From assembly GCA_001819495.1 (NCBI GenBank), contig MHMW01000028.1, positions 5,398 through 69,397 on the forward strand: 64,000 bases of DNA, in the 5' to 3' direction. Shown piece after piece: positions 1 through 64,000 of the stretch (position 1 is its first letter; every line of letters starts with the position of its first letter). The notes beneath the pieces were generated by a model. That model worked only from the letters and a program-made list of their open reading frames with translations. It was not told the DNA's origin and ran no database searches. The DNA comes from Candidatus Portnoybacteria bacterium RBG_19FT_COMBO_36_7. Lineage in GTDB: Bacteria; Patescibacteriota; Minisyncoccia; Portnoybacterales; GWB1-42-6. The translations under genes were made by a program, and so were the position numbers.

Positions 1-47
1 GATATATATTGTTAGTATGTTCACCTCGTGATATTATTAATATAATG

Positions 48-515
48 AAAAAACGCACATGGACAGAGCAACAATTAAAATGCGCGGTTAGAGATTCTTT
101 CAGCTATCGGCGTGTTTTAAATAAATTAGGATTGCGTGAAGCAGGCGGTAATTACAGCCAGATTAAAAAATATATAAAAGAATACCATTTAAATATATCT
201 CATTTTAAAGGAAAGGGTTGGAACGCGGGCATGAGAGGCATAGGTAAACCAATTGTGCCTCTTGAAAAAATTTTAGTTAAAGACAGCTCATTTCAGAGTT
301 TTAAATTAAAAAAAAGGTTATTTGCGGCAGGATTAAAACCTAAGTGCTGCGAAGAGTGTGGTTGGAATAAAATTTCCAATGACGGCAGAATGCCTCTTGA
401 ATTAGACCATATAGATGGTAATAGTAGGGATAATCGTTTAGAAAATATAAGAATTCTTTGTCCGAATTGCCACAGTTTGAAACCGACACATAGAGGACGG
501 AATAGAAAAAAGTAA
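48..515 (+). CDS. HNH endonuclease (His-Me finger), probably a mobile-element or homing-type nuclease. The ORF-track start at 9 is a TTG; the ATG at 48 (MKKRTW...) is the more likely start.
   Basis: The C-terminal motif ELDHIDGNSRDNRLENIRILCPNCH is a classic HNH. There is a TATAAT immediately upstream of the ATG at 48 and no clear RBS. Confidence 0.65.
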   Translation, partial: KKRTWTEQQLKCAVRDSFSYRRVLNKLGLREAGGNYSQIKKYIKEYHLNISHFKGKGWNAGMRGIGKPIVPLEKILVKDSSFQSFKLKKRLFAAGLKPKCCEECGWNKISNDGRMPLELDHIDGNSRDNRLENIRILCPNCHSLKPTHRGRNRKK

Positions 516-519
516 ATTT

Positions 520-602
520 GCCGCCGTGGCGGAATTGGCATACGCACGACACTTAAAATGTCGCGCCCAAAAGGCATGTGGGTTCAACTCCCACCGGCGG
601 CA
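520..602 (+). tRNA. tRNA-Leu (anticodon UAA), class II with a long variable arm; CCA is not encoded.
   Basis: Hand fold: 7-bp acceptor stem GCCGCCG/CGGCGGC, U8, a 3-bp D-stem with GG in the D-loop, anticodon stem CGACA/TGTCG with loop CTTAAAA (U33, anticodon TAA, A37), a 14-nt variable arm with a 3-bp stem, T-stem GTGGG/CCCAC with T-loop TTCAACT, and discriminator A73. Confidence 0.85.
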
Positions 603-614
603 CAATAAGCTAGT

Positions 615-639
615 GTGGGTTCTATTCCCACCCCGGGCA
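615..639 (+). repeat. Imperfect direct repeat of the tRNA-Leu 3' end (T-arm plus acceptor 3' strand), 12 bp downstream of the tRNA. Possible att-site or remnant of a second tRNA.
   Basis: GTGGGTTCTATTCCCACCCCGGGCA closely resembles GTGGGTTCAACTCCCACCGGCGGCA at 578-602. Confidence 0.45.
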
Positions 640-778
640 CTATCCTTCGCTAAAGCTACGGAATAGCAAGCCAAATATCTAATTTCAATAATTCGGATGT
701 CAGGCCTTACGTAGCCTTGGCGTAGTAGGCCACCCCAGGCACCAGTATTTGACTTTCGGGAATATCAAACAAAAATAA

Positions 779-806
779 CCGCTTTTGAAGCGGCTATTTT
801 TGTTTA
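779..806 (+). terminator. Rho-independent terminator.
   Basis: Hairpin CCGCTT-ttg-AAGCGG followed by CTATTTTTGTTT. Confidence 0.6.
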
Positions 807-995
807 GTGGATTATGTTAAAAATTATTTAATAATTTGCTCGGGCAATAGAAAAAAAATTTCATAACACTTTTATTAAATATTTAAAAAGCTTTATTATA
901 CTGCACTATTTATAATAAATTATATCATAGATACAATATGATATTTCTAACGGGGTGGATAACTAAAATTAAAAAATAGGATATAATTAAATTAA

Positions 996-1601
996 ATGAA
1001 AAACTCTGATTTTAAAGAGACAATAGAACGCCTCAGGAAATTGGATGCCAGGACAAGAGGCGATTTGCTGGATGTGGCTGACGATTATCTTAAAAAAACC
1101 GGCAAGGCGGAGCTTTTGGAAAAAATTGTCGCCAAAACCGCCGATTATGGTTATTCTCTGACCTTCAAAGAGATTCATGCGATGAGATGGTATCCGGTGG
1201 CCATGGAAATCGCTCTTTTTTTCTCAATGATAGAGATTCTTGGCTGGGAAGAAAAAGATATAAAAGAATTCGGCAAAAGCTTTGTGAAGATCTCATTTAT
1301 CGAAAGAATTTTAGCTAAATATTTCATCGCGGTGGAAAAAACATATCAGCAAGCGCCGGTTATCTGGAGGCGGCATATGGATTCAGGAGAGCTGGAAACT
1401 CATGAATTTAACAAAGCAAAAAAATACTGTGTTTTAAGGCTAAAGGGGCTGGACCTGCACCCGCTATATTGCATATTTTTGGCAGGGATGTTTGAGGGCA
1501 TGGCCGATTTCATCACCGGTTCAAAAATAAACCGCTGTCAAGAGTCACAATGTGTTTTTAGAGGCGATGATTATCACGAGTTTATCGTCAGCTGGGAATA
1601 A
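996..1601 (+). CDS. V4R-domain-like ligand-binding protein (COG1719-like), paralog A of a tandem pair.
   Basis: The C-terminal NRCQESQCVFRGDDYHEFIV resembles the V4R Cys/Glu/Cys motif. It shares a WYP...K.Y...W.EF architecture with the next ORF. Confidence 0.4.
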   Translation: MKNSDFKETIERLRKLDARTRGDLLDVADDYLKKTGKAELLEKIVAKTADYGYSLTFKEIHAMRWYPVAMEIALFFSMIEILGWEEKDIKEFGKSFVKISFIERILAKYFIAVEKTYQQAPVIWRRHMDSGELETHEFNKAKKYCVLRLKGLDLHPLYCIFLAGMFEGMADFITGSKINRCQESQCVFRGDDYHEFIVSWE

Positions 1602-1620
1602 AATTAATTAAATAAATTTT

Positions 1621-2214
1621 ATGGATGAGGCAGTATTAAAAAAACTGAAAGAGATACCCGGCGAGGTGAGGGGAGTGACCATGCAGACCGACGCCAATTA
1701 TGTCTTAAGAAAGATAGGAGAGGAAGGGCTGGCAAAGCTGCAGCAAAAAACCAAGCAATTGGGCTGGGAAATAGATTATAAGCATATCAAGACTATGGGC
1801 TGGTATCCTTTGGGGCAAAGGGTTGTTTCTCTGCTGGCCGCCAAAGAAACTTTTGGCTGGGGCGATAAAGAAATTCAGGATATGGGCAACTGCGCGCCCA
1901 AATATTCTTTTATTGCCAGCACCATGCTCAAATACTTTTTGTCAGTTTCTAAAGTTTTTCAGGAAGCGGCCAGATACTGGGACAAACACTACAGCGTGGG
2001 GAAACTGGTGCCCGTTAAAATTGACGAGAAAAATAAATTTGCGCTTCTGAGATTAAAAGATTTTAACGTGGATCCGGTTTTCTGTCCTTATTTTACCGGC
2101 TATTTTTTAAGGATAAGCCAGATGGTCATCAAAAGCGAAAAAATTACTGCCGAGGAAACAGAATGTCCTTCTAAAGGGGGCCAATGGCACGAATTTTTAA
2201 TGAAATGGGTATAA
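1621..2214 (+). CDS. V4R-domain-like ligand-binding protein, paralog B of the tandem pair.
   Basis: Collinear weak similarity to 996-1601 (MGWYP, KYF..V.K..Q, ECPSKGGQWHEFLMKW). Confidence 0.4.
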   Translation: MDEAVLKKLKEIPGEVRGVTMQTDANYVLRKIGEEGLAKLQQKTKQLGWEIDYKHIKTMGWYPLGQRVVSLLAAKETFGWGDKEIQDMGNCAPKYSFIASTMLKYFLSVSKVFQEAARYWDKHYSVGKLVPVKIDEKNKFALLRLKDFNVDPVFCPYFTGYFLRISQMVIKSEKITAEETECPSKGGQWHEFLMKWV

Positions 2215-2810
2215 TGGAAAAATCAGGAGTTAAAAAAAACAAAGACCGCGATGTATATTCGGACATAAGTGAGGAGCTGGAAGAACTTGAACGATATATC
2301 GGCGAACTCTCCACTTTTATGCCGACGCCTTTTTGCATTGTCAATCCGTCTGACATGATTTTGAATATTAACAAGGCATTTTGCGATTTGACCGGATATG
2401 ATGAGCTGGAAATTGTTGGGGAGCAGATTTACAAGATATTTGAGAGCAATGAAGAAGCAGAGATTCTGAGAGAAAAAGTTTTGAAAGACGGACTGGTTCG
2501 GGGGCAAGAAATGATATTGGTTACCCGAAGCGGGAAAAAGATAAATATCAGCGTTTCGGCTTCTTTGAGAAGAGACCAAGACGATGAAATAATCGGTTAT
2601 TTTTTCGCCTTTTCGGATATAAGCGAGCTCAAAAAAATGCAACGGCAGCTGGAGCAAAAAGTTGAAGAAAGAACCAGGGAATTGAGCGAAAAGATCAGTG
2701 AGCTTGAAAGATTCAATCAGCTGGCAATCGGCCGAGAATTAAAAATGGTAGAGCTGAAAAGCGAAATAGAAAATCTTAGGGACCAGCTTGAAAAGATTAA
2801 AGGAAAATGA
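2184..2810 (+). CDS. Stand-alone PAS-domain sensor protein with a C-terminal coiled coil (ERTRELSEK linker) ending in a GRELKMVELK motif; no output domain.
   Basis: PAS-like core (NPSDMILNINKAFCDLTGYDELEIVGEQI ... DDEIIGYFFAFSDISE). The linker motif EERTREL is typical of PAS-histidine kinases. AAGGGGG lies 3 nt before the ATG. Confidence 0.6.
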   Translation: MARIFNEMGIMEKSGVKKNKDRDVYSDISEELEELERYIGELSTFMPTPFCIVNPSDMILNINKAFCDLTGYDELEIVGEQIYKIFESNEEAEILREKVLKDGLVRGQEMILVTRSGKKINISVSASLRRDQDDEIIGYFFAFSDISELKKMQRQLEQKVEERTRELSEKISELERFNQLAIGRELKMVELKSEIENLRDQLEKIKGK

Positions 2811-2841
2811 CCTTTTTAATTGCGCATTATCTATGTAAAAC

Positions 2842-2870
2842 AAAAAAGGCCTTCAAGGCCTTTTTTGTTT
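2842..2870. terminator. Bidirectional rho-independent terminator between convergent genes.
   Basis: AAAAAAGGCCTTCAAGGCCTTTTTTGTTT. Confidence 0.7.
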
Positions 2871-2873
2871 AAT

Positions 2874-3515
2874 TTATGATTCAAGGATTTCCACTGTCAG
2901 ATATTTTACTCCAAACTGCAGGGCCTGGGAGCGGGATTCCATCCAGATATCTATTTTGTGACTGTTTCGTTTAGCCATCCTGTCTTCAACGACAAAGATC
3001 TTGTCGCCGTAAATTTCAGGGAACCTGACCATGGTGCCGAATTTAAGAAAATTACAGGCTACGATTCCGTCGCGAACGGTGGAACCAGCCGCGGTTATAA
3101 ACGGCGAACTGTCGGTCTGGTCGGGGGTGCTGGAATAGGCAGTGGTAATCACTTTCTTGGTTTCATTAATTGAAACATCGGGAACAATAGGAGTCTCAAG
3201 ATTAGATATTTCGGCTTCGTTTTTTTTCTGAAACAGCGGACTCATTTGGCCGGCTATGACTGAATCATAGATAAGCGTCAAAAAACCATAATCCAAACCA
3301 AACGCTTGGGTGAACGAATATATTGGCATAGTCGTGCCTTCCAATGCCAGCAAAGCCGGCTTTTGACAGGATATTGTTTCGTCTTGGGCAGATGTGGCTT
3401 TAACGGGTAAAAATCCTGAAACACTCAAATACATTATTCCGACCAGTACCATGTATTTGGGCAGATTGGCTACTTGTTGAAATAGTGCGTATTTAATTGT
3501 GGTTAATTTAGTCAT
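2874..3515 (-). CDS. Secreted 3D-domain (MltA/YuiC-like, double-psi beta-barrel) cell-wall-binding protein. I put the likely start at MTKLT (3515) rather than the ORF-track start at 3650.
   Basis: The C-terminal GSTVRDGIVAC..LKFGTMVRFPE..GDKIFVVEDRMA..HKIDIW matches 3D-domain signatures. Hydrophobic signal-like segment MTKLTTIKYALFQQ...MVLVGIMYLSVSGF. Confidence 0.55.
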   Translation of the reverse strand: MTKLTTIKYALFQQVANLPKYMVLVGIMYLSVSGFLPVKATSAQDETISCQKPALLALEGTTMPIYSFTQAFGLDYGFLTLIYDSVIAGQMSPLFQKKNEAEISNLETPIVPDVSINETKKVITTAYSSTPDQTDSSPFITAAGSTVRDGIVACNFLKFGTMVRFPEIYGDKIFVVEDRMAKRNSHKIDIWMESRSQALQFGVKYLTVEILES

Positions 3516-3915
3516 AAGTTTAAAAATATTTATCCTAGGCCTAAGTGGCCTTTTTGGCTTGTTTCCCTTATAAAAAAGGAATAAACCAAACAAAAAACCC
3601 CGTTTGTTTGGGGAATATGAGATTATAGCATGCCAGGAGGCAAAAGTCAAGATTTTGTGGTAGAAGCTACTCTAGACTAGCTCCTTTCGGTTTTGCACAT
3701 AATACGCTGTTAAATTGGCTGAAAAGAAAAAAATAAAATATTTTAGTGAAGAGCTTAAAGCTACATTATCAAAACTTGGTGTTGAGGTTATTCTTTTTGA
3801 GAATAGACTTGTTTCTTTGCCAAAAAGGAAAATAATAAAGTGGTATTTTTTTGCCTTTTTAAATCGGCTCGTTTTTTTGTTTGGGGAGAGACTGATGTTA
3901 TAATAATCAAAAATT

Positions 3916-4106
3916 ATGGACTTTGCTTTTTTAATACATTCAAGGACTATACTGATGTTCAGAGAAAATTTAAAGTTGCAAAATATCTCCCTAAATCCTG
4001 GGTAGAATTTTGGTGTCTGCATTGGCCGCCAGTGGTGGTGTCTAAAATTGACGGGCTGAAAGATAAAAAGGAGGAGATAAAAAAATCTATTGATTACTGT
4101 GTATAA
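3916..4106 (+). pseudogene. Degenerate, frameshifted copy of the 'mini-gene' repeat (MDFAFLIHS... start plus DYTDVQRKFKVAKYLPKSWVEFWCLHWPP body plus Lys/Glu-rich tail).
   Basis: About 120 bp is nearly identical to 8440-8560. The ATG frame stops after 24 codons because of a 1-nt indel relative to the 8440 copy. Confidence 0.4.
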
Positions 4107-4165
4107 GAAAACCTCCTCAGTTTTTTTAACTTCAGGGGTTTTTGTTAAGATTGTTTTTCGGAGGA

Positions 4166-4837
4166 TTAAACCGCCATGAGTTGCGCTTCTCGTCCGACCA
4201 ACGAACCGTAACCATTGAAAGCATACCAGAGTTCGGTTGAAAGGACGCTGGAAGCAAGAAAGAGTTGATTGAATTTCGCCCAGGCAACGAAAAGGATAGC
4301 GAAGTCGTCTTTGATATTGCCAGGCCGATTTTCTTCCAAAATCCGGCTAACTTCGCCTTTTTTGACCGCACCTTCGAGGGTCGCGATCATAGTCATAAGC
4401 GACGAGGTTTTCACCGACAGCGATTCAATTAAAGATTCAAAGAGGACCAAAACTTCGCAGAACCCTCCTTTTATCATCTTTTCTGAAATTATTTTCCACG
4501 AGGTCGAGTCCACAAGGCCATTTCCGGCAAGCGATTCTCCTAATTCCCGCAAGTTCAGCTTCCTTAATGTGGGAAGATCTGCGAAATCTTTTTCATCCAT
4601 CTTCTGCCTGATTTTCCCGATCATCTTTGTGGCTCCCGTGAGAGATTGCATGGAGAAATTCAGGTGCTTGCTGATAACGGAGGTATCGCCATTTTGGCCG
4701 TTCAGCTCAGCAAGGATAACATCTTCAAGGGCAACATTGCCCAACTCAAGCTCTGCATAAGCTAAGCTCAGAAACCGCGAAAGTCTCGTTGATTCCGCCA
4801 AATAAATATGACATGGTTGATGATTTTTTCCACCCAT
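4166..4837 (-). CDS. Hypothetical protein.
   Basis: 223-aa ORF with GGAGA upstream of the ATG. No recognisable motif. Confidence 0.45.
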   Translation of the reverse strand: MGGKNHQPCHIYLAESTRLSRFLSLAYAELELGNVALEDVILAELNGQNGDTSVISKHLNFSMQSLTGATKMIGKIRQKMDEKDFADLPTLRKLNLRELGESLAGNGLVDSTSWKIISEKMIKGGFCEVLVLFESLIESLSVKTSSLMTMIATLEGAVKKGEVSRILEENRPGNIKDDFAILFVAWAKFNQLFLASSVLSTELWYAFNGYGSLVGREAQLMAV

Positions 4838-4914
4838 AACTTTTCTCCTTTCTTTGTATTTTCAGTAATTCAAAAAAATTCACGCCTTGATCGATTAAAT
4901 CACCACCTCCTTTT

Positions 4915-5352
4915 TTATGAAAAGAGCTTACTGACTTGCTTTTTTGTCAGATACATATAAGAAAGACGGGGATCGCAATAATGTCTTCCTTTTTTTATCT
5001 TTCCTTTATCTATTTCTAAAACAACAACTAAAGGAGTTCTATAAACCTTTTTTGTCTTTGGATCTGGATAACTTTCAATCATTTCAACCATAACAACTTC
5101 CTGGCCCTCCGCGATATTTTTTATATCATATTCTCTGCCTTTTATTGGATAGACTACAGCCAACTCATTCTTTATATCCACCGAAGTTTTAGGAAATAAT
5201 CTGTCGTTTTTCCCTTGATAAACCCAAGTCATGGTATAACCGGCCTTCATTTTTTTTAAGGCAGCCTTAACATCGCCCTTGATTTCATCATTTAATATAT
5301 CAAGAACGGTTTTTACATTATTAGTTATTTTTATATTTTTAGGAATTCTCAT
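4915..5352 (-). CDS. Hypothetical small protein, possibly NTF2/SnoaL-like fold. The ORF-track N-terminal extension to 5505 runs into a non-coding repeat and is probably not translated.
   Basis: ORF from MRIPKNIKI... The upstream 150 nt is the promoter-like direct repeat. Confidence 0.35.
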   Translation of the reverse strand: MRIPKNIKITNNVKTVLDILNDEIKGDVKAALKKMKAGYTMTWVYQGKNDRLFPKTSVDIKNELAVVYPIKGREYDIKNIAEGQEVVMVEMIESYPDPKTKKVYRTPLVVVLEIDKGKIKKGRHYCDPRLSYMYLTKKQVSKLFS

Positions 5353-5433
5353 AATGTTGACCCAAATATTACACACAAAAGTCCGTTTGTCAATCTTGGG
5401 CGGATAGGGCAATTTTTGCCATCTGAGATGGGG

Positions 5434-5505
5434 TTTTTGTTTAGGGCGGGGTGGATGATTGAACAACTTCACGCCTGGCAGGCGAAAGTGATATAATAGA
5501 AGCAA
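5434..5505 (+). promoter_or_regulatory. Copy 1 of a ~70-bp direct repeat carrying an extended -10 promoter (TGATATAAT), upstream of the small gene pair at 5572-6035.
   Basis: TTTTTGTTTAGGGCGGGGTGGATGATTGAACAACTTCACGCCTGGCAGGCGAAAGTGATATAATAGAAGCAA; copy 2 at 6077-6150. Confidence 0.5.
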
Positions 5506-5571
5506 ACTTCCCTTGAAAGGTACACTATCTGATACTTGACTTTTTAAAATTTCGGACTAAAATGTAACTGT

Positions 5572-5748
5572 ATGAAAAAAATTATATCAAAAGATAAAAC
5601 TCAAGCCGGCCTTATAAAGCGAATAGAAAATTTACTGTCTGAGCAGACAGGTATAATTTTATCTGCAGTCGACCAAAAAGTCGCGAAGCTAGAAAAAAGA
5701 ATTGATGATTTTGACTTTTTAATATATTCAGCTAAAATCAAATCATGA
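5572..5748 (+). CDS. Small coiled-coil protein (58 aa), paralogous to the next ORF and translationally coupled to it through an ATGA overlap.
   Basis: Hand-translated: MKKIISKDKTQAGLIKRIENLLSEQTGIILSAVDQKVAKLEKRIDDFDFLIYSAKIKS. It was too short for the ORF track. Confidence 0.4.
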   Translation: MKKIISKDKTQAGLIKRIENLLSEQTGIILSAVDQKVAKLEKRIDDFDFLIYSAKIKS

Positions 5749-6035
5749 AAAAAGAGCAAACCATTACCAAGGATTATCTTGAAAAAACCCTTGATAAACG
5801 ACTGTCGCAACAGGCGCAGGTTATTATTGCGGCGGTTGACAGTGTGCTCCAAAAAAGGCTGGAAAAAGTAAAAACGGAATTGAAAAACGATATTAATAAC
5901 GTCCAAACCCTGATTGACGGCTACGTCAAAGCACAGGAAGATTTTAAGCAGGAATTTGTTATTCTGAAAGAGGAAGTGAAACAGATAAAACAGGTGCTAA
6001 AGAAAAAACTGGGAGTAGAAATCCAAGCTTTCTAG
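5745..6035 (+). CDS. Small coiled-coil protein (96 aa), paralog of 5572-5748.
   Basis: LS.Q.QVIIAAVDSVLQKRLEK mirrors LSEQTGIILSAVDQKVAKLEK. A terminator hairpin GCCATCCCTTGATGGC plus T-run follows. Confidence 0.5.
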   Translation: MKKEQTITKDYLEKTLDKRLSQQAQVIIAAVDSVLQKRLEKVKTELKNDINNVQTLIDGYVKAQEDFKQEFVILKEEVKQIKQVLKKKLGVEIQAF

Positions 6036-6076
6036 TTTCGTCAAATAAAACTAACCACAAGCCATCCCTTGATGGC

Positions 6077-6150
6077 TTTTTTTGTTTGGGGCGGGGTGGA
6101 TGATTGGGCAACTTCACGCCTGACGGGGGAAAGTGATATAATAGAAGCAA
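6077..6150 (+). promoter_or_regulatory. Copy 2 of the 70-bp promoter-bearing direct repeat.
   Basis: TTTTTGTTTGGGGCGGGGTGGATGATTGGGCAACTTCACGCCTGACGGGGGAAAGTGATATAATAGAAGCAA. Confidence 0.5.
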
Positions 6151-6188
6151 GTCTTCGCCAATGAAGATAGTTTAAGATTTGTAAAATG

Positions 6189-6259
6189 CCAAGCAGTGAA
6201 AATTCGACTGCCTGGCGGCAAATAATTTTTAACCTGTCGAATTTCTACTACTTGGTATG
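6189..6259 (+). promoter_or_regulatory. Inverted-repeat leader element (CCAAGCAGTGAAAATTCGAC ... GTCGAATTTCTACTACTTGG) ending at an ATG (MDFAFL... ORFlet). It is a paralog of the element in the dnaA 5' leader.
   Basis: About 20-bp imperfect inverted arms. The same arms (CCAGGTAGTGAAAATTCGAC / GTCGAATTTCTATTACCTGG) sit at 54148-54277, immediately before the dnaA ATG. Confidence 0.45.
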
Positions 6260-6342
6260 GACTTTGCGTTTTTAATACATTTACGCCTAAATTAAAAATC
6301 CCTCATTGATAGGGATTTTTTGATACAGTGAGCAATAATAAG

Positions 6343-6888
6343 TTAAGATTTTTTCTTTCTGTATTCTTCTTTAAATTTCAAAAATTTATTTTTAAGATCG
6401 TTAAATTTTTTTATACCGATATTCCAAGAGTCTAATCCTTTATCAAAAATAACAAATTGATGATAAGCAATCTGTATAGCACCTTCCTCGGGATTAACAA
6501 TATACCACTTGCTATCAATAAAACATTCGGCAAAAATATGCCCTTCAATGTATTTTTCGTCTCCTATATCTAACCATTTTCGCCTTATTGCCTCAACATA
6601 TACGGTAGGGATTTTTCTTACCCTGGCAAAAGCAATAAAAACCAAGGCATAATCAGTGCAGCCGGTGGTGACTTTGCTTTTTATTATTTCATCCGCTGTT
6701 CTCTTTCTAAAAAATTTTTTCTTAAATTCAACTGAATCTGTATCTTTGATATTTTTCTGCACCCATTGTAGCATCTCAAAAATAAGTTCAAGCCCCTCGT
6801 TTTTAAAAGTCGAGGCTATCTCAATAATTTTAGGTGTAATTTCGGTCTGCTGACCACTTTTTAAATATTTTTTAATTTGTTTATTCAT
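6343..6888 (-). CDS. Transglutaminase-like cysteine peptidase domain protein.
   Basis: GCTDYALVF (Cys), GHIFAEC (His) and a downstream Asp give the Cys-His-Asp transglutaminase-like core. Confidence 0.6.
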   Translation of the reverse strand: MNKQIKKYLKSGQQTEITPKIIEIASTFKNEGLELIFEMLQWVQKNIKDTDSVEFKKKFFRKRTADEIIKSKVTTGCTDYALVFIAFARVRKIPTVYVEAIRRKWLDIGDEKYIEGHIFAECFIDSKWYIVNPEEGAIQIAYHQFVIFDKGLDSWNIGIKKFNDLKNKFLKFKEEYRKKKS

Positions 6889-6949
6889 GCGATTAATATA
6901 GCAAATTGGTATAAAAAAGAAAAGGGACCGGAATTTTCCGATCCCTCAA

Positions 6950-8050
6950 TCACACAGTCGACAACGAATGGTCTAATTCCATAATCGCAGACTTCATGTG
7001 TCTAAGTATCTTCTTTGTAGCTGAACAAAAATAGTTGAGAGATGATAATAATTGGCCATTGATATACCGATAATAGGTACAACCTCCATTGCAGATATTA
7101 GCCCATTCACAACTTAAACATTCCTTCTTCGATGCTTGAATCTCGCCCTTAAGACTCTTCCACTTTTTTGAACACAACAAGCTTTTCAGAGTTTTCTCCA
7201 TTATATTGCCGATTCTGAACTTATCAATGCCTACAAATCTGCCGCATAAATATAGGTCACCGTTGTAATCAAGCGCAAGATAAGCAGCGCACTCATTGGC
7301 GCAATGACAAATAGTCGGTCGCCCTCCGATCAGCCCTTGAAAATAACTTTCTAACGGCTGAATTTTAATATCTGGGTCGTCCTTTGCCATCCAGCAGTCG
7401 AAAATTCTGATCATGAAACTCGCATATCCAAGGGGGGTGATAGAAAAACTGGCCATCTTTCCATTCTCTTTCTCGGCACACACCGATAAATTGAGCCTGC
7501 CGAGACCGGAACTAACAAAAAAATCCCATATAGCATCTACGTTTTTTGCCGCATTTTTTGTGATAACAGAAATGATACCCGGATTAAAACCATTAACCTT
7601 CAGTACCTCGATTCCTTTCATTACTCTTTCAAATGACCCACTACCATTGAATATTTTTCGAAATTGATCATGAATCTTTTTGGGTCCATCTAAGCTTACT
7701 CCGATTTTAAATGCATTCTTTTTGAAAAATGCTGCCCATTCTTGATCAATTAAAGTACCGTTTGTCTGGACACTATTTAGATATTGTTTGCCTTTCAGGT
7801 ATCTGGCTTGGAAACCAACTGCTGCTTCGTAAAAATTTATTCCGGCAATCAACGGTTCGCCCCCGTGCCAGACGAAAGAAAAACTGTTTTCGTCAAGCTC
7901 TGATAACTGACAAATAAAAGTCTCGAGAAGACGTATATCCATCTTCAGCTTTTTTTCTTCTTTCGTTTTCGACCACAGATTGCTATTGTAACAATAATCA
8001 CATCTTAAATTACACAAAACAGAAACTGGTTTCATGATAAAGGTCAGCAT
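6950..8050 (-). CDS. Radical SAM/SPASM enzyme of the anSME (anaerobic sulfatase-maturating enzyme) family. I think it more likely a peptide-modifying maturase here.
   Basis: KPVSVLCNLRCDYC (CX3CX2C), FVWHGGEPLIAG, SVQTNGTLIDQEW...GVSLDGPKKIHDQFRK, and SPASM cysteines CHCANEC...CGRF...CLSCEWANICNGGC. Collinear, by recollection, with Clostridium anSME, which carries these same four motif blocks. AGGAGGA lies upstream of the ATG. Confidence 0.8.
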   Translation of the reverse strand: MLTFIMKPVSVLCNLRCDYCYNSNLWSKTKEEKKLKMDIRLLETFICQLSELDENSFSFVWHGGEPLIAGINFYEAAVGFQARYLKGKQYLNSVQTNGTLIDQEWAAFFKKNAFKIGVSLDGPKKIHDQFRKIFNGSGSFERVMKGIEVLKVNGFNPGIISVITKNAAKNVDAIWDFFVSSGLGRLNLSVCAEKENGKMASFSITPLGYASFMIRIFDCWMAKDDPDIKIQPLESYFQGLIGGRPTICHCANECAAYLALDYNGDLYLCGRFVGIDKFRIGNIMEKTLKSLLCSKKWKSLKGEIQASKKECLSCEWANICNGGCTYYRYINGQLLSSLNYFCSATKKILRHMKSAIMELDHSLSTV

Positions 8051-8113
8051 ATATCCTCCTTTTATGCCTGAAAAAATAGGGGAGGCAAAAATTTTTGTCT
8101 CCCCACCGCCCGA

Positions 8114-8266
8114 CTAATCGGATCTGTCACCATATTGAGAATCACCATACCCATCTCCGTAGGGACTAGCGCTATGGCACTTGTAAGTCCGATCAGGCGA
8201 CTGCTTCCGCATTGCCATCATTCGTGCCAAAATACGGACACCTTTTTTCTTTTTAGGCGCTTTCAC
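8114..8266 (-). CDS. Candidate RiPP precursor peptide (50 aa; GTG start). Sequence: VKAPKKKKGVRILARMMAMRKQSPDRTYKCHSASPYGDGYGDSQYGDRSD.
   Basis: Hand-translated minus-strand ORF. AAGGAGG lies 8 nt upstream of the GTG. A consensus promoter sits directly upstream and the radical SAM gene 63 nt downstream on the same strand. It has a Lys-rich leader-like N-terminus and a YGD-repeat C-terminus with a single Cys. Confidence 0.5.
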   Translation of the reverse strand: MKAPKKKKGVRILARMMAMRKQSPDRTYKCHSASPYGDGYGDSQYGDRSD

Positions 8267-8293
8267 GGCCAACACCTCCTTTCTATTTGGAAT

Positions 8294-8338
8294 GAACTAC
8301 GATATTTTATAATAATAGACAAAAAGCGACTTGTCAAT
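8294..8338 (-). promoter_or_regulatory. Near-consensus sigma70 promoter (TTGACA, 17-nt spacer, TATTAT) driving the peptide, radical SAM and (likely) transglutaminase-like genes.
   Basis: The minus strand reads cat-TTGACA-agtcgctttttgtctat-TATTAT-aaaatatc. Confidence 0.6.
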
Positions 8339-8439
8339 GTTTTGCTAAGGGTACCTAAAGTGCTATAATGTAACTAAATCTTCGTAAGCTAAGATTTAAA
8401 TAATCCTAATTGGAAAGAATAATTTAAGGTTTATTTAAA

Positions 8440-8717
8440 ATGGACTTTGCTTTTTTAATTCATTCAAGGGATTATACTGATGTTCAGCGAAAATTTAAAG
8501 TTGCAAAATATCTCCCTAAATCCTGGGTGGAATTTTGGTGTCTGCATTGGCCGCCAGCCGCGAACTGAAAATGGTCGAACTTAAAAAGAAGATAAAAGAG
8601 ATGGAGGGAAAACGGGAAAAGATTAGTTCATATGAAACTAGACCAAATAATAAATTTAATATTAGATTATATATCCATGAAATGGTTAATGTTATATATA
8701 TTTTGATGTATGAATAA
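8440..8717 (+). pseudogene. 'Mini-gene' repeat copy. It reads MDFAFLIHSRDYTDVQRKFKVAKYLPKSWVEFWCLHWPPAAN*, then, in the +1 frame, ...SRELKMVELKKKIKEMEGKREK... (ORF track 8535-8717). It looks like an internally deleted relic of a sensor gene.
   Basis: Its 5' end is identical to the sequence preceding gene 20447. Its 3' tail is homologous at DNA and protein level to the C-terminus of 20447-21598 and of 2184-2810. Confidence 0.45.
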
Positions 8718-10257
8718 TATTTTAATATTTGGAGATAGTATAACCGCTGGGAGGGGAGTTAAAAAAGTTAAAAATTGGACATCAAAATTGTCTTCAGTTT
8801 TCGATGCAAAAAATACATATGAAACTATTATTTATAATCTAGCTATCCCGGGAGAGACTTCAAAAGATCTAATTCAACGTATTAATTTTGAATGCCAGAC
8901 GAGAACAAAAAAACTCACCAATAACGATGCAATTTCTATTGTTATCGCTATAGGAATCAACGATTCTAGAAACATTGGGACCCATGATGAACTAAATACA
9001 CCATTGGATGTTTTTCGCCAAAATATTGAGACATTAATAGATATTGCGCATAAATTCACCAATGACTTAATTTTTATCGGCCCAACGCCCGTTATTGAAA
9101 ACAAAATGTCATTAGGCGAACATCTTTATTTTTTAAATAAAAACATAGCTGAATATAATAAGAATATTAAAGAAATCTGCAATACGAGAAGGGTTAATTT
9201 CATAGATATTACAGATGGCTGGCTAAATTTTGATTATGAAAAATTATTAGCCGAAGATGGCATACATTTGAATGAACTCGGACATGAAAAAATCTTTGAA
9301 AAAATTTTGCCTTTTATAGATAAAAATTTTAGTTCTTTTGATTCATTTCAAATACTAAAACAAGAATTATCACTTTCAGATAACGATATAAAAATTTTAC
9401 AATCAAAATTTTCAGATAAAAGATTCTGCATTAACTCATTATTGCTTGGCCAGTCTTTTGATGAAATACCGGAAATTATTTTTGCAGGAATATGCCTAAG
9501 AAAAGACATTGATGAGATATGCCTGAGTACTGTCTATCAAATTTTAATGCCTATAAAAATAGCTTCTTACCTCAAAATTCCTGCTGTAATCATCTTACCC
9601 ATTAAAGAAGAATCTTTTCTACAAACAAAATTTGCTTCGGAATATACTGCATTGGGTGAAAAGCTTGAAAAAGGCATCAAAAATATTGCAAAAGATCTTG
9701 GCAATATAAAAGTTCAAGTAATAAATACAAGTACAATGGAAGGCAACGATAAAATAAAAAAAACCTTAGAAAAATTAAGGATAGTCCTTCCAGAAATAGA
9801 ATCGCGATATTTATTCACTATTTCTGAGATTAAACCAAGCAAGATAGTCCACTTTAGAAAAAGGATTTTGGCAGACAAAAGATCTATTGCTGGACATAGT
9901 TTTTATTTTATGAATCAGATTTCTGGCCTAAATAAGTTCCTCCTTGTTGAAGATATAAATCAAAGCAATTGTCCAATATATGCTAGAAGATTTGAACAAT
10001 CTAAACATGTTAATTTTTTGGCTCTTTTATCGCTTCCAAATATGTCTGGGAATAAACCGATGTTTAATTCAGAAAAGGACGAAAGATTATTATTGGGGAT
10101 GGATGAAAATTATTATCGAAATGCCTGGAATAAATCTTCTGAGTCAGTAAGAAATCTGTATTTAGAAACTTTAAAATTATTAGATAGTCATGAAACCAAA
10201 ATATATAATTTTGAATATTTTTTAAAAAACATGAAAAAAGTCTCTAATTATTTTTAA
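8710..10257 (+). CDS. SGNH/GDSL-family hydrolase (N-terminal domain) with a ~300-aa C-terminal extension of unknown function.
   Basis: N-terminal FGDSITAG (catalytic Ser block) and C-terminal-of-domain DGIHLNELGH (Asp/His). Confidence 0.65.
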   Translation: MNNILIFGDSITAGRGVKKVKNWTSKLSSVFDAKNTYETIIYNLAIPGETSKDLIQRINFECQTRTKKLTNNDAISIVIAIGINDSRNIGTHDELNTPLDVFRQNIETLIDIAHKFTNDLIFIGPTPVIENKMSLGEHLYFLNKNIAEYNKNIKEICNTRRVNFIDITDGWLNFDYEKLLAEDGIHLNELGHEKIFEKILPFIDKNFSSFDSFQILKQELSLSDNDIKILQSKFSDKRFCINSLLLGQSFDEIPEIIFAGICLRKDIDEICLSTVYQILMPIKIASYLKIPAVIILPIKEESFLQTKFASEYTALGEKLEKGIKNIAKDLGNIKVQVINTSTMEGNDKIKKTLEKLRIVLPEIESRYLFTISEIKPSKIVHFRKRILADKRSIAGHSFYFMNQISGLNKFLLVEDINQSNCPIYARRFEQSKHVNFLALLSLPNMSGNKPMFNSEKDERLLLGMDENYYRNAWNKSSESVRNLYLETLKLLDSHETKIYNFEYFLKNMKKVSNYF

Positions 10258-10292
10258 ATGTCCTAAAAATTCTACAGAAGCAAAAAATAAAT

Positions 10293-10327
10293 AAGCTCGC
10301 TGAGATTATATTATCAGCGAGCTTATT
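10293..10327. terminator. Bidirectional terminator (perfect 11-bp stem).
   Basis: AAGCTCGCTGA-gattatattat-TCAGCGAGCTT. Confidence 0.7.
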
Positions 10328-10340
10328 AAATTTATTTCGA

Positions 10341-12107
10341 CTAAATGCCGAATTCTTTATTTATTACATCTGTAATACCTTCCATGTCAAATTTGAAATA
10401 TTCAATTAGCTCGTGAAGTCTGCCTGTCGTACCGCATGAAAAACCATGCCCCTTAATGCACGACGGCTTAGCTTCCGAATATTCCATAACTGCTTTGGCT
10501 ACGGCTGATTGAAGCACAAATGGATTACCATTGTAGACAGTCAATACAGGCACATCAGACTCCAACATTTTTACAAAGGTGCTATCAAGTTCTTTCATGT
10601 TAATTACATTCACTACTTTTATTCCAACACCACGTTCATCATGTTTCATTGCCGCTTTAATAACACCTTCGATAGGTAATCCCGAGGATACAATTACAAG
10701 CTTTGTATTGTGTATTGGCCAATAAACAACGTAGGCAATAATGTTCCGCTCTAAAGAATCTACCACAAAAGGGGTTACCTTACTGCTATGCAAACGTAGA
10801 TATATTGGACCAGGATAAACCGTAAACGACCAATCGAGACAATTCTTTAAATCAATTGAATCGGCTGGTTCCAATAGAATCGCGCCGGGCATATTGAGTA
10901 ATGCGCCTGACTGGCCTGTCGTTTGATGAGTGGCTCCATTATGCACTTCGCAAATCCCGCTATCAGATCCCATAATTACCATCTTCGAATTAGCCTGGCA
11001 TACAGCATGTATCTGGTCAACCGCCCTGAAAAGGAATGGATCCCCACCAGCTATGAAAATTCTTGAATTTTGGTCAGTGACAGATATACCATGCGCCATG
11101 GCAATGAGATGCTGTTCTCGAATCCCGACATCAATAAAACGAACGTGCGGCTGATTAAATCCACACTGGTCAGATAGCTCCTTAACGGTCACATCCGCCG
11201 TTAATACATAAAACCTTATCCCGGGATGATTTTGAAATAAATCTGTTAACTGACGAAGATAATGGACTAACCCCACTTCAAAATCATCAGTGATTTCGGG
11301 GACAAGCTGCACTTTTAGATTACTAGATGAAGAAATATTCTTACGAGATATACATACCGGCAGAAATACATTTTTCAATCTTTCCGAAATTACCGATTCA
11401 AGCATATCCGATCCCACTCTATCAATATATCTTTTTTCTTTGTCAATGGCATCAATGACGTAGTTTTTTGGGCAAACACTTATAGTGTGATATCCGCTTA
11501 AATGAGCCTGGGCATTTTCCAATTCCTTGCCTTTTATTGTATTGGCAATAAAAATTGTCGGCTTTCTCTCTTCGCGGCTTGATTGCAAAGCCATCATTAT
11601 TCCCTCAATAGAATGCCCATCCCGAATTTCTTTCACCGACCAACCATATCCTCTCCATATAGTTAATTGGTCCGACTCACTATCTACTGCGATTGTCGGC
11701 TGCGCGAGTTGTTTGTGATTTCGGTCCATAATACATGCAAGACTGGAAAGATGCGCATGACTAGCATATCTCGCTGCCTCACTAACATTTCCTTCCTGTT
11801 CTTCACCATCCCCAAGAAAAACCCAGGTCGTAGCTGGTATTTTCTGTTCCTTCAATGCAATGGCTGATCCGATACCATATGAAAGAACCATGCCCAGCAT
11901 TCCACTTGGAGTAATATCAACCCCTGGCAAATGCTCCATCGATTCATGCCCTTGTAGTCTAGAGCCAAGAGTTAAATACGAAGCAAGTTCTTCTTGCTTT
12001 ATCCATCCAAGAAGAGAAAATATACTGTAACGCAGGGGACCAAGATGGCCTCTTACTAGCACCCTATCACGACCTTCATGCCGCGGATTATTCGGATCGA
12101 ACTTCAA
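10341..12107 (-). CDS. tkt: Transketolase (TPP-dependent). It starts about 50 aa short relative to typical TktA, so the N-terminus may use an alternative start.
   Basis: NPRHEGRDRVLVRGHLGPL (matches NP.W..RDRFVLS.GH), GDGEEQEG TPP-binding motif, pyrimidine-binding and C-terminal domains. Confidence 0.75.
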   Translation of the reverse strand: MKFDPNNPRHEGRDRVLVRGHLGPLRYSIFSLLGWIKQEELASYLTLGSRLQGHESMEHLPGVDITPSGMLGMVLSYGIGSAIALKEQKIPATTWVFLGDGEEQEGNVSEAARYASHAHLSSLACIMDRNHKQLAQPTIAVDSESDQLTIWRGYGWSVKEIRDGHSIEGIMMALQSSREERKPTIFIANTIKGKELENAQAHLSGYHTISVCPKNYVIDAIDKEKRYIDRVGSDMLESVISERLKNVFLPVCISRKNISSSSNLKVQLVPEITDDFEVGLVHYLRQLTDLFQNHPGIRFYVLTADVTVKELSDQCGFNQPHVRFIDVGIREQHLIAMAHGISVTDQNSRIFIAGGDPFLFRAVDQIHAVCQANSKMVIMGSDSGICEVHNGATHQTTGQSGALLNMPGAILLEPADSIDLKNCLDWSFTVYPGPIYLRLHSSKVTPFVVDSLERNIIAYVVYWPIHNTKLVIVSSGLPIEGVIKAAMKHDERGVGIKVVNVINMKELDSTFVKMLESDVPVLTVYNGNPFVLQSAVAKAVMEYSEAKPSCIKGHGFSCGTTGRLHELIEYFKFDMEGITDVINKEFGI

Positions 12108-12270
12108 AATTCCTCATTGGGTAAAAGAAAGAATCGTAGATCTGACACTCTTAAAAATCAAACACGGAAAATCCCCAATGCAATCTTTACCTATTGATAC
12201 AAAGAAAATCGATAAAGATTTTAATAGCCTATTCCCTGATATGGAAAAAATAATAAAAAATATCAAATAA

Positions 12271-12711
12271 ATGGGCAAAGATCAAAACTGCGTTTTTTGT
12301 GAAGCTAAAAACAAAAAACTACAAAAGATTGCCGAAATTGGGACAATTGAGATTTGGTATCCAAACTCTCCCGTTATAATGGAGCATGTTATTTTAATTC
12401 CTTCCCGCCACGTAGAAAAAATTGAAGAATTATCAGATCAAGAAGCAAAGGATCTAATCGTTGCTGTCAGAAAAATTGTAAATAGCTTCAAAAAACTATA
12501 CAATACCGATGGTTTTAATCTTTTTACAAATGAAGGACAAAGCGCCGGCCAGCATATTAGACACATCCATTTCCACTATTTTGGCCGTTCCAAAAATGAA
12601 AAAATCAGCCCGCTTGAAATATTAAATAATCAAAAATCATATAAAAGAGAAAAATTGTCTGATAAGCAAATTAAGCAACTGATCAATAAGATCAAAAGAG
12701 CAATATTATGA
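12271..12711 (+). CDS. HIT-family hydrolase.
   Basis: Histidine triad HIRHIHFHYFG. Confidence 0.75.
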   Translation: MGKDQNCVFCEAKNKKLQKIAEIGTIEIWYPNSPVIMEHVILIPSRHVEKIEELSDQEAKDLIVAVRKIVNSFKKLYNTDGFNLFTNEGQSAGQHIRHIHFHYFGRSKNEKISPLEILNNQKSYKREKLSDKQIKQLINKIKRAIL

Positions 12712-13565
12712 AAGCAAAATCTTTATATCAAAAATTAAATAAAGATTTTGAGCTGAATAAATGTAAAGATGATTGGAGTGAAATAGAAACGAATGACCTG
12801 ATCGCTAAAGATTTTAATAAAAGGTACATGGGTTTATTTTTAGACAGCGCATCGGAAATAAAAGGATGCTTTACAGCTGTGTTTCCAAGTGAATTAATTT
12901 TAAAAAAGGTGCTAACTTCAGGCAAAAAAGACATACTTCTGTTTCTGCACCACCCCATGATCTGGAATTTAGGTTTTAAGGGTTACCCCTTTAAAAGCAT
13001 TCAAAGGGAAACGCTTTTAAAACTGAAACAAAACAGAATTTCTGTTTATGTTCTCCATGTGCCTCTAGATAAAAACGGTCAATATTCAACAACAGTTTCA
13101 CTGGCCAAGGCCCTTGAAATTAAGCCTAAAAGTTATTTTTGCAAATATTTCGGGGTCAAGGTGGGCGTTATCGGAAAAACAAACTGCAAAACAGTTGACG
13201 AAATGGCTCAAAAAATAGAAACGGCTGTCGGCCATAAATTGAAAATTTGGAGCTACGGCTCATCTAAAATAAAAAATGGTATAGTTGCTTTAATTGCTGG
13301 CGGTGGCAATGACCCGGATGCCATTAAGGAAATTGCTGGTTTTGGAATTAATTTATTTATCACTGGAGTCACAAAACCAAACAAAAATTTTCAGCCCTCA
13401 ATAGACGCACATAATGTAGCAAAAAAGAACAAAATAAATATAATAGGTGCCACTCACTATTCAACTGAAAAGTTTGCCTGCTTGGCGATGAATAATTATT
13501 TTAAAAAAATCGGTCTTCCTGGCCAATTTCTTGATGATCGGCCGGATCTAAAAGATTTGCAATAA
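12708..13565 (+). CDS. Nif3/YqfO-like dinuclear metal-centre protein (COG0327).
   Basis: LFLHHP and GATHYSTE motifs typical of NIF3. Confidence 0.5.
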   Translation: MKAKSLYQKLNKDFELNKCKDDWSEIETNDLIAKDFNKRYMGLFLDSASEIKGCFTAVFPSELILKKVLTSGKKDILLFLHHPMIWNLGFKGYPFKSIQRETLLKLKQNRISVYVLHVPLDKNGQYSTTVSLAKALEIKPKSYFCKYFGVKVGVIGKTNCKTVDEMAQKIETAVGHKLKIWSYGSSKIKNGIVALIAGGGNDPDAIKEIAGFGINLFITGVTKPNKNFQPSIDAHNVAKKNKINIIGATHYSTEKFACLAMNNYFKKIGLPGQFLDDRPDLKDLQ

Positions 13566-13569
13566 ATCT

Positions 13570-13995
13570 ATGACAAATATAGCATCCGTCGTTCGCGGAA
13601 TTATCTTAAAAGAAGATAAAATCCTATTATGTAAATTAAAGGGGGCTGATTACTATTTTTTCCCGGGCGGCCGGATTGAGTTTGGCGAAACGGCACAACA
13701 AGCATTGGAACGCGAGCTGAAAGAAGAATTGGAACTGTCTGCCGAAAAATTTGAATATATAGGCACAATAGAAAACTTCTTTTCGGAAAAAGGTAATAAA
13801 TATCACGAAATCAATCTTGTATTTCACGTTGAAGCCGAAAATGCCACAGACAAAACTCCAGAAGACCATTTAGAGTTTTTCTGGAAAGACATAAATAAGC
13901 TCGTAGGGGAAAATATCGAGCCAACTGCCTTAAAAAACACCTTCCTCAAATGGCTCAAAGATAAAAAATTATTCTGGGGAAGTGAAAAAGAATAA
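13570..13995 (+). CDS. NUDIX hydrolase.
   Basis: Nudix box GGRIEFGETAQQALERELKEELEL. Confidence 0.8.
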   Translation: MTNIASVVRGIILKEDKILLCKLKGADYYFFPGGRIEFGETAQQALERELKEELELSAEKFEYIGTIENFFSEKGNKYHEINLVFHVEAENATDKTPEDHLEFFWKDINKLVGENIEPTALKNTFLKWLKDKKLFWGSEKE

Positions 13996-14004
13996 AATAC
14001 TATT

Positions 14005-14235
14005 ATGGATAAATGTATATTTTGTAAGATCATAAATAAAAAAGTTCCAGCTAAAATAGTTTACGAGGACAATAAAGTGATCTGTTTTTTACCTAAAAAG
14101 ATGGAAGTTTACGGGCATACTTTAATTGTGCCCAAAAAGCACTACGCAGACATATATGATATTCCAGAAGAAAAATTTAGCTATATCATCAAGACCGCGA
14201 AAAAATTGGCTGTAAATCCGGATGTGCAAACATAA
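14005..14235 (+). pseudogene. Truncated HIT-family gene: N-terminal 76 aa only, lacking the HxHxH triad.
   Basis: CIFCKII...VYED...GHTLIVPKKH is the HIT N-terminal half. The ORF ends before the catalytic triad and about 210 bp of AT-rich non-coding DNA follows. Confidence 0.5.
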
Positions 14236-14309
14236 TTATCACCCCTTTCTTTAATAGATTTCATCTTATATTATCATACATTAGATTTAATAACAATATA
14301 TGGCAAAAC

Positions 14310-14338
14310 TTGACACATAATCATTTTTAGGCTATATT
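14310..14338 (+). promoter_or_regulatory. Sigma70-like promoter (TTGACA, 17-nt spacer, TATATT) for gene 14448.
   Basis: cTTGACAcataatcatttttaggcTATATT. Confidence 0.5.
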
Positions 14339-14447
14339 TTACTATACTTAAATCTAATAAATAATACTTCAAATTGCATCTAGTAGACGGAATATTCAAT
14401 ATAGTTCTTAATAGTAGGTTAAAAATAAATAAAGAAAGGAGAAGTCG

Positions 14448-14855
14448 ATGACAGTATTCGTAGGGAGAGAAAAATGGGAAGAGGCCGGGCATAGAGTTGT
14501 AGAAAAAGCAGAAAGCATGATACAAAATGATTTCGGGGACAGACTAATGATATGGTCAATAATGGGAGAAATTTTTTCAAAGAAAAAAGTTCAAAAAGAA
14601 TATTTTCAAGAATTGTGCTCATCAACGCTTAATAACGTACAAAACACATTAGATCTCTTTAATGCTGAGATCAAAGAATGTTTGACTTCCGGAAGGAAAC
14701 CAGCAATGACAAAAAAACAATTCAATGCTATTATGAAAGAAACTCCGCAAATTACCATCAGAGATCATCGAATAATTAATCCGGACAATCCGCAAAGAAG
14801 ACAAGAAATTAGAAAAGTTTTGCTAGAAGCTTGGACCAGTGAAAAAGATCATTAA
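14448..14855 (+). CDS. Hypothetical protein.
   Basis: 135-aa ORF with AAAGGAGAAG RBS. A strong terminator (ATATGGAGGC...GCCTCCATAT plus T-run) follows at 14883-14924. Confidence 0.5.
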   Translation: MTVFVGREKWEEAGHRVVEKAESMIQNDFGDRLMIWSIMGEIFSKKKVQKEYFQELCSSTLNNVQNTLDLFNAEIKECLTSGRKPAMTKKQFNAIMKETPQITIRDHRIINPDNPQRRQEIRKVLLEAWTSEKDH

Positions 14856-15052
14856 GATCCGTGGGAAAATCAATATGGAGGCTAATTTATAAAATACTGC
14901 CTCCATATTTTTTTATGTAATCATCTTTTTTAAAAAAATTATTAAATTCCAGCCCAGAACGGGCTTTTTATTTTAGATATTAATCAAATTGTATAATTAC
15001 CAAATAATCTTGACTTATTTTATTATTAGTGTTACTATTTTAAAATAAGCTT

Positions 15053-16177
15053 ATGTTACCTGATTATATAAAAAAGAACATAATTCATGATGACAAAGTA
15101 TTCGCTTCTTTTAAAAACAGAGGGTCTTTTAATATACCATCATATAATCCAAAAGAACATTACAAGCATTTAACGAATAGCAAATATTATTATGCTCTTA
15201 TCGCGTTTAGACATCATTTGAAATCAGTTTCAGATTATTATTTCGGCATAAAGCAAAGGGCAAAGAATATTGACCTTTTTATGCTAACTCCGAGTATATC
15301 TTCTCCGATGGGCCCTGGATCTAGCTCAGAACCAATCAAAATACAATTAGGCAAGATAAAAACTTGTCTTGTAGATTCGTCACAATTCGGCCTCGAACCA
15401 CTCCTCTTAAATAAATCTAATAAAGTATATTGCTATCTACCTTCCATGCGGGGGGAGGACTGTGACCATCGACATCTTAATCAATTCTATCACTGCGAGT
15501 TTGAAATGATTGGTAAATTCGATGAATTGGTGCCTATTATTGAAGACTACATAAAACACCTGTCTGCCGCTATTTTGCTGATGCGAAATATTGTAGATAA
15601 AATCAGCGGCGACCCAACAAAAACAAAGGCAATGATGATAAAAATAATAAAAACAGATAGATTTCCTGAAATTTCGTTTGATGAAGCGACGAACATCCTC
15701 ATAAAAAATAAAGGGGAAAATTATGTAAATATCACGCGTCACGGAAAAGATATCAGCTGTCAAGGAGAAATAGAAATCATGAAAGCTTTAAAAGTTGATA
15801 CGCCTTTATGGATTAGATATTTTGACCGAGACAGGGTTCCTTTTTATCAAAAACCAGATCCTAAAAGCCCCAACAAAACCATAAATGCCGACCTGCTTTT
15901 CCCTCCAATTGTAAAAAATTCTTTTGGCGGTGAAATTGTCGGCTCGGGGCAAAGACAGGATTCTCCTAGAGAAATACATGAATCGTTAAAGAGACAAAAT
16001 AATATCTCCCCAAAACCTTACGAGTGGTATATCAATTTACGGAAATTGCCAGGATATAAAACAACATCGGGATTTGGGCTGGGAATAGAAAGATTTATTG
16101 CTTGGGCCCTAGCCAAGCAAAACATCAGAGATGTTATTTTGTATCCCCGAATTAAAAATGTTGAAACTTATCCTTAA
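15053..16177 (+). CDS. Class IIb aminoacyl-tRNA-synthetase catalytic-core paralog lacking an anticodon-binding domain (AsnA/AS-AR-like or EpmA/PoxA-like amino-acid ligase).
   Basis: Motif 2-like MRGEDCDHRHLNQFYHCEFEM (compare FRxE....RHLxEF..E.E) and motif 3-like GFGLGIERFIAWALAKQNIRDVILYPR. Confidence 0.55.
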   Translation: MLPDYIKKNIIHDDKVFASFKNRGSFNIPSYNPKEHYKHLTNSKYYYALIAFRHHLKSVSDYYFGIKQRAKNIDLFMLTPSISSPMGPGSSSEPIKIQLGKIKTCLVDSSQFGLEPLLLNKSNKVYCYLPSMRGEDCDHRHLNQFYHCEFEMIGKFDELVPIIEDYIKHLSAAILLMRNIVDKISGDPTKTKAMMIKIIKTDRFPEISFDEATNILIKNKGENYVNITRHGKDISCQGEIEIMKALKVDTPLWIRYFDRDRVPFYQKPDPKSPNKTINADLLFPPIVKNSFGGEIVGSGQRQDSPREIHESLKRQNNISPKPYEWYINLRKLPGYKTTSGFGLGIERFIAWALAKQNIRDVILYPRIKNVETYP

Positions 16178-16193
16178 TCATCAACTAAAACAT

Positions 16194-17261
16194 ATGCCTC
16201 AATCAGAAAATAAAAAATGGCATTGGCAATTAAAAAACAGCATCAAAACGGGTGAACAATTGGCAAAATACATAAACCTAACAGATAAAGAGAAACGAGA
16301 CATAAAGAAAGTTACTGAAACTTATAAAATGTCCATCACCCCCTATTACGCTTCACTTATGGATAAAAACGATTCTAATTGCCCCTTACGAAGAATGGTT
16401 ATACCTAATATCGCCGAACTAGATAGTCCACCCGCAATACCCGACCCTAACAAAGAAAAGTCTTTTGAAAAGGCCACGGGCTTAAGACAAGAGTTTAAAG
16501 AAAAATGTACTATCCTGCTGACTTTAATGTGCCCCAATTATTGCAGGCACTGTTTTAGAAAATATTGGGTTGGAAGAGTGAATAGTGTTTTAACCAACCG
16601 ACAGATAGATGAAGTGGTGAAGAAGATTAACAGCAATAAAAACATAGAAGAGGTATGTATTTCTGGGGGAGATCCGCTTATTTTGTCTAATGATCGTATT
16701 GACTACGTTTTAACCAAGCTCAAAAAAATTAAGCATGTTGATGTTGTAAGATTATATACTAGAACTTTAGTATTTCTGCCACAAAGAATAACTGATAATT
16801 TAATAAAAGTCCTTAAGAAGTACCCAACACTCTATATCTGCACCCATTTTAATCATCCAAAAGAACTGACTAAAGAATCAATAGCCGCCTGCAGAAAAAT
16901 AGCAGATAATGGAATACCTATTTTTAATCAGTCAGTTTTATTAAAGGGGGTCAATGATAACTCCAAAACGATGAAAGATTTGCTTTGGGGCTTAGTAAAA
17001 AATAAAGTAAAACCTCTTTACCTTCAACATTGCATAAAAACTATGGGTAATGACTATTTAGTTACTAAAATAGATGTAGGACAAAAAATTATCAAAGATC
17101 TTTATTGCCATATGTCTGTATTGGGAATCCCTCTATATGATGTTATTTTATATTCAGGCAAGGTTTTAATGATGCCCGACTACGTAAAGAAAGATAAAAA
17201 TGGAAGGCGATTTTTTACTAATTTACTCGAGGAAAAATTTTACATTGATAAATTAGAATAA
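16194..17261 (+). CDS. KamA-family radical SAM aminomutase (lysine 2,3-aminomutase / EpmB-like). The ORF-track start at 16131 overlaps the upstream gene; ATGs at 16158 or 16194 are the plausible starts.
   Basis: CPNYCRHCFRK (KamA-type CX3CX2C with CRHCFR), WHWQL...ITPYYASLMD N-terminal KamA signature. Confidence 0.75.
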   Translation: MPQSENKKWHWQLKNSIKTGEQLAKYINLTDKEKRDIKKVTETYKMSITPYYASLMDKNDSNCPLRRMVIPNIAELDSPPAIPDPNKEKSFEKATGLRQEFKEKCTILLTLMCPNYCRHCFRKYWVGRVNSVLTNRQIDEVVKKINSNKNIEEVCISGGDPLILSNDRIDYVLTKLKKIKHVDVVRLYTRTLVFLPQRITDNLIKVLKKYPTLYICTHFNHPKELTKESIAACRKIADNGIPIFNQSVLLKGVNDNSKTMKDLLWGLVKNKVKPLYLQHCIKTMGNDYLVTKIDVGQKIIKDLYCHMSVLGIPLYDVILYSGKVLMMPDYVKKDKNGRRFFTNLLEEKFYIDKLE

Positions 17262-17269
17262 TAAATTCT

Positions 17270-18454
17270 ATGGAGAATTTTGAACATGTAAAAAAAGAAG
17301 GTAATTTGCCCGAGGAATTTGAACAAGGGGAAATTTTTAAGTATCAAGAATTTATTAAACAAACCTATATTGAAAGTTTTTCAGAAAAAAATTTTAGCGT
17401 CCATGAAAGCATAGATCTGGTAGCTGGCAAAACAGATTCCAGTATTTTATTTATCGGTTCAACAATAAGTGCATTAAAACCTTTATATATGAATAATGAA
17501 ATTCCGCCAAACGGGGTTGTAATCAATCAACCTTGTATTAGAACTCATAATTTAAAAAATATATATTCCGAACAGTCTAATAAAGGTAATACTTTTTTTA
17601 ATCTTATGGGCGGCATGTCAGAAGCAGATAGATTTTCAGATATCTACAAATTGTCTTTACAGTATTTTATTGAATCCTTAAATATTAATCGCGATCGTCT
17701 TTTTATTAGGGCTACTTCCGAAGATAAAGATATTTTGGAAAATTTAAAATCCGAAAAAGATCACCCAGAGTTAGAGTTGGATGGGAGACAACCGGATTAT
17801 TATAGATGGAGATATGGTATCAAGGGTGTCTCTGGCAGAGGAATTGCCCTTGCAATTCGTAATGCTGTTAATCAAAAAGAATCTATGACATTGGGTAATA
17901 TTATTATTATGGAAAGCGATGATCACCCCAAAACTGTTCAGTGGGGATACGGAGTTGAATCAATAATTAGCGGCATTTACAACAAAGATAGAGCTATTGA
18001 AGGATCTTTAATCAGCCAAGTGGTGCCATATGAAATTGGTCTAAAATCAAAATTCGCAGATGCATTGGCAGCAGTAATAGAAATGTACAATTCGGGATTG
18101 AAGCCAAACAACCGAGGAGCCGCCAGCTATTTGAAGGCTTATCTTAGAGGAATGTCCTATCTGATAAATAAATTAAATATTGAAAAAAATACACTAAAGG
18201 AGTACGTTTCGGAGTATTGTAAATTAAGAAACATCAATGATGCAGGCTTTATTTACGATGAAATAGTTAATGGCATAAACGACCACGATGATAGTGTTAA
18301 TAAAATGGTTCAAGCTTTGAAGGAAAAATATCTGTCTGAAACGAAAAAAATAACTAATTCAAAAAAGGCAGTTAATAAACTCAGCAATAAATATAGGATA
18401 CATCCTGAGGAAGTAGTAATTATTATAGATAATTTATTTGCAAAAAAAGATTAA
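17270..18454 (+). CDS. Stand-alone alanyl-tRNA-synthetase catalytic-domain-like protein, with no editing or C-terminal domains.
   Basis: QPCIRTHNL...NTFFNLMGGMSEADRFSDIYK aligns to the AlaRS motif QKCIRT.D...HHTFFEMLGN.SFGDYFK. Confidence 0.45.
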   Translation: MENFEHVKKEGNLPEEFEQGEIFKYQEFIKQTYIESFSEKNFSVHESIDLVAGKTDSSILFIGSTISALKPLYMNNEIPPNGVVINQPCIRTHNLKNIYSEQSNKGNTFFNLMGGMSEADRFSDIYKLSLQYFIESLNINRDRLFIRATSEDKDILENLKSEKDHPELELDGRQPDYYRWRYGIKGVSGRGIALAIRNAVNQKESMTLGNIIIMESDDHPKTVQWGYGVESIISGIYNKDRAIEGSLISQVVPYEIGLKSKFADALAAVIEMYNSGLKPNNRGAASYLKAYLRGMSYLINKLNIEKNTLKEYVSEYCKLRNINDAGFIYDEIVNGINDHDDSVNKMVQALKEKYLSETKKITNSKKAVNKLSNKYRIHPEEVVIIIDNLFAKKD

Positions 18455-18467
18455 TAATTTTTATGAT

Positions 18468-19232
18468 ATGAAAATAATAGTAGCAATCAGCGGGGGAGAA
18501 ATAGGTAGGCCTGGCTATCCTGTCGAGACAACAGAAATTGACAAAGAAATAATAAAATTAAGCGGGAAAAAGAGAGCTAATTTGCTTTTTATTCCCACAG
18601 CCAGTTCTGATGCAGAAGGATATGTAGAAACTGTAAAAAAACATTTTGGCGAAAGATTGGGTTGTAGGGTTGATGTACTGTATTTAATTAATTCAGGTAT
18701 AGTCAAAAAAGAAATTGGAAAAAAGATTTTTTCCTCAGATATTATTTATGTTGGTGGAGGGAATACATTAAAAATGCTCAAAGTCTGGAAAAAAAATGGT
18801 GTAGATAAAATTTTGAAAAGGGCCTGGAAACGAAAAATTGTTATATCTGGATTGAGCGCAGGGGCAGTTTGTTGGTTTAAATATTTTAACTCAGATTCAA
18901 AAAAGTTTATAAAAGGAAAGAATAATTATCAATTAATAAAATTAAAGGGATTAGGTTGGCTAAACGCATCTTTTTGTCCCCACTATGATACGGAAGAAAA
19001 AAGAAAACGCCATTTAAAAAAAATGATGTTAAAAACACCGGGAATCGCTTTGGCTGTTGATAATTGCTGTGCGGTAATAATAGAAAATGATAAATATCAA
19101 GTGATATCATCAAAAAGGACTGCGAATGCTTATAAAGTATTCTGGTTGAACAAAAAATTCTATCAAATAAAAATAAAAAAAGTGAAATTGTTTAAGCCAC
19201 TAGGTGAATTGCTTAAAAAAACAAATATTTAA
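18468..19232 (+). CDS. Peptidase S51 (PepE dipeptidase E / cyanophycinase family). The ORF-track start at 18438 is a TTG; I prefer the ATG at MKIIVAISGG.
   Basis: IPTASSD...IIYVGGGNTLKMLKVW...ISGLSAGAV, the S51 Ser nucleophile context. Confidence 0.65.
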   Translation: MKIIVAISGGEIGRPGYPVETTEIDKEIIKLSGKKRANLLFIPTASSDAEGYVETVKKHFGERLGCRVDVLYLINSGIVKKEIGKKIFSSDIIYVGGGNTLKMLKVWKKNGVDKILKRAWKRKIVISGLSAGAVCWFKYFNSDSKKFIKGKNNYQLIKLKGLGWLNASFCPHYDTEEKRKRHLKKMMLKTPGIALAVDNCCAVIIENDKYQVISSKRTANAYKVFWLNKKFYQIKIKKVKLFKPLGELLKKTNI

Positions 19233-19369
19233 GCATGTGCTTGATGAAAAACTTCAAAGGCAGGTGTGTTTTTGCAAAGCTCTACTACAATAGATACCAT
19301 CTCTTAATCACCTCTTTCCTGGCATCTTAAACTTACGAAATCCGAGATTTTTAAATTTTTTATAGCATT

Positions 19370-20194
19370 ATGAATAGACAATTGACAGAAAAAGATATTA
19401 TTGACATGAGCTACGTTGATTTTTTAGCTCTATTAAATGAAACTAACAGGCCGCCAGGCGGTAAAGATTCGGTTAGGAGAATTGCTATTAATTCATTTAT
19501 TGATTCGAACTCGCGCGTTCTTCATTCTGGGTGCAATACTGGTTACTGTAGTTTTGAAATAGTCCATTTAGTAAAGTGTAATGTTGTAGCTATTGATATT
19601 AATAAGAATATGGTATTAGCGGCTAAAAACAAGCTGAAGCTGGAACCTAATTTGTTTAAGAAAAAATTCTCATTCCAAGTTGGCGACGCTCATAAACTTA
19701 AGTTTAAAAGCGATAGCTTTGATCTTGTGTTTTCAGGTGGATCAACTGCGTTTATGTCTGACCCTTCACGCGTAGTTAGGGAATACAAAAAAGTCTGTAA
19801 ACCATATGGTTTTGTAGGTGATATGTGCCTATTTTATAAAAAATTACCGCCGACAAATCTGCTAAATAAAGTTAATAAATTACTGAATATCAAAATAAAG
19901 CATTGGGGAAAAGAGTATTGGCTTTCTTTGTACAATAACGAAGACCTGGAATTATACTATGATTATACAAATGACATGCCATATGATCCAACCAATAAAA
20001 AAATTAGAGAATACTCAAAAAAAATGGTTGAATTATCACTAGATAATTATCCAAACAATGTAAAAAGGGTTGCTGTGGAAAAATTATTTGAATATATGAC
20101 ATTATTTAATAAAAATAATAAGTATTTAAGTTACTGCGTGTTGTTATTCAGAAAAGATATTTCAAGAAAACAAATTTCATTATTTGGAAAATAA
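19370..20194 (+). CDS. Class I SAM-dependent methyltransferase.
   Basis: Motif I VLHSGCNTGYCSFEI and motif post-I VAIDIN. Confidence 0.65.
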   Translation: MNRQLTEKDIIDMSYVDFLALLNETNRPPGGKDSVRRIAINSFIDSNSRVLHSGCNTGYCSFEIVHLVKCNVVAIDINKNMVLAAKNKLKLEPNLFKKKFSFQVGDAHKLKFKSDSFDLVFSGGSTAFMSDPSRVVREYKKVCKPYGFVGDMCLFYKKLPPTNLLNKVNKLLNIKIKHWGKEYWLSLYNNEDLELYYDYTNDMPYDPTNKKIREYSKKMVELSLDNYPNNVKRVAVEKLFEYMTLFNKNNKYLSYCVLLFRKDISRKQISLFGK

Positions 20195-20407
20195 TTTAGT
20201 TTATAATGAATCATTAAAAAATCCAAAAAATTAAAACTGGGTGATGAATAATTAAAGAAAAGAGCAAAAGCAGTTTTGACCTAACACTGAAATAGCCTCT
20301 AAAAGGGGCTTTTTCTTTTTAGTTAAAGTTTGGTATAATATAATCAAATTCCCATTTTAGGGCTATATTAATTATGCTAACGACCGAATTTTGGAGGGGA
20401 TATCCAA

Positions 20408-20446
20408 TATGGACTTTGCTTTTTTAATTCATTCAAGAGATTTAAA
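20408..20446 (+). repeat. Copy of the conserved 'mini-gene' 5' end (ATGGACTTTGCTTTTTTAATTCATTCAAGAGA = MDFAFLIHSRD...) directly upstream of the sensor gene; the GGAGGGGA RBS precedes this ATG.
   Basis: The same 30 nt occur at 3916, 8440 and (partially) 6257. Here the frame stops after 15 codons and the annotated gene starts 1 frame off at 20447. Confidence 0.5.
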
Positions 20447-21598
20447 ATGCCCCTAATCAATATCAAATCTCTCATCTTGCTGATCGTCGCGCTGCTCAAT
20501 CTGTCGCTGGGCATTTTGGTGTTCTTCAAAAACAAAAAGGATAAAATAAACATCTATTACGCTTTCACTGCCTGGAGCACTGCTGGCTGGGCATTCGGTT
20601 TGGCTATGTTCTATATGATAAGCGATCTGAATATTGCCCTGCTCTGGTATGAATTAGTCGCTTATGTCTCTGCCGCTTTAATTGGCGCCAGCTTCCTTTC
20701 CTTCTCTTTTGTTTTCCCTTTTGTTAAAGAAAAGCCAAAAACAATCTTTAAAATTATATTTTTCATATTCACTGCTTTTATTCTGGTTATCACCGTCTGG
20801 CCAAAATTAATGATACCCAGAATTGTTGAAAACTCTTGGGGCAGAGGAGGAGAACTAACGGTTTATTACAATTTCTATGTTGTCTATTTCACCATGTGCA
20901 TGATCGGCGCATTCGGCAATTTCATCCAGAAATACAAAAGTGCTGACGAGTCGCAAAAAATCCAAATAAAATATGTCTTTGCCGGAACTCTGACTGCCGC
21001 AATCTGGGGCACATTATGTAATCTTTTCTTGCCCTGGTTCAAAATATATGCGCTAATGTGGGCTGGTCCATATCTTACAGTTGCTATGGTTGGACTAATC
21101 GCTTATGCTGTTCTTAAGCACCATCTGATGAACATCAAAGTCATCGCCACTGACTTTGCCGTTGGGGTAATGGGAGCAATATTATTGATATTGCCTTTTT
21201 TTATGCCAAATAACCTGCTAAGATTCCTAACTGGAGCAATTTTTATTCTATTCTGTTTTTTTGGCTACTATTTGATAAAAACCACTTATGAGCAAGCCCG
21301 GCGCAAAGAAGAAGCCCAAAAAATCGCTATTCAGGAAAGGTTTTCGAAAGAAGAGGCGATCTGGAGCGCCCGGCAACTCCAAAGATTCAATGAAACATTA
21401 GAACAAAGCGTTAAACTGAGGACAAAAGAACTAGAACAAGCAAAAAATATTGCAGAGCAAAAGGCCAAAGAAGCAGAAAGCAAAAGAGAAGAGCTCGAAA
21501 AATTCTATGAAGTCACTGTAGGCCGGGAACTAAAAATGGCGGAGTTAAAGAAAAAGATTAAAGAAATGGAGGAAAAATCAGAGGAAGAAAATAAATAA
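20447..21598 (+). CDS. HisKA_7TM-type membrane sensor protein without a kinase domain. It has an N-terminal 7-TM domain, a coiled coil, and a C-terminal GRELKMAELKKKIKEMEE tail.
   Basis: The TM domain is paralogous to 22252-23862 (FAGTLTAAIWGTLCNLFLPWF...GLIAYAVLKHHLMNIKVIATDFA vs LIGTLATATIGIFFNLLLPIF...GFIAYAVIRHHLFDIKVIATEIF). The C-terminal LRTKELEQAK linker is followed by the RELKM motif. Confidence 0.6.
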   Translation: MPLINIKSLILLIVALLNLSLGILVFFKNKKDKINIYYAFTAWSTAGWAFGLAMFYMISDLNIALLWYELVAYVSAALIGASFLSFSFVFPFVKEKPKTIFKIIFFIFTAFILVITVWPKLMIPRIVENSWGRGGELTVYYNFYVVYFTMCMIGAFGNFIQKYKSADESQKIQIKYVFAGTLTAAIWGTLCNLFLPWFKIYALMWAGPYLTVAMVGLIAYAVLKHHLMNIKVIATDFAVGVMGAILLILPFFMPNNLLRFLTGAIFILFCFFGYYLIKTTYEQARRKEEAQKIAIQERFSKEEAIWSARQLQRFNETLEQSVKLRTKELEQAKNIAEQKAKEAESKREELEKFYEVTVGRELKMAELKKKIKEMEEKSEEENK

Positions 21599-21607
21599 TA
21601 TATTTAA

Positions 21608-22234
21608 ATGAAAGACAAACATAAAATCTCTTTTTTCTTTTTCTTAAAAGCTTGTTTTAAATTTAGAGCTAGACAAATATCTAGTCCCGAAGAATTGTCA
21701 GCAGCATACAAATTAAGAAAGGTAATTTATTCTGACCTCCTGAAATGGGTATCATGTAACGAAGAACAAGAAACGGATGAATACGATAAATATGCAACTC
21801 ATTTCGGGGTATTTAATAAACATGACGTTGTGGCTTATTGCAGATTAATAATAGCAGTTAATCCCACAATGTTAGAAAATAATTTTAAAATGATTTTAGG
21901 GAAAGAGAAAATACGGAAAGAAAAAGATACTGCTGAAATTTCCCGCCTAACTCTAGACAGAAAGTTTATAGGTAATCGACGCGGAAAAATAATTCAAGCT
22001 CTTCTTTATAGAAAAATTTTTCACTGGTCAAGGCAAAATGGAATTAAATTTTGGTATATAGTAGTCAGAGAAGGATTTTTCAACAATCTAAAAGCTAATT
22101 TTGACTGCCAACAAATAGGAAAAACCTATTATTTCAAAGAAAATGACTCCGCTATTGCGGCAATAATTGATTTACAAAAATCTCTAGAATTTGTTCGACG
22201 AACCAATAAATTTCTATATTGGTGGTATAAATAG
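21608..22234 (+). CDS. LuxI-family autoinducer-synthase-fold protein (acyl-homoserine-lactone synthase-like / N-acyl amino acid synthase-like GNAT).
   Basis: Aligns to the conserved LuxI/LasI blocks LR..VF......W...E.D.YD, CRL...T.P.ML.N.F and E.SRF: LRKVIYSDLLKWVSCNEEQETDEYD, VVAYCRLIIAVNPTMLENNF, TAEISRLTLD. Confidence 0.55.
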   Translation: MKDKHKISFFFFLKACFKFRARQISSPEELSAAYKLRKVIYSDLLKWVSCNEEQETDEYDKYATHFGVFNKHDVVAYCRLIIAVNPTMLENNFKMILGKEKIRKEKDTAEISRLTLDRKFIGNRRGKIIQALLYRKIFHWSRQNGIKFWYIVVREGFFNNLKANFDCQQIGKTYYFKENDSAIAAIIDLQKSLEFVRRTNKFLYWWYK

Positions 22235-22251
22235 CACTTTTAAGCTTAACT

Positions 22252-23862
22252 ATGTCAAGTATATTAACGCCCAATATAGTTTCTTTATTGATAACCACTG
22301 CCTTTAATGTGCTCTTGGCATTTTTTATTTTGTCAAAAAACAGAAAAAGTCCAGTTAACCGAATATTCAGTTTCTTGGCTTTAGGTGTAGCTCTTTGGTC
22401 TTTCACAAATATAGCTACTCAGATCGTAAAAACTGTCCATCAAGGCATTCTTTGGTCACAAATAAGTTATTTAAGTACCCTTATAATTGCGGTCTCTTTC
22501 TTTTTGTTCTCTATTATTTTTCCGGAAGAAGAAAAAATGAGCAAAAGCAGATTTTTTATTCCTGTAATTATTGCCGCGATAGTCACTTCCGTATTATTAT
22601 TCATCCCTAAATTTGTTATTGAAACCGTGACACTTTCTCCTTGGAAAATCATGACTAATCGAGGCGCCTATCTTTATACGGCATCGTTTGTAGGAATGCT
22701 GCTTTTTTCTTTCGGAAATATTTTAAGAAAATATCGCCAACTCAAAGGAGAACAAAAAGCCCAAATAAAATTCGTATTGATTGGCACACTCGCGACAGCA
22801 ACAATTGGGATATTTTTTAATTTATTACTACCGATATTTTTTAATTACTATGGCCTTGTCTGGTTTGGTCCAAACGCCGGCCTAGTCATGGTCGGCTTTA
22901 TAGCTTACGCGGTAATAAGGCATCACCTGTTTGATATTAAAGTAATCGCGACTGAAATTTTCAGTATTTTAATTTCGCTTTCTGCCTTAATTGATGCCCT
23001 ACTTTCGCAGACACCAACAGAATTTACATTAAAATTTCTACTTTTTTCGGCAATTTCTTTGTTCAGTATTCTATTGATTCGGGGAGTCTTAAAAGAAGTG
23101 AAAACTAGAGAACAACTTGCGGCACTAACAGAAAAATTACAAAAAGCAAATGATGATCTGCAAAAATTGGATAAGGCCAAAAGCGAGTTTATATCCATTG
23201 CTTCCCATCAGCTCCGCACTCCTTTATCCGTGATAAAAGGTTTTGTTTCCATGCTGATTGAGGGCTCCTATGGCAAGATTCCCGATAAAGGCAAAGAAAT
23301 TCTGTCCAAAATAGGGGCCAGCTCCGACCGCTTAAACAGACTTATTGACGACCTGCTTGACTTATCGCGCATGGAGGGCGGCCAGATGAAATACGAATGG
23401 AATTTTATCAATCTGGCCGAATTGGCTGGCAGCGTGGTTGATGAGCTCCAGCCCCAGGCCGACAAAAAAGGCATTAATTTCAAATGGCTCAATCAGGCGC
23501 CAGAAAAAATGTTCGTCAGAGCCGACAAGGAAAAATTAAGGCAGGTTGTCATGAACCTGATTGACAATGCCATCAAATACACATCCAAGGGATTTGTTGA
23601 AGTAAAACTGGTCAAGACGCCCGAAAATCAGGCAAGATTATCGGTTAAGGATTCGGGAGTGGGCATGGACCAGGAAGAAATGAATCTGATTTTCGGCAAA
23701 TTCGTGCGCGGCAAAAAAACGCCTCGGCTCTGGACCGAGGGAGTGGGTTTGGGGCTCTATGTGGCGCGCAAAATTTTAGAAGAGCACAAAGGCAGCGTCT
23801 GGGCAGAGAGCGAAGGAGAAGACAAAGGCAGCACGTTCTTTATGGAAATACCGGTTTACTAA
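22252..23862 (+). CDS. Sensor histidine kinase (HisKA_7TM N-terminal membrane domain plus HisKA plus HATPase_c).
   Basis: H-box ISIASHQLRTPLSVIKGF, N-box VMNLIDNAIKYT, G-boxes DSGVGM and GVGLGLYVARKI. The N-terminal 7-TM domain is paralogous to 20447. Confidence 0.85.
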   Translation: MSSILTPNIVSLLITTAFNVLLAFFILSKNRKSPVNRIFSFLALGVALWSFTNIATQIVKTVHQGILWSQISYLSTLIIAVSFFLFSIIFPEEEKMSKSRFFIPVIIAAIVTSVLLFIPKFVIETVTLSPWKIMTNRGAYLYTASFVGMLLFSFGNILRKYRQLKGEQKAQIKFVLIGTLATATIGIFFNLLLPIFFNYYGLVWFGPNAGLVMVGFIAYAVIRHHLFDIKVIATEIFSILISLSALIDALLSQTPTEFTLKFLLFSAISLFSILLIRGVLKEVKTREQLAALTEKLQKANDDLQKLDKAKSEFISIASHQLRTPLSVIKGFVSMLIEGSYGKIPDKGKEILSKIGASSDRLNRLIDDLLDLSRMEGGQMKYEWNFINLAELAGSVVDELQPQADKKGINFKWLNQAPEKMFVRADKEKLRQVVMNLIDNAIKYTSKGFVEVKLVKTPENQARLSVKDSGVGMDQEEMNLIFGKFVRGKKTPRLWTEGVGLGLYVARKILEEHKGSVWAESEGEDKGSTFFMEIPVY

Positions 23863-23867
23863 TTTTC

Positions 23868-24653
23868 ATGAAATACTTTGAAATTGTAAAATTAAAAGAA
23901 ACTCCGATAATCTGTAATATTCCGCACAGTTCGATTGAAATCCCGCCAGAGTTCAAAAAAGATTTTTCTTTGTCCCAACGGGAATTAAAATTGGAAATAA
24001 AAAGATTAGCTGATCTATATATTGATTCATTTTTTTCAAATTTATTGAATGATCATGGTGGTATAATTTCCAAGGTCAGCCGCATTGTTGTTGATACAGA
24101 AAGATTTTCCGACGACGAAAAAGAGCCGATGTCAAAAGTCGGCATGGGCGCGATATACATAAAGAATGAAGCAGGGGAAACAATTAGGGAAATAGATGAA
24201 GCACGAAAACAAAAACTTCTAACACAAATTTATCAACCATACCATCAGGCGCTAACTAAACTGACAAACGATTGTCTATTGCAATTCAATAAATGCCTGA
24301 TCCTGGATTGTCATAGTTTTCCCTCTGAACCGCGGTCTTATGAATCAGATCGAAATAAAGACAGGCCGGATATCTGCCTGGGCACGGACGAATTCCATAC
24401 GTCGGAAGAATTAAAAAATATTTTCTTTGAGAATTTTAAGTTGGCGGACTTTTCCATCAAAATTAACAGCCCATTTGTTGAAACAATGGTTCCTGAGAAA
24501 TTTTATCAGAAAAATAAAAATGTTTCTTCGATTATGATAGAAATTAACCGCAAACTTTATATGGACGAAAGTACCTTTACTAAAAATAATGTCTTCGATG
24601 AAGTTTCAGACAAGATTTGTATGATTATTAAAGAATCGGTGGAATCTTTTTAA
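23868..24653 (+). CDS. N-formylglutamate amidohydrolase-family (FGase) zinc hydrolase-like protein.
   Basis: NIPHSS...LILDCHSF motif typical of the FGase family. Confidence 0.45.
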   Translation: MKYFEIVKLKETPIICNIPHSSIEIPPEFKKDFSLSQRELKLEIKRLADLYIDSFFSNLLNDHGGIISKVSRIVVDTERFSDDEKEPMSKVGMGAIYIKNEAGETIREIDEARKQKLLTQIYQPYHQALTKLTNDCLLQFNKCLILDCHSFPSEPRSYESDRNKDRPDICLGTDEFHTSEELKNIFFENFKLADFSIKINSPFVETMVPEKFYQKNKNVSSIMIEINRKLYMDESTFTKNNVFDEVSDKICMIIKESVESF

Positions 24654-24656
24654 TAT

Positions 24657-25115
24657 ATGAGAATGAATAAACCAGATCAGACACTAGCAGAAGATTTAAA
24701 ACTCCGAGAAATTCCTGCAGAAGAATTTATAATTCAAAGAGATAAACTTCCTCCGAGCTTGCGTGCATTTTTGGACCCGCATACGAAAGAAAAATATGAA
24801 GAAATGAAAGCGGCTCTTTTTCTATCAGAAGATAATAACAGCGGCTTTGGTTTAAGGCCCGATGGCGGTCTTATATCTGTCTTTTCTTTAGAAAAAGAAA
24901 AAGGACCAAAATTAGTACAAGAAGCGTTATCCCGCGGTGCCAAATATTTAAGCTGCTGCGGGGAGAAACTAAAAGAATTATATGAGGAAGCGGGATTTGT
25001 GATAACTAAACATAAAGATTGGGACCAGGAGTTCGCCCCACCAGACTGGGATTATGAACGATTCGGCACGCCGAACTATTATGAAATGAAATTAAAAAAA
25101 CCGGAAACTAGTTAA
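24657..25115 (+). CDS. Hypothetical protein.
   Basis: 152-aa ORF packed between neighbours. No recognisable motif. Confidence 0.4.
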   Translation: MRMNKPDQTLAEDLKLREIPAEEFIIQRDKLPPSLRAFLDPHTKEKYEEMKAALFLSEDNNSGFGLRPDGGLISVFSLEKEKGPKLVQEALSRGAKYLSCCGEKLKELYEEAGFVITKHKDWDQEFAPPDWDYERFGTPNYYEMKLKKPETS

Positions 25116-25120
25116 ATTTT

Positions 25121-25627
25121 GTGAAAAATATTGAATTAAAAGTGAAAATTAATAGCATCAGAGGTATAGCTGGATTACTGAAAAAACTACACGCAAAGCA
25201 TAGGGGAGTTCTAAAACAAATAGATACATATTATAACGATAAGGAAGGAAGGCTAAAAATCAGGGAAGTTAACGGAAAATATTTTGAAAAGATATTTTAT
25301 AAAAGACCGGATAAGGAATCGTCAAAAATCTCATTCTATACAGTATCTAAAATTAAAAAACCGCAATTACAAAAAGAAAAAAGCTTTTTAAAAAAGGCTC
25401 TTGGAGAAAAAGTCATTGTTGAAAAACAAAGAGAGTTGTGGATATTAAAAAATACTCGCGTGCATTTAGATAGAGTTAAGCATCTGGGAAATTTCCTTGA
25501 ACTAGAAACAGAAGTCGAAAAAGCGGGGAAGAATGCCGAAAGAGAACACAAAGAAATTATAGATCAATTGAATCTTTCAAAATATAAACCTTTCGCCAAA
25601 TCATATAGCGATATGCTGATGAATTAA
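25121..25627 (+). CDS. CYTH-domain protein (class IV adenylyl cyclase / triphosphate tunnel metalloenzyme family).
   Basis: IELKVKI...YY...LKIRE...KR...LELETEV pattern of the CYTH tunnel. Confidence 0.5.
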   Translation: MKNIELKVKINSIRGIAGLLKKLHAKHRGVLKQIDTYYNDKEGRLKIREVNGKYFEKIFYKRPDKESSKISFYTVSKIKKPQLQKEKSFLKKALGEKVIVEKQRELWILKNTRVHLDRVKHLGNFLELETEVEKAGKNAEREHKEIIDQLNLSKYKPFAKSYSDMLMN

Positions 25628-25686
25628 AATTTTGAATTTTGAAATTCGAATTTCAAATCAAATTCTAATTCGTTAATTTTGAAACA

Positions 25687-25809
25687 GTGCAAACCAAAAA
25701 AACATTTGACCTCGAAGAAAAAACGGCAAAATTTGGCTTGGAAATTAGAAATCTACATTGCTTGACTTTTAAAAAATCAGATGTAAAATACAGACATGCG
25801 CAAAATTGA
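25687..25809 (+). pseudogene. N-terminal fragment of a four-helix-bundle (23S rRNA IVS-type) protein.
   Basis: TFDLEEKTAKFGLEIRNL resembles IYDLEERTAKFGENIIEF of 42822-43202. It is truncated after 40 codons. Confidence 0.3.
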
Positions 25810-26014
25810 GCTAAAAAATGTAGTCTGGAAAGAGGGCAAACATTATGTGGCCTGGAATTTAAATACCAGTGTTTCTAGTTTTGGCGGCACAAAAAAAGAG
25901 GCATTGAAATGTTTGGAAGAGGCGCTGACCTTGTATTTTGAAGACATGCCGATTTCCAAGATAGCAAAAGTGGAGCGCCCGGATATGGTTCCGCTGAATT
26001 TTACATATGCCTAG
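25796..26014 (+). CDS. HicB-like (UPF0150) antitoxin-type protein.
   Basis: VVWKEGKHYVAWNLNTSVSSFGGTKKEALKCLEEALTLYFED matches the HicB N-terminal domain pattern. Confidence 0.5.
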   Translation: MRKIELKNVVWKEGKHYVAWNLNTSVSSFGGTKKEALKCLEEALTLYFEDMPISKIAKVERPDMVPLNFTYA

Positions 26015-26081
26015 GCCCATCCCATTGAAACTTGTACTTAAAGTCCTTCGCGCCAAGGGCTTTATTTTTGTTTCATAAGCT

Positions 26082-26225
26082 GGCAGTCACGCTAAATTTC
26101 ACAAACCGGGCAATCCGATAAAAACGGTGATCGTAAAAATAGGCAAGAAAGAAATCCCGCACGGAACATTTCAATCCATTTTGCTTCTTTCCGGACTTTC
26201 CGAAAGCGATTTTAGGAAGAGATAG
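26082..26225 (+). pseudogene. HicA toxin remnant: C-terminal two-thirds only, with no start codon.
   Basis: GSHAKFHKPGNPIKTVIVKIGKKEIPHGTFQSILLLSGLSESDF resembles HicA (GSH..F.HP....VTVP.HG.K.L..GTL.SILKQAGL). An in-frame TAA lies immediately upstream. Confidence 0.35.
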
Positions 26226-26403
26226 ATATTTTAAAAAAATGAAGGGCGTATTTCATCTCATAATTATAAAAAAGCCGATGACCAAAAACTAAAAGAACTT
26301 ACAAAAAAAATACGAAGTTAAAATGCTGATTAAATTATATAAAGATTAAAAAAGAAGCCCGAGAGAATAATCTCTCGGGCATATTCATTGTTGCCAAATT
26401 AGA

Positions 26404-27726
26404 TTAGGGGGTAAGCCTATTAACACCCCTATATAGATACGTAACTTCACGTACGTTCTTAAAGCCGAGCAAAACCATTAACATACGCGTAAGCCCGAAT
26501 CCATATCCTCCGTGAGGCGGACATCCATACTTGAAGAAGTCTAAATAGTATTGAATCGATTCAGGCCTGAGGCCTTTCTCTTTAATCTGCTTCAGCAGGA
26601 TATCGTATCTGTGTTCTCGTTGAGCTCCAGTGGTAACTTCAAGCCCCTTCCATATTAAATCAAAGCTTTTTGTGATCGTTGGCTCGTCTTCGTATCTCAT
26701 ATGATAGAACGGCCTGACAGAGATAGGATAATCGGTGACGAATACAAATTCATGTTTATAGTGTTCTTTAATGTACTTGGCAAGCAGTCTCTCTCCTTCT
26801 GGATCCAAGTCACCTTTACTGCCCCTGTCTATCGTATGACCTATCTTTTCCAATATTTTATAAGCCTCTGCCATCTTTATTCTTGGAAAAGGTAAATCTG
26901 GCACGATCACTTCTTCTTTGAACATTTCTTTGATCCGTTCTCCGTGCTCCTCCTTTATACCTTTCAATATTTCATGGAGCCATTGCTCTTCAAGGTGCAT
27001 GACGTCTTCGTGAGATTTAATCCAGGATATCTCCACATCAACACTCGTAAACTCTGTATCGTGCCTTGAAGTAAAAGAAGGGTTAGCTCGAAAAACGGGC
27101 CCGATCTCAAAAACTCTGTCAAACCCTGCTGCCATAGCCATCTGTTTGTAAAACTGAGGTGACTGGGCAAGGTATGCATATTTGCCGAAATATTCGACTC
27201 TGAATAATTCGGCACCGGATTCACTCGCACTTCCCATGAATTTAGGCGAATGGATTTCAATAAATCCGTTCTTGATCCAGAAATTACGCATCTCTTGTTC
27301 AATCGTGGTTTGGACCTGAAATACGAGCAAGTTCGATGGCTGCCGCAAATCTAAGAATCTCCAATCCAGACGATTTTCTAGGGAAGTCTCTTTCGGATCG
27401 ATTGGCAGCGGCGACATGGCTAAATTCAATATTTTGATCTCATCAATCACAATCTCTATCTGTTGGAGTTTCACCTGATCATTTTTAACCACGACCCCAG
27501 AAATTTCAATTGCAGACTCCGACGTAAGACTGTCGATTAATTTCTCGATAGGATCATCGCCACCTTTACGTTCATGAATTGCCTGGACAAGACCCGTTTT
27601 ATCCCGGACAATGATAAATTGCATCTTTTTTTGTTTGCGGATAGCATGAACCCATCCATCAATAGTGGTTTTTTCGTTAATCTTCTCTTTCAGTTTTCCG
27701 ATTAAAGTCCTCTTCATACCTTTCAC
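26404..27726 (-). CDS. aspS: Class IIb aminoacyl-tRNA synthetase, archaeal/eukaryal-type short form, most likely aspartyl-tRNA synthetase.
   Basis: N-terminal OB anticodon-binding fold, motif 2 FRANPSFTSRHDTEFTSVDVE, motif 3 GGYGFGLTRMLMVLLGFKNVREV, and AGGAGGTGA RBS. Confidence 0.6.
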   Translation of the reverse strand: MKGMKRTLIGKLKEKINEKTTIDGWVHAIRKQKKMQFIIVRDKTGLVQAIHERKGGDDPIEKLIDSLTSESAIEISGVVVKNDQVKLQQIEIVIDEIKILNLAMSPLPIDPKETSLENRLDWRFLDLRQPSNLLVFQVQTTIEQEMRNFWIKNGFIEIHSPKFMGSASESGAELFRVEYFGKYAYLAQSPQFYKQMAMAAGFDRVFEIGPVFRANPSFTSRHDTEFTSVDVEISWIKSHEDVMHLEEQWLHEILKGIKEEHGERIKEMFKEEVIVPDLPFPRIKMAEAYKILEKIGHTIDRGSKGDLDPEGERLLAKYIKEHYKHEFVFVTDYPISVRPFYHMRYEDEPTITKSFDLIWKGLEVTTGAQREHRYDILLKQIKEKGLRPESIQYYLDFFKYGCPPHGGYGFGLTRMLMVLLGFKNVREVTYLYRGVNRLTP

Positions 27727-27766
27727 CTCCTATTCAATATAAACAGAAAGTCTAGAAAATGCAAGT

Positions 27767-29095
27767 CTACGGCGCGACTTTCCGCCCAAACGTCCGAAAG
27801 AAAGGAATTGTATCCCGAACATGGGGAATACGTAGAAGCCACCGAATAAATCTTTCAATCCCCATACCAAATCCAATATGGGGGACGCAGCCGTATTGCC
27901 TTAAATCTCGTAACCACTCATATTGAGGATTGCCAAGTTTTCCTTTTTCTTTCATTCGTTCATCCAGCATCGCCAGATCATGAATCTTTTCTGCTACTCC
28001 CAATATTTCTCCAAATCCTTCGGTTGCTATTAGGTCGGCCGTTTTAGTTACCCTCGGATCGTTTGGGTTAATAACGTACGGGAAAGGTTCTACGCTGCGT
28101 GGGATACCGATTACCCAGAAAGGCTTCTGAAAATGATTTGATAAAAAGGCCTCTTCTTCTGTGCCTAAACTTTTACCAAATTCAAATTCAAATCCATTTC
28201 TCTGAAGCAGCGAAACGGCTTCAGTATAGCTAATGCGATCGTAGGGTGTATCTTTCCCAGCATCGCAAAGTATAGATCCCAAAGTTTTTAATAGTTCTCC
28301 CGCTTCTTCGCAGCAACGCTGGGTGACATCTTTTATAAGACTTTCAACAATATACATGATGTCATCCAGATTACCGAACGCAACCTCTGCTTTTAGATGC
28401 CAATATTCCATTAAATGCCTCTTGCTTTTGCTTTCTTCCCCGCGAAAGCTAGGCCCAATGTTATATACTTTCTCAAAAGCATGAACTGCGCTTTCTAAAT
28501 AGAAACCTACGCACTGGGTCAAAAATATATCCTGATCGTGTACTCTTAACGGAATTGCGGATCGGTCTTCATAAAGCGGTGTTGGGGTTAATACTGGCGC
28601 AGTAATTTCAATGAAACCGTTATTGCGAAACCACTGATGTATTATCCCCATAGCTATGTGTCGAAAACGCAATATCGCCATTAATTTTTCATTGCGCAGA
28701 TAGAAATGGCGATTGTTCATCAACTGCTCTTGGATCTTGGGCTCAAAAATATCAATTTCGCCACGCGGTTGCGGAAATATCTGAATTGTGGCCAAACCAA
28801 TAATCTCTATGCGATCAACAGAAATCTCACGCGCTAATCCTGTTCGTATAATCTTCTTCCTCAAAACGCCCTCTACTTTAATTGATGATTCTGGGGTCAC
28901 TTTTGTTGCCACATCGAAGTCACTTGGAATAACTTTTGCCCTTTCTACTACGGCCTGTATACAACCAGTAGAATCACAAATATCAAGAAATATGACCTTA
29001 CCATGCTTTCTCTTTGCCTTTACCCATCCTAATAATACTATCTTAGTATCTAGATTAACTCTTTCTTTCAAATCTACTATATACAGCTCTTTCAT
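27767..29095 (-). CDS. asnS: Asparaginyl-tRNA synthetase (class IIb). I place the start at MKELYIVDL, behind a strong AAGGAGG RBS, rather than the ORF-track 29116.
   Basis: Motif 2 FRGEESKSKRHLMEYWHLKAEVAFGNLDD closely resembles the AsnRS motif FRAE.S.TSRHLAEFWMLEPEVAF; motif 3 GFGMGIERFIRWLL...VRDTIPFPR. Confidence 0.6.
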   Translation of the reverse strand: MKELYIVDLKERVNLDTKIVLLGWVKAKRKHGKVIFLDICDSTGCIQAVVERAKVIPSDFDVATKVTPESSIKVEGVLRKKIIRTGLAREISVDRIEIIGLATIQIFPQPRGEIDIFEPKIQEQLMNNRHFYLRNEKLMAILRFRHIAMGIIHQWFRNNGFIEITAPVLTPTPLYEDRSAIPLRVHDQDIFLTQCVGFYLESAVHAFEKVYNIGPSFRGEESKSKRHLMEYWHLKAEVAFGNLDDIMYIVESLIKDVTQRCCEEAGELLKTLGSILCDAGKDTPYDRISYTEAVSLLQRNGFEFEFGKSLGTEEEAFLSNHFQKPFWVIGIPRSVEPFPYVINPNDPRVTKTADLIATEGFGEILGVAEKIHDLAMLDERMKEKGKLGNPQYEWLRDLRQYGCVPHIGFGMGIERFIRWLLRIPHVRDTIPFFRTFGRKVAP

Positions 29096-29256
29096 GACGT
29101 GCCTCCTTTTATTCATTTTTTAAGAAACTATCAGAATTTTAATCCTCTATAATACTAATTTCATAAAGAATTGTCAATATTTTGTTATGGTTCATTTACC
29201 TATTTAAAATACCTATAGTATAATATAATAAACAGATTAAATCTTAATTAAAACCT

Positions 29257-30795
29257 ATGCCTTCCAAGATTTTTTCAGCCGCTTTAATCGGCCTGGACTG
29301 CCTGCCGATTGAAGTTGAGGTTGATATGTCGCCGGGCCTGCACTGCTACAATATAGTCGGCCTGCCTGACGCGGCTATCAAAGAATCAAAGGAAAGGATT
29401 TCCTCGGCCATCAAGAATTCTGGCGCCTCGCCGCCTCATCATTCAAACAGAAGGGTCACGGTGAACCTTGCGCCGGCGGATCTGAAAAAAGAAGGGCCAA
29501 GCTACGACCTGCCCATTGCCGTGGCTTTTTTAATTGCTTCTGAACAAGTCGCGCCAAAAAATATTGACCTGGAAAAAACTTTATTTCTTGGCGAACTTTC
29601 GCTTGAGGGAAAATTGCGCCATGTCAACGGCGTTCTGGCTGCCGCGCTTATGGCCCGCGAAAAAGGCTTTGCCACTTTATTTGTTCCTCATGAGGATGCG
29701 GCCGAAGCCGCGCTGGTTGAAGGCTTGGAAATTATCGGCGCCGACACTTTAGAAAATCTTTTTTTGCATCTGGAAAAAAAACAAATAATAGAGCCAACGC
29801 CCTTAACAGACATTGCTAAATATTATATAGAAACCGATTCGCCATATGACATGGCCTATGTCAGGGGACAGGAGCATGCCAAGCGCGCTTTGGAAATTGC
29901 CGCGGCCGGCGCCCACAATCTTATAATGTCCGGGCCGCCGGGCGCCGGCAAAACTTTGCTGGCCCGGACAATGCCGACAATCCTGCCTCCCTTATCGCTG
30001 CCAGAATCGCTCCAAGTGACAAAAATTTTCAGTGTGGCTGGCCGGCTGGGAGAAAACAGACCGCTTATCACCCAGCGACCTTTCCGCAGCCCTCATCACA
30101 CGGCTTCTGCTCCGGCCCTGGTCGGAGGCGGCAACCACCCAAAACCCGGCGAAATAACCCTGGCGCACCGGGGCGTTTTGTTTATGGATGAGTTTCCGGA
30201 ATTTCACCGCGACGTTCTGGAAGCCCTGCGCCAGCCCCTGGAAGACGGAGTGGTGACAGTTTCCCGGGCTCAGGGAACGCTCAATTTTCCGGCCCGCTTC
30301 ATTTTGGTAGCGGCCATGAATCCCTGCCCCTGCGGCAACGCTACGAATCCTTTAAAAAACTGCGTCTGCACACCGAATCAAATTTCAAAATATAAGCGCC
30401 GGATTTCCGGCCCCTTAATGGACCGCATCGATCTTCACATAGAAGTGCCGCCGCTAAAATATGAAAAGTTGGCCGGCGAAAAAGTTTCGGAAGAAAGCAG
30501 AGAGGTCAGAAAACGCGTTGAGGGCGCCAGAGAAACACAAAGAGAAAGATTTAAAGAAGAAAGTAATTCTGTCAATTCCGAAATGAGCATCCAGCAGATA
30601 AAAAAATACTGCCAGATTGATTCGACTTCCCAGCAAATCTTAAAAAACGCGGTTAACACCATGCATTTATCCGCCCGCGGCTATCACCGAGTGCTCAAAC
30701 TCTCCCGCACTATTGCCGACCTCGCCGGCCAAATAAATATTCTGCCATCTCATCTGGCCGAAGCGCTGCAGTATCGGGCCAAAGAAGAAATATAA
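29257..30795 (+). CDS. comM: YifB/ComM-family Mg-chelatase-like AAA+ ATPase.
   Basis: Lon-protease-like N-terminal domain, Walker A MSGPPGAGKTLLAR, Walker B VLFMDEFPEF, C-terminal ChlI-like region. Confidence 0.85.
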   Translation: MPSKIFSAALIGLDCLPIEVEVDMSPGLHCYNIVGLPDAAIKESKERISSAIKNSGASPPHHSNRRVTVNLAPADLKKEGPSYDLPIAVAFLIASEQVAPKNIDLEKTLFLGELSLEGKLRHVNGVLAAALMAREKGFATLFVPHEDAAEAALVEGLEIIGADTLENLFLHLEKKQIIEPTPLTDIAKYYIETDSPYDMAYVRGQEHAKRALEIAAAGAHNLIMSGPPGAGKTLLARTMPTILPPLSLPESLQVTKIFSVAGRLGENRPLITQRPFRSPHHTASAPALVGGGNHPKPGEITLAHRGVLFMDEFPEFHRDVLEALRQPLEDGVVTVSRAQGTLNFPARFILVAAMNPCPCGNATNPLKNCVCTPNQISKYKRRISGPLMDRIDLHIEVPPLKYEKLAGEKVSEESREVRKRVEGARETQRERFKEESNSVNSEMSIQQIKKYCQIDSTSQQILKNAVNTMHLSARGYHRVLKLSRTIADLAGQINILPSHLAEALQYRAKEEI

Positions 30796-30832
30796 ATTAA
30801 AAATTCAAAATCCAAAGTTCAAATGTCAAACT

Positions 30833-30860
30833 AAAAAGCCCAGAAGGGCTTTTTAGTTTT
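30833..30860. terminator. Bidirectional terminator.
   Basis: AAAAAGCCCAGAAGGGCTTTTTAGTTTT. Confidence 0.65.
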
Positions 30861-30869
30861 TTCTCTTTA

Positions 30870-32072
30870 TTAGAAATTTCTCGCCTTGCCGGCCAGAGGA
30901 TTGGTCGCGCCCCTGACCTCAAAATGCAGGTGGCAGCCGGTAGATCGGCCGGTGGTGCCCATCAGCATTATCAGCTGTCCTTGCACAACTTTCTCACCGG
31001 TTTCAACTAAAAGCTTTGAAGCGTGGCCATAAAGAGTGACTACGCCGTTTGGATGCTGAATCTTGATGTATTTGCCGTAGCCGCCGTTATAGCCGACGCC
31101 GTCAGAAAGAGTCACTGTGCCCCCCGCAGCCGCGTATATCGGCGTACCGCAGGTATCAGCGATATCAACTCCGTTTGAAGCGTGAATTCTGCCCCAGCTG
31201 TGGCCGGTGGTCGGAATAATCAGCCAGCCAGCCGGAATAGTTGATTCTGCGTATTTTTTGGTCGGCGTGGTATATTTGGGCGTGGCCGCTGTTGCGGGCA
31301 TTCCGCCGCCCGGGATTATCAGATATTCGCCAACTCCGATCGTGCCTTCCAAAGACAAATCATTGAAAGCGATAATCTCCATTTTATCACCTTTGTATTT
31401 TTTGGCGATGGCATCCAGAGTATCGTTTTTGCCCACCTGCACCCGCACGCCGTTAATCGGCAAAATAATAAGTTCCTGGCCCGGCTTGATAATGCTGTAT
31501 TCGGTCAGGCCGTTAGCCGCCAACAAAGTATCGGTGTTGATGCTAAAACTGATGGCAATTTTTTCCGGATTATCTCCTTCTTTGACGATATATTTCACGA
31601 TTTCGTTTCTGAAGCCCGAAAACATGGCGTTTCCCGAAGGATTGGCCAAGGAAACAACAGAATTATTTTCAACCACCATCATGTCATAATCTTCGTATTG
31701 ATCATCAGCAGTAAAATCTATCTGAGCCTGGGCAATCGGCGCCACCAGCGAACCAAATACCATAGGCCCGCCCAAAACGCCGTTGTCTGACACATTCTGC
31801 AAGGTCTGATCAATTGCGGTGCCTTCCTGAATTTCGCCCTTCACTATTTCGCCGGCCTCTTCCATGAACAGATGGGGCCTTAAGTTTTCATCTTTTGTCC
31901 ATGGTGAGCCATAAAAATCAAGAGTCAAAGCCACAAACAAAATAACGGCCAACGATGCCAGCCATTTGCGCTGCCCCCATATAACGCTAAAAATCACTTG
32001 CCTGAGTGATTTATTTGGGTTTTTTTGCTCTTTGGGGAAGCTTATTTTATTCAGTTTTAGTGGTTTGGACAC
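30870..32072 (-). CDS. LysM-domain M23-family peptidoglycan metalloendopeptidase.
   Basis: Two LysM-like segments (EGDNPEKIAISFSINTDTLLAANGL; GKNDTLDAIAKKYKG...AFNDL) and M23 motifs HASNGVDIA (HxxxD-like) and GCHLHFEV (HxH). Confidence 0.8.
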   Translation of the reverse strand: MSKPLKLNKISFPKEQKNPNKSLRQVIFSVIWGQRKWLASLAVILFVALTLDFYGSPWTKDENLRPHLFMEEAGEIVKGEIQEGTAIDQTLQNVSDNGVLGGPMVFGSLVAPIAQAQIDFTADDQYEDYDMMVVENNSVVSLANPSGNAMFSGFRNEIVKYIVKEGDNPEKIAISFSINTDTLLAANGLTEYSIIKPGQELIILPINGVRVQVGKNDTLDAIAKKYKGDKMEIIAFNDLSLEGTIGVGEYLIIPGGGMPATAATPKYTTPTKKYAESTIPAGWLIIPTTGHSWGRIHASNGVDIADTCGTPIYAAAGGTVTLSDGVGYNGGYGKYIKIQHPNGVVTLYGHASKLLVETGEKVVQGQLIMLMGTTGRSTGCHLHFEVRGATNPLAGKARNF

Positions 32073-32302
32073 GGTATTTTACTCATCTATAATATCATTT
32101 TTGCCAAAGGACAGTCAAGGAAATCCTCCACAGGCATTCCACAACAATTTCACAGCAAAATTGCGCGGTTTTTAGCCATAGCAGCCGGCCTGGGCGCTGT
32201 TCGCGGCTTTCATCATATGAATGTAAACTTTTTAATTTTGCACTGCCATTTTGATTTTTTCATTTTGAATTTTTAATTTTTGCGCTATACTTAAAAAGTC
32301 TT

Positions 32303-34246
32303 ATGCCCTATATTACCGACCAGCTTAACGAAAAACAAAAAGAGGCGGTTACCACCATTGACGGCCCTCTTTTGATAGTGGCCGGGCCGGGTTCTGGCAA
32401 AACAAAGGTTTTGACGCACCGGATAGCTTATCTTATCCAGCAGAGGGTTGCCCCGCAAAATATTTTAGCTGTTACCTTCACCAACAAGGCCGCCTCTGAA
32501 ATGAAAGAAAGAGTGCAGAAATTGCTGGCGCACAACAAATTTGCCAAGCCTTCAACCCCAGCGCATCTGCCGACGCTTGGCACATTCCATTCTGTCTGCG
32601 CTCGCCTTTTAAGAAATGAAGCAACCTCGCTTGGCTACAAAAAAGACTTTGTCATTTTTGACGACAAAGATTCGCTGGCCATGATAAAAAAAGTAATGGC
32701 CGAGCTTGAGATATCAGCCGACCAATTCAAGCCCGAAACCATCGCCAATATGATCTCGCAGGCCAAAAGCGAGCTCATTGACCAAAAACTGTATCAGGAA
32801 AATTCAGCCGAAGCTTATTATCAGCAGATCGTCGCCAGAGTTTATAACGGGTATCAGGCCAGTCTCAAAAAGAATAACGCAATGGATTTTGACGACCTGA
32901 TAATGCTGGCCAGCAAACTTTTTTTTGAGCAGCCGGAAATCCTGGAAAAATATCAGGACATTTTCAGATATATTCTGGTTGACGAATATCAGGACACCAA
33001 TCACGCCCAGTATGTATTTATCAATCTGCTGGCCAAAAAATACCGCAACATCGGCGCTGTCGGAGATTTTGACCAGTCTATCTATGCTTTCCGGGGCGCG
33101 GATTTCCGCAATATCCTGAATTTTGAAAAAGACTATCCCGACGCCAAAATAATATATCTTGAACAAAATTATCGCTCGACAAAAAACATTCTGGCCGTGG
33201 CCCAGTCAATAATCATCAAAAACAAAAGCCGCAAGGAAAAACAGCTCTGGACAGAGAACAAAGACGGACATCCTATTATTCTGTTTGCCGCCGCAGATGA
33301 AAAAGAAGAAGGCATATTTGTCATCAGGGAAATTGACCGGCTGATCAAAGAACACAGACTTTCTTTCAAGGATTTCACGGTTCTTTATCGCACCAACGCC
33401 CAATCCCGCGCCATTGAAGAATCTTTTCTTAAATTCGGCCTGCCTTACAAGGTTGTCGGCACGGTGAAATTCTACGAAAGAAAAGAGATAAAAGATATCC
33501 TGTCTTATCTCCGGCTTTTACAGAACCCCGATGATATGCTGAGCCTTGAACGCATTGTCAATGTGCCGCCGCGGGGCCTGGGCCGGGCAACAAACATCCA
33601 CGAATTGAACGCCGGCGGCGCCACGTCTTTGGCTTCGGCCACGCCAAAAAAGATGCGGGCCTGGGAAAATTTCAAAAAAATGACGGATGACCTGCGCCAA
33701 ACTTCAAAAATCCTGCCGCTTTCACAAACCCTAAAACAAATCATCGGCCGCACGGAATTTGAAAAATATCTGCGCGACGGCACCGAAGAAGGGGAGATGC
33801 GCTGGGAGAACGTCAAAGAGCTTTTTACCGTTACCAAAAAATACGATGTGCTTGCACCAAAAGAGGGAATCTCCAGCCTGCTGGAAGAAGTCGCCTTGCT
33901 TTCAAATCACGATGAAGTTGAAACCAAAACAGACGTCGTCAACCTGATGACTCTGCATTGCGCCAAAGGGCTTGAATTTCCGGCTGTCTTTATCGTCGGG
34001 TGCGAAGAAGGGCTTTTCCCGCATTCCCGCTCTCTGCTGGACGCCTGGGAAATGGAAGAAGAAAGGCGTCTCTGCTATGTGGGACTGACCCGCGCCAAAC
34101 AATTTCTGTATCTGTCCTGGGCGAGCCAACGAAATCTTTACGGCTCAATCCAGGTTAACCCGCCGTCGCGTTTTCTCTTTGATATCCCCAAAAACCTGAT
34201 CAATTTACAGGGAGAACAAGGAGGATTGGAGGAATATGATTTTTAA
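32303..34246 (+). CDS. pcrA: ATP-dependent DNA helicase, PcrA/UvrD family (SF1A).
   Basis: Walker A AGPGSGKTKVLTHRIAYL, motif II ILVDEYQDTN, and conserved UvrD blocks through the C-terminal VGLTRAKQ. Confidence 0.9.
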   Translation: MPYITDQLNEKQKEAVTTIDGPLLIVAGPGSGKTKVLTHRIAYLIQQRVAPQNILAVTFTNKAASEMKERVQKLLAHNKFAKPSTPAHLPTLGTFHSVCARLLRNEATSLGYKKDFVIFDDKDSLAMIKKVMAELEISADQFKPETIANMISQAKSELIDQKLYQENSAEAYYQQIVARVYNGYQASLKKNNAMDFDDLIMLASKLFFEQPEILEKYQDIFRYILVDEYQDTNHAQYVFINLLAKKYRNIGAVGDFDQSIYAFRGADFRNILNFEKDYPDAKIIYLEQNYRSTKNILAVAQSIIIKNKSRKEKQLWTENKDGHPIILFAAADEKEEGIFVIREIDRLIKEHRLSFKDFTVLYRTNAQSRAIEESFLKFGLPYKVVGTVKFYERKEIKDILSYLRLLQNPDDMLSLERIVNVPPRGLGRATNIHELNAGGATSLASATPKKMRAWENFKKMTDDLRQTSKILPLSQTLKQIIGRTEFEKYLRDGTEEGEMRWENVKELFTVTKKYDVLAPKEGISSLLEEVALLSNHDEVETKTDVVNLMTLHCAKGLEFPAVFIVGCEEGLFPHSRSLLDAWEMEEERRLCYVGLTRAKQFLYLSWASQRNLYGSIQVNPPSRFLFDIPKNLINLQGEQGGLEEYDF

Positions 34247-34316
34247 TAAATTTTTAATCTCTAATTTTTAATTTTATAAATAATTTCTTAATTTTTAAAT
34301 GTTTAAAATTTAAGAT

Positions 34317-35294
34317 TTGTTTAAAAATTATAAAATTTTGAATCTGTTATCTGTAAAAGATATCAAAGGCCTGTTGCAAAAATATGATGCCGCCCCTCTG
34401 AAACGCATGGGGCAGAATTTTTTAATCAACCGCGGCGTATTGGAAAAAATAATTGAGGCGGCGGATCTGGACAAAAAAGATATTGTCCTTGAAATCGGGC
34501 CGGGCTTGGGCACCTTGACCCAAGAGCTGGCCAAACGCGCCAAAAAAGTCATCGCCATAGAAAAAGACAGAAAATTCGCCCAAATCCTGAAAGAAACGCT
34601 GAAACAATATAAGAATGTGAAGATAATTCAGGGGGACGTTCTTGAATTTCCAATTTCCAATTTCCAATTTCCAATTAAATTTCAAATTTCAAATTTCAAA
34701 TTTCCAAAAAAATATAAATTAATAGCAAATTTGCCCTATAATATCGCTTCGGCTGTTATCAGAAGATTCTTGGAAACAGAAAATACGCCACAGGAAATGA
34801 TTGTAATGGTCCAAAAGGAAGTTGCCCAGAGAATTTGCGCCTGCCCGCCATCGCTGCGCTCAGGCGCTAGCAGGCGGGCCTCGCCCGTCCGAAGCTCCGC
34901 TAAACGTAGCGAAGGAGGGCAAACCGCCCGCATGTCTCTTTTGGCTGTTTCCGTCCAGTTTTACAGCGAACCAAAAATTATCAGCCATGTTTCAAGGGGC
35001 TCTTTCTGGCCGAGCCCAAAAGTTGATTCGGCTATATTGAAAATAGTTCCCTTTAGCGACCCTGATGCCCGAATACACCCCAATGACCCGAATGCTTTTT
35101 TCAAAATTGTTAAAGCCGGATTTTCCAGCCCGCGCAAGCAGCTGGCTGGCAATTTGAGCAAACGCTTAAAAATAGAGCGCCATATAATAGAAAGAGTGTT
35201 AAAACAAGCGGGGATTGACCCCAGCCGCCGGGCTGAAACACTGAGCATGGAAGAATGGATAAAGATAGTCAAATATCTAATTCCCAATATCTAA
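34317..35294 (+). CDS. rsmA: 16S rRNA (adenine1518/1519-N6)-dimethyltransferase RsmA/KsgA, carrying two lineage-specific in-frame insertions. The ORF-track start is a TTG; the ATG at MGQNFLIN (34407) is an alternative.
   Basis: GQNFLIN, EIGPGLGTLT (SAM motif I), NLPYNIAS, and the C-terminal FWPSPKVDSAILKIVP block. Confidence 0.85.
   Translation: MFKNYKILNLLSVKDIKGLLQKYDAAPLKRMGQNFLINRGVLEKIIEAADLDKKDIVLEIGPGLGTLTQELAKRAKKVIAIEKDRKFAQILKETLKQYKNVKIIQGDVLEFPISNFQFPIKFQISNFKFPKKYKLIANLPYNIASAVIRRFLETENTPQEMIVMVQKEVAQRICACPPSLRSGASRRASPVRSSAKRSEGGQTARMSLLAVSVQFYSEPKIISHVSRGSFWPSPKVDSAILKIVPFSDPDARIHPNDPNAFFKIVKAGFSSPRKQLAGNLSKRLKIERHIIERVLKQAGIDPSRRAETLSMEEWIKIVKYLIPNI
34646..34708 (+). repeat. 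Tandem heptanucleotide array (ATTTCCA/ATTTCAA, about 9 units) inside the rsmA coding sequence, encoding FPISNFQFPIKFQISNFKFP.
   Basis: Directly visible: gaatttccaatttccaatttccaatttccaattaaatttcaaatttcaaatttcaaatttccaaa. The same motif family forms intergenic microsatellites elsewhere in the window. Confidence 0.7.
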
Positions 35295-35412
35295 TTTCCA
35301 ACAAAATTTTAAATGCCTTAATAACTAAAAAGTCTCGCTTCGCGGGACCCGTCTAGTGGCAGGCGAACTGGATTGAAAATTAAAAATTGGTAATTGGTAA
35401 TTTTATAGACAT

Positions 35413-35453
35413 GTGGATAACTGATTGAAAATCGGTTATTTTTTTGTGGATAA
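35413..35453 (+). promoter_or_regulatory. Two perfect DnaA-box 9-mers (TGTGGATAA) in direct orientation, 32 bp apart, in an AT-rich spacer.
   Basis: acaTGTGGATAActgattgaaaatcggttatttttttGTGGATAAatatg; a TATAAT-like (agTATAATaaa) follows. Confidence 0.5.
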
Positions 35454-35482
35454 ATATGTAGTATAATAAAATTAACAAAAAG

Positions 35483-36445
35483 ATGTTATCAAATAAACCC
35501 AAAAAATTCAGCGTTTTCGTGGCGGTTTTGATATTATTTTTTGGCGTTTTTTTTGGTGGCTTTTTATTTATCAAATCCAAAAGCGGCTCTGCCAGCATCA
35601 GCGGCCAGATAAGCTATCTTCTTGGCAGCAATACAAATTCAATCGCGCAGGATAAAAATCTTGATTCTGACAGCGACGGCCTGCCCGACTGGCAGGAAAA
35701 AATCTACAAGACCGACCCCAAAAAAGCGGACACTGACGGCGACGGCTACATGGACGGCGAAGAAGTGGCTTCCGGATACGACCCGACCAAAAAAGCGCCC
35801 AATGACGCCTTGCCCGGCACAGACGCAAGCAAAGCGCGGCCCATGCCAAAAAACCTGACCAAGGCCTTAAGCCAAAAGCTTGGCCAGGCAATTTTGAGCG
35901 GCAAAATTGCTTCTTTTAACAAAGAAACTGGCCAGCCCTTGACCGCCAAAGAAATCCAAAGCGAAGAAGGACTGAAACAATTGATTGAAGAAGCTTCCAG
36001 CCAAATGACAGCCGATTTCTCGCTTCCCGACATTCCGAATAAAGAAATAAAAATTTCAATCAGAATCAACGAAAAAGAAACACTGGCTTATCTGGATAAT
36101 CTCGGCCAATGCCTTCATGAAATGCCAAAAAAACCTGAATCGGAACTGCAATTTCTTTACGAAGCAGTCAAGAGCCGCAATTTTTCCAAAGTTAAAGAAA
36201 TCAGCGGCCTTTATGAAGATACTTATAATAAATTAAAGCAGGTAACCGTGCCGCCCAATATGGTTTCGGTGCATAAAAGAATTCTGGGTGTTCTCTGGGC
36301 AACCAATAATATTTACAAGGCGGTTATTAACATTGACCAAGATCCACTCAAAACAACTATCGCTTTTATGAGCTATGAAAACATAGCCAAAAAAACAGAA
36401 AAATTAATCCTGGACATGATAAAGGAAAGAGCAAAGTTTTTCTAA
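35483..36445 (+). CDS. Secreted/membrane-anchored protein with thrombospondin-type-3-like Ca-binding repeats (DxDxDG).
   Basis: N-terminal TM/signal segment; DSDSDGLPDWQEKIYKTDPKKADTDGDGYMDGEEVASGYDP. Confidence 0.5.
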   Translation: MLSNKPKKFSVFVAVLILFFGVFFGGFLFIKSKSGSASISGQISYLLGSNTNSIAQDKNLDSDSDGLPDWQEKIYKTDPKKADTDGDGYMDGEEVASGYDPTKKAPNDALPGTDASKARPMPKNLTKALSQKLGQAILSGKIASFNKETGQPLTAKEIQSEEGLKQLIEEASSQMTADFSLPDIPNKEIKISIRINEKETLAYLDNLGQCLHEMPKKPESELQFLYEAVKSRNFSKVKEISGLYEDTYNKLKQVTVPPNMVSVHKRILGVLWATNNIYKAVINIDQDPLKTTIAFMSYENIAKKTEKLILDMIKERAKFF

Positions 36446-36469
36446 AAATAAATTATCATTCAGCCATAA

Positions 36470-38023
36470 ATGATGAAATTTCCAAATAATCACAAAAAAT
36501 CCATTGCCGCTTTCCTGATTTTATTTGCGCTCCTGGCGCTGGCCGGCGGCCTTCTTATTCCCCAAAAACCGGCCAAAGCGCTCAACGCCACATTAGTGCA
36601 GCAGATTATTCAATTTATAATGGATAAGGTAAGCTGGGCAAAGGATTACGCAAAACAGCTGGAGCAGGAACTCTCGCTTAGCACAGTTGAAGAAATACAG
36701 GAGTGGTTTAAAGACGACACTCTTGAGCGCCGCGACCAGAGAGAATCATGGAATGAGGAAAGAAAAGAGCTGCTTGATGAACTGGTCAATGACGTGCTGG
36801 ACAATATGAAAGATATGGGAGACGGTGAACCGGCTTTTGTTGATCCATGGGCAGATTATCTCCAGGAAAAAACCCAAAAATATTTTGATGATTTTGTTGA
36901 AAACGAATTAGAACAGGCCGAAATATGCGAAACTTTTGAATCAGAGATCAAGGAATCGATTAAGGCCGGCAACGAACCATCTTATACGGAGCAGGCGGCA
37001 TCTAAAATAAGCAATCCTCAGGCGCTGTTGGATGGCGGCAGCCAGACTTTTTGGGACGATTATCTTGCAATGATTATGCCTTCGGGTAATCCTTTTGGTT
37101 CTTATATGATCGCCTCGGACGCAAAATTAGAACAAGAAGGCCTTGGCTATACAGCTGAAATATTTAAATTAACTGCCAACCAGGGTTTCCGCGGCACAGA
37201 AGAAACACCCGGCATAATCCAATCCTATGCGGCCCAGCGGGCCAGCATGATGGACCTTGATTATCTCCTAAATTCTGACGAGCTTGAAACATATTTTGGC
37301 TCGGTGGCTGACGCTTTCATCAACCGGATTTTCAGCGAGGGTTTAGAAGAAATGGAAACAGACGAATATGAACAGACCGAGCCGCCGCCTGATTATCCTC
37401 CTCAGGTAGACCCTGAAAAAGAAACCGTAACCTCTGTTGAATCTGATATCCCGCTTAAAAATGCTCTTGACCAAGCTCTAAAAGAAGCTATGACTCAGCT
37501 TGAAGATCTGCTTAGCGTGCAGCAGGAGAATTTAGAAGTGCTTCAATCAATTCAAGCTCTTCAAATTGAATGCGGCATCTCCACGCAAAACTCAACTGAA
37601 GAGATTAATTATATTAACGGGGCAATTGCCGAAACACAAAATATTATAGACTCAATCCAGCAGGCAATTGATGATTTTAATGCTTTAATCCCAATAATGG
37701 AAGATGTCTTGGATGCCTACGAATCAGGCGATCAAGATGCAATAGACTCGGCCTTAGCCGCTTATAACCAAGCTTATCCAGTCCTGATTTCAGACGTCAA
37801 CCAGATTACCGGCGAATCATCCGACGACTTCGCCAGCATGATTGAAAATCTTGGCAATTTTATAAGCGATACTATGGATCAATTAAATATATATCTGGAA
37901 CGCCTCGGCACTGAATCGGGCTCCATCTGCAGAGTTAATCTATATCTCAATAATCTTTATGCGTGGCTCCAATGCCTCAACGTCTGCTGCGCTGATATGT
38001 GTGATCCGGGGTTTATATTTTAA
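36470..38023 (+). CDS. Hypothetical secreted acidic protein with a Cys-rich C-terminus, in the type IV secretion-like cluster.
   Basis: Signal peptide MMKFPNNHKKSIAAFLILFALLALAGG. No recognised domain. Confidence 0.45.
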   Translation: MMKFPNNHKKSIAAFLILFALLALAGGLLIPQKPAKALNATLVQQIIQFIMDKVSWAKDYAKQLEQELSLSTVEEIQEWFKDDTLERRDQRESWNEERKELLDELVNDVLDNMKDMGDGEPAFVDPWADYLQEKTQKYFDDFVENELEQAEICETFESEIKESIKAGNEPSYTEQAASKISNPQALLDGGSQTFWDDYLAMIMPSGNPFGSYMIASDAKLEQEGLGYTAEIFKLTANQGFRGTEETPGIIQSYAAQRASMMDLDYLLNSDELETYFGSVADAFINRIFSEGLEEMETDEYEQTEPPPDYPPQVDPEKETVTSVESDIPLKNALDQALKEAMTQLEDLLSVQQENLEVLQSIQALQIECGISTQNSTEEINYINGAIAETQNIIDSIQQAIDDFNALIPIMEDVLDAYESGDQDAIDSALAAYNQAYPVLISDVNQITGESSDDFASMIENLGNFISDTMDQLNIYLERLGTESGSICRVNLYLNNLYAWLQCLNVCCADMCDPGFIF

Positions 38024-38079
38024 TCGTTAAAACCGAACATCTGAAAAACTTTTTCAAGAAAAACAGAAAAACTCTCTTA

Positions 38080-40179
38080 TTGGCTACTCTAACGGTTATA
38101 GCAGTGTCCGCTTTTTTTGTTTTTATCCCAACGCAAACAAAGGCCCAAGACGACGGAGGATCGACCACACCACAACTAGATGAATACGGACAACCAATAC
38201 CAGAGAAAACTTTCGAACAAACCACAGGGACAACTCCGGAAGCAGCAAAAGCAGCAGGCACAGAAGCTGGCAAAAAAGCTAAAGCCAATGGCGGATTGTG
38301 GAGCTGGATAGGCAATATGACTTTTAAGGTCGTCTTTAAACTTATAGACGGGATTCTTCAGGTTGTTTTAACTATTTTTGGCTGGATTCTTTATTTAGCC
38401 GCTGCTTTTCTTGATTTTGTATTAAATAGCAATCAGCTTAACAAGTTTACCAACGCAGAAATTGTCAAAGTCGGCTGGAAAATTTCCAGAGATACGGCCA
38501 ATATGTTCTTTGCCCTGATTCTGCTCATCATTTCTTTTGCCACTATCTTGCGCATAGAAAGCTACGGCATCAAACAAGTTCTGCCCCGCCTCATCATCGC
38601 CGCTCTTTTGATAAATTTCAGTCTAACTATTGCTGGCGTGATTGTTGATTTTTCGCAGGTTTTGACAAAACATTTTATTAATATGGGCGTATCGGGAACC
38701 AATGGCCAGAGTATCGGCACCACATTAGCTGACAAGATGAAAGTTACCCAAGGCGTTCTTAGAAATGCCGAGGAATCCGGTGCCCCACCAATAAACGAAG
38801 GGCTAGACGCTCTTGCCGCAGCTGCTATCGGGCTTTTTGCCGGTATTATTGTCATCTTAATAGCAGCTTTCACTATCTTTGCGGCCGCTATTTTCCTTAT
38901 GATACGTTATATTGCCCTCCTTTTCCTGCTTATATTGGCGCCTCTGGCCTGGTTCTTTTATATCGTGCCCGCCACCAGAAACTACTGGAGTATGTGGTGG
39001 AGCACTTTTCTCAAATGGGTTTTTTTCGCGCCTGCTTACGCTTTTTTCCTTTATCTCTCTTTAGAAATAATCAAAAGCGATCTCATGAAAAACATAGGAG
39101 TAGATTCCAATACTGTTGCGGCCGCAAAGGGATTTGGCCGATATACCCTCCCCACAATAGTTAATTTTATAGTTATCATCGGATTCCTACTTGGCTCTCT
39201 CATTGTCGCGCAAAAATTGGGGGTGATGGGCGCAGGAGCGGCTATGTCCATGGTTAAAAGGTCCGGCAAGAGCGTGGGCAAATTTGCCGCCAGAAAAGGC
39301 ACCGGTTATGACAAGTGGGCTCCGGCAGCAACTCGTCTATCCGGAGCGACCCTCGCCAAAATTCCTGGCTTTAAAAATTTAGGGAAGTCTCTCCAAGGCA
39401 GAGCAATCCAAATGAAAGAAAAAAGGCTTGAAACTCCGCAAAACAAAGCACTACAGAAATATTATAATTCTCTGTCACCAAGTGATCAGCTGGCGGAAAT
39501 GAATAGAGCCAATGGCCAAGCTAAACTTATTGCCACTCAGGCAGCTCAATCCAGCGGCGCATTAAACACCGCCTCTACGGCTGATCTAAAAACAGCGGCG
39601 AATACCTTTAGACAATTTGGCAAAGATAAAGAAGCGCGCGACCTTGAGAATAAACGGCCGGAGATTTCTGTAAATGTAGATTCGGCTATTAAAAAGATAT
39701 CCGAAGAAGGCAATCTTAATTCAATACATGCTCAATCTTTGGATAACCATGAAGTGGTTGAGGCCATTGTAAAATATAATGGGCCGGCAGCAATAGAAGC
39801 CCTTCGGAATAAATCCAAACAACACGAAGACAAACTTGTCCCAACGCTTGAAAAACTTGCCAAGACTCATCCAACAGATGACAAAATTCAGTTTGCATAT
39901 GCGTCTCAGTCTGGCGATGTGTCAAGAATGACTACTGCCCAAAAAGAAGAATGGGCGTCAAAAGCCGGACCGGCAGGACTCTCACGAATGAAAATTACAA
40001 ATGTTTTAGATATAGCGCCTATAGCGGCAAATATACCGCCGAATACTCTACGTAAAATCGTCCAGGAAATGAAAGATCCTACCACTATAAAAATGATTGT
40101 AAATCATGTTATCAGCAATACAAGCACCAAAGCAAATAAAGCCGCCAGTGCCGATCCTTTTATAGCTAACCAGATTTAA
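38080..40179 (+). CDS. Polytopic membrane protein, VirB6/TrbL-like (type IV secretion channel component), with a ~300-aa soluble C-terminal domain.
   Basis: N-terminal signal/TM segment followed by at least 6 hydrophobic helices (e.g. VVLTIFGWILYLAAAFLDFVL, IIVILIAAFTIFAAAIFLMIRYIALLFLLILAPLAWFFYIV). Context: next to VirB3- and VirB4-like genes. Confidence 0.4.
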   Translation: MATLTVIAVSAFFVFIPTQTKAQDDGGSTTPQLDEYGQPIPEKTFEQTTGTTPEAAKAAGTEAGKKAKANGGLWSWIGNMTFKVVFKLIDGILQVVLTIFGWILYLAAAFLDFVLNSNQLNKFTNAEIVKVGWKISRDTANMFFALILLIISFATILRIESYGIKQVLPRLIIAALLINFSLTIAGVIVDFSQVLTKHFINMGVSGTNGQSIGTTLADKMKVTQGVLRNAEESGAPPINEGLDALAAAAIGLFAGIIVILIAAFTIFAAAIFLMIRYIALLFLLILAPLAWFFYIVPATRNYWSMWWSTFLKWVFFAPAYAFFLYLSLEIIKSDLMKNIGVDSNTVAAAKGFGRYTLPTIVNFIVIIGFLLGSLIVAQKLGVMGAGAAMSMVKRSGKSVGKFAARKGTGYDKWAPAATRLSGATLAKIPGFKNLGKSLQGRAIQMKEKRLETPQNKALQKYYNSLSPSDQLAEMNRANGQAKLIATQAAQSSGALNTASTADLKTAANTFRQFGKDKEARDLENKRPEISVNVDSAIKKISEEGNLNSIHAQSLDNHEVVEAIVKYNGPAAIEALRNKSKQHEDKLVPTLEKLAKTHPTDDKIQFAYASQSGDVSRMTTAQKEEWASKAGPAGLSRMKITNVLDIAPIAANIPPNTLRKIVQEMKDPTTIKMIVNHVISNTSTKANKAASADPFIANQI

Positions 40180-40184
40180 AAACT

Positions 40185-41300
40185 ATGCCAGATGATTTTC
40201 TTCAAAAAGTAAACTTGTTGCCTCAAGCTGTCAAAGACGTTATTTTTTCAAATTTGCCAGCTTCAGAAAATTATAAGGCTGCCACCAGTTACGGAATTAA
40301 TGATGCAAGGCTAAATATAATTGCAAAGATAATCGGCCTTGTATTTGTCAAGGACGTTCCATTAGAAAAACTGCCAGATGCTTTTCAAAAAAATCTGCAA
40401 GTAGAAGAATCAATTGCAACAGGTTTAGCTTTATCTATAACAAAATCTGTTTTCTTGCCATTAAAAGATTTTTTTACTGACGTCGAAAGCTTAACTATCG
40501 CCTGGTCGCCAAAAGCCGCTCCGCCAACTTTCCCGCCCCAGTCATTGGGAATTGAGACAGAAGAGAAACCGACCCAAGCTGATGCTCAAGGACAAGCTCA
40601 GGTTACTGCCGGACCAGAAACAGAATACCATCGGACAATTGCATCGGCTCTTGCTAAAAATGAAGACGCATTATCAAAACAGATCATCACCACCAATCCG
40701 ATAAAGTTTGCCGATTCGGAAATGCTAAAATTCCCTTCGGTCAAAAATTGGCTGGCCGACTACCTAAAATACAGAAGTAATTTTCCAGACCAGGAATATT
40801 CCTTAATCAGAGCCAAGTATATCAACGATACCCCGAATACCAAAGGTTTGAGCGAAAAGGAACGCCTGATACTTGCTCAGATATTAAGATCGCATGACGA
40901 ATTTACCGCTCTGCCTTTTTCTCAACAAACCGGCTTATTGCTTATAGACAAATTAGAATTGCCGATAAACGCGCCGCCAAAACAGCCGCCAGCTGCTCCC
41001 GCGCCACAACCGGCAACTCAGGCACCTCCAAGAATCCCTGTTCAGCAATCGGCTGCACCAGCACCGATTATACCGACCTATCCCGCGACACCCGCACCGC
41101 CCAGCGCTTTGCCGGCTAGCCAACCTCCCAAACCTGCTGCCGCACAAACTGCACCTCCGTCCCAGCCGCAAAAACAAGATACTTATCGGGAACAAGTCAG
41201 TTCGCAAGATATGGCCGGGCCGCAGCCTGCGCCAAAACCGGTGCCAAAGCTTAACGGAAATGTCATCAATCTGAAAGATATCTCATCCTGGCAACAATAG
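40185..41300 (+). CDS. Hypothetical protein with a Pro/Ala/Gln-rich C-terminal region.
   Basis: PPKQPPAAPAPQPATQAPPRIPVQQSAAPAPIIPTYPATPAPP low-complexity tail. Confidence 0.45.
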   Translation: MPDDFLQKVNLLPQAVKDVIFSNLPASENYKAATSYGINDARLNIIAKIIGLVFVKDVPLEKLPDAFQKNLQVEESIATGLALSITKSVFLPLKDFFTDVESLTIAWSPKAAPPTFPPQSLGIETEEKPTQADAQGQAQVTAGPETEYHRTIASALAKNEDALSKQIITTNPIKFADSEMLKFPSVKNWLADYLKYRSNFPDQEYSLIRAKYINDTPNTKGLSEKERLILAQILRSHDEFTALPFSQQTGLLLIDKLELPINAPPKQPPAAPAPQPATQAPPRIPVQQSAAPAPIIPTYPATPAPPSALPASQPPKPAAAQTAPPSQPQKQDTYREQVSSQDMAGPQPAPKPVPKLNGNVINLKDISSWQQ

Positions 41301-41339
41301 GTATTTTTGATTTTGATATGTCATTCTGATCTTTGAATT

Positions 41340-41642
41340 TTGATATTTGATAAAATATTTATGCAATTCAACGTCCCCCAGTTTTTGAATATTGAAGACA
41401 AAGTCATCGGTCCTTTTACTTTAAAACAATTCGGCTATCTGGCCGGCGCAGGCGGAGTAATTTTTTTGATATATACGGCAGTGCCAAATTTATTTCTTTT
41501 TATTTTGCTTTCAATTCCCGTTTTTACCTTTGCTGTGGCGCTGGCATTTTTAAAAATCAACGGCCGGCCTTTTATAAACATCATCATCTCTTTTATCATT
41601 TATACAGGCAAGCCCAAACTTTTTATCTGGAGAAAGAAGTGA
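41340..41642 (+). CDS. PrgI/VirB3-like small two-TM type IV secretion protein.
   Basis: MQFNVPQFLNIEDKVIGPFTLKQFGYLAGAGGVIFLIY followed by a second TM helix. Size and topology are those of PrgI/VirB3, and it sits next to VirB4. Confidence 0.45.
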   Translation: MIFDKIFMQFNVPQFLNIEDKVIGPFTLKQFGYLAGAGGVIFLIYTAVPNLFLFILLSIPVFTFAVALAFLKINGRPFINIIISFIIYTGKPKLFIWRKK

Positions 41643-41675
41643 GAACAGCGATCCTAATTTACAAATTACATCCGA

Positions 41676-42113
41676 ATGCTCCGAATACATAAAAAGGTGC
41701 TGCATGCAGAAATATCTTACGAGCTGACAGGAATTTTATTTAAACTTCACAGAACATTAGGCCGTTTCTGCCGAGAAAGACAATATTGCGATAAACTAGA
41801 AGAATTATTAAAAGAAAACAGATTTGAATATAAGCGTGAATATGAAATTAGCAAATTAAAAAATAGTATTCAGGGCGATAAGACAGACTTTTTAATTGAA
41901 AACAAGATTATCCTTGATATCAAAGCGAAGAAATTTATAACAAAAGAGGACTATTTGCAAATGCAACGATATTTGCAGTGTTCAGAATTAGAATTAGGAC
42001 TAATTGTTAATTTTCGCAATACATATTTAAAACCAAAAAGGATATTGAATACAAAATTATATTCGGATAATTCGGATGCCCATTCGGATTATTCGGATCG
42101 CTTTAACAGATGA
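41676..42113 (+). CDS. GxxExxY-family protein (PD-(D/E)xK-like), a selfish/intervening-type ORF.
   Basis: TDFLIENKIILDIKAKKFITKEDYLQMQRYLQCSELELGLIVNF matches the GxxExxY family C-terminal half (DllVe.kvivElKav......aQllnYLk...l.lGLLiNF). Confidence 0.6.
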   Translation: MLRIHKKVLHAEISYELTGILFKLHRTLGRFCRERQYCDKLEELLKENRFEYKREYEISKLKNSIQGDKTDFLIENKIILDIKAKKFITKEDYLQMQRYLQCSELELGLIVNFRNTYLKPKRILNTKLYSDNSDAHSDYSDRFNR

Positions 42114-42796
42114 ACGGATCCTCAAAACAAAAATCAAGCGTCCTGAAAAAAATTCCCATTGCCGATATCAAAGACAATGTGGTTATAATGAAAGACACCT
42201 CGCTAAGAGGCGTTTTAATGACAAATTCGCTCAATTTTTCTTTAAAATCAACCGAGGAACAGGACGCTATCACATACCGATATCAGGATTTCTTAAATTC
42301 GCTTGATTTTCCGCTCCAGATACTGATTGTCACCAGAAAATTTGACGTTTCCGATTATCTGGTCATGCTGGAAAAAAAGCGCAACGAGCAGGATAATGAA
42401 CTTTTAAAAATCCAGGTTTCCGAATACATTGATTTTATCAAAGGACTGACCCAGTTGGTCAATATCATGAGCACCTATTTTTATCTTGTTGTGCCTTTCT
42501 CTCCAAGCGAAGAGGCAAAAAAGAAAGCAGAGGGAAAGGGGATATCGGGCAATATCACCGGCCTTTTCTCGGGATTTGGCAAAAAAGACGCCCAGCAGAA
42601 AATCCAGAGCTATGACGAACTGCGAACCGGCCTCTGGCAGAGAATGGAGTATATTTCTTCAGGCCTTTCGGCCATCGGCCTAAAAACCGTCACCTTAAAC
42701 AACGAGGAATTGCTTGAGCTTTATTATCGGATGTATAACCCTGATGCCAAAGAAAAGCCGAAAATAGAGACGGAACAACCAATTCCCAATTCCTAA
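42110..42796 (+). CDS. Type IV secretion-associated hypothetical protein. It loosely resembles the N-terminal region of Gram-positive VirB4/PrgJ-type proteins.
   Basis: IPIADIKDNVVIMKDTSLRGVLMTNSLNFSLKSTEEQDAITYRYQDFLNSLDFPLQILI pattern. Weak; context only. Confidence 0.3.
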   Translation: MNGSSKQKSSVLKKIPIADIKDNVVIMKDTSLRGVLMTNSLNFSLKSTEEQDAITYRYQDFLNSLDFPLQILIVTRKFDVSDYLVMLEKKRNEQDNELLKIQVSEYIDFIKGLTQLVNIMSTYFYLVVPFSPSEEAKKKAEGKGISGNITGLFSGFGKKDAQQKIQSYDELRTGLWQRMEYISSGLSAIGLKTVTLNNEELLELYYRMYNPDAKEKPKIETEQPIPNS

Positions 42797-42821
42797 TTTC
42801 CAATTTCCAATAAAAATCCCA

Positions 42822-43202
42822 ATGCCAAATGAAAAAAGAATTTATGACTTGGAGGAAAGAACAGCTAAATTTGGAGAAAACATCATAGAATTTGCCAAAA
42901 AAATACCTAAAACTCCCATAACTATTCCCTTAATAAGTCAACTAGTCAGATCAGGAACGAGCATCGGCTCCAATTATTGCGAAGCGGACTGCGCAGAATC
43001 ACGAAAAGACTTTGAACATAAACTGGGGATATCTAAAAAAGAAGCAAAGGAATCCAAGCACTGGTTAAGAATGGTGGCAAAAGCAGTCCCGGAACTAAAG
43101 GAATACGCCAAAACTCTCTGGAAAGAATCTAATGAGCTTCAATTAATATTTATTTCAATAATTAAAAAATCTAAAATCAATAAAAATAAATTTGAAATTT
43201 AG
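42822..43202 (+). CDS. Four-helix-bundle protein (23S rRNA intervening-sequence protein family, TIGR02436-like), a selfish/intervening-type ORF.
   Basis: IYDLEERTAKFGENIIEF...IPLISQLVRSGTSIGSNYCEA...KDFEHKLGISKKEAKESKHWLRM is the family signature. Confidence 0.65.
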   Translation: MPNEKRIYDLEERTAKFGENIIEFAKKIPKTPITIPLISQLVRSGTSIGSNYCEADCAESRKDFEHKLGISKKEAKESKHWLRMVAKAVPELKEYAKTLWKESNELQLIFISIIKKSKINKNKFEI

Positions 43203-43251
43203 AAATTAGACATTTTATTGGTAATTATTAATTGGATATTAGAAATTTTTT

Positions 43252-45096
43252 ATGGATTTGCCATTTTTTTCAAAAAAACCGAAAGCCAAAAAGGACGATA
43301 AAGAAGAAGAACGGGATATTATCCAGCAGGTGGCTGATCTGGTTGCCCCGCCGGCCTTGCAGATAAGCTCCAATCATCTGCAGATCGGCGGAAAATTCTG
43401 CCGCGTCCTTTTTGTCTTCACTTATCCAAGGCACCTGGTCACCAATTGGTTCTCTCCGATCTTAACCCTTGATAAAGAAATGAATGTTTCCATGTTCATC
43501 CATCCGGCCGACACCAATGTGGTCTTAAATCAGCTCAGAAAAAAAGTGACTCAGGTCCAGTCGCAGATATCCATAGAAGAGGAGAAGGGCAAAGTCAGAA
43601 ATCCGGTTTTGGAAACTGCCCTTCATGACATGGAAGGATTAAGAGACGTCCTCCAGCAGGGGACCGAAAAGTTCTTTTATTTTGGCATCTATCTGGCTCT
43701 TTTTGGCAATTCCTTAAAAGAGATAGACGAAGTTGAAAACGAAATCCGTTCTTCCCTTGAATCAAAGCTTGTTTATGCCAAGCCGGCTTCTTTCCAGCAG
43801 GAGGCAGCTTTTTATTCCATTCTGCCCTTAGCCAAAGACGAGCTATATATCAACAGCCCTTTAAATACTTCTCCCATCTCAAGCACCTTTCCTTTTGTTT
43901 CCTCTGACCTTTCACATAATAAAGGCATCCTCTATGGCATCAACCGCCACAACAACAGCCTGGTGCTTTTTGACCGATTTTCAATGGAGAACGCCAATTC
44001 GGTCATCTTTGCCAAATCGGGCGCCGGCAAAAGCTACACTGTCAAGCTGGAGGTCCTGCGCTCGCTCATGCTTGGCACAGACGTAATTGCCATTGACCCG
44101 GAAAACGAATATCAGTATTTAACCGAAACTGTCGGCGGCTCCTACATCAAAATTTCCATTAATTCGCCCAATCATATCAACCCTTTTGATCTGCCCATGC
44201 CGGCCAGGGACGACCGGCCGGCCGATCTTCTGCGCACAAACATCATTAATCTGGTCGGGCTGCTGCGCATCATGCTTGGCGGGCTGACTCCTCAGGAAGA
44301 CGCAGTGCTTGACAAAGCGCTTTCGGAAACCTACGCTTCCCGCGACATCACGCCCGAATCCGATTTCACAAAAGTGACCCCTCCTTTGATGGGCGACTTA
44401 AAAACTGTTCTGGAAAACATGGAAGGCGGACTGGCCATTGCCCAGCGCCTGGAAAAATACACCACCGGCTCCTACGCGGGCTTTTTCAACCAGCCCACAA
44501 ACATCGCCATCAAGAACAAAATGGTTACTTTTTCCATCCGTGACATGGAAGAAGAATTGCGGCCGGTAGCCATGTATGTTGTTCTGCATTATATCTGGAA
44601 TTTAATCCGCGCCCAGCTCAAAAAGAGAATTCTGGTGGTTGACGAAGCCTGGGTGATGATGAAAAACGAAGACGCCGCTTCTTTTATGTTTGGCATTGCC
44701 AAGAGATGCCGCAAATATTTCCTGGGGCTGACGACAATCACCCAGGACGTGGCTGATTTTATGACTTCGCCCTACGGCAAGCCGATTGTCAGCAATTCAT
44801 CAATTCAGTTATTGATGAAACAGTCGCCGTCCACGATAGAAATCATCAAACAGACCTTTAACCTGACCGACCAGGAAAAATATCTGCTGCTTGAGTGCAA
44901 TGTCGGAGAGGGAATATTTTTTGCCGGATTAAAACACGTTGCCATCAAAGTTGTCGCTTCGTATTCCGAAGACCAGGTAATTACTTCTGACCCGGCCCAG
45001 CTTTTGGAAATTGAAAAAGCTAAAACAGAACTATCTGAACAGGAAGCAGTCCAGAAACAGCAAAAAGACAAGCCCTTAACCAACGAACCAGCTTAG
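43252..45096 (+). CDS. VirB4/TrbE/PrgJ-family type IV secretion ATPase (Gram-positive-type, about 614 aa).
   Basis: Walker A IFAKSGAGKSYTVK, Walker B ILVVDEAWVMM, and an N-terminal I.P.A...S.HLQIGG.F.RVLFV..YP signature of conjugative VirB4 homologs. Confidence 0.8.
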   Translation: MDLPFFSKKPKAKKDDKEEERDIIQQVADLVAPPALQISSNHLQIGGKFCRVLFVFTYPRHLVTNWFSPILTLDKEMNVSMFIHPADTNVVLNQLRKKVTQVQSQISIEEEKGKVRNPVLETALHDMEGLRDVLQQGTEKFFYFGIYLALFGNSLKEIDEVENEIRSSLESKLVYAKPASFQQEAAFYSILPLAKDELYINSPLNTSPISSTFPFVSSDLSHNKGILYGINRHNNSLVLFDRFSMENANSVIFAKSGAGKSYTVKLEVLRSLMLGTDVIAIDPENEYQYLTETVGGSYIKISINSPNHINPFDLPMPARDDRPADLLRTNIINLVGLLRIMLGGLTPQEDAVLDKALSETYASRDITPESDFTKVTPPLMGDLKTVLENMEGGLAIAQRLEKYTTGSYAGFFNQPTNIAIKNKMVTFSIRDMEEELRPVAMYVVLHYIWNLIRAQLKKRILVVDEAWVMMKNEDAASFMFGIAKRCRKYFLGLTTITQDVADFMTSPYGKPIVSNSSIQLLMKQSPSTIEIIKQTFNLTDQEKYLLLECNVGEGIFFAGLKHVAIKVVASYSEDQVITSDPAQLLEIEKAKTELSEQEAVQKQQKDKPLTNEPA

Positions 45097-45177
45097 AATA
45101 ATTTCCAATTACCAATAACCAATTTCCAATAAAGTCCCGCTTTGCGGGACTGGATTAGAAATTAGAAATTTTAAGAT

Positions 45178-45588
45178 ATGGCGACTGCCGAAGAATTATA
45201 CGAACAACAATTTAACCAAGACAGAGCGCGGCAGGAAGCAATGGCAGCCGAGCAACAGCTCAAGGCAAGCGGCAGAAGCGAGCCGGCGTCTTTTCCCTGG
45301 CTGATGCTTTGTGTGGCGATAATTTTTGACCTCGTTGGTTTTATCCCTATTCTTAATATTTTTACCGATATACTTGCCTGTCTAATTCTTTGGCTCTGGA
45401 AACATTCCTATAATTCAAAGACCAATCCGCTAATAGACATTGTGGCCGCAAAAATCGTGGATTTTCTATGTTTGGGATTTTTGCCTTCCAGCACCTTTAC
45501 TGTTGTTTATTCCTATATCAAAAAGAAAGCTGCCTCCAAGGCAAATTCGGCAGTCGGAGGCAGATTTTTAGCAAAATTAGCAACATAA
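45178..45588 (+). CDS. Small membrane protein (2-3 TM), type IV secretion-cluster associated; hypothetical.
   Basis: Hydrophobic segments WLMLCVAIIFDLVGFIPILNIF and ILACLILWLW. Confidence 0.4.
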   Translation: MATAEELYEQQFNQDRARQEAMAAEQQLKASGRSEPASFPWLMLCVAIIFDLVGFIPILNIFTDILACLILWLWKHSYNSKTNPLIDIVAAKIVDFLCLGFLPSSTFTVVYSYIKKKAASKANSAVGGRFLAKLAT

Positions 45589-45598
45589 CATAATCAAA

Positions 45599-46420
45599 AT
45601 GAAAAAAATTATTATACCAATTTTTTTAATTTTATTTTTTCTGCTGGTTCTGCCTCTCGTTGCCTCGGCCATTGAATATCCTTTTGGTAATATGAGCCAA
45701 GATCCCTCACCCTGCGAATATGTCAGCGTTCTTTTTGTCTGGGGCCTAGGGATTGTCGGCGCGGTGGCTGTGACTGCAATCGCTTACGGCGGCTTCAGAT
45801 ATATGGTCGGCCAGGTGCAGGAAGGCAAAGAAATAATTTATTCAGCGTTGCTCGGCCTATTGCTTCTGATGGCTTCTTGGCTGATTTTATACACTATCAA
45901 TCCTGATCTGGCAACGCTGAAATGCGATACCGCAAAGACAGCTAGCGGGACACCTACAGGCACGCCCAGCGGGACGCCAAGCTCACCAACTCCCAGCACA
46001 CCAAGCGGGACAACTTCTGGAAACACCCTTTCAGAGCAAGCCGCCAGAGATCAATTAACGGCCGCCAACATCGGTGTTAAAAGCGATTGCCCTGTTGGAC
46101 AGTCTTCAAATTGTGTTGATCTTGAAGGAATGAAACAAGAGACAATAGACGAAATAAAGTCAATTGCGAATCAAGCTGGCACCTCTAATGTTTATGTTAC
46201 GGCCGGAACAGAAGGATGCGGCACAGTCCATTCTACCGGCTCAAAAAGCCACTGCACAGGCGATAAATTTGACCTAAGAATAGACCCTGAGCTTAATAGC
46301 TATATTGAAAACAATTACACCAATATCGGAACCCGCAGCGACGGAGCACAACAATACAGAGCCCCTTCGGGAGCAATTTATGCAAAAGAAGGCGACCACT
46401 GGGATGTTGTTCGCGCTTGA
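45599..46420 (+). CDS. VirB2/TrbC-like pilin-type protein with a Thr/Pro/Ser-rich linker and a Cys-containing C-terminal domain.
   Basis: Signal peptide, then two hydrophobic helices (VSVLFVWGLGIVGAVAVTAIAYGGF; IIYSALLGLLLLMASWLILY) in the pilin-like arrangement, then TPTGTPSGTPSSPTPSTPSG. Confidence 0.35.
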   Translation: MKKIIIPIFLILFFLLVLPLVASAIEYPFGNMSQDPSPCEYVSVLFVWGLGIVGAVAVTAIAYGGFRYMVGQVQEGKEIIYSALLGLLLLMASWLILYTINPDLATLKCDTAKTASGTPTGTPSGTPSSPTPSTPSGTTSGNTLSEQAARDQLTAANIGVKSDCPVGQSSNCVDLEGMKQETIDEIKSIANQAGTSNVYVTAGTEGCGTVHSTGSKSHCTGDKFDLRIDPELNSYIENNYTNIGTRSDGAQQYRAPSGAIYAKEGDHWDVVRA

Positions 46421-47550
46421 TAAAAATTATTTTTAAAATGACCAAAAAAAAGTTTTTCATCATAATTTTGGTCCTTTTTCTTTTAACCAGCGGAGCGCTG
46501 GTTGTTTATAATTTCTTTTTGAAAAACGGAAACGCGCCGGCCGAAAATGAAACTGGTTTTCCGGAAAACGAGCTTAACCTGAAAATTACAGCCATCAGCC
46601 ATGAAAAAGTTCTTGCGCCTGCCATCGGCGAGGACAACAAAACCATAAAATATTATCTTGAAGACAGCGGCCGGGTTTCTTCTTTGGCTTTTGACGGCTC
46701 TAACGAGGAATCTATCTCCGGAAACAGTCTCCCGGGCTTGTCCGAAGTTATCTGGTCGCCTGACAGAAAAAAAGTCATCGGAATATTTTCCACCATCACG
46801 CCCAAAAAATATTTCTATGACTATCGGACAAAAAAATCGATTTTATTGAACGAAAGCATAAAATCAATCGCCTGGGCGCCTTCCAGCGAAAAAATAGCTT
46901 ATCAATACGAAACATCTGACGGCCTTTATAACAATATCGGCGTTGCCGATCCTGACGGAACCAGCTGGCGCGCTGTTTTTCAGACCCGCCTGACCGATCT
47001 GGTCGTTGCTTGGCCTGCCGCCGATAAAATCTGTTTTTTTAACAAACCAAGCAGTCAGACCGCAGGATCTCTGTTTGCCATTGACCCGGATTCAGGCGCC
47101 TTTACAAAAATTCTGTCTGACTTATACGGCCTTGACATAAAATGGTCGCCTGACGGCCAAAAAATGGTATATCAGACCACAGACCAAAACGGCAAAAATC
47201 TGAAATTATACGTTGCTTATTCTGACGGCAGCCAGCAAAAAGAGATGCCGGTCCAGACACTGGCTGAAAAATGCGCCTGGTCTTTTGATAATCAGTCCAT
47301 CTATTGCGCTGTGCCTCAGCAATTTTCCCAGTATGCGATCTGGCCGGATGATTATAACTTTAACCGCGTCTCTCTCATCGACGATTTTTACATCATAAAT
47401 ACGGCTTCGCTGGCCAAAACAAAAATTGCCGGCTCTGATACCGCGCAATCATTTGACGCCCAAAACCTGATTTTGGCGCCGGGCAACGATTATCTTTTAT
47501 TTATCAACAGAAAAAACAGACTGCTCTATAATATAGAACTTGATTTCTAA
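46417..47550 (+). CDS. PD40/TolB-like beta-propeller repeat protein with an N-terminal membrane anchor.
   Basis: Repeated WSPDRKKV, WAPSSEKIAYQY and WSPDGQKMVYQ motifs. Confidence 0.55.
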   Translation: MIKIIFKMTKKKFFIIILVLFLLTSGALVVYNFFLKNGNAPAENETGFPENELNLKITAISHEKVLAPAIGEDNKTIKYYLEDSGRVSSLAFDGSNEESISGNSLPGLSEVIWSPDRKKVIGIFSTITPKKYFYDYRTKKSILLNESIKSIAWAPSSEKIAYQYETSDGLYNNIGVADPDGTSWRAVFQTRLTDLVVAWPAADKICFFNKPSSQTAGSLFAIDPDSGAFTKILSDLYGLDIKWSPDGQKMVYQTTDQNGKNLKLYVAYSDGSQQKEMPVQTLAEKCAWSFDNQSIYCAVPQQFSQYAIWPDDYNFNRVSLIDDFYIINTASLAKTKIAGSDTAQSFDAQNLILAPGNDYLLFINRKNRLLYNIELDF

Positions 47551-47554
47551 TAAC

Positions 47555-48904
47555 TTAACCTGTCTGCATTTTTTTTACGGCCCCCAAAGAAACTGCCAAA
47601 GCCAAAACCAGCCAAAAGACGACCGCCAGGTCGTTTTTAAAATAGGTCGTGTCAATTAAGCCATGCAGCAGAATATAGATCATCAGTGCTGCCAAAATAA
47701 GCAAAAGTTGACCGCGGGCATGGATTGCGTTTTCGCCGCGAGGACTGTTTGAACCCAGCCCTTCGCCAAGGGCTGGGCGAGTTCCGCAGCAAGAAAATGC
47801 AGTCCATGCCCGCGTTATATATATAAAAAATACTATTATCAACCATAAAAATCCGATCAATCCAATCAGCCCAGTCTGCAGCCAAAATGCCAAAAAAAGA
47901 TTGTGCGGCTGGGGTGATGACCATTCCAAATAGGGGACGGAAAATCTGCTTTGGTATTTTAAATAATATTCCTGAAACATGCCCGGCCCGATGCCAAAAA
48001 CAAAATGGTCTTTGCCTATTGCCCAGGCGGCCCGCCAGATCATGAGTCTTGATTGCCAGGAAGAACGGGGGGAATGCAGAAAATTATCCAGTTTCTCGCT
48101 TTTTGATTGAGAAACAAATAAAATACCGACAAGAAGCAAAAACAACAAACCGCACACAGCCAACATCCTTTTTTTATTTTTTGCCCTGCCAAACAGCCAA
48201 AATACAATTGCGGCAAGCAAGGCAATCCAAGCCGCGTAAGAAAATGTCAAAAAAAGAGCCGCAGCATCAACCGCTAAAGCAGCCAGCCAAAGCGGCTTTT
48301 CTTTTTTTTCGGCCAAACCAATCATTGCCAAAGCGGTAAAAAAACCGGGCGCCAGCGCCATGGCCAAGTGATTGGGAGAAAGAAAAAATGCCGCCAGCCT
48401 TCTGTCAAAAGTGATTTCTCCTGATAAAAAATAAATAAGCCCGACTACGCCTATCAGGCCGCCAGAAATTGCCAGCCAGCAAAATATTTTTTTAATTTGC
48501 GCTTCGTTTTTTATTTCTGCGACAACCATCAAAGCAAAAATCAGGGGCACAACAAACCAGCTTTTTAAAATTCCGGCAGAAACTTCTAAGTTTTGGGAAA
48601 GCAGAGTTGATAAAATTGCCCCGTTTAAAATAAGCAGGGCTGGCAAAGAAAACTTTCTAATTTCAAAAAATTCAACAGCCCGATATCGTTTATTGGCCAG
48701 CCATAACAAGAACAGCAACCCGATCATTATCTCCAGAACATTCATCGGGATAAAAAAGATTTTTATCTTAAAAAGATATAACGGCAGCAAAAAAACGGTT
48801 AAGTATATTCTATTCTCAAACTTTTTCTGAGCCAGCCATAAAAATCCGGCCAAAAAAATGACCAGCCCCGCTATTTCATAAATTGAATCAAGCCAGATGC
48901 TCAT
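47555..48904 (-). CDS. O-antigen ligase (Wzy_C) family membrane protein, carrying a GC-rich in-frame insertion.
   Basis: SRLMIWRAAWAIGKDHFVFGIGPGMF...PHNLFLAFWLQTGLIGL signature; 10 or more TM helices. Confidence 0.7.
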   Translation of the reverse strand: MSIWLDSIYEIAGLVIFLAGFLWLAQKKFENRIYLTVFLLPLYLFKIKIFFIPMNVLEIMIGLLFLLWLANKRYRAVEFFEIRKFSLPALLILNGAILSTLLSQNLEVSAGILKSWFVVPLIFALMVVAEIKNEAQIKKIFCWLAISGGLIGVVGLIYFLSGEITFDRRLAAFFLSPNHLAMALAPGFFTALAMIGLAEKKEKPLWLAALAVDAAALFLTFSYAAWIALLAAIVFWLFGRAKNKKRMLAVCGLLFLLLVGILFVSQSKSEKLDNFLHSPRSSWQSRLMIWRAAWAIGKDHFVFGIGPGMFQEYYLKYQSRFSVPYLEWSSPQPHNLFLAFWLQTGLIGLIGFLWLIIVFFIYITRAWTAFSCCGTRPALGEGLGSNSPRGENAIHARGQLLLILAALMIYILLHGLIDTTYFKNDLAVVFWLVLALAVSLGAVKKMQTG

Positions 48905-49030
48905 TTGAGGTACTAGAAATTCGACTTGAAATTAATCTTGTCTGATTAAATTTAAGTCTTTTTTCAACGCCAAGTAGATGCTATACCCGACTATTTTTGT
49001 CAACCACCGAGGCGGGCGACTGTAGAATTT

Positions 49031-50395
49031 TCACTGCCTGGCAGGTTTTAAATTTACGCTGATAAGCGCCAATACTATCATAAGACATGCCAAAATCGCC
49101 GGGTTAAAAATAGATGTTTCAAAAAATGAATGAACGGCAAAATAAGCAAGCGACCCGGCCAGCCCGATCTTCAAAAAAGTTTTGCTGTCCGGCGCTGCCC
49201 GGTCTTTTTTCAAAGAAACAGCCAGCTGGCAAAAACTTCCGCTAAGCAAAAATAGCCAGGCGGCTAAGCCAAAAATTCCGGTCTCAGCCGCGATATCCAA
49301 ATAAAGATTATGACTGGTAATAGGATTGCGATAGACGGCCAAAGGATCCACGGCTCTGGAATAATTTCCCAGGCCCTTGCCAAAAACCGGATTATCCAAA
49401 AAGACCAGTATTGATTGTTTCCATATCTGAAGACGGCCAAGGGAAGAACCCTCCGACAACAGAAAGCTGGAAATAAAACGACTGACTATAGGAACGGCAA
49501 AAATCAACAAAATCAGCAGGGATAATACCGAACCGGTTAAAATTACTGATTTTTTCTTCCTGTCCAAAAAAGTCCAAGAATAAAACAGGATCACAGTTAT
49601 TGAAAAAAACAGCCCCAGATAGCCTCCCCGCGAAAATGTCAGCAGCAGCACCGCCAGCATTATAACAGTACAGGCAACTAAAAAATAGCCTGTTTTTTTT
49701 GCATAAATAACCTTGACTATGGCCAGCGGCAAAACCAGTCCTAAAAAAAATGCCATCATATGAGGATCGGGAAACAAGCCAAATGCCCGCATGAGAGTAC
49801 CCCCGCCGACACTGACGAACCAGCTGGGATTCTGGACGACCAGCCCTGAAAATGAACCGCCCCAAAAAATCGGGCCGATGGTGCCCGAATACAGCCTGAT
49901 TAAAGCCGGGAAACCGACAAAAAATTGGCTGAAAAATTGAGTAAGCCCGATAACCGAAGAAATAAAAGCTCCCAGGATTAAAGTGTTAATTATTTTTTGA
50001 TAATATATTTTTTTGCAAGCCAAACCCGCTATAAAAAAATAAAGAGGAAAAATGGATAAAAAAACAGCCAGCTTCCTTATTCCCCAGCCAAGTTCGCTTG
50101 CAAACGCAAGAGAAGCCGCGCTAATTGTTGCAATAGCGATCAAGCCGAATCCCTGAAAACTGGATATAAGGAGTTTTTTCTTTAGAAAGGCGGCTGCCGC
50201 CAGCCAGATTAAAAAAAATGCCGGGATAATAATCCTGACCGAAGCCAAATCAATATCGGCACTGACATTAAGCGCGATGCCAAAAGGAATATATAAAATT
50301 ATAAGAAGGGCACAGAAACCCAAAATTCGCCAGATTTTCTTCTGGTTGCCGGATTCTTGATTGCTCAAAGAAAAAACACTCTCTGAGCGGCTCAT
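49031..50395 (-). CDS. O-antigen ligase (Wzy_C)-like membrane protein. The start at MSRSE overlaps the flippase stop in an ATGA arrangement; the ORF-track start is 50419.
   Basis: FSRGGYLGL, GSSLGRLQIWKQSILVFLDNPVFGKGLGNY and ITSHNLYLDIAAETGIFGL. Confidence 0.65.
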   Translation of the reverse strand: MSRSESVFSLSNQESGNQKKIWRILGFCALLIILYIPFGIALNVSADIDLASVRIIIPAFFLIWLAAAAFLKKKLLISSFQGFGLIAIATISAASLAFASELGWGIRKLAVFLSIFPLYFFIAGLACKKIYYQKIINTLILGAFISSVIGLTQFFSQFFVGFPALIRLYSGTIGPIFWGGSFSGLVVQNPSWFVSVGGGTLMRAFGLFPDPHMMAFFLGLVLPLAIVKVIYAKKTGYFLVACTVIMLAVLLLTFSRGGYLGLFFSITVILFYSWTFLDRKKKSVILTGSVLSLLILLIFAVPIVSRFISSFLLSEGSSLGRLQIWKQSILVFLDNPVFGKGLGNYSRAVDPLAVYRNPITSHNLYLDIAAETGIFGLAAWLFLLSGSFCQLAVSLKKDRAAPDSKTFLKIGLAGSLAYFAVHSFFETSIFNPAILACLMIVLALISVNLKPARQ

Positions 50396-51807
50396 GTTTG
50401 TCTTCTGGTCAAAGCCCATAGTTCATTTGGCGAGACAGCTCGAAACACTAGCAGAAGCGGGAAATAAATCAAAAGGGCAATAACCAGCAAAATAAAAATA
50501 TTGAGGTCTCTGGCAAAATAAAGAACCGATGACATGATGGCGGCAGACAGAAATATCTTGGCCAAAATTCTGAATTTCGGAATGTAGTTAGCGGTTTTTT
50601 TGATAACAACCAGCATAAGAACTGTGACGAACGCCTCGGTAAAAAGGGTTGAGCTGGCCGCTCCCCAGTAAGAAAATCTCGGAATAAGAATCAGATTTAT
50701 GCTAAAATTCACCACCGCCCCAATGGCGTAAATTTTGGCCAATGCTTTTTGTTTTTCAAGGGCAATAATCATATTTGAGAACAGACTGCCTAAAAAAATA
50801 ATAGCCGTGGCAAAAATCAGAATATTCAAAACACCGGCTGCCTCTCCAAATTGCGCTCCGGCAATAAGCGCAATAATAGGGTCTGATAAGACTATCCCTC
50901 CCAAAGCCATGGGCACGGCAAAAATTAGCATTATATCCAGGCCACGCTGAGAAACCTTTTTAAATTCCGCCTGATTTGACAAAGCGAATTTTGATAAAAG
51001 AGGCATTAGCAGCCCGACAAAAAGCGCCGGGAAAAATATCATACTTTCCAGAATCTTATAGGCCACACCATAAATGCCGACATCCCCGGCCGGTTTCATT
51101 ATTGATAGCATGAGCGTATCCAGCTTAAAATAAATCATGACAAAAATGGCAGAGATGGCCAGCGGGAAGCTTTCTTTCATTATCCTGCGCCAATAGCTCA
51201 GGTTCCAGCGGATCTTAACTGCGGTATATTTCTGAACAAAGACATAGATTAATAAAAAATTAGCGAAACTGCCAAGGCTTGTGGCCAGAATTATGTTAAA
51301 AAAGCCCATGTTTTTGAAAATAAAAAATCCGACAAAACCCATTTGAACTATCCGGCCGGCCAGCTCGCCGATTGCCACTTTTTCCATTTTCAGATATTTC
51401 TGGAATACCGTCACCAAAACCTGGGTGTTGGACAGAGACCAGAAACCAAAAGAGGCCATAGCAATGCCAATTTTTGTTTCCGTGCTGTAAGGGAAAAACC
51501 AGGCAACAGCCGGCGCCAAGGCAAATATAAAAAGGCCGCTGAAGAATCTGAAAGAAAATGCCTGGCTGACGATTTCAGATTCAGCTGCCCCTTCTTTTGA
51601 GATCTCGCGCAGGGTTATTGAATAGAGCCCCAGATCCGCCAGTACGGAAAAGATATACAAAAAAGCCATGACGATGCTGTAATTTCCGAAATTGTCCTGA
51701 CCCAGATACCTGGTCACCAAACCGAGAGTGAACAGAGCGATTGCCGTGCCCGATATCCGCGAAACAGCAGAAATAATTGTATTATAGGCAATTTTTTTAG
51801 CCAGCAT
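50392..51807 (-). CDS. MOP-superfamily oligosaccharide/lipid-II flippase (Wzx/MurJ-like).
   Basis: About 14 TM helices and a polysaccharide-biosynthesis-protein pattern (AISRISGTAIALFTLGLVTRYLG...). Confidence 0.7.
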   Translation of the reverse strand: MLAKKIAYNTIISAVSRISGTAIALFTLGLVTRYLGQDNFGNYSIVMAFLYIFSVLADLGLYSITLREISKEGAAESEIVSQAFSFRFFSGLFIFALAPAVAWFFPYSTETKIGIAMASFGFWSLSNTQVLVTVFQKYLKMEKVAIGELAGRIVQMGFVGFFIFKNMGFFNIILATSLGSFANFLLIYVFVQKYTAVKIRWNLSYWRRIMKESFPLAISAIFVMIYFKLDTLMLSIMKPAGDVGIYGVAYKILESMIFFPALFVGLLMPLLSKFALSNQAEFKKVSQRGLDIMLIFAVPMALGGIVLSDPIIALIAGAQFGEAAGVLNILIFATAIIFLGSLFSNMIIALEKQKALAKIYAIGAVVNFSINLILIPRFSYWGAASSTLFTEAFVTVLMLVVIKKTANYIPKFRILAKIFLSAAIMSSVLYFARDLNIFILLVIALLIYFPLLLVFRAVSPNELWALTRRQT

Positions 51808-51839
51808 GGCTCAAAAGGCCGGCGGACAACAGTGTTTTT

Positions 51840-52307
51840 TTAAGCATCGCTGCCGGGCCTGATTACAACTCTTCGCGACTGCCCCTCTCCCTCACTTTCG
51901 GTTCTCACCCCCTCAATGTCTTTGAGCGCCAGATGAATAATTCTCCGCTCATATGAACTCATCGGCTCCAATACCTTAACATGCCCTTCGCTCGTCACCT
52001 GCCTGGCTAATGATAATGCCATTTCTTTCAAAAGTGATATTCTGTTCCCTTTGTAATTATTAACGTCAACTATAAAATTTATCGGGCCGATTCCCAGCTT
52101 CTTGTTGGCGACAACTCTTAAAATATGCTGTAGGGCCAATAAATTTTCGCCGCCCTGGCCAATGAGCAGACCTGCTTCTTCGCTCTGAAGAGAAACCATC
52201 AAACACTCTTGCTGGCTGGCGTCAATCTCAACAGCCGCTCCAAAATCCATTTTTAATAAAGTCTCTTCTGTTAATTCTTTTAATTTTTCTTTAAGATTGT
52301 TGTCCAT
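51840..52307 (-). CDS. jag: Jag/KhpB (KH plus R3H domain RNA-binding protein).
   Basis: KH: GLLIGQGGENLLALQHILRVV. R3H: MSSYERRIIHLAL...VRTESEGEGQSRRVVI. Conserved position next to yidC. Confidence 0.8.
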   Translation of the reverse strand: MDNNLKEKLKELTEETLLKMDFGAAVEIDASQQECLMVSLQSEEAGLLIGQGGENLLALQHILRVVANKKLGIGPINFIVDVNNYKGNRISLLKEMALSLARQVTSEGHVKVLEPMSSYERRIIHLALKDIEGVRTESEGEGQSRRVVIRPGSDA

Positions 52308-52330
52308 TTTTTAACCCATGCCAAAAAATT

Positions 52331-53062
52331 TTAAGCCTTCTGGTCTTTGAGCTGCTTGGTGCGCGGATTTAAAACGAAATACTGCTGGACAATGCCAAAA
52401 ATGGTGGTCGCCAGCCAATAAAGAGCCAGCCCGGCCGGCAGGGAAGCGGCGATAAAAATCGTAAATATAGGAAACAGATATACCATCTGTTTGCTCATCG
52501 CGCTGGCAAAATCATTTCCGCCCGAAGAAGAGCTCGTTTGAGGCGTTATCATTTTTGATTGGATGAATTGCGCGATACCGGCCAAAACCGCCAGTATGAT
52601 ATTTTTTTGGGACAAATCAAGAATGCCCAAAAACATATTGTTGATTACTTCGGGGCGAGCAACAAAACTATAAAGCCTGACAAAATTTTCCTCGTTAAGA
52701 CCGGCTCTCAACACGCTGAAAAGTCCCCAAAGAACAGGCAACTGTACCAAGATTGGCAGACAGCCAGAAGCCGGATTAATTTTATGCTCTTTATACAAAT
52801 CCATCATAGCCCGGCCCTGTTTTTCTTTGTCGTCTTTATATTTTTGCTGAATTTCCTTTATCTTGGGCTGAATCAACTGCATCTTCTTCTGTGACTTTAT
52901 CGCTTTCTGGTTGAGGGGATAAAGAACAATCCTGATGATAATTGTTAAAACAATGATGGCGATACCCAGGTCATGCCCGGGAATAACGTTATATAAAAAA
53001 ATCAAACCGTTAAGAAGCGGCTTATATATGACTTCATTATATAATAAACTAAAAATATTCAT
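52331..53062 (-). CDS. yidC: YidC/Oxa1-family membrane protein insertase (short form).
   Basis: YPLNQKAIKSQKKMQLIQPKIKEIQQKYK...INPASGCLPILVQLPVLWGLF. Confidence 0.9.
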   Translation of the reverse strand: MNIFSLLYNEVIYKPLLNGLIFLYNVIPGHDLGIAIIVLTIIIRIVLYPLNQKAIKSQKKMQLIQPKIKEIQQKYKDDKEKQGRAMMDLYKEHKINPASGCLPILVQLPVLWGLFSVLRAGLNEENFVRLYSFVARPEVINNMFLGILDLSQKNIILAVLAGIAQFIQSKMITPQTSSSSGGNDFASAMSKQMVYLFPIFTIFIAASLPAGLALYWLATTIFGIVQQYFVLNPRTKQLKDQKA

Positions 53063-53087
53063 CTGGTATCAGACTGTCTTAAAACTT

Positions 53088-53342
53088 TTAAGGCACGGGG
53101 TCCCATCCTCCGTGACTAAACGGATGGCATCGAACAATCCTTTTTAACCCTAGCAGGCCGCCTTTTAACATACCAAATTTTTTTGTCGCCTGCAAGAAAT
53201 ACTGGGAGCAAGTCGGGTAGAAACGACAGGCGTTCCCTCGCTGCGAGAGAATCGGTGAAATAAAAATCTGGTAGCCACGAATAAATAGTCCCGCCCCGCT
53301 AGCTATTATAGATCCCGGCTTTTTTAAATATATTTTCAACAT
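53088..53342 (-). CDS. yidD: YidD membrane protein insertion efficiency factor.
   Basis: [10 protein letters not shown]...[14 protein letters not shown]...[14 protein letters not shown]. Confidence 0.8.
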
Positions 53343-53643
53343 CTTTAGCTATTTCTTTCTGATTTTTTCCCGCAATCTTGGTTTTGGCAAAAATCAGAAT
53401 ATCAAAGTTTTTATTAATCAAAGGAGTCAATAATTTAACGGTTTCGCTCAAACGCCGCCTGATCTTGTTGCGAACAACCGCTTTTTTTGATACCTTCAGC
53501 CCGGCCACAAATCCAAAACGGCAAGAATCATGGTCGTTTGGCAAAAATCGTATCTGGACAAACTCTCCAGAAAATGACATCCCTTTCCTGGAAACATTTC
53601 TAAAATCGACTGTTTTTTTTAGTCTGTTGCTCTTGGCAAACAT
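53299..53643 (-). CDS. rnpA: Ribonuclease P protein component.
   Basis: RLKKTVDF..V...G....EFVQIRF...[24 protein letters not shown]. Confidence 0.9.
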
Positions 53644-53646
53644 TTA

Positions 53647-53781
53647 TTAAACACTCAGACGCCGGCGTTTTTTGTTCCTTCTGTTTCTTAAAACCCGACG
53701 GCCGCCAAATGTCCTCATCCGCTTGAGAAAACCATGAGTTTTTTTGCGTTTTCTTTTTTTAGGCTGGTATGTCGTGCTCAT
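53647..53781 (-). CDS. rpmH: 50S ribosomal protein L34.
   Basis: Hand-translated: [44 protein letters not shown]. It sits 3 nt upstream of rnpA and was too short for the ORF track. Confidence 0.85.
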
Positions 53782-54278
53782 AGGGTCGGCTTTGTTTTAA
53801 TATTTTAAACCTTAATGAAAGAAATTCGCATTTCTTTGACATCAAATTAAGTTTAGTATATTATTAAATAACGCAAAAGTCAATTCAAAGACACGTCTTT
53901 CCACAGATAGTGCACATTTTATGAACAAAATCAGTTTTTTGCGGCATTTTAAATGATTTTTCTGTGAACTTTTGATATGATATAATTGGCAACAAGGGAT
54001 AGATAAAAAATTATTTTTTATTTTGACCGAGTGAACCGATTGTCCCCAGAACTACAATCCTCTCGGGATATCGTCGGAAAAAAATAATTTTTTTCCTTTT
54101 TTTATCGAAATTAAATTTTAATAATATTTATATTCCAAAAACGTATGCCAGGTAGTGAAAATTCGACAGATATCTTTTAGTATAAATTTTCACTTCATTC
54201 GCCTGGTAAAGAATCTATTTTAAAATATAGAAATTCTGACTGACTTTATTTAGTTTAGTCGAATTTCTATTACCTGGT
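53782..54278. promoter_or_regulatory. AT-rich rpmH-dnaA divergent intergenic region. It is the probable oriC/promoter region and contains a TTGACA-17-TATTAT promoter (about 53844-53872) and the inverted-repeat leader element at 54148-54277.
   Basis: Classic rnpA-rpmH / dnaA-dnaN divergent origin arrangement; degenerate DnaA-box-like 9-mers (TTTCCACAG). Confidence 0.55.
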
Positions 54279-55658
54279 ATGACTAATCACGAACTATGGC
54301 AGGCAGCATTGGGCGAAATTGAGCTCAATATCTCCAAGACAAATTTTATAACCTGGTTCCGCAATACCGATATTATTAAAGCAAAAGATAGCTCAGTGAC
54401 CATTGCCGTCCCAAACGCCTTTTCCAAAGAGTGGCTTGAGAATAAATATAATAAACTAATTTTAAAAGCTATCCGGAATGTCTCTCCTGAAACAAAAGAT
54501 GTTGAATTTATTATCAGTGCCCTGCCTTCGGCAAAATTAGCACCCGAGATGACATTAGCGACTGTAAAATCTGCCAAGAAAAAAGAGGTAAATGAACTCG
54601 GACAGCCGTTTCAGGAATTCGAGATCAATAAAGATACTCATTTAAATCCAAAGTACACCTTTGATAATTTTATCGTCGGCTCTTTTAATGAACTGGCTCA
54701 GGCCGCCGCTCAGGCAATCACAAAAAATTTGGGGAAGCTTTATAATCCTCTTTTCATTTACGGCGGCGTGGGACTAGGAAAAACTCATCTTATCCAGGCG
54801 CTTGGCAATGAAATAGTAAAAAACTACAATAGCGAAAAAAAGGTCTGCTATATCAGTTCTGAAAAATTTACAAGCGAGCTGGTTGACGCCCTCTACAACG
54901 GCCAAGTTGAAGAATTTAAGGATAAGTATCGGCAAATCGATGTTCTTATCATAGATGATATCCAGTTTTTGGCCGGGAAAGAAAAAACTCAGGAAGAGTT
55001 TTTCCACACTTTTAACGCCCTTTACCAGAACAATAAACAGATAATCTTGAGCTCTGACCGGCCGCCACAAGCTATTTCAACGCTTGAAGAACGTCTTAAA
55101 TCACGCTTTGCCGGCGGCATGATTGCCGACATCTCGTTTCCCGACCTTGAATCGCGCATCGCCATCTTAAAAGAGAAGGCTTATGAAAAAAAATTTGAGG
55201 TAACCGACGAAATTTTGAATTATATAGCCAATCATATCCAAAAAAACATCAGAGAACTAGAAGGAGCGCTTAACCGCATTGTTATTTCCGCCAAACTGCG
55301 CAATACCATTCCCTCTGTGCCAGAAATCTCAAAAATATTAAATAATATCACATCTCCGCTATCCAAAAAAATCAGCTATAAGACCATCGTTCAGGCAGTG
55401 GCTGATTTTTATGATATAAACACCGGTCTTTTAGTTAACCGATGCCGGAAAAAAGAACTTGTTTATCCCCGACAAGTAGCAATGTTCCTCATCCGCGAGG
55501 AATTAAAAAGTTCTTATCCTTTTATCGGAGAAAAATTAGGCGGCCGCGACCACACTACTGTTATGTATGCTTGTGAAAAAATTACCAAAGAATTAGAAAA
55601 TAATGAATCTCTCCAGCAAGAAATTAATCTGATAAAAGAGCATTTTTATAATACTTAA
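54279..55658 (+). CDS. dnaA: Chromosomal replication initiator protein DnaA.
   Basis: AAA+ Walker A GGVGLGKTHL, Walker B LIIDDIQF, sensor motifs, and the C-terminal DNA-binding domain (RQVAMFLIRE...GGRDHTTV). Confidence 0.95.
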   Translation: MTNHELWQAALGEIELNISKTNFITWFRNTDIIKAKDSSVTIAVPNAFSKEWLENKYNKLILKAIRNVSPETKDVEFIISALPSAKLAPEMTLATVKSAKKKEVNELGQPFQEFEINKDTHLNPKYTFDNFIVGSFNELAQAAAQAITKNLGKLYNPLFIYGGVGLGKTHLIQALGNEIVKNYNSEKKVCYISSEKFTSELVDALYNGQVEEFKDKYRQIDVLIIDDIQFLAGKEKTQEEFFHTFNALYQNNKQIILSSDRPPQAISTLEERLKSRFAGGMIADISFPDLESRIAILKEKAYEKKFEVTDEILNYIANHIQKNIRELEGALNRIVISAKLRNTIPSVPEISKILNNITSPLSKKISYKTIVQAVADFYDINTGLLVNRCRKKELVYPRQVAMFLIREELKSSYPFIGEKLGGRDHTTVMYACEKITKELENNESLQQEINLIKEHFYNT

Positions 55659-55865
55659 TATCTAGTGGATAACATATTTAATAACTATCTTATTTTATAT
55701 TAGTAAAAATTATTAATTTTAATAATTAAATTTAATAATAAATAATTAATAGCTTATTCACATGTTATTTAATGAAAATTTATAATCCAGGATTTAAAAA
55801 ATATATTTTTCCACAGTTTTATACAATTCTAATAATATCACCTTTTTTAAAAATATTAATTTAAA
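55659..55865. promoter_or_regulatory. dnaA-dnaN spacer: highly AT-rich, with a DnaA box (TTATTCACA) and a near-box (aGTGGATAA). Candidate oriC/DUE.
   Basis: tagTGGATAAcat at about 55673 and cTTATTCACAtg at about 55762; 80% or more A+T. Confidence 0.5.
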
Positions 55866-56987
55866 ATGAAAATTACCTGTCTTCAGGAAAATTTAAAAAC
55901 TAATTTAAATATTGCCCAAAATATAGTTGGTAAGAATTTAACTTTGCCGATTTTAAATAATCTATTACTTGAAATTGATAATGGACAGCTGAAAATTTCT
56001 TCAACTAATCTTGAAATTGGTATTAATACATGGACATCAGGAAAAATAGAAAAAACCGGCTCAATTACATGTCCAGCAAAAATTCTAACCAGTTTTATAA
56101 ATAATCTACCTAATAAAAAAATTGAATTAGAGGCAAAAGATAATAATTTATACATCAAATGTGAAAATTATAAGGCAGCGATTAAGGGTTTAAGCGCTGA
56201 AGACTTTCCTTTAATTCCAAAAATAAAAGAAAAACCAATATCTGTTTTTAAAAAAAGCGAAGCGTTAAAGAATGACTTAAATAAAGTGGTTGGAGCAGCT
56301 GCTTTGTCTGAATCCAGGCCTGAATTTTCAGGAGTCTTGTTTAAATTTGAAAAAGATTCGGTCAGATTTGTTGCGACAGATAGTTTTAGGCTGGCGGAAA
56401 AAATAATATACCAGACCAGCAGCATCAGTCAGCCAAATTCACTTATCGTTCCTCAGCGGACAATCCAGGAATTAATAAGGATTTTAGGAGAGAAGCAGAG
56501 CCAGGAAGTAAGGTTTGTCTTGGGAGACAGCCAGATTTTATTTGATCTTGATGAAGTGCAGTTAATCTCCCGCCTAATTGACGGACAGTACCCAGATTAT
56601 CAACAGATTATCCCTAAAAACTTTGAAACAAAAGTCACTTTATCAAAGGACGAGCTTATTAATAATATCAGGATTGCCAGTATTTTTTCTAGTAAAATAA
56701 ACGACGTGAAAATACTTATCCGGTCAGAGAAGATAGAAATACTATCCCAAGACCCGGACCTAGGAGAAAATAAGTCGCAAATGTCAGCCCGGGTACAGGG
56801 CAAGCCGATGGAAATTATTTTTAATTTCAGATACCTGATGGAAGGACTGGCTAATATCGGCACTAAACAAGTTTTGCTGGGGCTAAACCCAGAAATTCAG
56901 GGCACAAGCTCAAGATCCAACCCAGCAGTGATTAAGCCGGTCGGAGAAGACGGATATCTTTACGTCGTCATGCCGATTAAAACTTAA
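55866..56987 (+). CDS. dnaN: DNA polymerase III beta sliding clamp.
   Basis: Three-domain beta-clamp pattern (MKITCLQENL..., ...LNPEIQGT...YLYVVMPIKT C-terminus). Confidence 0.9.
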   Translation: MKITCLQENLKTNLNIAQNIVGKNLTLPILNNLLLEIDNGQLKISSTNLEIGINTWTSGKIEKTGSITCPAKILTSFINNLPNKKIELEAKDNNLYIKCENYKAAIKGLSAEDFPLIPKIKEKPISVFKKSEALKNDLNKVVGAAALSESRPEFSGVLFKFEKDSVRFVATDSFRLAEKIIYQTSSISQPNSLIVPQRTIQELIRILGEKQSQEVRFVLGDSQILFDLDEVQLISRLIDGQYPDYQQIIPKNFETKVTLSKDELINNIRIASIFSSKINDVKILIRSEKIEILSQDPDLGENKSQMSARVQGKPMEIIFNFRYLMEGLANIGTKQVLLGLNPEIQGTSSRSNPAVIKPVGEDGYLYVVMPIKT

Positions 56988-57012
56988 ATTTTATTCTGAG
57001 GCTAAAAGAAGA

Positions 57013-57306
57013 ATGTGGACGACGATAAAAAAAATATTGCCTGTCAGTATCAGGAAATTGGGCTTGGGTCAAGTTCTTGAATTGAATGATATTTGCTTTT
57101 GTTGGGATAAAATGCTCGAAGAGCTTTTTGGCGAAATCTACAGGAATAAAAGCAAGCCGATTTCTTTGAAAAATAAAACGCTGATAGTGGATTGTTTGAA
57201 TTCAGTTTGGGCTTCCGAATTGCAAATAAAACAGCTGCAGATCATTAAACAGATAAACGGTAATTTTAGCAGAGAACTGGTTGAGAGAATAAGGTTTATT
57301 AGCTGA
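57013..57306 (+). CDS. DUF721/DciA-like protein, a small protein commonly found downstream of dnaN.
   Basis: W..i....i...lg....l.dg.L.V.c.nSvWAsELq.....I...IN pattern. Confidence 0.45.
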   Translation: MWTTIKKILPVSIRKLGLGQVLELNDICFCWDKMLEELFGEIYRNKSKPISLKNKTLIVDCLNSVWASELQIKQLQIIKQINGNFSRELVERIRFIS

Positions 57307-57317
57307 TAATTTTTTAA

Positions 57318-57360
57318 AAATAAATCCGCCCCGCTAAAAAGGACGGATTTTTATTTTGTT
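57318..57360. terminator. Bidirectional terminator between the DUF721 gene and the PBP gene.
   Basis: AAATCCGCC-ccgctaaaaa-GGACGGATTTTTATTTTGTTT. Confidence 0.55.
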
Positions 57361-57382
57361 TGGATAAAACTAAGATTATTTT

Positions 57383-60016
57383 TTATTGTCTTTGGGAATC
57401 CTGGATAATGACACCCGGGGCCGCGATATAAACCCGCGCTTGAGCCTCTTGTCTGTTATAGACCTGGTCATAGGCCCGGACCTTGATCAGATGGCTGGTG
57501 CCTGTCACGCGGTTGGGCAGATTGAAATTAAACTGAAAAGGCTCTTGCGTGATTACACCGATGAGTTCCTCATCAAAGAAAAAGTCAACCTGTTTAATGC
57601 CAAGTTTGGCAAAAACCAATGTATAGATATTGACGCTTTTCTGGCTGATTGTCTGACCGTCGCTTGGTGAGACAATCGTTAACGTCGGCTGGTTTTCTGG
57701 TACGTGAACATCATCATATTGGGTTGGCGGCTGGATAGGCACCCAGCCGGAATTGGCCGCCCAATTTTGGATTGGTGCCTCCCAGTTGAAAAACTGGGGA
57801 TCGGTTTCGGGGTTGCCGGGGGGTTCGCCCAAGGGATCATCTTTGTCTACATAATATAAAATCGTGTGGATTTGCTGAAATGGCACTTCCTGAATGAGGT
57901 CTGGTGGCGTCAGATCAGTGGCTAATTTGCCAGAAATTCTGTCTATTTTTACTTTATTTTCAGAAAATATTTGGCCGGATAACACTGCTTTGGTTGACGA
58001 AGCTGTTGATTTGGGGCTGATGAATTGTTCAGGTTTTTTTATCAGGTTAAAGCTGGAAGCGGTTTCAAGGTTATTTTTTGATTTTAGTTCATAAGCTTTT
58101 TTCATAAAAGCATTCCAAATGGGAGCAGCCGCGTAGAGGCCGGCGCCGGCTTTGGCCATTGGCGTATTGTCGTTATTGCCGGCCCAAACGCCAGCGACCA
58201 GAGAAGGAGTATAGCCGACTGTCCAGGCGTCGCGGTATTCCTGAGTAGTGCCGGTTTTGACAGCGGTTGGCCGCTCGGCAATATAAAGAGGGGAGGAAGC
58301 GCCAAAAACCGGAGTCCGGGCTTCGTTATCGGAAAGAATATTAGAAATGGTTCTTGCAATTTGCGGGTCCAAAACTTTTTGTGGTTTGGCGGCAAATTCT
58401 TCTAGGGCGTTACCCTTTGAATCCTCTATTTTTAAAATCGCGGTTTTTTCGTTCTTAATTCCGTCGGCGGCAAAAACGCCATAAGCTGCCACCTCGTCAA
58501 TTAATTTAACTTCGCCGCCGCCCAAAACCAGAGCCAGGCCATAGCGGCTGGTATCTTTTAAAGTAGTAAAGCCCATTGCTTGGGCTGTTTTGATGGTTTG
58601 CGGAATGCCGGCCAGATACAGGATTTTGACCGAAGGAATATTCAAAGACTGGGCCAGTGCCTGTCTTAGAGTGACCGGACCTCTAAAATTGCCGTCGTAA
58701 TTTTGGGGATTATAACATTTGTTGCCGTTAAATTCATTGGCCGATGCATCCGCAGGACAATTAGAATTAAACTCAGTTTTTAAATCAAACAAAATCGTTT
58801 CCGGCGTAAGTCCTTTTTCAAGCGCCTGGGCATAAGCAAAAGGCTTAAAAGAAGAACCCGGCTGGCGGTCTCGGATAGCTACGTTGACATTGGGTTCAAA
58901 ACGGCAATTTTTTCCTGGGTCGCAGTCTGAAGGCAAAGAAGTATCAAAATAATCTTTTGAACCGACCATCACCAAGATTTGCCCAGTTTTGGGGTCAACA
59001 GCGGCCAGAGCCGCATTGTAAGCGCCGTATTTTTTTTGATTACTGGCTGCTCCTTCCTCAATTATTTGTTCCGCTGCTTCCTGCAGTTCCCAGTCAAGAG
59101 TGGTATAAACCTTGAGCCCGCCGTTTTCCACTACGTCCTGGCCAAACTTTTCCTCAATATACTCTTTGACGTACATGACAAAATGAGGCGCTTTGATCAG
59201 CTGGGGGCTTTTTGTAAAATTAAGCTTTTCATTTTTGGCGGTGTCGGCTTCTTGTGCGGTTATCTGTCCGAGTTTTGTCATTCTCTCTAAAATATATTCC
59301 TGCCTGGCCTTTAAATCTTCAAGATGCGAGCCGAAAGGTGAAAGATAGCTTGGTCGGTTGGGTAAGGCGGCTAAAGTCGCGCTTTCCGCCAAAGTTAAAT
59401 CCCTGGCTGATTTGCCAAAAAAAGTCTGAGCAGCTGATTCAATGCCATAAGCGTTGGAGCCGTAAGGAATTTGGTTCAGATAAAAGCCCAGGATCTCGTC
59501 TTTTGAGTATTTTGCTTCCAGCTCCAGCGAAAGAATCCATTCTTTGATTTTCCGGGAATATAGGCGTGCATCAGTCAGCATAGATTTTTTAATGAATTGC
59601 TGAGTAATGGTTGAACCACCACCGGCGGATCTATCACCGGTCAGGACACCCCAGACTGCGCGGGCAATGCCCTTGAAATCCAAACCGGAATGATTGTAAA
59701 AATTGGCGTCTTCAACGGCGACGGTAGCATTTTTTAAATATTGCGAGATCTGGTCAAAAGGAACAACTGTTCTTTTTTCTTCGCCGTGCACATCATAGAG
59801 CATAACGGTGCCTGTCCGGTCGTAGATCTTGGTGGATTGGGTTATCTGACGCTCCGAAATCCTGCTGGGATCGGGCAGATCTTTGGCAAAATAGACAAAG
59901 GCTCCAGCAGTTAAAATGATTATTGCTAAAACAAAATAGCCTGACAAGACCAGGACTTTCTTGAATAATTTCTTTTTATGTTTGGTAATGTAAAAATACG
60001 GACGATAATACCTCAT
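57383..60016 (-). CDS. Class A penicillin-binding protein (PBP1A-type bifunctional glycosyltransferase/transpeptidase) with a C-terminal extension.
   Basis: GT51 motifs VAVEDANFYNHSGLD and GGSTITQQ; transpeptidase SxxK (GSSFKPF), SxN and KTG(T) motifs. Confidence 0.9.
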   Translation of the reverse strand: MRYYRPYFYITKHKKKLFKKVLVLSGYFVLAIIILTAGAFVYFAKDLPDPSRISERQITQSTKIYDRTGTVMLYDVHGEEKRTVVPFDQISQYLKNATVAVEDANFYNHSGLDFKGIARAVWGVLTGDRSAGGGSTITQQFIKKSMLTDARLYSRKIKEWILSLELEAKYSKDEILGFYLNQIPYGSNAYGIESAAQTFFGKSARDLTLAESATLAALPNRPSYLSPFGSHLEDLKARQEYILERMTKLGQITAQEADTAKNEKLNFTKSPQLIKAPHFVMYVKEYIEEKFGQDVVENGGLKVYTTLDWELQEAAEQIIEEGAASNQKKYGAYNAALAAVDPKTGQILVMVGSKDYFDTSLPSDCDPGKNCRFEPNVNVAIRDRQPGSSFKPFAYAQALEKGLTPETILFDLKTEFNSNCPADASANEFNGNKCYNPQNYDGNFRGPVTLRQALAQSLNIPSVKILYLAGIPQTIKTAQAMGFTTLKDTSRYGLALVLGGGEVKLIDEVAAYGVFAADGIKNEKTAILKIEDSKGNALEEFAAKPQKVLDPQIARTISNILSDNEARTPVFGASSPLYIAERPTAVKTGTTQEYRDAWTVGYTPSLVAGVWAGNNDNTPMAKAGAGLYAAAPIWNAFMKKAYELKSKNNLETASSFNLIKKPEQFISPKSTASSTKAVLSGQIFSENKVKIDRISGKLATDLTPPDLIQEVPFQQIHTILYYVDKDDPLGEPPGNPETDPQFFNWEAPIQNWAANSGWVPIQPPTQYDDVHVPENQPTLTIVSPSDGQTISQKSVNIYTLVFAKLGIKQVDFFFDEELIGVITQEPFQFNFNLPNRVTGTSHLIKVRAYDQVYNRQEAQARVYIAAPGVIIQDSQRQ

Positions 60017-60173
60017 TGATACTAATTATGCCAAAAAAAAAATTTTTTTTCAACCCCGCACTCAAGATTACTCTACGATTAGACAGGCAGTTCTGTTTCG
60101 TCAAGACAATGAAACAAAAGCGGTTTTCTTTTGGAAAACCGCTTTTTGTAGTGATAAAAATTTAAAAATAATT

Positions 60174-60302
60174 ATTCATCGTCGTCTTCTTCAAGTTCAA
60201 GATCGTCTTCTTCTGCTGGCTCTGCTTCTTCTGTCTCCGTTTCTTCTTTCTCTTCTGGTTCATCTCCTTCTGGCTGATTTAAAATTAAGTCTTCGGTCAT
60301 AA
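60174..60302 (-). CDS. Possible 42-aa extremely acidic peptide (MTEDLILNQPEGDEPEEKEETETEEAEPAEEDDLELEEDDDE). Speculative.
   Basis: Hand-translated ORF in the ruvC-PBP spacer with no clear RBS. A symmetric terminator (AAAAGCGGTTTTC-tttt-GGAAAACCGCTTTTT) follows at about 60115-60150. Confidence 0.2.
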
Positions 60303-60495
60303 AAAAGTTTAGAGGGTGTTTATTATTTTTTACCGACCTTTCGCAGATAGTTTTCTTTTTGTGAAGTCATTTTATTAGATTATTTTTTGCCTGTCAAGAC
60401 CCGATAGAAGTTTTTCTAAAGCGCCAATTTTTAAATGTAAGCCGTAGGCGATTCGCCAAAAATCTATTTCGTTAACATTAGGTTAGGAAGAACTT

Positions 60496-61044
60496 CTAAA
60501 CGGGTTCGGGCTTTTGTGAATTTTTACTGCAGTGGGCACCGCAGATAGCAATGGCCAGTGCGTCCGCGGCGTCATCCGGCTTGGGAATTTCTTTTAAGTC
60601 CAGCAGTAGCTTAACCATTTTTTGTATTTGCTGTTTTTCGGCCCGACCATAACCAGAAACTGCCTGCTTGACCTGAAGCGGAGTGAATTCAATGACCGGT
60701 ACGCCGAGGTTTGCAGCAGCCAGGGTCGCTATGCCTCTGGCTTGGCTGACAGAAATCACTGTTTTGGCATTTTTGAAAAAGAATATTTTTTCCACAGCTA
60801 AACAATCTGGCTTGAAATTTTTTATGAGCTTAATCAGCCCCTTGTAAAGAATTTTTAGACGAGAGGCCTCATTAAGATTTTTTGCCGTTTTTAAGCAGCC
60901 GTAGCCAACCAGCCTATTTTTATTTTTTTCAGCCCTGATGCAGCCATATCCCATAATTGCCGTACCCGGGTCAATGCCCAATATAATCAAAATTTCTGAT
61001 TTCCCCGCCTGCCAAAGCCAATAGTGATTAATTAATATCGGCAA
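60496..61044 (-). CDS. ruvC: Crossover junction endodeoxyribonuclease RuvC. The true start is probably an internal TTG near 60990, giving M-IILGIDPG.
   Basis: IILGIDPGTAIMGYG (catalytic Asp), ...AVEKIFF (Glu), and C-terminal DAADALAIAICGAH. Confidence 0.9.
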   Translation of the reverse strand: MPILINHYWLWQAGKSEILIILGIDPGTAIMGYGCIRAEKNKNRLVGYGCLKTAKNLNEASRLKILYKGLIKLIKNFKPDCLAVEKIFFFKNAKTVISVSQARGIATLAAANLGVPVIEFTPLQVKQAVSGYGRAEKQQIQKMVKLLLDLKEIPKPDDAADALAIAICGAHCSKNSQKPEPV

Positions 61045-61237
61045 TTACAGACGGTTAAATTTGATAAAAATTTAAATAAGACCTGGCCGCCTCGGTTATT
61101 GGCGGGCAGGTAATTTCTAATTTCTAATTTAGTCCCGCGGAGCAAGACTTTTTTGTCTCCCTTCGGGAGACCCCCTCAGAGGGGAGAAATTAGGTATTAG
61201 AAATTGGTTATTATTTAAGTTGACTAGAATAACTCGG

Positions 61238-61975
61238 TCAATTAGATATTTTTGAATTAGAATAGATTTCCTGTACATCCTGATGCTCATCCAGCGCCTC
61301 AAGAAGTTTTTCCATAGATTCTTTTATCTTGACATCCTCTATCTTAATTTCGTTTTTGGGGATCCAGTCCAGCGAGACTGATTCGGGTTTGACACTTTTT
61401 GCTTCCAGAGACTTTTTAACCTTTTCCATGTCTTCAGCTCTTGTATAGACCTCAAGCAATTCTTGTGTCTGCCAACGCAAGTCATCCGCGCCGCAGTCTA
61501 TCGTCAGAAGTTCCAGATTTTCTTTGTTGATGCCGGACAAAGATGAATTGATGACAATCGCACCCTTGCGCTCAAACAGCCAGAGGACGCTGCCTGCCTG
61601 GGCCATTTTTGCGCTATGCTGTCCTAAAAGATATTTTATTTCGGAAACCGTCCGATTTTTGTTATCGGTCAGTGTCTCAATTATTAGAGCTGTGCCGCCA
61701 GGCCCATAGGCCTCAATGGTCAGTTCTTCCATTTTTATACCTTCCAGATCCCCCAGGCCCTTTTTGATTGCCCGTTCAATTTTTTCATTTGGCATATTGA
61801 AAGAGCGGGCTTTTTCTATTGTTAGGCGCAGCTGAGGATTGGTATCCGGGTCGCCGCCTTTTTGCCGCGCCACGACAGATATTAAATTAGAAAGCTTGGA
61901 AAAAAGCTTGCCTTTTTTAGCGTCAGTTATCGCTTTTTTATGCTTTATTTGAGACCATTTGCTGTGGCCGGACAT
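61238..61975 (-). CDS. yebC: YebC/PmpR-family transcriptional regulator.
   Basis: MSGHSKWSQIKHKKAITDAKKGKLFSKL. Confidence 0.9.
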   Translation of the reverse strand: MSGHSKWSQIKHKKAITDAKKGKLFSKLSNLISVVARQKGGDPDTNPQLRLTIEKARSFNMPNEKIERAIKKGLGDLEGIKMEELTIEAYGPGGTALIIETLTDNKNRTVSEIKYLLGQHSAKMAQAGSVLWLFERKGAIVINSSLSGINKENLELLTIDCGADDLRWQTQELLEVYTRAEDMEKVKKSLEAKSVKPESVSLDWIPKNEIKIEDVKIKESMEKLLEALDEHQDVQEIYSNSKISN

Positions 61976-62044
61976 AGAAAATTAAAAAATAAAAATGAAA
62001 AATTAAAAATTGTATCACTAGATTCTAAATATTAGCACCGGGAT

Positions 62045-63514
62045 TTATTCTCTGTCAATCAATTTTTTGCGTTTGAAATAGACTATGGCGATTCCCGAAA
62101 AACAGGAGAGACCAACAATGGCAGCCAGGGCCAGCAGGGGACTAAAATCCGAACTTTTTTCTGCGATTTGGGCGACAGCAGGGACATAAGAAACCGCCGC
62201 TTGGGTTTGGGAAAGAGGTTTTTCGTCAGGAGAGTCGGCTGGCGTAGCGTAATTATCTATTTTTTTGCTGCTAACCGCGATTTTTTCTTGGCTGACCGCT
62301 TCGGAAATTGCCGTGATTGTCTGAGGTGGGCTTTGCTGAACTGGAGACAAATCGTTTGTTAAGTCAGAATGTTTTGTCTGGGGCGGATCGGATGTCTTTT
62401 GTGTAATTTTTTTATTTTCTTGGCCTGGCGTGGGTTGGTTTGTCCAGAACCATGAGCCGTTCTCAAAGCGGCTGGATGAAAAATCAGGCTTTGCGTTTGT
62501 GTAAGAAATAGAATGAAGGAACTGGCCATCGGGCCAGACTAGCCTAATCTGGTCACCTCCGTTATTTAAAATATTTTTTCCCAGTTCAATCTTGAGAAAT
62601 TGACCCGGGTTTATCAGTGTGCCATCCGAGATTTTTTGCGGCGAACTTTCTTGGACCGCATCATCAATCTGCCAGCCGGAAAGATCTATTATTTGCTCGC
62701 TGAAGCTTAATAGTTCAACCCACTCATTTTCCGATGATGGCCAAGGCATAAACTCATTAATTAAAACCTTATCAGAGTAGTTGCTGTAGACGGGCGAAGC
62801 CGAAGAAGCAGTTTCGTCTGGCGGAGTTGCTGTGGTGATTTCATTTTGCTGTTGCGAAGTTTCTTGTTTGGCCGTATTAACAATCGTTCCGTTTGCCTGG
62901 CCAGGCGTCGGTGCGAGAAATATCTGCCAATCGTCGTTCAAGTTTCTATCCTGGCCGTCTTGTTTTAAGCCAAGAGACTGGCCTTCGGATGCAGCAGGCA
63001 GGAATTGCTCTCTTTGCCAAATAAGAGCAGAAGCAGCGGTTGGTTCCAGGGTCTGGCCGGCTTTGCCATATTCAAGATAGTCAACAATTGTGTCTTTATT
63101 GTGTTCTTTTGAGTTGAAAAGCGCGATGAACCCGGAAGTATTTCCGATATTGGCATCAATCGTTTCTGTTTTGGTAAAGATCTGATTGGCTGTATTTTGG
63201 CCGTCAGCCCGCCAGAGGATCAAAAGATGCGAATTTGGCACAAGCAAAAAAGGCGGAAAAGTGAAATATTTTCCGGAACCATTAATTTGCCATCCGTTAA
63301 GCTGGACTGCCTGACTGCCTGAATTATAGAGCTCGATCCATTCTTTGCCGGTATCGCCGCCCTCCGGGTCTGAAAAAATTTCGTTAATTACCACCTGCGC
63401 CCAAGAAAATTTCGGAATAAAAAAAACCGCAATAAAAGCGATTAATAAGAAATTAAGAAATTGAACAAATAACTTCCGGCTCTTTTTAGCGGCTATGATC
63501 ATTGACATAATCAT
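62045..63514 (-). CDS. Cell-surface protein with two lamin-tail-domain (LTD) repeats and a C-terminal TM anchor. The start is probably at MIMSM/MSM (63502-63514) rather than the ORF-track 63547.
   Basis: VVINEIFSDPEGGDTGKEWIELYNSG...LNGWQI and VLINEFMPWPSSENEWVELLSF...LSGWQI match LTD. The C-terminal LLALAAIVGLSCFSGIAIVYFKRKK is a TM anchor. Confidence 0.55.
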   Translation of the reverse strand: MIMSMIIAAKKSRKLFVQFLNFLLIAFIAVFFIPKFSWAQVVINEIFSDPEGGDTGKEWIELYNSGSQAVQLNGWQINGSGKYFTFPPFLLVPNSHLLILWRADGQNTANQIFTKTETIDANIGNTSGFIALFNSKEHNKDTIVDYLEYGKAGQTLEPTAASALIWQREQFLPAASEGQSLGLKQDGQDRNLNDDWQIFLAPTPGQANGTIVNTAKQETSQQQNEITTATPPDETASSASPVYSNYSDKVLINEFMPWPSSENEWVELLSFSEQIIDLSGWQIDDAVQESSPQKISDGTLINPGQFLKIELGKNILNNGGDQIRLVWPDGQFLHSISYTNAKPDFSSSRFENGSWFWTNQPTPGQENKKITQKTSDPPQTKHSDLTNDLSPVQQSPPQTITAISEAVSQEKIAVSSKKIDNYATPADSPDEKPLSQTQAAVSYVPAVAQIAEKSSDFSPLLALAAIVGLSCFSGIAIVYFKRKKLIDRE

Positions 63515-63992
63515 GATGAATTTGCGAAAGCGTGTTCTGCACCTCATAGGGCTTTGGGATGTCTTCTAGTATAAAAACATTATCTTCTTTTGGTTCCCTG
63601 ATCTTATCAAAAGTGCCAGCCGTTCTAATTTCCAGGCTTCCGTAGTTAACGAAAGTTTTTATAATTCCTTTGACGCTAACGGTTATGTCTTGGATTCTTG
63701 AAAACGAAAGCTCTGACACCTCCCGCCTGAACAACCCTTTCTGATAAGTACTGATAATCCTTTGATTGGTTATGATCCAATAATCAAGATAAATATTCAC
63801 CCAATTAATTGCCAGCCCTGCCCAGGCGAACAGCCACCAAAGGGAACAAAAAAGCCAGAAAAAAGGAGCAAAGAAAACGCTTTGAATATTTAAATAAGAA
63901 GCAGTGAGCCAAAGAACAAAAGGTATCAAAAATACAGGCAGAAACCAGATGAGCGAGAAAGTTAATACAAGCCAGTGGCGGCGCAGCGTCAT
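63486..63992 (-). CDS. Bacterial PH-domain (bPH_2/YdbS-like) membrane protein.
   Basis: Two N-terminal TM helices, then DYWIITNQRII...LSFSRIQDITV...GSLEIRTAG. Confidence 0.55.
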   Translation of the reverse strand: MTLRRHWLVLTFSLIWFLPVFLIPFVLWLTASYLNIQSVFFAPFFWLFCSLWWLFAWAGLAINWVNIYLDYWIITNQRIISTYQKGLFRREVSELSFSRIQDITVSVKGIIKTFVNYGSLEIRTAGTFDKIREPKEDNVFILEDIPKPYEVQNTLSQIHHDYVNDHSR

Positions 63993-64000
63993 TATAATTT

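Follow-up and report, generated by a model that had tools for sequence, protein, structure and literature searches.

The 64-kb window analyzed here, i.e., the whole stretch of DNA under study, is part of a 158-kb contig; a general Pfam scan took in about 33 window ORFs, among which no exosortase surfaced. Three ORFs of 383, 208, and 536 aa follow one another on the + strand, separated by gaps of 9 bp and then 17 bp. ORF calls and Pfam matches confirmed the arrangement described in an earlier note on this DNA, namely, a kinase-less membrane sensor, a synthase, and a complete kinase; that the DNA stems from the candidate phyla radiation (CPR) was confirmed as well. The cluster and its surroundings comprise the following features.

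20195..20446, + strand: intergenic region 5' of the cluster; a terminator-like hairpin lies inside (stem and T-run)
20447..21598, + strand: kinase-less HisKA_7TM membrane protein with a C-terminal coiled-coil motif, OGZ33547.1 (Pfam, motif alignment)
21608..22234, + strand: LuxI-family acyl-homoserine-lactone-type synthase, OGZ33548.1 (Pfam, PDB sequence search, residues, AF2 model)
22252..23862, + strand: orthodox histidine kinase whose sensor combines HisKA_7TM and two more transmembrane helices, OGZ33549.1 (Pfam, motifs, AF2)
23868-24653, + strand: FGase-family amidohydrolase (Pfam FGase, 154.6 bits)
24657-25115, + strand: 152-aa protein with no assigned family
25121-25627, + strand: CYTH/class IV adenylate-cyclase-like protein (Pfam CYTH, 67.3 bits)

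The terminator-like site (stem and T-run at 20294-20310, + strand) ends the preceding methyltransferase gene. The promoter of the cluster likely lies in 20195..20446. No promoter call stood out, with 26 found versus 25.2 expected from shuffling. On the 3' side of the kinase, the genes at 23868..25627 are packed closely (gaps of 5, 3, and 5 bp), are possibly co-transcribed, and are candidate members of the module; NCBIfam models gave these downstream genes 56.5 bits for hutG (cut-off 279) and 42.8 bits for cyaB (cut-off 58). The contigs of related loci stop within the kinase gene and offer no view of its 3' neighbors there.

Family and fold of the synthase

The product of 21608..22234 matched Pfam Autoind_synth (PF00765) with 63 bits (E 3.5e-17, cut-off 24; 62.9 bits in a 2020 survey). 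A PDB sequence search returned LasI, EsaI, and RpaI as the only significant matches, and the blocks that the earlier note had likened to the LuxI/LasI cores do align to these three proteins. A generic GNAT assignment is not favored, since Acetyltransf_5 reached only 21 bits, under its cut-off of 22.4. The AF2 model (pLDDT 84.2) found LasI, MesI, BjaI, RpaI, and TofI as top PDB folds, with TM scores of 0.67-0.73. Identity to LuxR-partnered synthases is 32-37%, and the nearest outgroup consists of canonical LuxI/LuxR pairs. Nonproteobacterial LuxI/LuxR pairs occur in Nitrospirae and Smithella MAGs (L009, L010).

A competing assignment, which the earlier note had raised in the form of the exosortase-associated N-acyl amino acid synthase subfamily, is that the protein is of the NAS (N-acyl amino acid synthase) kind, and that the neighboring kinase may or may not sense its product. 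In E. coli, NAS enzymes are known to produce N-acyl amino acids (Craig et al. 2011, as cited in PMC4897644) and are tied to PEP-CTERM systems (PMC4897644). Both groups belong to a GNAT-derived superfamily with a similar fold, and some profile evidence fits this alternative: the TIGR03694 score (55.2 bits, on residues 21-125 only) is nearly equal to those of the narrow, proteobacterial TraI equivalogs of NCBIfam (57.3 bits for NF052393, cut-off 250; 51.5 bits for NF010408, cut-off 292), each model being far under its cut-off. Moreover, 147 of the 150 nearest relatives match TIGR03694 and 72 of the 150 match FeeM. However, 55.2 bits is less than half of the TIGR03694 cut-off (111.95) and lies below the 78.8 bits of one bona fide LuxR-partnered LuxI, whereas scores of true members from the fetched loci span 132-249 bits. 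Pfam FeeM gave no match to the synthase at E<=1, and FeeM, although a close structural match (TM 0.61), ranks below the acyl-homoserine lactone (AHL) synthases in the fold search.

The catalytic residues that the earlier note had singled out are present but mostly uninformative. LasI R23/F27/W33/D44/D47/R70/E101/S103/R104 correspond to R37/Y41/W47/D57/D60/R79/E110/S112/R113 of the synthase, with F replaced by Y at position 41, and the R, D, D, R, E, S, and R positions are common to the whole superfamily, including NAS-like proteins. Only the positions of LasI W33 and F27 discriminate, and they point in opposite directions. Tryptophan at the former (W47) is found, besides the synthase, in LasI and only in LuxR-partnered relatives, all of which keep it, with F/Y/L/I in NAS-like relatives; Y41 follows the NAS-like pattern, the LuxR-partnered LuxI enzymes having F. 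A simple NJ tree places the window clade (bootstrap 82) next to a group with bootstrap 90, seven of whose nine members have a convergent LuxR carrying an Autoind_bind domain, and apart from the NAS-like synthases of loci L023 and L030, although the sister relationship with the LuxR-partnered group has a bootstrap of only 59%. We therefore regard a NAS-kind enzyme as unlikely and the exosortase-associated subfamily as disfavored by both its profile and W47. By its sequence, the synthase belongs to the LuxI family, not to TIGR03694 or the generic GNATs.

The membrane kinase and its kinase-less neighbor

The protein encoded at 22252..23862 matched HisKA_7TM (PF16927) with 65.7 bits (threshold 28.6), HisKA with 74 bits, and HATPase_c with 91 bits, and no receiver (REC) domain was found in it by Pfam. 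With its H-box (H319, HQLRTP), N-box (N439, NAIKY), G1 (D467, DSGVG), and G2 (G497, GVGLG) all in place, it is predicted to be catalytically complete, as expected of the full 7-TM histidine kinase recognized earlier. Its AF2 model (pLDDT 80) places nine helices in residues 7-289, and the positively charged loops KNRKS, EEKMSKSR, RKYRQLKGEQK, and RHH..K, as read from the sequence, put the N terminus outside. No ligand of HisKA_7TM was known in the literature searched.

The protein encoded 5' of the synthase (20447-21598) matched HisKA_7TM only (33.6 bits, cut-off 28.6) and has no His residue beyond position 280. The paralogy with the kinase claimed in the earlier note is borne out by 31% identity between the 7TM domains over 328 aa (E 4e-40). 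Nevertheless, the 7TM region of the kinase-less protein is closer to other full-length kinases (50-57%) than to its neighbor, so the two domains are not recent duplicates. Its C terminus carries a motif, ELEkFY.LTvGRElkMaELK.KI.E.E, which is near-invariant in 13 kinase-less homologues of 28-86% identity.

Conservation of the synthase-kinase pair

A synthase gene followed by a kinase gene recurs in L001/L002 (79% synthase and 91% sensor identity) and in L007 (45% synthase and 55-57% kinase identity), and the genes around the pair differ among the window, L001/L002, and L007. All known sensors of this kinase's type (n = 3) lie 3' of a LuxI-like gene. The window clade is small, with two clusters at the 50%-identity level in a set of 1.84 billion representatives, so the evidence for conserved adjacency rests on three lineages.

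The kinase-less gene does not share this conservation. Upstream of the synthase in the 79%-identical relative stands a GNAT gene in place of it, and no synthase lies within 10 kb of the 64-66% orthologues of the kinase-less protein in L039 and L041. Of the triad that the earlier note had treated as a unit, only the synthase-kinase pair is thus syntenic. The kinase-less protein lies outside the conserved module and is an accessory one, belonging to a separate family with its own C-terminal motif.

Kinases that share the transmitter also speak to the partnership. L039 encodes a kinase with a 79% identical transmitter and a sensor only 30% identical, whose neighbors are an acyl-ACP-reductase/PigE-N-like gene and an ATP-grasp gene instead of a synthase, and in P0170 an S1-type sensor is joined to a transmitter of 80% identity. 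Where their neighbors are known, such kinases, with 79-80% identical transmitters and another 7TM sensor, stand beside other enzymes. Sensor type thus tracks the neighboring enzyme, which supports the idea that the kinase sensor reads the synthase product. L023 and L030 show an independent link of TIGR03694/FeeM-like synthases to HisKA_7TM kinases, a ThiF gene lying in between; kinase-less 7TM proteins are linked to these synthases as well. L036 has a 41%-identical relative of the kinase sensor beside a BioF/Kbl/CqsA-family enzyme. Searching from the sensor side brought up five loci (L036-L041), and in none of them does a LuxI/NAS gene adjoin the HisKA_7TM genes; therefore, the HisKA_7TM family overall is not tied to acyl synthases.

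The absence of a LuxR-type or response regulator from the window, asserted in the earlier note, was upheld: seven seeds (CheY, Spo0F, PhoB, NarL, two locus REC proteins, and one locus LuxR) returned no REC or LuxR at E<=10 among 676 stop-to-stop ORFs, and the same seeds recovered REC and LuxR genes in other loci. The cluster thus has no response regulator in the 20 kb on its upstream side or the 40 kb on its downstream side. A REC gene directly follows the kinase in L023, and one lies 6 kb upstream in L001.

Taken together, these comparisons support a conserved synthase-kinase pair, with a functional tie between synthase and kinase instead of one to a LuxR. An improbable alternative is that the acyl signal is aimed at other organisms, e.g., LuxR-bearing hosts or neighbors, and that the adjacent kinase is not its receptor, either regulating the operon by another membrane cue or being a mere neighbor in a compact genome. 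CPR bacteria are regarded as episymbionts, and interspecies signaling is discussed in the survey of Bernard et al. 2020 (PMC7567580). The missing regulator in the 64-kb window, the LuxR proteins that sense the products of the closest synthase relatives, and the many HisKA_7TM genes in these genomes, beside many kinds of genes, all accord with this scenario. It is harder to reconcile with an adjacency that holds down to 45% synthase identity while the other neighbors all change, with a neighboring enzyme that is tracked by sensor type rather than by the transmitter, and with the independent recurrence of the association for NAS-like synthases. A reading in which the cluster currently has no function, being a remnant in decay or of recent transfer, is very unlikely: although L039 retains a 59-aa HATPase fragment 91% identical to the kinase C terminus, which indicates that kinase genes of this sort are lost in relatives, and the context of the pair differs between the window and L001, the three ORFs are all intact, the catalytic motifs are complete, the local GC content (0.34-0.38) fits the low-GC majority of the MAG (36% by its name), and conservation at the protein level is 91% for the sensor versus 79% for the synthase.

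Known signaling systems and a proposed two-gene module

The pair is less novel than the earlier note assumed. The 2020 survey (Bernard et al. 2020, mSystems 5:e00414-20, PMC7567580) lists OGZ33548.1 as a LuxI homologue with a PF00765 score of 62.9 and OGZ33549.1 as an adjacent sensory kinase of syntenic group 6 (Table S4), and it proposes 18 CPR LuxI homologues next to sensory kinases as candidate complete quorum-sensing systems, this pair among them. As far as the text and tables of that survey go, the kinase-less paralogue, the HisKA_7TM identity, the conservation of the pair in relatives, the mosaicism of sensor and transmitter, and the NAS-ThiF-HisKA_7TM modules extend its account.

The synthase resembles those of LuxI/LuxR systems (LasI, TraI, EsaI) in Pfam family (PF00765), fold, and key residues, including the equivalent of LasI W33, and differs at position 41 (Y, not F). 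No LuxR (Autoind_bind and GerE) adjoins it or occurs elsewhere in the 64 kb, and the place of luxR in relatives is filled here by a co-directional membrane histidine kinase. Compared with TIGR03694/NAS systems (FeeM, NasY), the window pair lacks the ThiF gene of the L023 and L030 modules.

In circuit logic, the pair matches LuxM/LuxN and AinS/AinR, which combine an AHL synthase with a histidine kinase bearing an AHL-binding polytopic domain. LuxN, a kinase/phosphatase by its NCBIfam name, is of the hybrid type and carries a receiver domain, whereas the window kinase is non-hybrid and has none. For LuxN, nine transmembrane helices are predicted, and its ligand site lies between helices 4 and 7; LuxM has little homology to LuxI (PMC5007282). 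The window kinase also has nine predicted helices with the N terminus outside, a likeness of architecture only, and the window synthase is LuxI-type. The LuxN_Vibrio model matched the kinase-less protein alone, with 19.9 bits versus a cut-off of 1550; therefore, homology of the sensor domain to LuxN is unsupported. The LuxM/LuxN logic suggested in the earlier note survives insofar as the synthase is linked to a HisKA_7TM kinase and not to a LuxR, but as analogy, not homology, and a LuxM/LuxN-like circuit built from different parts is plausible. The pair likewise resembles CqsA/CqsS (LqsA/LqsS), in which a synthase gene adjoins a kinase with a purely membrane-embedded sensor for a hydrophobic acyl-derived signal, although the synthases there depend on PLP and have no relation to LuxI. 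Many CPR kinases beside LuxI or CqsA homologues match the CqsS-sensor profile in the 2020 survey, whereas its tables caught the window kinase by a HATPase/'QseC' match only (PMC7567580).

On balance, we lean toward a two-gene module of a Portnoybacteria (CPR) genome in which a LuxI-family synthase makes a product that the membrane kinase reads, signaling to a regulator encoded elsewhere. The observations themselves are family membership, key residues, and fold, together with the intact core of the kinase, conserved adjacency, and the tracking of enzyme by sensor; we infer product chemistry, ligand binding by the kinase, and output as follows. The synthase would most likely use S-adenosylmethionine and an acyl thioester, either acyl-ACP or acyl-CoA, in a condensation whose product would be an N-acyl-homoserine lactone or some closely similar N-acyl compound. 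To our knowledge, CPR bacteria are usually without fatty-acid synthesis, which counts against a ready acyl donor. Helices 1-7 of the kinase (HisKA_7TM) would serve as the ligand-specific input, and helices 8-9 with the DHp/CA core as the conserved transmitter. Binding of the hydrophobic product inside the 7TM bundle would switch kinase/phosphatase activity, and the phosphate would then reach a response regulator whose gene lies elsewhere in the genome. The kinase-less 7TM protein, with its other sensor type, probably reads a different cue and signals through its own coiled-coil.

More tentatively, the widespread sensor domain HisKA_7TM might work as a membrane-receptor module that detects small hydrophobic products, e.g., N-acyl signals, of neighboring enzymes. 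If so, 7TM cassettes in CPR/Paceibacteria would be interchangeable on one conserved transmitter, each matched to an adjacent biosynthetic gene, whether LuxI-type, TIGR03694/NAS-type with ThiF, acyl-ACP-reductase-like, or BioF/CqsA-like. In that event, the window pair would offer the first case in which a histidine kinase, not a LuxR, reads a LuxI-type synthase, and it would provide minimal episymbionts with a private two-component quorum-sensing channel.

Gene layout and family of the synthase

The three co-directional ORFs recognized by the earlier note were verified in coordinates and spacing, with gaps of 9 and 17 bp between the kinase-less protein, the synthase, and the kinase; its guess of a CPR-like genome was right.

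20294-20310, terminator-like hairpin closing the methyltransferase gene 5' of the cluster
20447-21598, + strand, kinase-less HisKA_7TM protein, 383 aa, OGZ33547.1 (ORF; exact-sequence look-up)
21608-22234, + strand, LuxI-family synthase, 208 aa, OGZ33548.1 (Autoind_synth; exact-sequence look-up)
22252-23862, + strand, HisKA_7TM histidine kinase, 536 aa, OGZ33549.1 (Pfam; exact-sequence look-up)

The synthase-kinase module comprises two genes in ~2.3 kb. Three further genes follow that of the kinase at gaps of 5, 3, and 5 bp; in order, they encode an FGase-family amidohydrolase, an unknown protein of 152 aa, and a CYTH protein. A promoter scan yielded no enrichment over shuffled sequences.

Other parts of the window have features of their own. 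Upstream of the cluster (15053-19232) lie genes for a short class II aaRS paralogue (EpmA/PoxA-like, 374 aa), an overlapping radical-SAM enzyme that we read as KamA/EpmB-like, a 394-aa protein with only the N-terminal catalytic region of AlaRS, and a peptidase S51. Two adjoining full-length class II tRNA synthetase genes of the Asp/Asn/Lys type (26404-29116, - strand; 440 and 449 aa) both encode anticodon-binding OB folds. The stretch 30000-52000, especially 38080-45096, has a GC content of 0.42-0.49 versus 0.32-0.38 at 8-26 kb. It carries genes for a VirB4/TraG-type P-loop ATPase, a PD-(D/E)XK nuclease, and a 23S-rRNA-IVP, as well as a weak TrbL/VirB6-like match (19.5 bits, below cut-off), and may be an integrated conjugative-type element.

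Assignment of the middle gene to the LuxI family held in a profile check. The 208-aa product matched Pfam Autoind_synth with 63 bits (E 3.5e-17; cut-off 24), Acetyltransf_5 of the GNAT family stayed under its own cut-off, and the FeeM model of Pfam was not matched. LasI, EsaI, and RpaI were the only significant PDB sequence matches. An AlphaFold model (pLDDT 84.2, pTM 0.80) best matched the structures of LasI, MesI, BjaI, RpaI, and TofI (TM 0.67-0.73), followed by FeeM (0.61).

The alternative raised before, an exosortase-associated N-acyl amino acid synthase (TIGR03694), was not supported by scoring. In NCBIfam, two narrow TraI models (57.3 and 51.5 bits) and TIGR03694 (55.2 bits) tied far under their cut-offs, a tie that is settled by calibrating TIGR03694 on the fetched loci. 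Real members scored 192-249 bits, the protein of the distant locus L023 132.7, and a synthase with an adjoining luxR gene (locus L003) still 78.8; by this calibration, the synthase's 55 bits are no evidence for TIGR03694 membership.

Catalytic residues were a weaker guide. LasI positions follow the numbering of its own sequence and were carried over through the PDB sequence alignment. LasI R23/F27/W33/D44/D47 correspond to R37/Y41/W47/D57/D60 of the synthase, and R70/E101/S103/R104 to R79/E110/S112/R113. The LuxI equivalents proposed for checking could thus be mapped, with tyrosine at F27, but in an alignment of all 36 synthase-like ORFs in the fetched loci, seven of the nine positions were invariant superfamily-wide, N-acyl-amino-acid-synthase-like proteins included, so this test discriminates only weakly between AHL and N-acyl amino acid chemistry. 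The two discriminating positions were W33, the more telling, and F27. The former is W in the window clade (the synthase and its nearest relatives) and in every LuxR-partnered relative, and F/Y/L/I in TIGR03694/FeeM-like proteins. The latter is F in LuxR-partnered enzymes and in the synthase of locus L007, and Y in the window synthase, that of locus L001, and most NAS-like proteins. The predicted enzyme is LuxI-like at the W33 position and intermediate at the F27 position.

Searched exhaustively with a profile, 1.84 billion cluster representatives yielded 2004 synthase relatives, and Autoind_synth was matched by 148 of the 150 nearest. One relative, P0002, has a synthase 84% identical to the window's. 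The window clade consists of just two clusters at 50% identity, scoring 358 and 327 bits, with the next match at 212 bits; GTDB genomes and JGI metagenomes returned no member of it, their relatives being at most 37% identical. Relatives at 32-37% identity come from Nitrospirae MAGs, Smithella MAGs, and metagenomes, and in seven of these loci a convergent luxR gene (Autoind_bind + GerE) directly follows the synthase. In a neighbour-joining tree with capped distances, bootstrap values were 82 for the window clade, 90 for a second group that includes the LuxR-partnered synthases, and only 59 for the joining of both. Judged by score, tryptophan position, and tree placement, the putative synthase is not a TIGR03694/NAS enzyme.

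The kinase and its probable link to the synthase

The kinase combines HisKA_7TM, HisKA, and HATPase_c domains (Pfam) and has intact H, N, G1, and G2 boxes. Residues 1-290 were modeled with nine helices (pLDDT 80); positively charged loops after helices 1, 3, 5, and 7 orient the protein with its N terminus outside the cell and its kinase core within. Seven seed proteins that found both REC domains and LuxR in other loci detected neither in the 64-kb window at E<=10, in agreement with the earlier note, so the partner of the kinase must lie elsewhere.

The synthase-then-kinase order is kept in L001 (a 22-kb JGI contig) and L002 (an ENA contig), where the synthase is 79% and the sensor 91% identical, and also in L007, at 45% and 55-57%. 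All other neighbours of the pair differ between these loci. At locus L039, a kinase shares its transmitter (helices 8-9 and the kinase core) with the window kinase at 79% identity and its 7TM sensor at 30%, and its neighbours are an acyl-ACP-reductase/PigE-N-like gene and an ATP-grasp gene, not a LuxI gene. Similarly, the homologous kinase P0170 joins an 80% identical transmitter to a sensor of the kinase-less protein's type. The first seven helices thus behave as an exchangeable input cassette, and the window-type cassette was found only behind LuxI-like genes (3/3 cases). This mosaicism is the most telling result for the kinase as the probable receptor of the synthase product.

Across the mosaic kinases P0170, P0169, and L039:15394-16998, identity to the window kinase is 69-80% in the transmitter and 30-39% in the 7TM sensor; the sensors of P0169 and P0170 share 56-57% identity with the kinase-less protein of the window. 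A 59-aa HATPase_c fragment at L039:20584-20763, which matches the window kinase's C terminus at 91% identity, adjoins a 23S-rRNA-IVP gene 60% identical to window 42822-43202 and appears to be left over from a window-type kinase that a related genome has lost. The acyl-ACP-reductase/PigE-N-like gene of L039 precedes the kinase, and the N terminus of its product is 78-81% identical to two stretches of 48-51 aa in the window (3924-4067 and 8440-8592, both + strand), which may represent either fragments of genes or an N-terminal cassette that is repeated.

HisKA_7TM genes in the loci found from the sensor side (L036-L041) adjoin many kinds of genes, and a search with a clade-profile HMM revealed no hidden synthase beside those of L036-L038 at E<=10. 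The acyl-synthase link therefore holds for particular sensor clades and not for the whole HisKA_7TM family. Locus L036 (2422-5191) encodes a HisKA_7TM protein of 476 aa that lacks a kinase domain and shares 41% identity with the window kinase sensor, followed by a BioF/Kbl-family PLP acyltransferase that scores 216.6 bits on the alpha-hydroxyketone autoinducer synthase model (cut-off 428).

The kinase-less protein and parallel modules

As the earlier note had proposed, the two 7TM sensor domains are paralogous (31% identity, E 4e-40); the 7TM region of the kinase-less protein is nearer (50-57%) to sensors of other full-length kinases. Beyond residue 280, this protein contains no histidine, and it terminates in a coiled coil. 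The motif ELEkFY.LTvGRElkMaELK.KI.E.E in the final 30 residues is almost unchanged among 13 kinase-less homologues with identities as low as 28%, among them the one beside the L030 module; the kinase-less homologue P0165 is 86% identical. No Pfam model matched the motif, and full-length kinases do not have it. A decayed kinase can be dismissed, given this conservation and the lack of space for remnants before the synthase. A longer form of the motif (residues ~320-383 of the window's kinase-less protein) reads V.ERTKELE ... ELEkFY.LT[VI]GRE[LIV][KR]M.ELK.KI.E.E. Kinase-less HisKA_7TM proteins of ~340-390 aa form their own family, many named Paceibacterota/Pacebacteria by NCBI.

The sensor-synthase-kinase triad did not hold as a unit. 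In L001, the gene 5' of the synthase encodes a GNAT and not the kinase-less sensor, and the orthologues P0166 and P0167 (L039-L041; 64-66% identity) have no synthase nearby, their neighbours being radical-SAM, PqqD, and C39-peptidase genes or an epimerase gene. We therefore treat the kinase-less protein as a member of a separate functional family and a chance neighbour in the window lineage; its cue is probably a different one. RiPP-like genes (small ORFs, PqqD, radical SAM/SPASM, C39 peptidase, and methyltransferases) beside the orthologues at L039:5023-9985 and L041:5542-9676 hint at a possible link between some HisKA_7TM proteins and peptide products.

A different module was seen independently in two distant loci, where a TIGR03694/FeeM-like synthase gene stands with genes for a ThiF-family adenylyltransferase, a HisKA_7TM kinase, and one to three kinase-less HisKA_7TM proteins.

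L023:3872-10639, NAS-type module; TIGR03694 132.7 bits, kinase with two GAF domains, followed by a stand-alone REC gene
L030:792-4903, NAS-type module; TIGR03694 87.5 bits, ThiF-family adenylyltransferase, HisKA_7TM kinase

Known circuits and significance

To our knowledge, all LuxI-type synthases characterised so far signal through LuxR-type receptors in the cytoplasm. Those AHL receptors known to be kinases, LuxN and AinR, pair with LuxM/AinS synthases, which are unrelated to LuxI. CPR bacteria generally lack fatty-acid synthesis, a difficulty for the supply of an acyl donor. In a review, LuxN is described as a membrane kinase with nine helices and an AHL-binding site between helices 4 and 7, LuxM as having little homology to LuxI, and CqsS as a six-helix sensor (PMC5007282).

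The LuxM/LuxN-like logic suggested earlier stands as a resemblance: the window pair may be likened to LuxM/LuxN and CqsA/CqsS in circuit design but belongs to neither, since its synthase is LuxI-type, its kinase is not a hybrid, and the LuxN model is unmatched. Without a luxR gene in the 64-kb window, it is no LuxI/LuxR system either. LuxN or CqsS homology of the sensor found no support; the sole LuxN match (19.9 bits) was to the kinase-less protein, and PDB Foldseek returned generic GPCR-like 7TM matches (E ~2.5e-3, TM ~0.5), which were not counted as evidence, and no solved structure resembling the sensor beyond such bundles. The literature searched reports no HisKA_7TM ligand.

Table S4 of Bernard et al. 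2020 (PMC7567580) lists OGZ33548/OGZ33549 as a LuxI homologue beside a sensory kinase. According to that source, 18 CPR LuxI homologues adjoin sensory kinases, and such pairs were put forward as candidates for complete quorum-sensing systems. Later experiments on CPR LuxI homologues were not found in the literature searched. Our analysis confirms the predicted gene pair and partly supports its earlier interpretation. It adds the family calibration of the synthase, a residue position with discriminating power, evidence that the pair is conserved even in deeply diverged loci, and sensor-cassette mosaicism tying sensor type to the neighbouring enzyme. It also sets the kinase-less protein apart from the module and uncovers parallel NAS-ThiF-HisKA_7TM modules. 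The weight of the finding is limited by the pair having been flagged in print and by its basis in sequence inference. If true, the coupling of a LuxI-type enzyme to a histidine kinase would represent a third way of building AHL sensing and provide the first ligand class for the orphan HisKA_7TM domain. Ultra-small, host-dependent CPR bacteria would then run their own signal-and-receptor circuit, beyond mere eavesdropping.

Follow-up and report, generated by a model that had tools for sequence, protein, structure and literature searches.

Among the described systems closest to a heptanucleotide repeat within a coding sequence is the neuO switch, which contains 3-53 repeats, was OFF in 65.6% of 64 genomes and displays minority repeat lengths that are measurable within a culture (PMC13001214). 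The heptamer tracts of hmw1A and hmw2A in Haemophilus influenzae comprise 13-38 copies, vary between strains and are located in genes that mediate surface and host interactions (PMC2651432). Rickettsia palindromic elements (RPEs) provide an example of in-frame repetitive DNA in the surface regions of conserved enzymes, the fold of which is retained (PMC10969869), while the TAACTGA heptamer repeats of Beggiatoaceae, Cyanobacteria and Bacteroidetes, in which heptamers predominate, are found mostly at gene boundaries and are of unknown function (PMC4679880). The locus considered here is a heptamer array inside the rsmA (ksgA) gene of a Candidatus Portnoybacteria genome, within a stretch of 64,000 nucleotides that is referred to in its entirety as the window. 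A sequence-only reading of this DNA had proposed that the array may act as a phase-variation switch. We argue below that it is probably a repeat born of replication slippage, which has been exapted as an in-frame loop of a working RsmA and is now static.

The rsmA gene (34317..35294, forward strand) initiates at a TTG codon and encodes a protein of 325 amino acids, which was assigned as the 16S rRNA A1518/A1519 dimethyltransferase by the curated equivalog model TIGR00755 (ksgA; 237.1 bits, above the cut-off of 171), by a match to Pfam RrnaAD and by its AF2 model. The score against the Erm model, 172 bits, is below the cut-off of 212 for that family. An identical protein, P0121 (OGZ33559.1), belongs to a Candidatus Portnoybacteria MAG, and the best matches in the genome and metagenome collections display 60-62% amino acid identity. 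The SAM-binding motif I (E-x-G-x-G-x-G), the motif III Asp and the catalytic motif IV (N-L-P-Y) are all present, and Glu59, Gly61, Gly63, Gly65, Asp107, Asn138 and Pro140 are invariant columns in alignments of 27 and 116 homologues. The AF2 model (pLDDT 88, pTM 0.85) has the two-domain KsgA fold, in which a Rossmann-like N domain is followed by a helical C domain, and was matched by Foldseek to B. subtilis KsgA (6ift) with a TM score of 0.85, normalised to the target, and an E value of 1e-28. Judged from sequence and model, the gene appears to be intact and to encode a functional RsmA.

Tandem Repeats Finder located the strongest tandem repeat of the window within this gene (34645-34707; period 7, 9.3 copies, 89% matches, score 84), and direct reading of the letters confirmed it. 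The array matches itself at offset 7 at 49 of 56 positions, whereas chance, as modelled by 100 Markov-simulated versions of the window, gave at most 35. The repeat had been described as about nine heptamers; the period and the copy number stand, but the units are not nine clean ones, as the letters at 34645-34705 read four AATTTCC, AATTA, three AATTTCA and one AATTTCC, with a longest perfect run of four. Sub-array 1 (34645..34672, forward strand) consists of the four perfect AATTTCC units and codes for (E)FPISNFQFP. The array is then broken by the truncated 5-nt unit AATTA (34673..34677, forward strand), which supplies the stop codon TAA when the frame is shifted. Sub-array 2 (34678..34705, forward strand), in which three AATTTCA units (34678-34698) precede one AATTTCC (34699-34705), codes for KFQISNFKFP. 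The array is in frame, and the peptide that it encodes, FPISNFQFPIKFQISNFKFP, lies immediately before NLPYNI, where the sequence-only reading had placed it. This peptide forms the coil that links the motif III strand, beta3 (GDVL), to the motif IV strand, beta4 (NLPY). The loop begins directly after the SAM-binding GDxL motif and ends directly upstream of the catalytic NLPY (34728..34739, forward strand) at the end of strand beta4. In the AF2 model residues 110-131 are coil, with pLDDT values of 65-68, between strands 101-105 and 134-138. The codons for NFKFPKKYK (34692..34718, forward strand) putatively represent the end of an ancestral short loop, as they occupy the same position as the loop of ErmC' (1qam), and Tyr133 and Lys134 are near-invariant in alignment A1.

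These features are consistent with a mechanism in which replication slippage generated an old tandem duplication of 7-base units. The seed of the unit was probably the ancestral loop codons TTC AAA TTT CCA, which specify FKFP as in ErmC', an enzyme that contains the short loop motif FKFPK..YK. As seven is not a multiple of three, the repeat is read in all three frames, generating a peptide with a periodicity of seven residues, FPISNFQ / FPIKFQISNFK. The array would now be ordinary coding sequence for the beta3-beta4 crossover loop, tolerated or used as protein and not as a DNA signal. Purifying selection is likely to hold it in frame and, in this lineage, to hold its length and sequence as well. 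In the wider clade slippage and homogenization would operate over evolutionary time, filtered by the need for a reading frame, since the same loop is made of heptamer arrays with lineage-specific units. That the repeat had been exapted as a tolerated loop was the fallback position of the sequence-only reading, and it is the one that the evidence favours.

The period-7 signal extends well beyond this species. Seven was the best period in 84 of 161 related loops, and in 26 of 46 Patescibacteria species representatives compared with 1 of 30 representatives of other phyla. The loops contained 50 arrays in 9.7 kb of sequence, compared with 17 in 598 kb from the interior of other ORFs, and the periodicity of the loops exceeded that of synonymously recoded peptides in 40 out of 45 cases. 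Units within a genome were 79% alike, while units at the same position in different genomes displayed 60% likeness. Other clades have different units at the same loop (TCCAATA, ATACAAG and GTTACAA), and perfect arrays were formed only by units that are stop-free in all three frames, such as AATTTCC, TCCAATA and ATACAAG. Across the clade the loop ranges from 10 to ~54 residues and is highly variable in sequence. On these comparisons the rsmA loop is a heptamer-repeat hotspot across Patescibacteria, in which units are lineage-specific and evolve in concert within a genome. It was considered whether, as a general rule, the loop tracks a heptamer dialect of the whole genome; this was rejected, as the unit recurs in the window but not around other loci, there being no recurrence in the 3-kb flanks on either side of 36 other loci or in the 13-20 kb of DNA surrounding the loci of two relatives, L165 and L167. 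A search of public databases with the translated array returned only spurious domain-less ORFs of 31-74 amino acids, and thus gave no evidence for the repeat in other real proteins. In no paper of the literature searched did the terms 'candidate phyla radiation' and 'simple sequence repeats' occur together.

Within the lineage of the window the array is conserved. The design of four AATTTCC units followed by a truncated unit is common to four species (those of the window, L165, L167/L170 and L168), although species that share it have only ~55-60% amino acid identity, and a fifth species (L169) likewise has four units. The counterpart of the truncated unit is AATTA in L165, AAATA in L167 and AATAA in L168, while that of sub-array 2 has decayed in L167 and L168 and is missing in L165 and L169. 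The arrangement of four units, a truncated unit and four further units would appear to be older than the split of several species. Sub-array 1 is identical to its counterparts in L165 and L167 at 31-32 of 33 nt (94-97%), compared with 57-68% for flanking rsmA DNA, and contains 9/10, 9/9 and 8/9 identical codons where ~4 are expected. Indeed its synonymous sites are conserved beyond the expectation from peptide and codon usage (P = 0.0002-0.004), which is not predicted if the loop is simply tolerated.

Heptamer arrays are also found elsewhere in the window. The sequence-only reading held that an AATTTC-type motif was common to rsmA and intergenic arrays, and this proved correct, as AATTTCCAATTTC with up to two mismatches matched the window 37 times, compared with an expectation of 12.6 +/- 3.6, and motif clusters were found at 25634, 35279, 42781, 45100 and 61112. 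When 17/21 matching positions were required, seven arrays of period 7 were found in the window and none of period 5, 6, 8, 9 or 10. Six of the seven are located at gene boundaries, and only that of rsmA lies deep inside a gene. One heptamer-type array (35272..35301, forward strand), identified by Tandem Repeats Finder, motif search, module alignment and fold, extends over the last codons and stop of rsmA itself (..KYLIPNI*) and forms the left arm of an intergenic module. Another gene-boundary array (42778..42812, forward strand) consists of AATTCCC, AATTCCT, AATTTCC and AATTTCC, the same unit family as in rsmA. A further intergenic module (45100..45170, forward strand; RNA fold -20.2 kcal/mol, z -4.2) has the hairpin GTCCCGC-TTT-GCGGGAC between an AATTTCC-type array and the inverted array ATTAGAAATTAGAAATT. 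The sole Rfam match in the window was a tRNA at 520-602.

It is conceivable that selection acts on (AATTTCC)4AATTA at the DNA or RNA level, the tract being a candidate binding site or signal similar to the arrays that flank the intergenic GC hairpins, and that in rsmA it need only stay translatable. Such a role would be in line with the conservation of sub-array 1 above its flanks and at synonymous positions, with the enrichment of the unit family at gene boundaries of this genome, with its use as the arms of three intergenic hairpin modules, and with the identity of the first 25 nt of the array at 42778..42812 (motif cluster 42781) to the rsmA loop of L169. It should be emphasized, however, that the RNA of the rsmA array is unstructured (z -0.2) and has no inverted partner, that quite different units occupy the same site in other clades, and that the loop unit does not recur around the other loci. 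No convincing promoter or terminator consensus was found in or beside the array. Peptide selection combined with occasional homogenization could, moreover, mimic synonymous constraint, because no position of the unit is confined to third codon positions in the three-frame repeat. We thus view selection on the nucleotides of this tract as unlikely. The same low likelihood is given to the broader proposal that this tract and the loop arrays of the clade are selected nucleotide-level elements, either as a signal or binding site shared with the intergenic hairpin arms or as a slow clade-wide toggle. In the latter form rare 7-nt slips would turn off the ribosomal dimethyltransferase and would later be reversed. 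The proposal is kept open because of the synonymous-site conservation, the concerted units at constant loop length and the ~40-fold excess of intragenic heptamer arrays in rsmA over neighbouring genes, an excess that exaptation of a slippage-born repeat leaves unexplained.

A further possibility is that the enzyme requires the periodic peptide, which is rich in Phe, Pro, Asn and Lys, for instance as a lid on the SAM pocket or as a contact with rRNA, the periodicity of the DNA being a historical trace. At least five species have conserved KFPIS(N)FQFP, and KFPIS persists where a GC element replaces other parts of the loop (P0010, P0013, P0023 and P0038); the start of the loop next to the GDxL motif and the occurrence of FKFP at the same position in ErmC' also point in this direction. 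In contrast, the length and sequence of the loop vary extensively across the clade, the model depicts a coil of only moderate confidence, the periodicity exceeds what a peptide requirement would impose, and strains of one species can accommodate 12 extra residues from a GC element midway along the loop (L097 compared with L088). A specific requirement for the peptide is therefore doubtful.

The proposal that the array is a contingency locus, slipping often during replication such that RsmA is reversibly switched ON and OFF, with consequent changes in 16S rRNA dimethylation, ribosome maturation and kasugamycin sensitivity, has some initial appeal. Model bacteria can dispense with KsgA. The unit is not divisible by three, and the claim that its gain or loss shifts the frame holds for changes of one or two units, which are computed to yield products of 115-139 amino acids lacking motif IV, with translation ending at the TAA of the truncated unit after the gain of one unit or the loss of two, but it does not hold for three units, which keep the frame. 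The concerted evolution of units across the clade implies 7- or 14-nt slips over evolutionary time, and two low-coverage contigs (L162 and L163) end or switch DNA at arrays, which may reflect heterogeneity or, equally, repeat-induced assembly breaks. The comparative data, however, argue strongly against a switch. The strain-level evidence comprises two short ENA contigs and clusters of relatives. The array is identical, including its length, in two other assemblies of the species derived from other samples (L001 and L162), no differences in unit number were found in 11 conspecific locus pairs or among 35 members of ten 90%-identity protein clusters, and the count of four units is retained across five species. 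The reading frame is kept through the loop in each of the 161 related rsmA loci, and there are thus no OFF alleles among them, whereas about two-thirds of genomes are OFF in one established heptanucleotide switch (PMC13001214). The known switches have long uninterrupted tracts of 13-38 (PMC2651432) or 3-53 units, and the rsmA array is interrupted, with a perfect run of only four. A constant array length in strains and relatives is also the outcome that the sequence-only reading had itself named as arguing against its proposal, and on the sequences compared this appears to be what is found. Frequent phase switching at this site is thus very unlikely.

Several apparent exceptions were considered. 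P0167 is truncated exactly at the heptamer array, but it is not an OFF allele, as within the array its contig (L163, with a coverage of 1.39) passes into unrelated DNA; the junction is a chimeric join or a rearrangement and not a change in units. Similarly, the frameshifts in P0001 and P0163 are 1-nt indels outside the array. Programmed -1 frameshifting, for which A AAT TTC fits the pattern X XXY YYZ, was rejected, as the units of other clades are non-slippery and the zero frame is intact.

Slippage followed by exaptation is itself confronted by further observations. Homogenization of units at constant loop length needs slips of 7 or 14 nt, which imply frameshifted intermediates or double events, and none were observed among the loci compared. 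In addition, the catalytic-domain DNA around sub-array 1 is less conserved than the sub-array itself.

The rsmA gene contains two other variable segments. The first is a 78-nt insert (34842..34919, +/- 1-2 nt, forward strand) that is in frame, has a GC content of 72% and is unrelated to the array. It comprises two hairpin-type modules and codes for approximately PPSLRSGASRRASPVRSSAKRSEGGQ, a peptide for which a search yielded no candidates and was uninformative; the corresponding residues 177-200 have pLDDT values below 50 in the AF2 model. A hairpin fold of -26.9 kcal/mol (z -3.7) was computed for module A, compared with a z of -0.7 for module B, and L082, L083 and L084 have inserts at this codon that match the modules with 93-98% DNA identity. 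The site is uninterrupted, which is the base state, in 108 of 124 relatives, and some GC hairpin is present at the same codon in the other 16. Such in-frame presence/absence polymorphism at one site among orthologues is characteristic of RPE-like elements and is also displayed by the conspecific loci L097 and L088, which differ by a 36-nt insert, although the many dispersed copies expected of such elements were not found in the 64-kb window, where the insert has no second copy. The second segment is a loop, DPDARIHPNDPN, with a CCCGAATGA-type repeat (35052..35087, forward strand; Tandem Repeats Finder array 35068-35094; pLDDT ~72), which lies in the linker before FFKIVKAGF; at the same site relatives have heptamer arrays or, as in alignment A1, long inserts. 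It is extremely improbable that the heptamer array was delivered by a MITE-like intergenic module whose hairpin core was lost later, for, while a GTCYCGC-NNN-GCGGGAC hairpin is flanked by heptamer arms in three intergenic modules and GC hairpin elements are inserted in the heptamer loop of relatives (L097, L168 and L104), the two rsmA sub-arrays are direct and not inverted repeats, the array is in phase and continuous with ancestral loop codons, the GC inserts have no further copy in the window, and relatives without the hairpin also have the array.

With the array understood as, probably, an exapted loop of slippage origin, the rsmA of this genome should not be annotated as phase-variable, which removes a tempting but unsupported label. 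More generally, many Patescibacteria build one surface loop of a universally conserved ribosome-maturation enzyme from translated 7-base repeats. As the loop bears a signature of concerted evolution and yet its frame is always intact, it offers a natural system in which to study the domestication of slippage-prone DNA into protein sequence, the frameshift 'tunnelling' that a non-essential housekeeping gene may tolerate, and the predominance of heptamers among tandem repeats in these small genomes. GC-rich hairpin inserts and heptamer arrays also inflate and fragment protein predictions in candidate-phyla genomes.

The array shares with neuO of the E. coli K1 prophage CUS-3 (unit 5'-AAGACTC-3') a coding 7-nt tandem repeat that is read in three frames and gives a full-length product only when the units keep frame. 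Unlike neuO, however, the rsmA array is interrupted and contains no more than four perfect units; no out-of-frame version of it was seen, and its length does not differ among all the strains and several species compared. Similarly, as in the H. influenzae contingency loci, the gain or loss of units of a short tandem repeat would alter expression, but the rsmA tract is short, invariant and located in a cytoplasmic housekeeping enzyme. The likeness to Rickettsia palindromic elements is best for the GC insert at 34842-34919 and for the inserts of L097 and L168. RPEs are dispersed palindromes of ~150 bp with conserved peptides, whereas the rsmA array is local, tandem and non-palindromic, and was putatively seeded from the gene's own codons. 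The other six period-7 arrays of the window resemble the TAACTGA repeats in their location at gene boundaries; in contrast with that system, the window has an AATTNCN unit family, inverted arms around GC hairpins and one array deep in a conserved gene. A structural counterpart is the beta3-beta4 crossover loop of ErmC', which lies at the same position and has the same FKFPK..YK end as the loop of the window RsmA, but the latter is ~16 residues longer and, across Patescibacteria, is made of translated heptamers.

The heptanucleotide repeat that the sequence-only reading had noticed inside the rsmA/ksgA gene was confirmed. Read directly from the window, positions 34645-34705 comprise (AATTTCC)4 AATTA (AATTTCA)3 AATTTCC, and the array consists not of nine clean units but of two four-unit sub-arrays (34645..34672 and 34678..34705) separated by a truncated 5-nt unit. 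It is the top-scoring array of the window in Tandem Repeats Finder (period 7, 9.3 copies, 89% matches, score 84), and at an offset of 7 it matches at 49 of 56 positions, whereas 100 Markov simulations of the window peak at 35, indicating that the array is real and far beyond chance. The ORF in which it lies (34317..35294, plus strand, 325 aa) matches the curated RsmA/KsgA model TIGR00755 with 237 bits against a cut-off of 171, and its motif I, motif III Asp and motif IV NLPY occupy columns that are invariant in 116 homologues. An identical protein, OGZ33559.1, is encoded by a Candidatus Portnoybacteria MAG. The AlphaFold2 model of the window protein (pLDDT 88, pTM 0.85) superposes on Bacillus subtilis KsgA (TM-score 0.85). 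In this model the product of the repeat, residues 110-131, is a coil of moderate confidence (pLDDT 65-68) located between a strand that ends in GDVL (101-105) and one that leads into NLPY (134-138). As had been pointed out, unit gain or loss shifts the frame: changes of one or two units truncate RsmA to 115-139 aa, before the catalytic motif, while a change of three units keeps the frame.

The organization of the array is shared with relatives. In five species whose RsmA is about 54-60% identical to that of the window, the loop opens with four AATTTCC-type units. These read AATTTCC AATTTCT AATTTCC AATTTCC AATTA at locus L165; L167 and L170 contain four perfect units, then AAATA and a decayed second half; in L168 a GC hairpin insert of 33 nt splits the four units into two pairs, after which come AATAA and a second half that has likewise decayed; and L169 carries four AATTCCC-type units. 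As the four-unit opening is common to all five, the layout of four units, one truncated unit and roughly four more predates the splits of these species. The L169 loop array (AATTCCCAATTCCTAATTTCCAATT) is also identical over 25 nt to a gene-boundary array at window positions 42781-42805, a match that may be a coincidence among members of one unit family (at odds of roughly 1 in 64) or may point to a shared element. ErmC' (PDB 1qam) carries the motif FKFPK..YK where this loop ends; the end of the window loop reads ...NFKFPKKYKLIANLPY, and its codons TTC AAA TTT CCA include the unit AATTTCC. We infer that the repeat probably grew upstream out of these ancestral loop codons.

Between species, 31-32 of 33 nt of sub-array 1 are identical, compared with 57-68% of the flanking catalytic-domain DNA. 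Identical codons number 9/10, 9/9 and 8/9, where about 4 of 9-10 are expected from the shared peptide and the codon usage of each genome (P = 0.0015, 0.0002 and 0.004). Peptide selection together with occasional homogenisation could constrain all seven unit positions, making a DNA function unnecessary, as the heptamer is read in three frames and each unit position falls on codon position one or two in at least one unit. A nucleotide-level function may alternatively explain this conservation.

The loop in question, the beta3-beta4 crossover of RsmA, frequently contains heptamers in Patescibacteria. Period 7 is the best nucleotide period in 84 of 161 related loci (the next most frequent period reaches 16), and among species representatives it is best in 26/46 Patescibacteria versus 1/30 genomes from other phyla. 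A census of 850 kb of related loci identified 50 period-7 arrays in 9.7 kb of rsmA loop; gene boundaries and spacers (242 kb) contributed 25, and the remaining ORF interior (598 kb) 17, about 12 of which fall in two further RsmA loops. The units are lineage-specific (TCCAATA, ATACAAG, GTTACAA, AAAACTA, ATTGAAA and TTTTCAA), and all are in phase with conserved (N/K/S)-Y codons preceding YK(V/I)(V/I)ANLPY. Loop periodicity exceeded that of the same peptides rewritten using the gene's own codon usage in 40/45 loops (means of 0.71 observed, 0.52 recoded and 0.37 codon-shuffled), indicating that the signal is generated in the DNA and not by the protein. Units are more alike within a genome than are same-position units between genomes (79% versus 60% in 42-nt loops, 72% versus 44% in 39-nt loops), and lineage-specific substitutions occur in every unit of a genome, a pattern of concerted evolution. 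Perfect arrays are made solely of units that lack a stop codon in any frame, and such stop-free units would be the expected output of a DNA process filtered by ORF integrity. Among the very few intragenic heptamer arrays outside rsmA are (TTTCAGG)5 and (CACCTGG)4, in-frame neighbours within a 600-aa membrane-protein-like ORF of a Yanofskybacteria genome (L050, 4124-4213). It is plausible that the concentration of intragenic arrays in rsmA reflects the dispensability of KsgA, which would permit frameshifted intermediates.

The rsmA array and the intergenic arrays of the window do share a motif, as the sequence-only reading had recognized, the AATTTCC family being enriched (37 matches versus 12.6 expected). 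Among periods 5 to 10 only period 7 reaches a 17/21 threshold in the window, in seven arrays, six of which are at gene boundaries. Intergenic modules at 35272-35402, 45100-45170 and 61111-61213 are built alike: the hairpin GTCYCGC-NNN-GCGGGAC stands between one heptamer array and a second, inverted one, and these arms lengthen the hairpin stem (45095-45180 folds at -20.2 kcal/mol, z -4.2); such modules may be terminator-like or MITE-like. The rsmA array lacks both an inverted partner and RNA structure (fold z -0.2). At L165 and L167 the loop unit is not reused within 13-20 kb of neighbouring DNA, and thus unit sharing between loop and spacer is no general rule. The spacer directly downstream of rsmA, upstream of ORF 35483..36445, contains the sole two perfect DnaA boxes (TTATCCACA) of the 64-kb window, at 35412-35420 and 35445-35453 (minus strand), 33 nt apart. 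In public databases, domain-less 'hypothetical proteins' of 31-74 aa (P0123-P0162), for example from Desulfonema magnum and Symploca, are translated AATTTCN-type heptamer arrays and probably represent spurious gene calls on intergenic repeats.

RsmA accommodates other in-frame inserts. After QKEVAQRICA the window gene carries a GC-rich insert (34842-34919; 78 nt, 72% GC) of two hairpin-type modules, disordered in the AlphaFold2 model (pLDDT below 50), of which module A folds as a strong hairpin. In other species, each module is found by itself at the equivalent codon, 93-98% identical in DNA, although amino-acid identity to these species is only about 60%. The site is uninterrupted (TGCGCCAAACCGCCC, the base state) in 108 of 124 relatives, and interrupted at this very point by one of several different GC hairpins in the other 16. 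The alleles of L097 (3001-3918) and the conspecific L088 (3001-3882) have flanks that are 100% identical, and their sole difference is 36 nt of GC-rich DNA inserted cleanly and in frame into the (ATACAAG)n loop array of L097; in parallel, the 33-nt GC hairpin of L168 follows the second AATTTCC unit of its array. Heptamer arrays seem to be where GC elements land. The behaviour of these elements resembles that of the in-frame Rickettsia palindromic elements, the closest precedent (PMC10969869), but the 64-kb window holds no second copy of the GC-rich insert. A second variable site is the linker after PKVDSAI(I/L)K (35052-35087), where the window reads DPDARIHPNDPN with a CCCGAATGA-type repeat and relatives (L090, L095, L110, L124, L138, L154 and L046) contain, in several cases, period-7 arrays (for example IRLKIENRKWKVD and KISNPKCQIPKP) or insertions reaching about 70 residues. 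In a cluster of 11 RsmA proteins, P0182, compared with P0085, has a 34-residue insertion in the N-terminal region (TRAAAKSKSASLSFLPSSRKRDSVAEEEDKSSS) that is absent from the other ten, a further in-frame insertion polymorphism.

It had been proposed that the rsmA array could be a slipped-strand switch, a contingency locus at which constant length across strains and relatives would speak against switching. A same-species contig, L001 (ERZ4902948), shares 99.7% identity with the window, and its array is exactly that of the window. Its sole indel, a 1-nt deletion (G) at window position 34891, lies in the GC-rich insert, away from the heptamers; this deletion frameshifts the rsmA copy (protein P0001) on the 950-nt contig and may reflect either a faulty assembly or a genuine null allele. 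In a second contig of the species, L162 (ERZ4902897), which begins at the array, the units equal those of the window but for one substitution. No difference in unit number was found in 11 conspecific locus pairs (flanks at least 95% identical), and loops do not vary within any of the ten clusters into which 35 array-bearing RsmA proteins fall at 90% identity. In all 161 related loci, taken from species-representative genomes and metagenomes, the coding sequences on either side of the RsmA loop share one frame. A candidate OFF allele, P0167, seems truncated at the array but was rejected, as its contig turns to unrelated DNA inside the repeat with no unit change. This contig (L163, 1-1129; ERZ17912254, coverage 1.39) matches L087-type rsmA fully up to the array and continues into DNA with a 208-aa ORF; it represents either a chimeric join or DNA rearranged at the repeat. 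With strain-level length variation absent, array length kept and the four-unit design recovered in orthologues, the contingency-locus proposal fails by its own measure, and phase variation is not supported by any test run.

The fallback offered with that proposal, an exapted loop, fits the evidence best and is, in our judgement, somewhat favoured; the array is reasonably likely to represent a tandem repeat within a coding region that was domesticated to form a permissive loop. No paper in the literature searched combined the terms 'candidate phyla radiation' and 'simple sequence repeats'. Known heptamer switches behave differently. The heptanucleotide repeat of neuO numbers 3-53 units, and 65.6% of 64 genomes carry it out of frame (PMC13001214), whereas the rsmA loop is out of frame in 0/161 related loci. 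Similarly, the heptamer tracts of Haemophilus influenzae (13-38 copies) vary from strain to strain (PMC2651432), in contrast with the rsmA array of the window, which is equal in length in L001.
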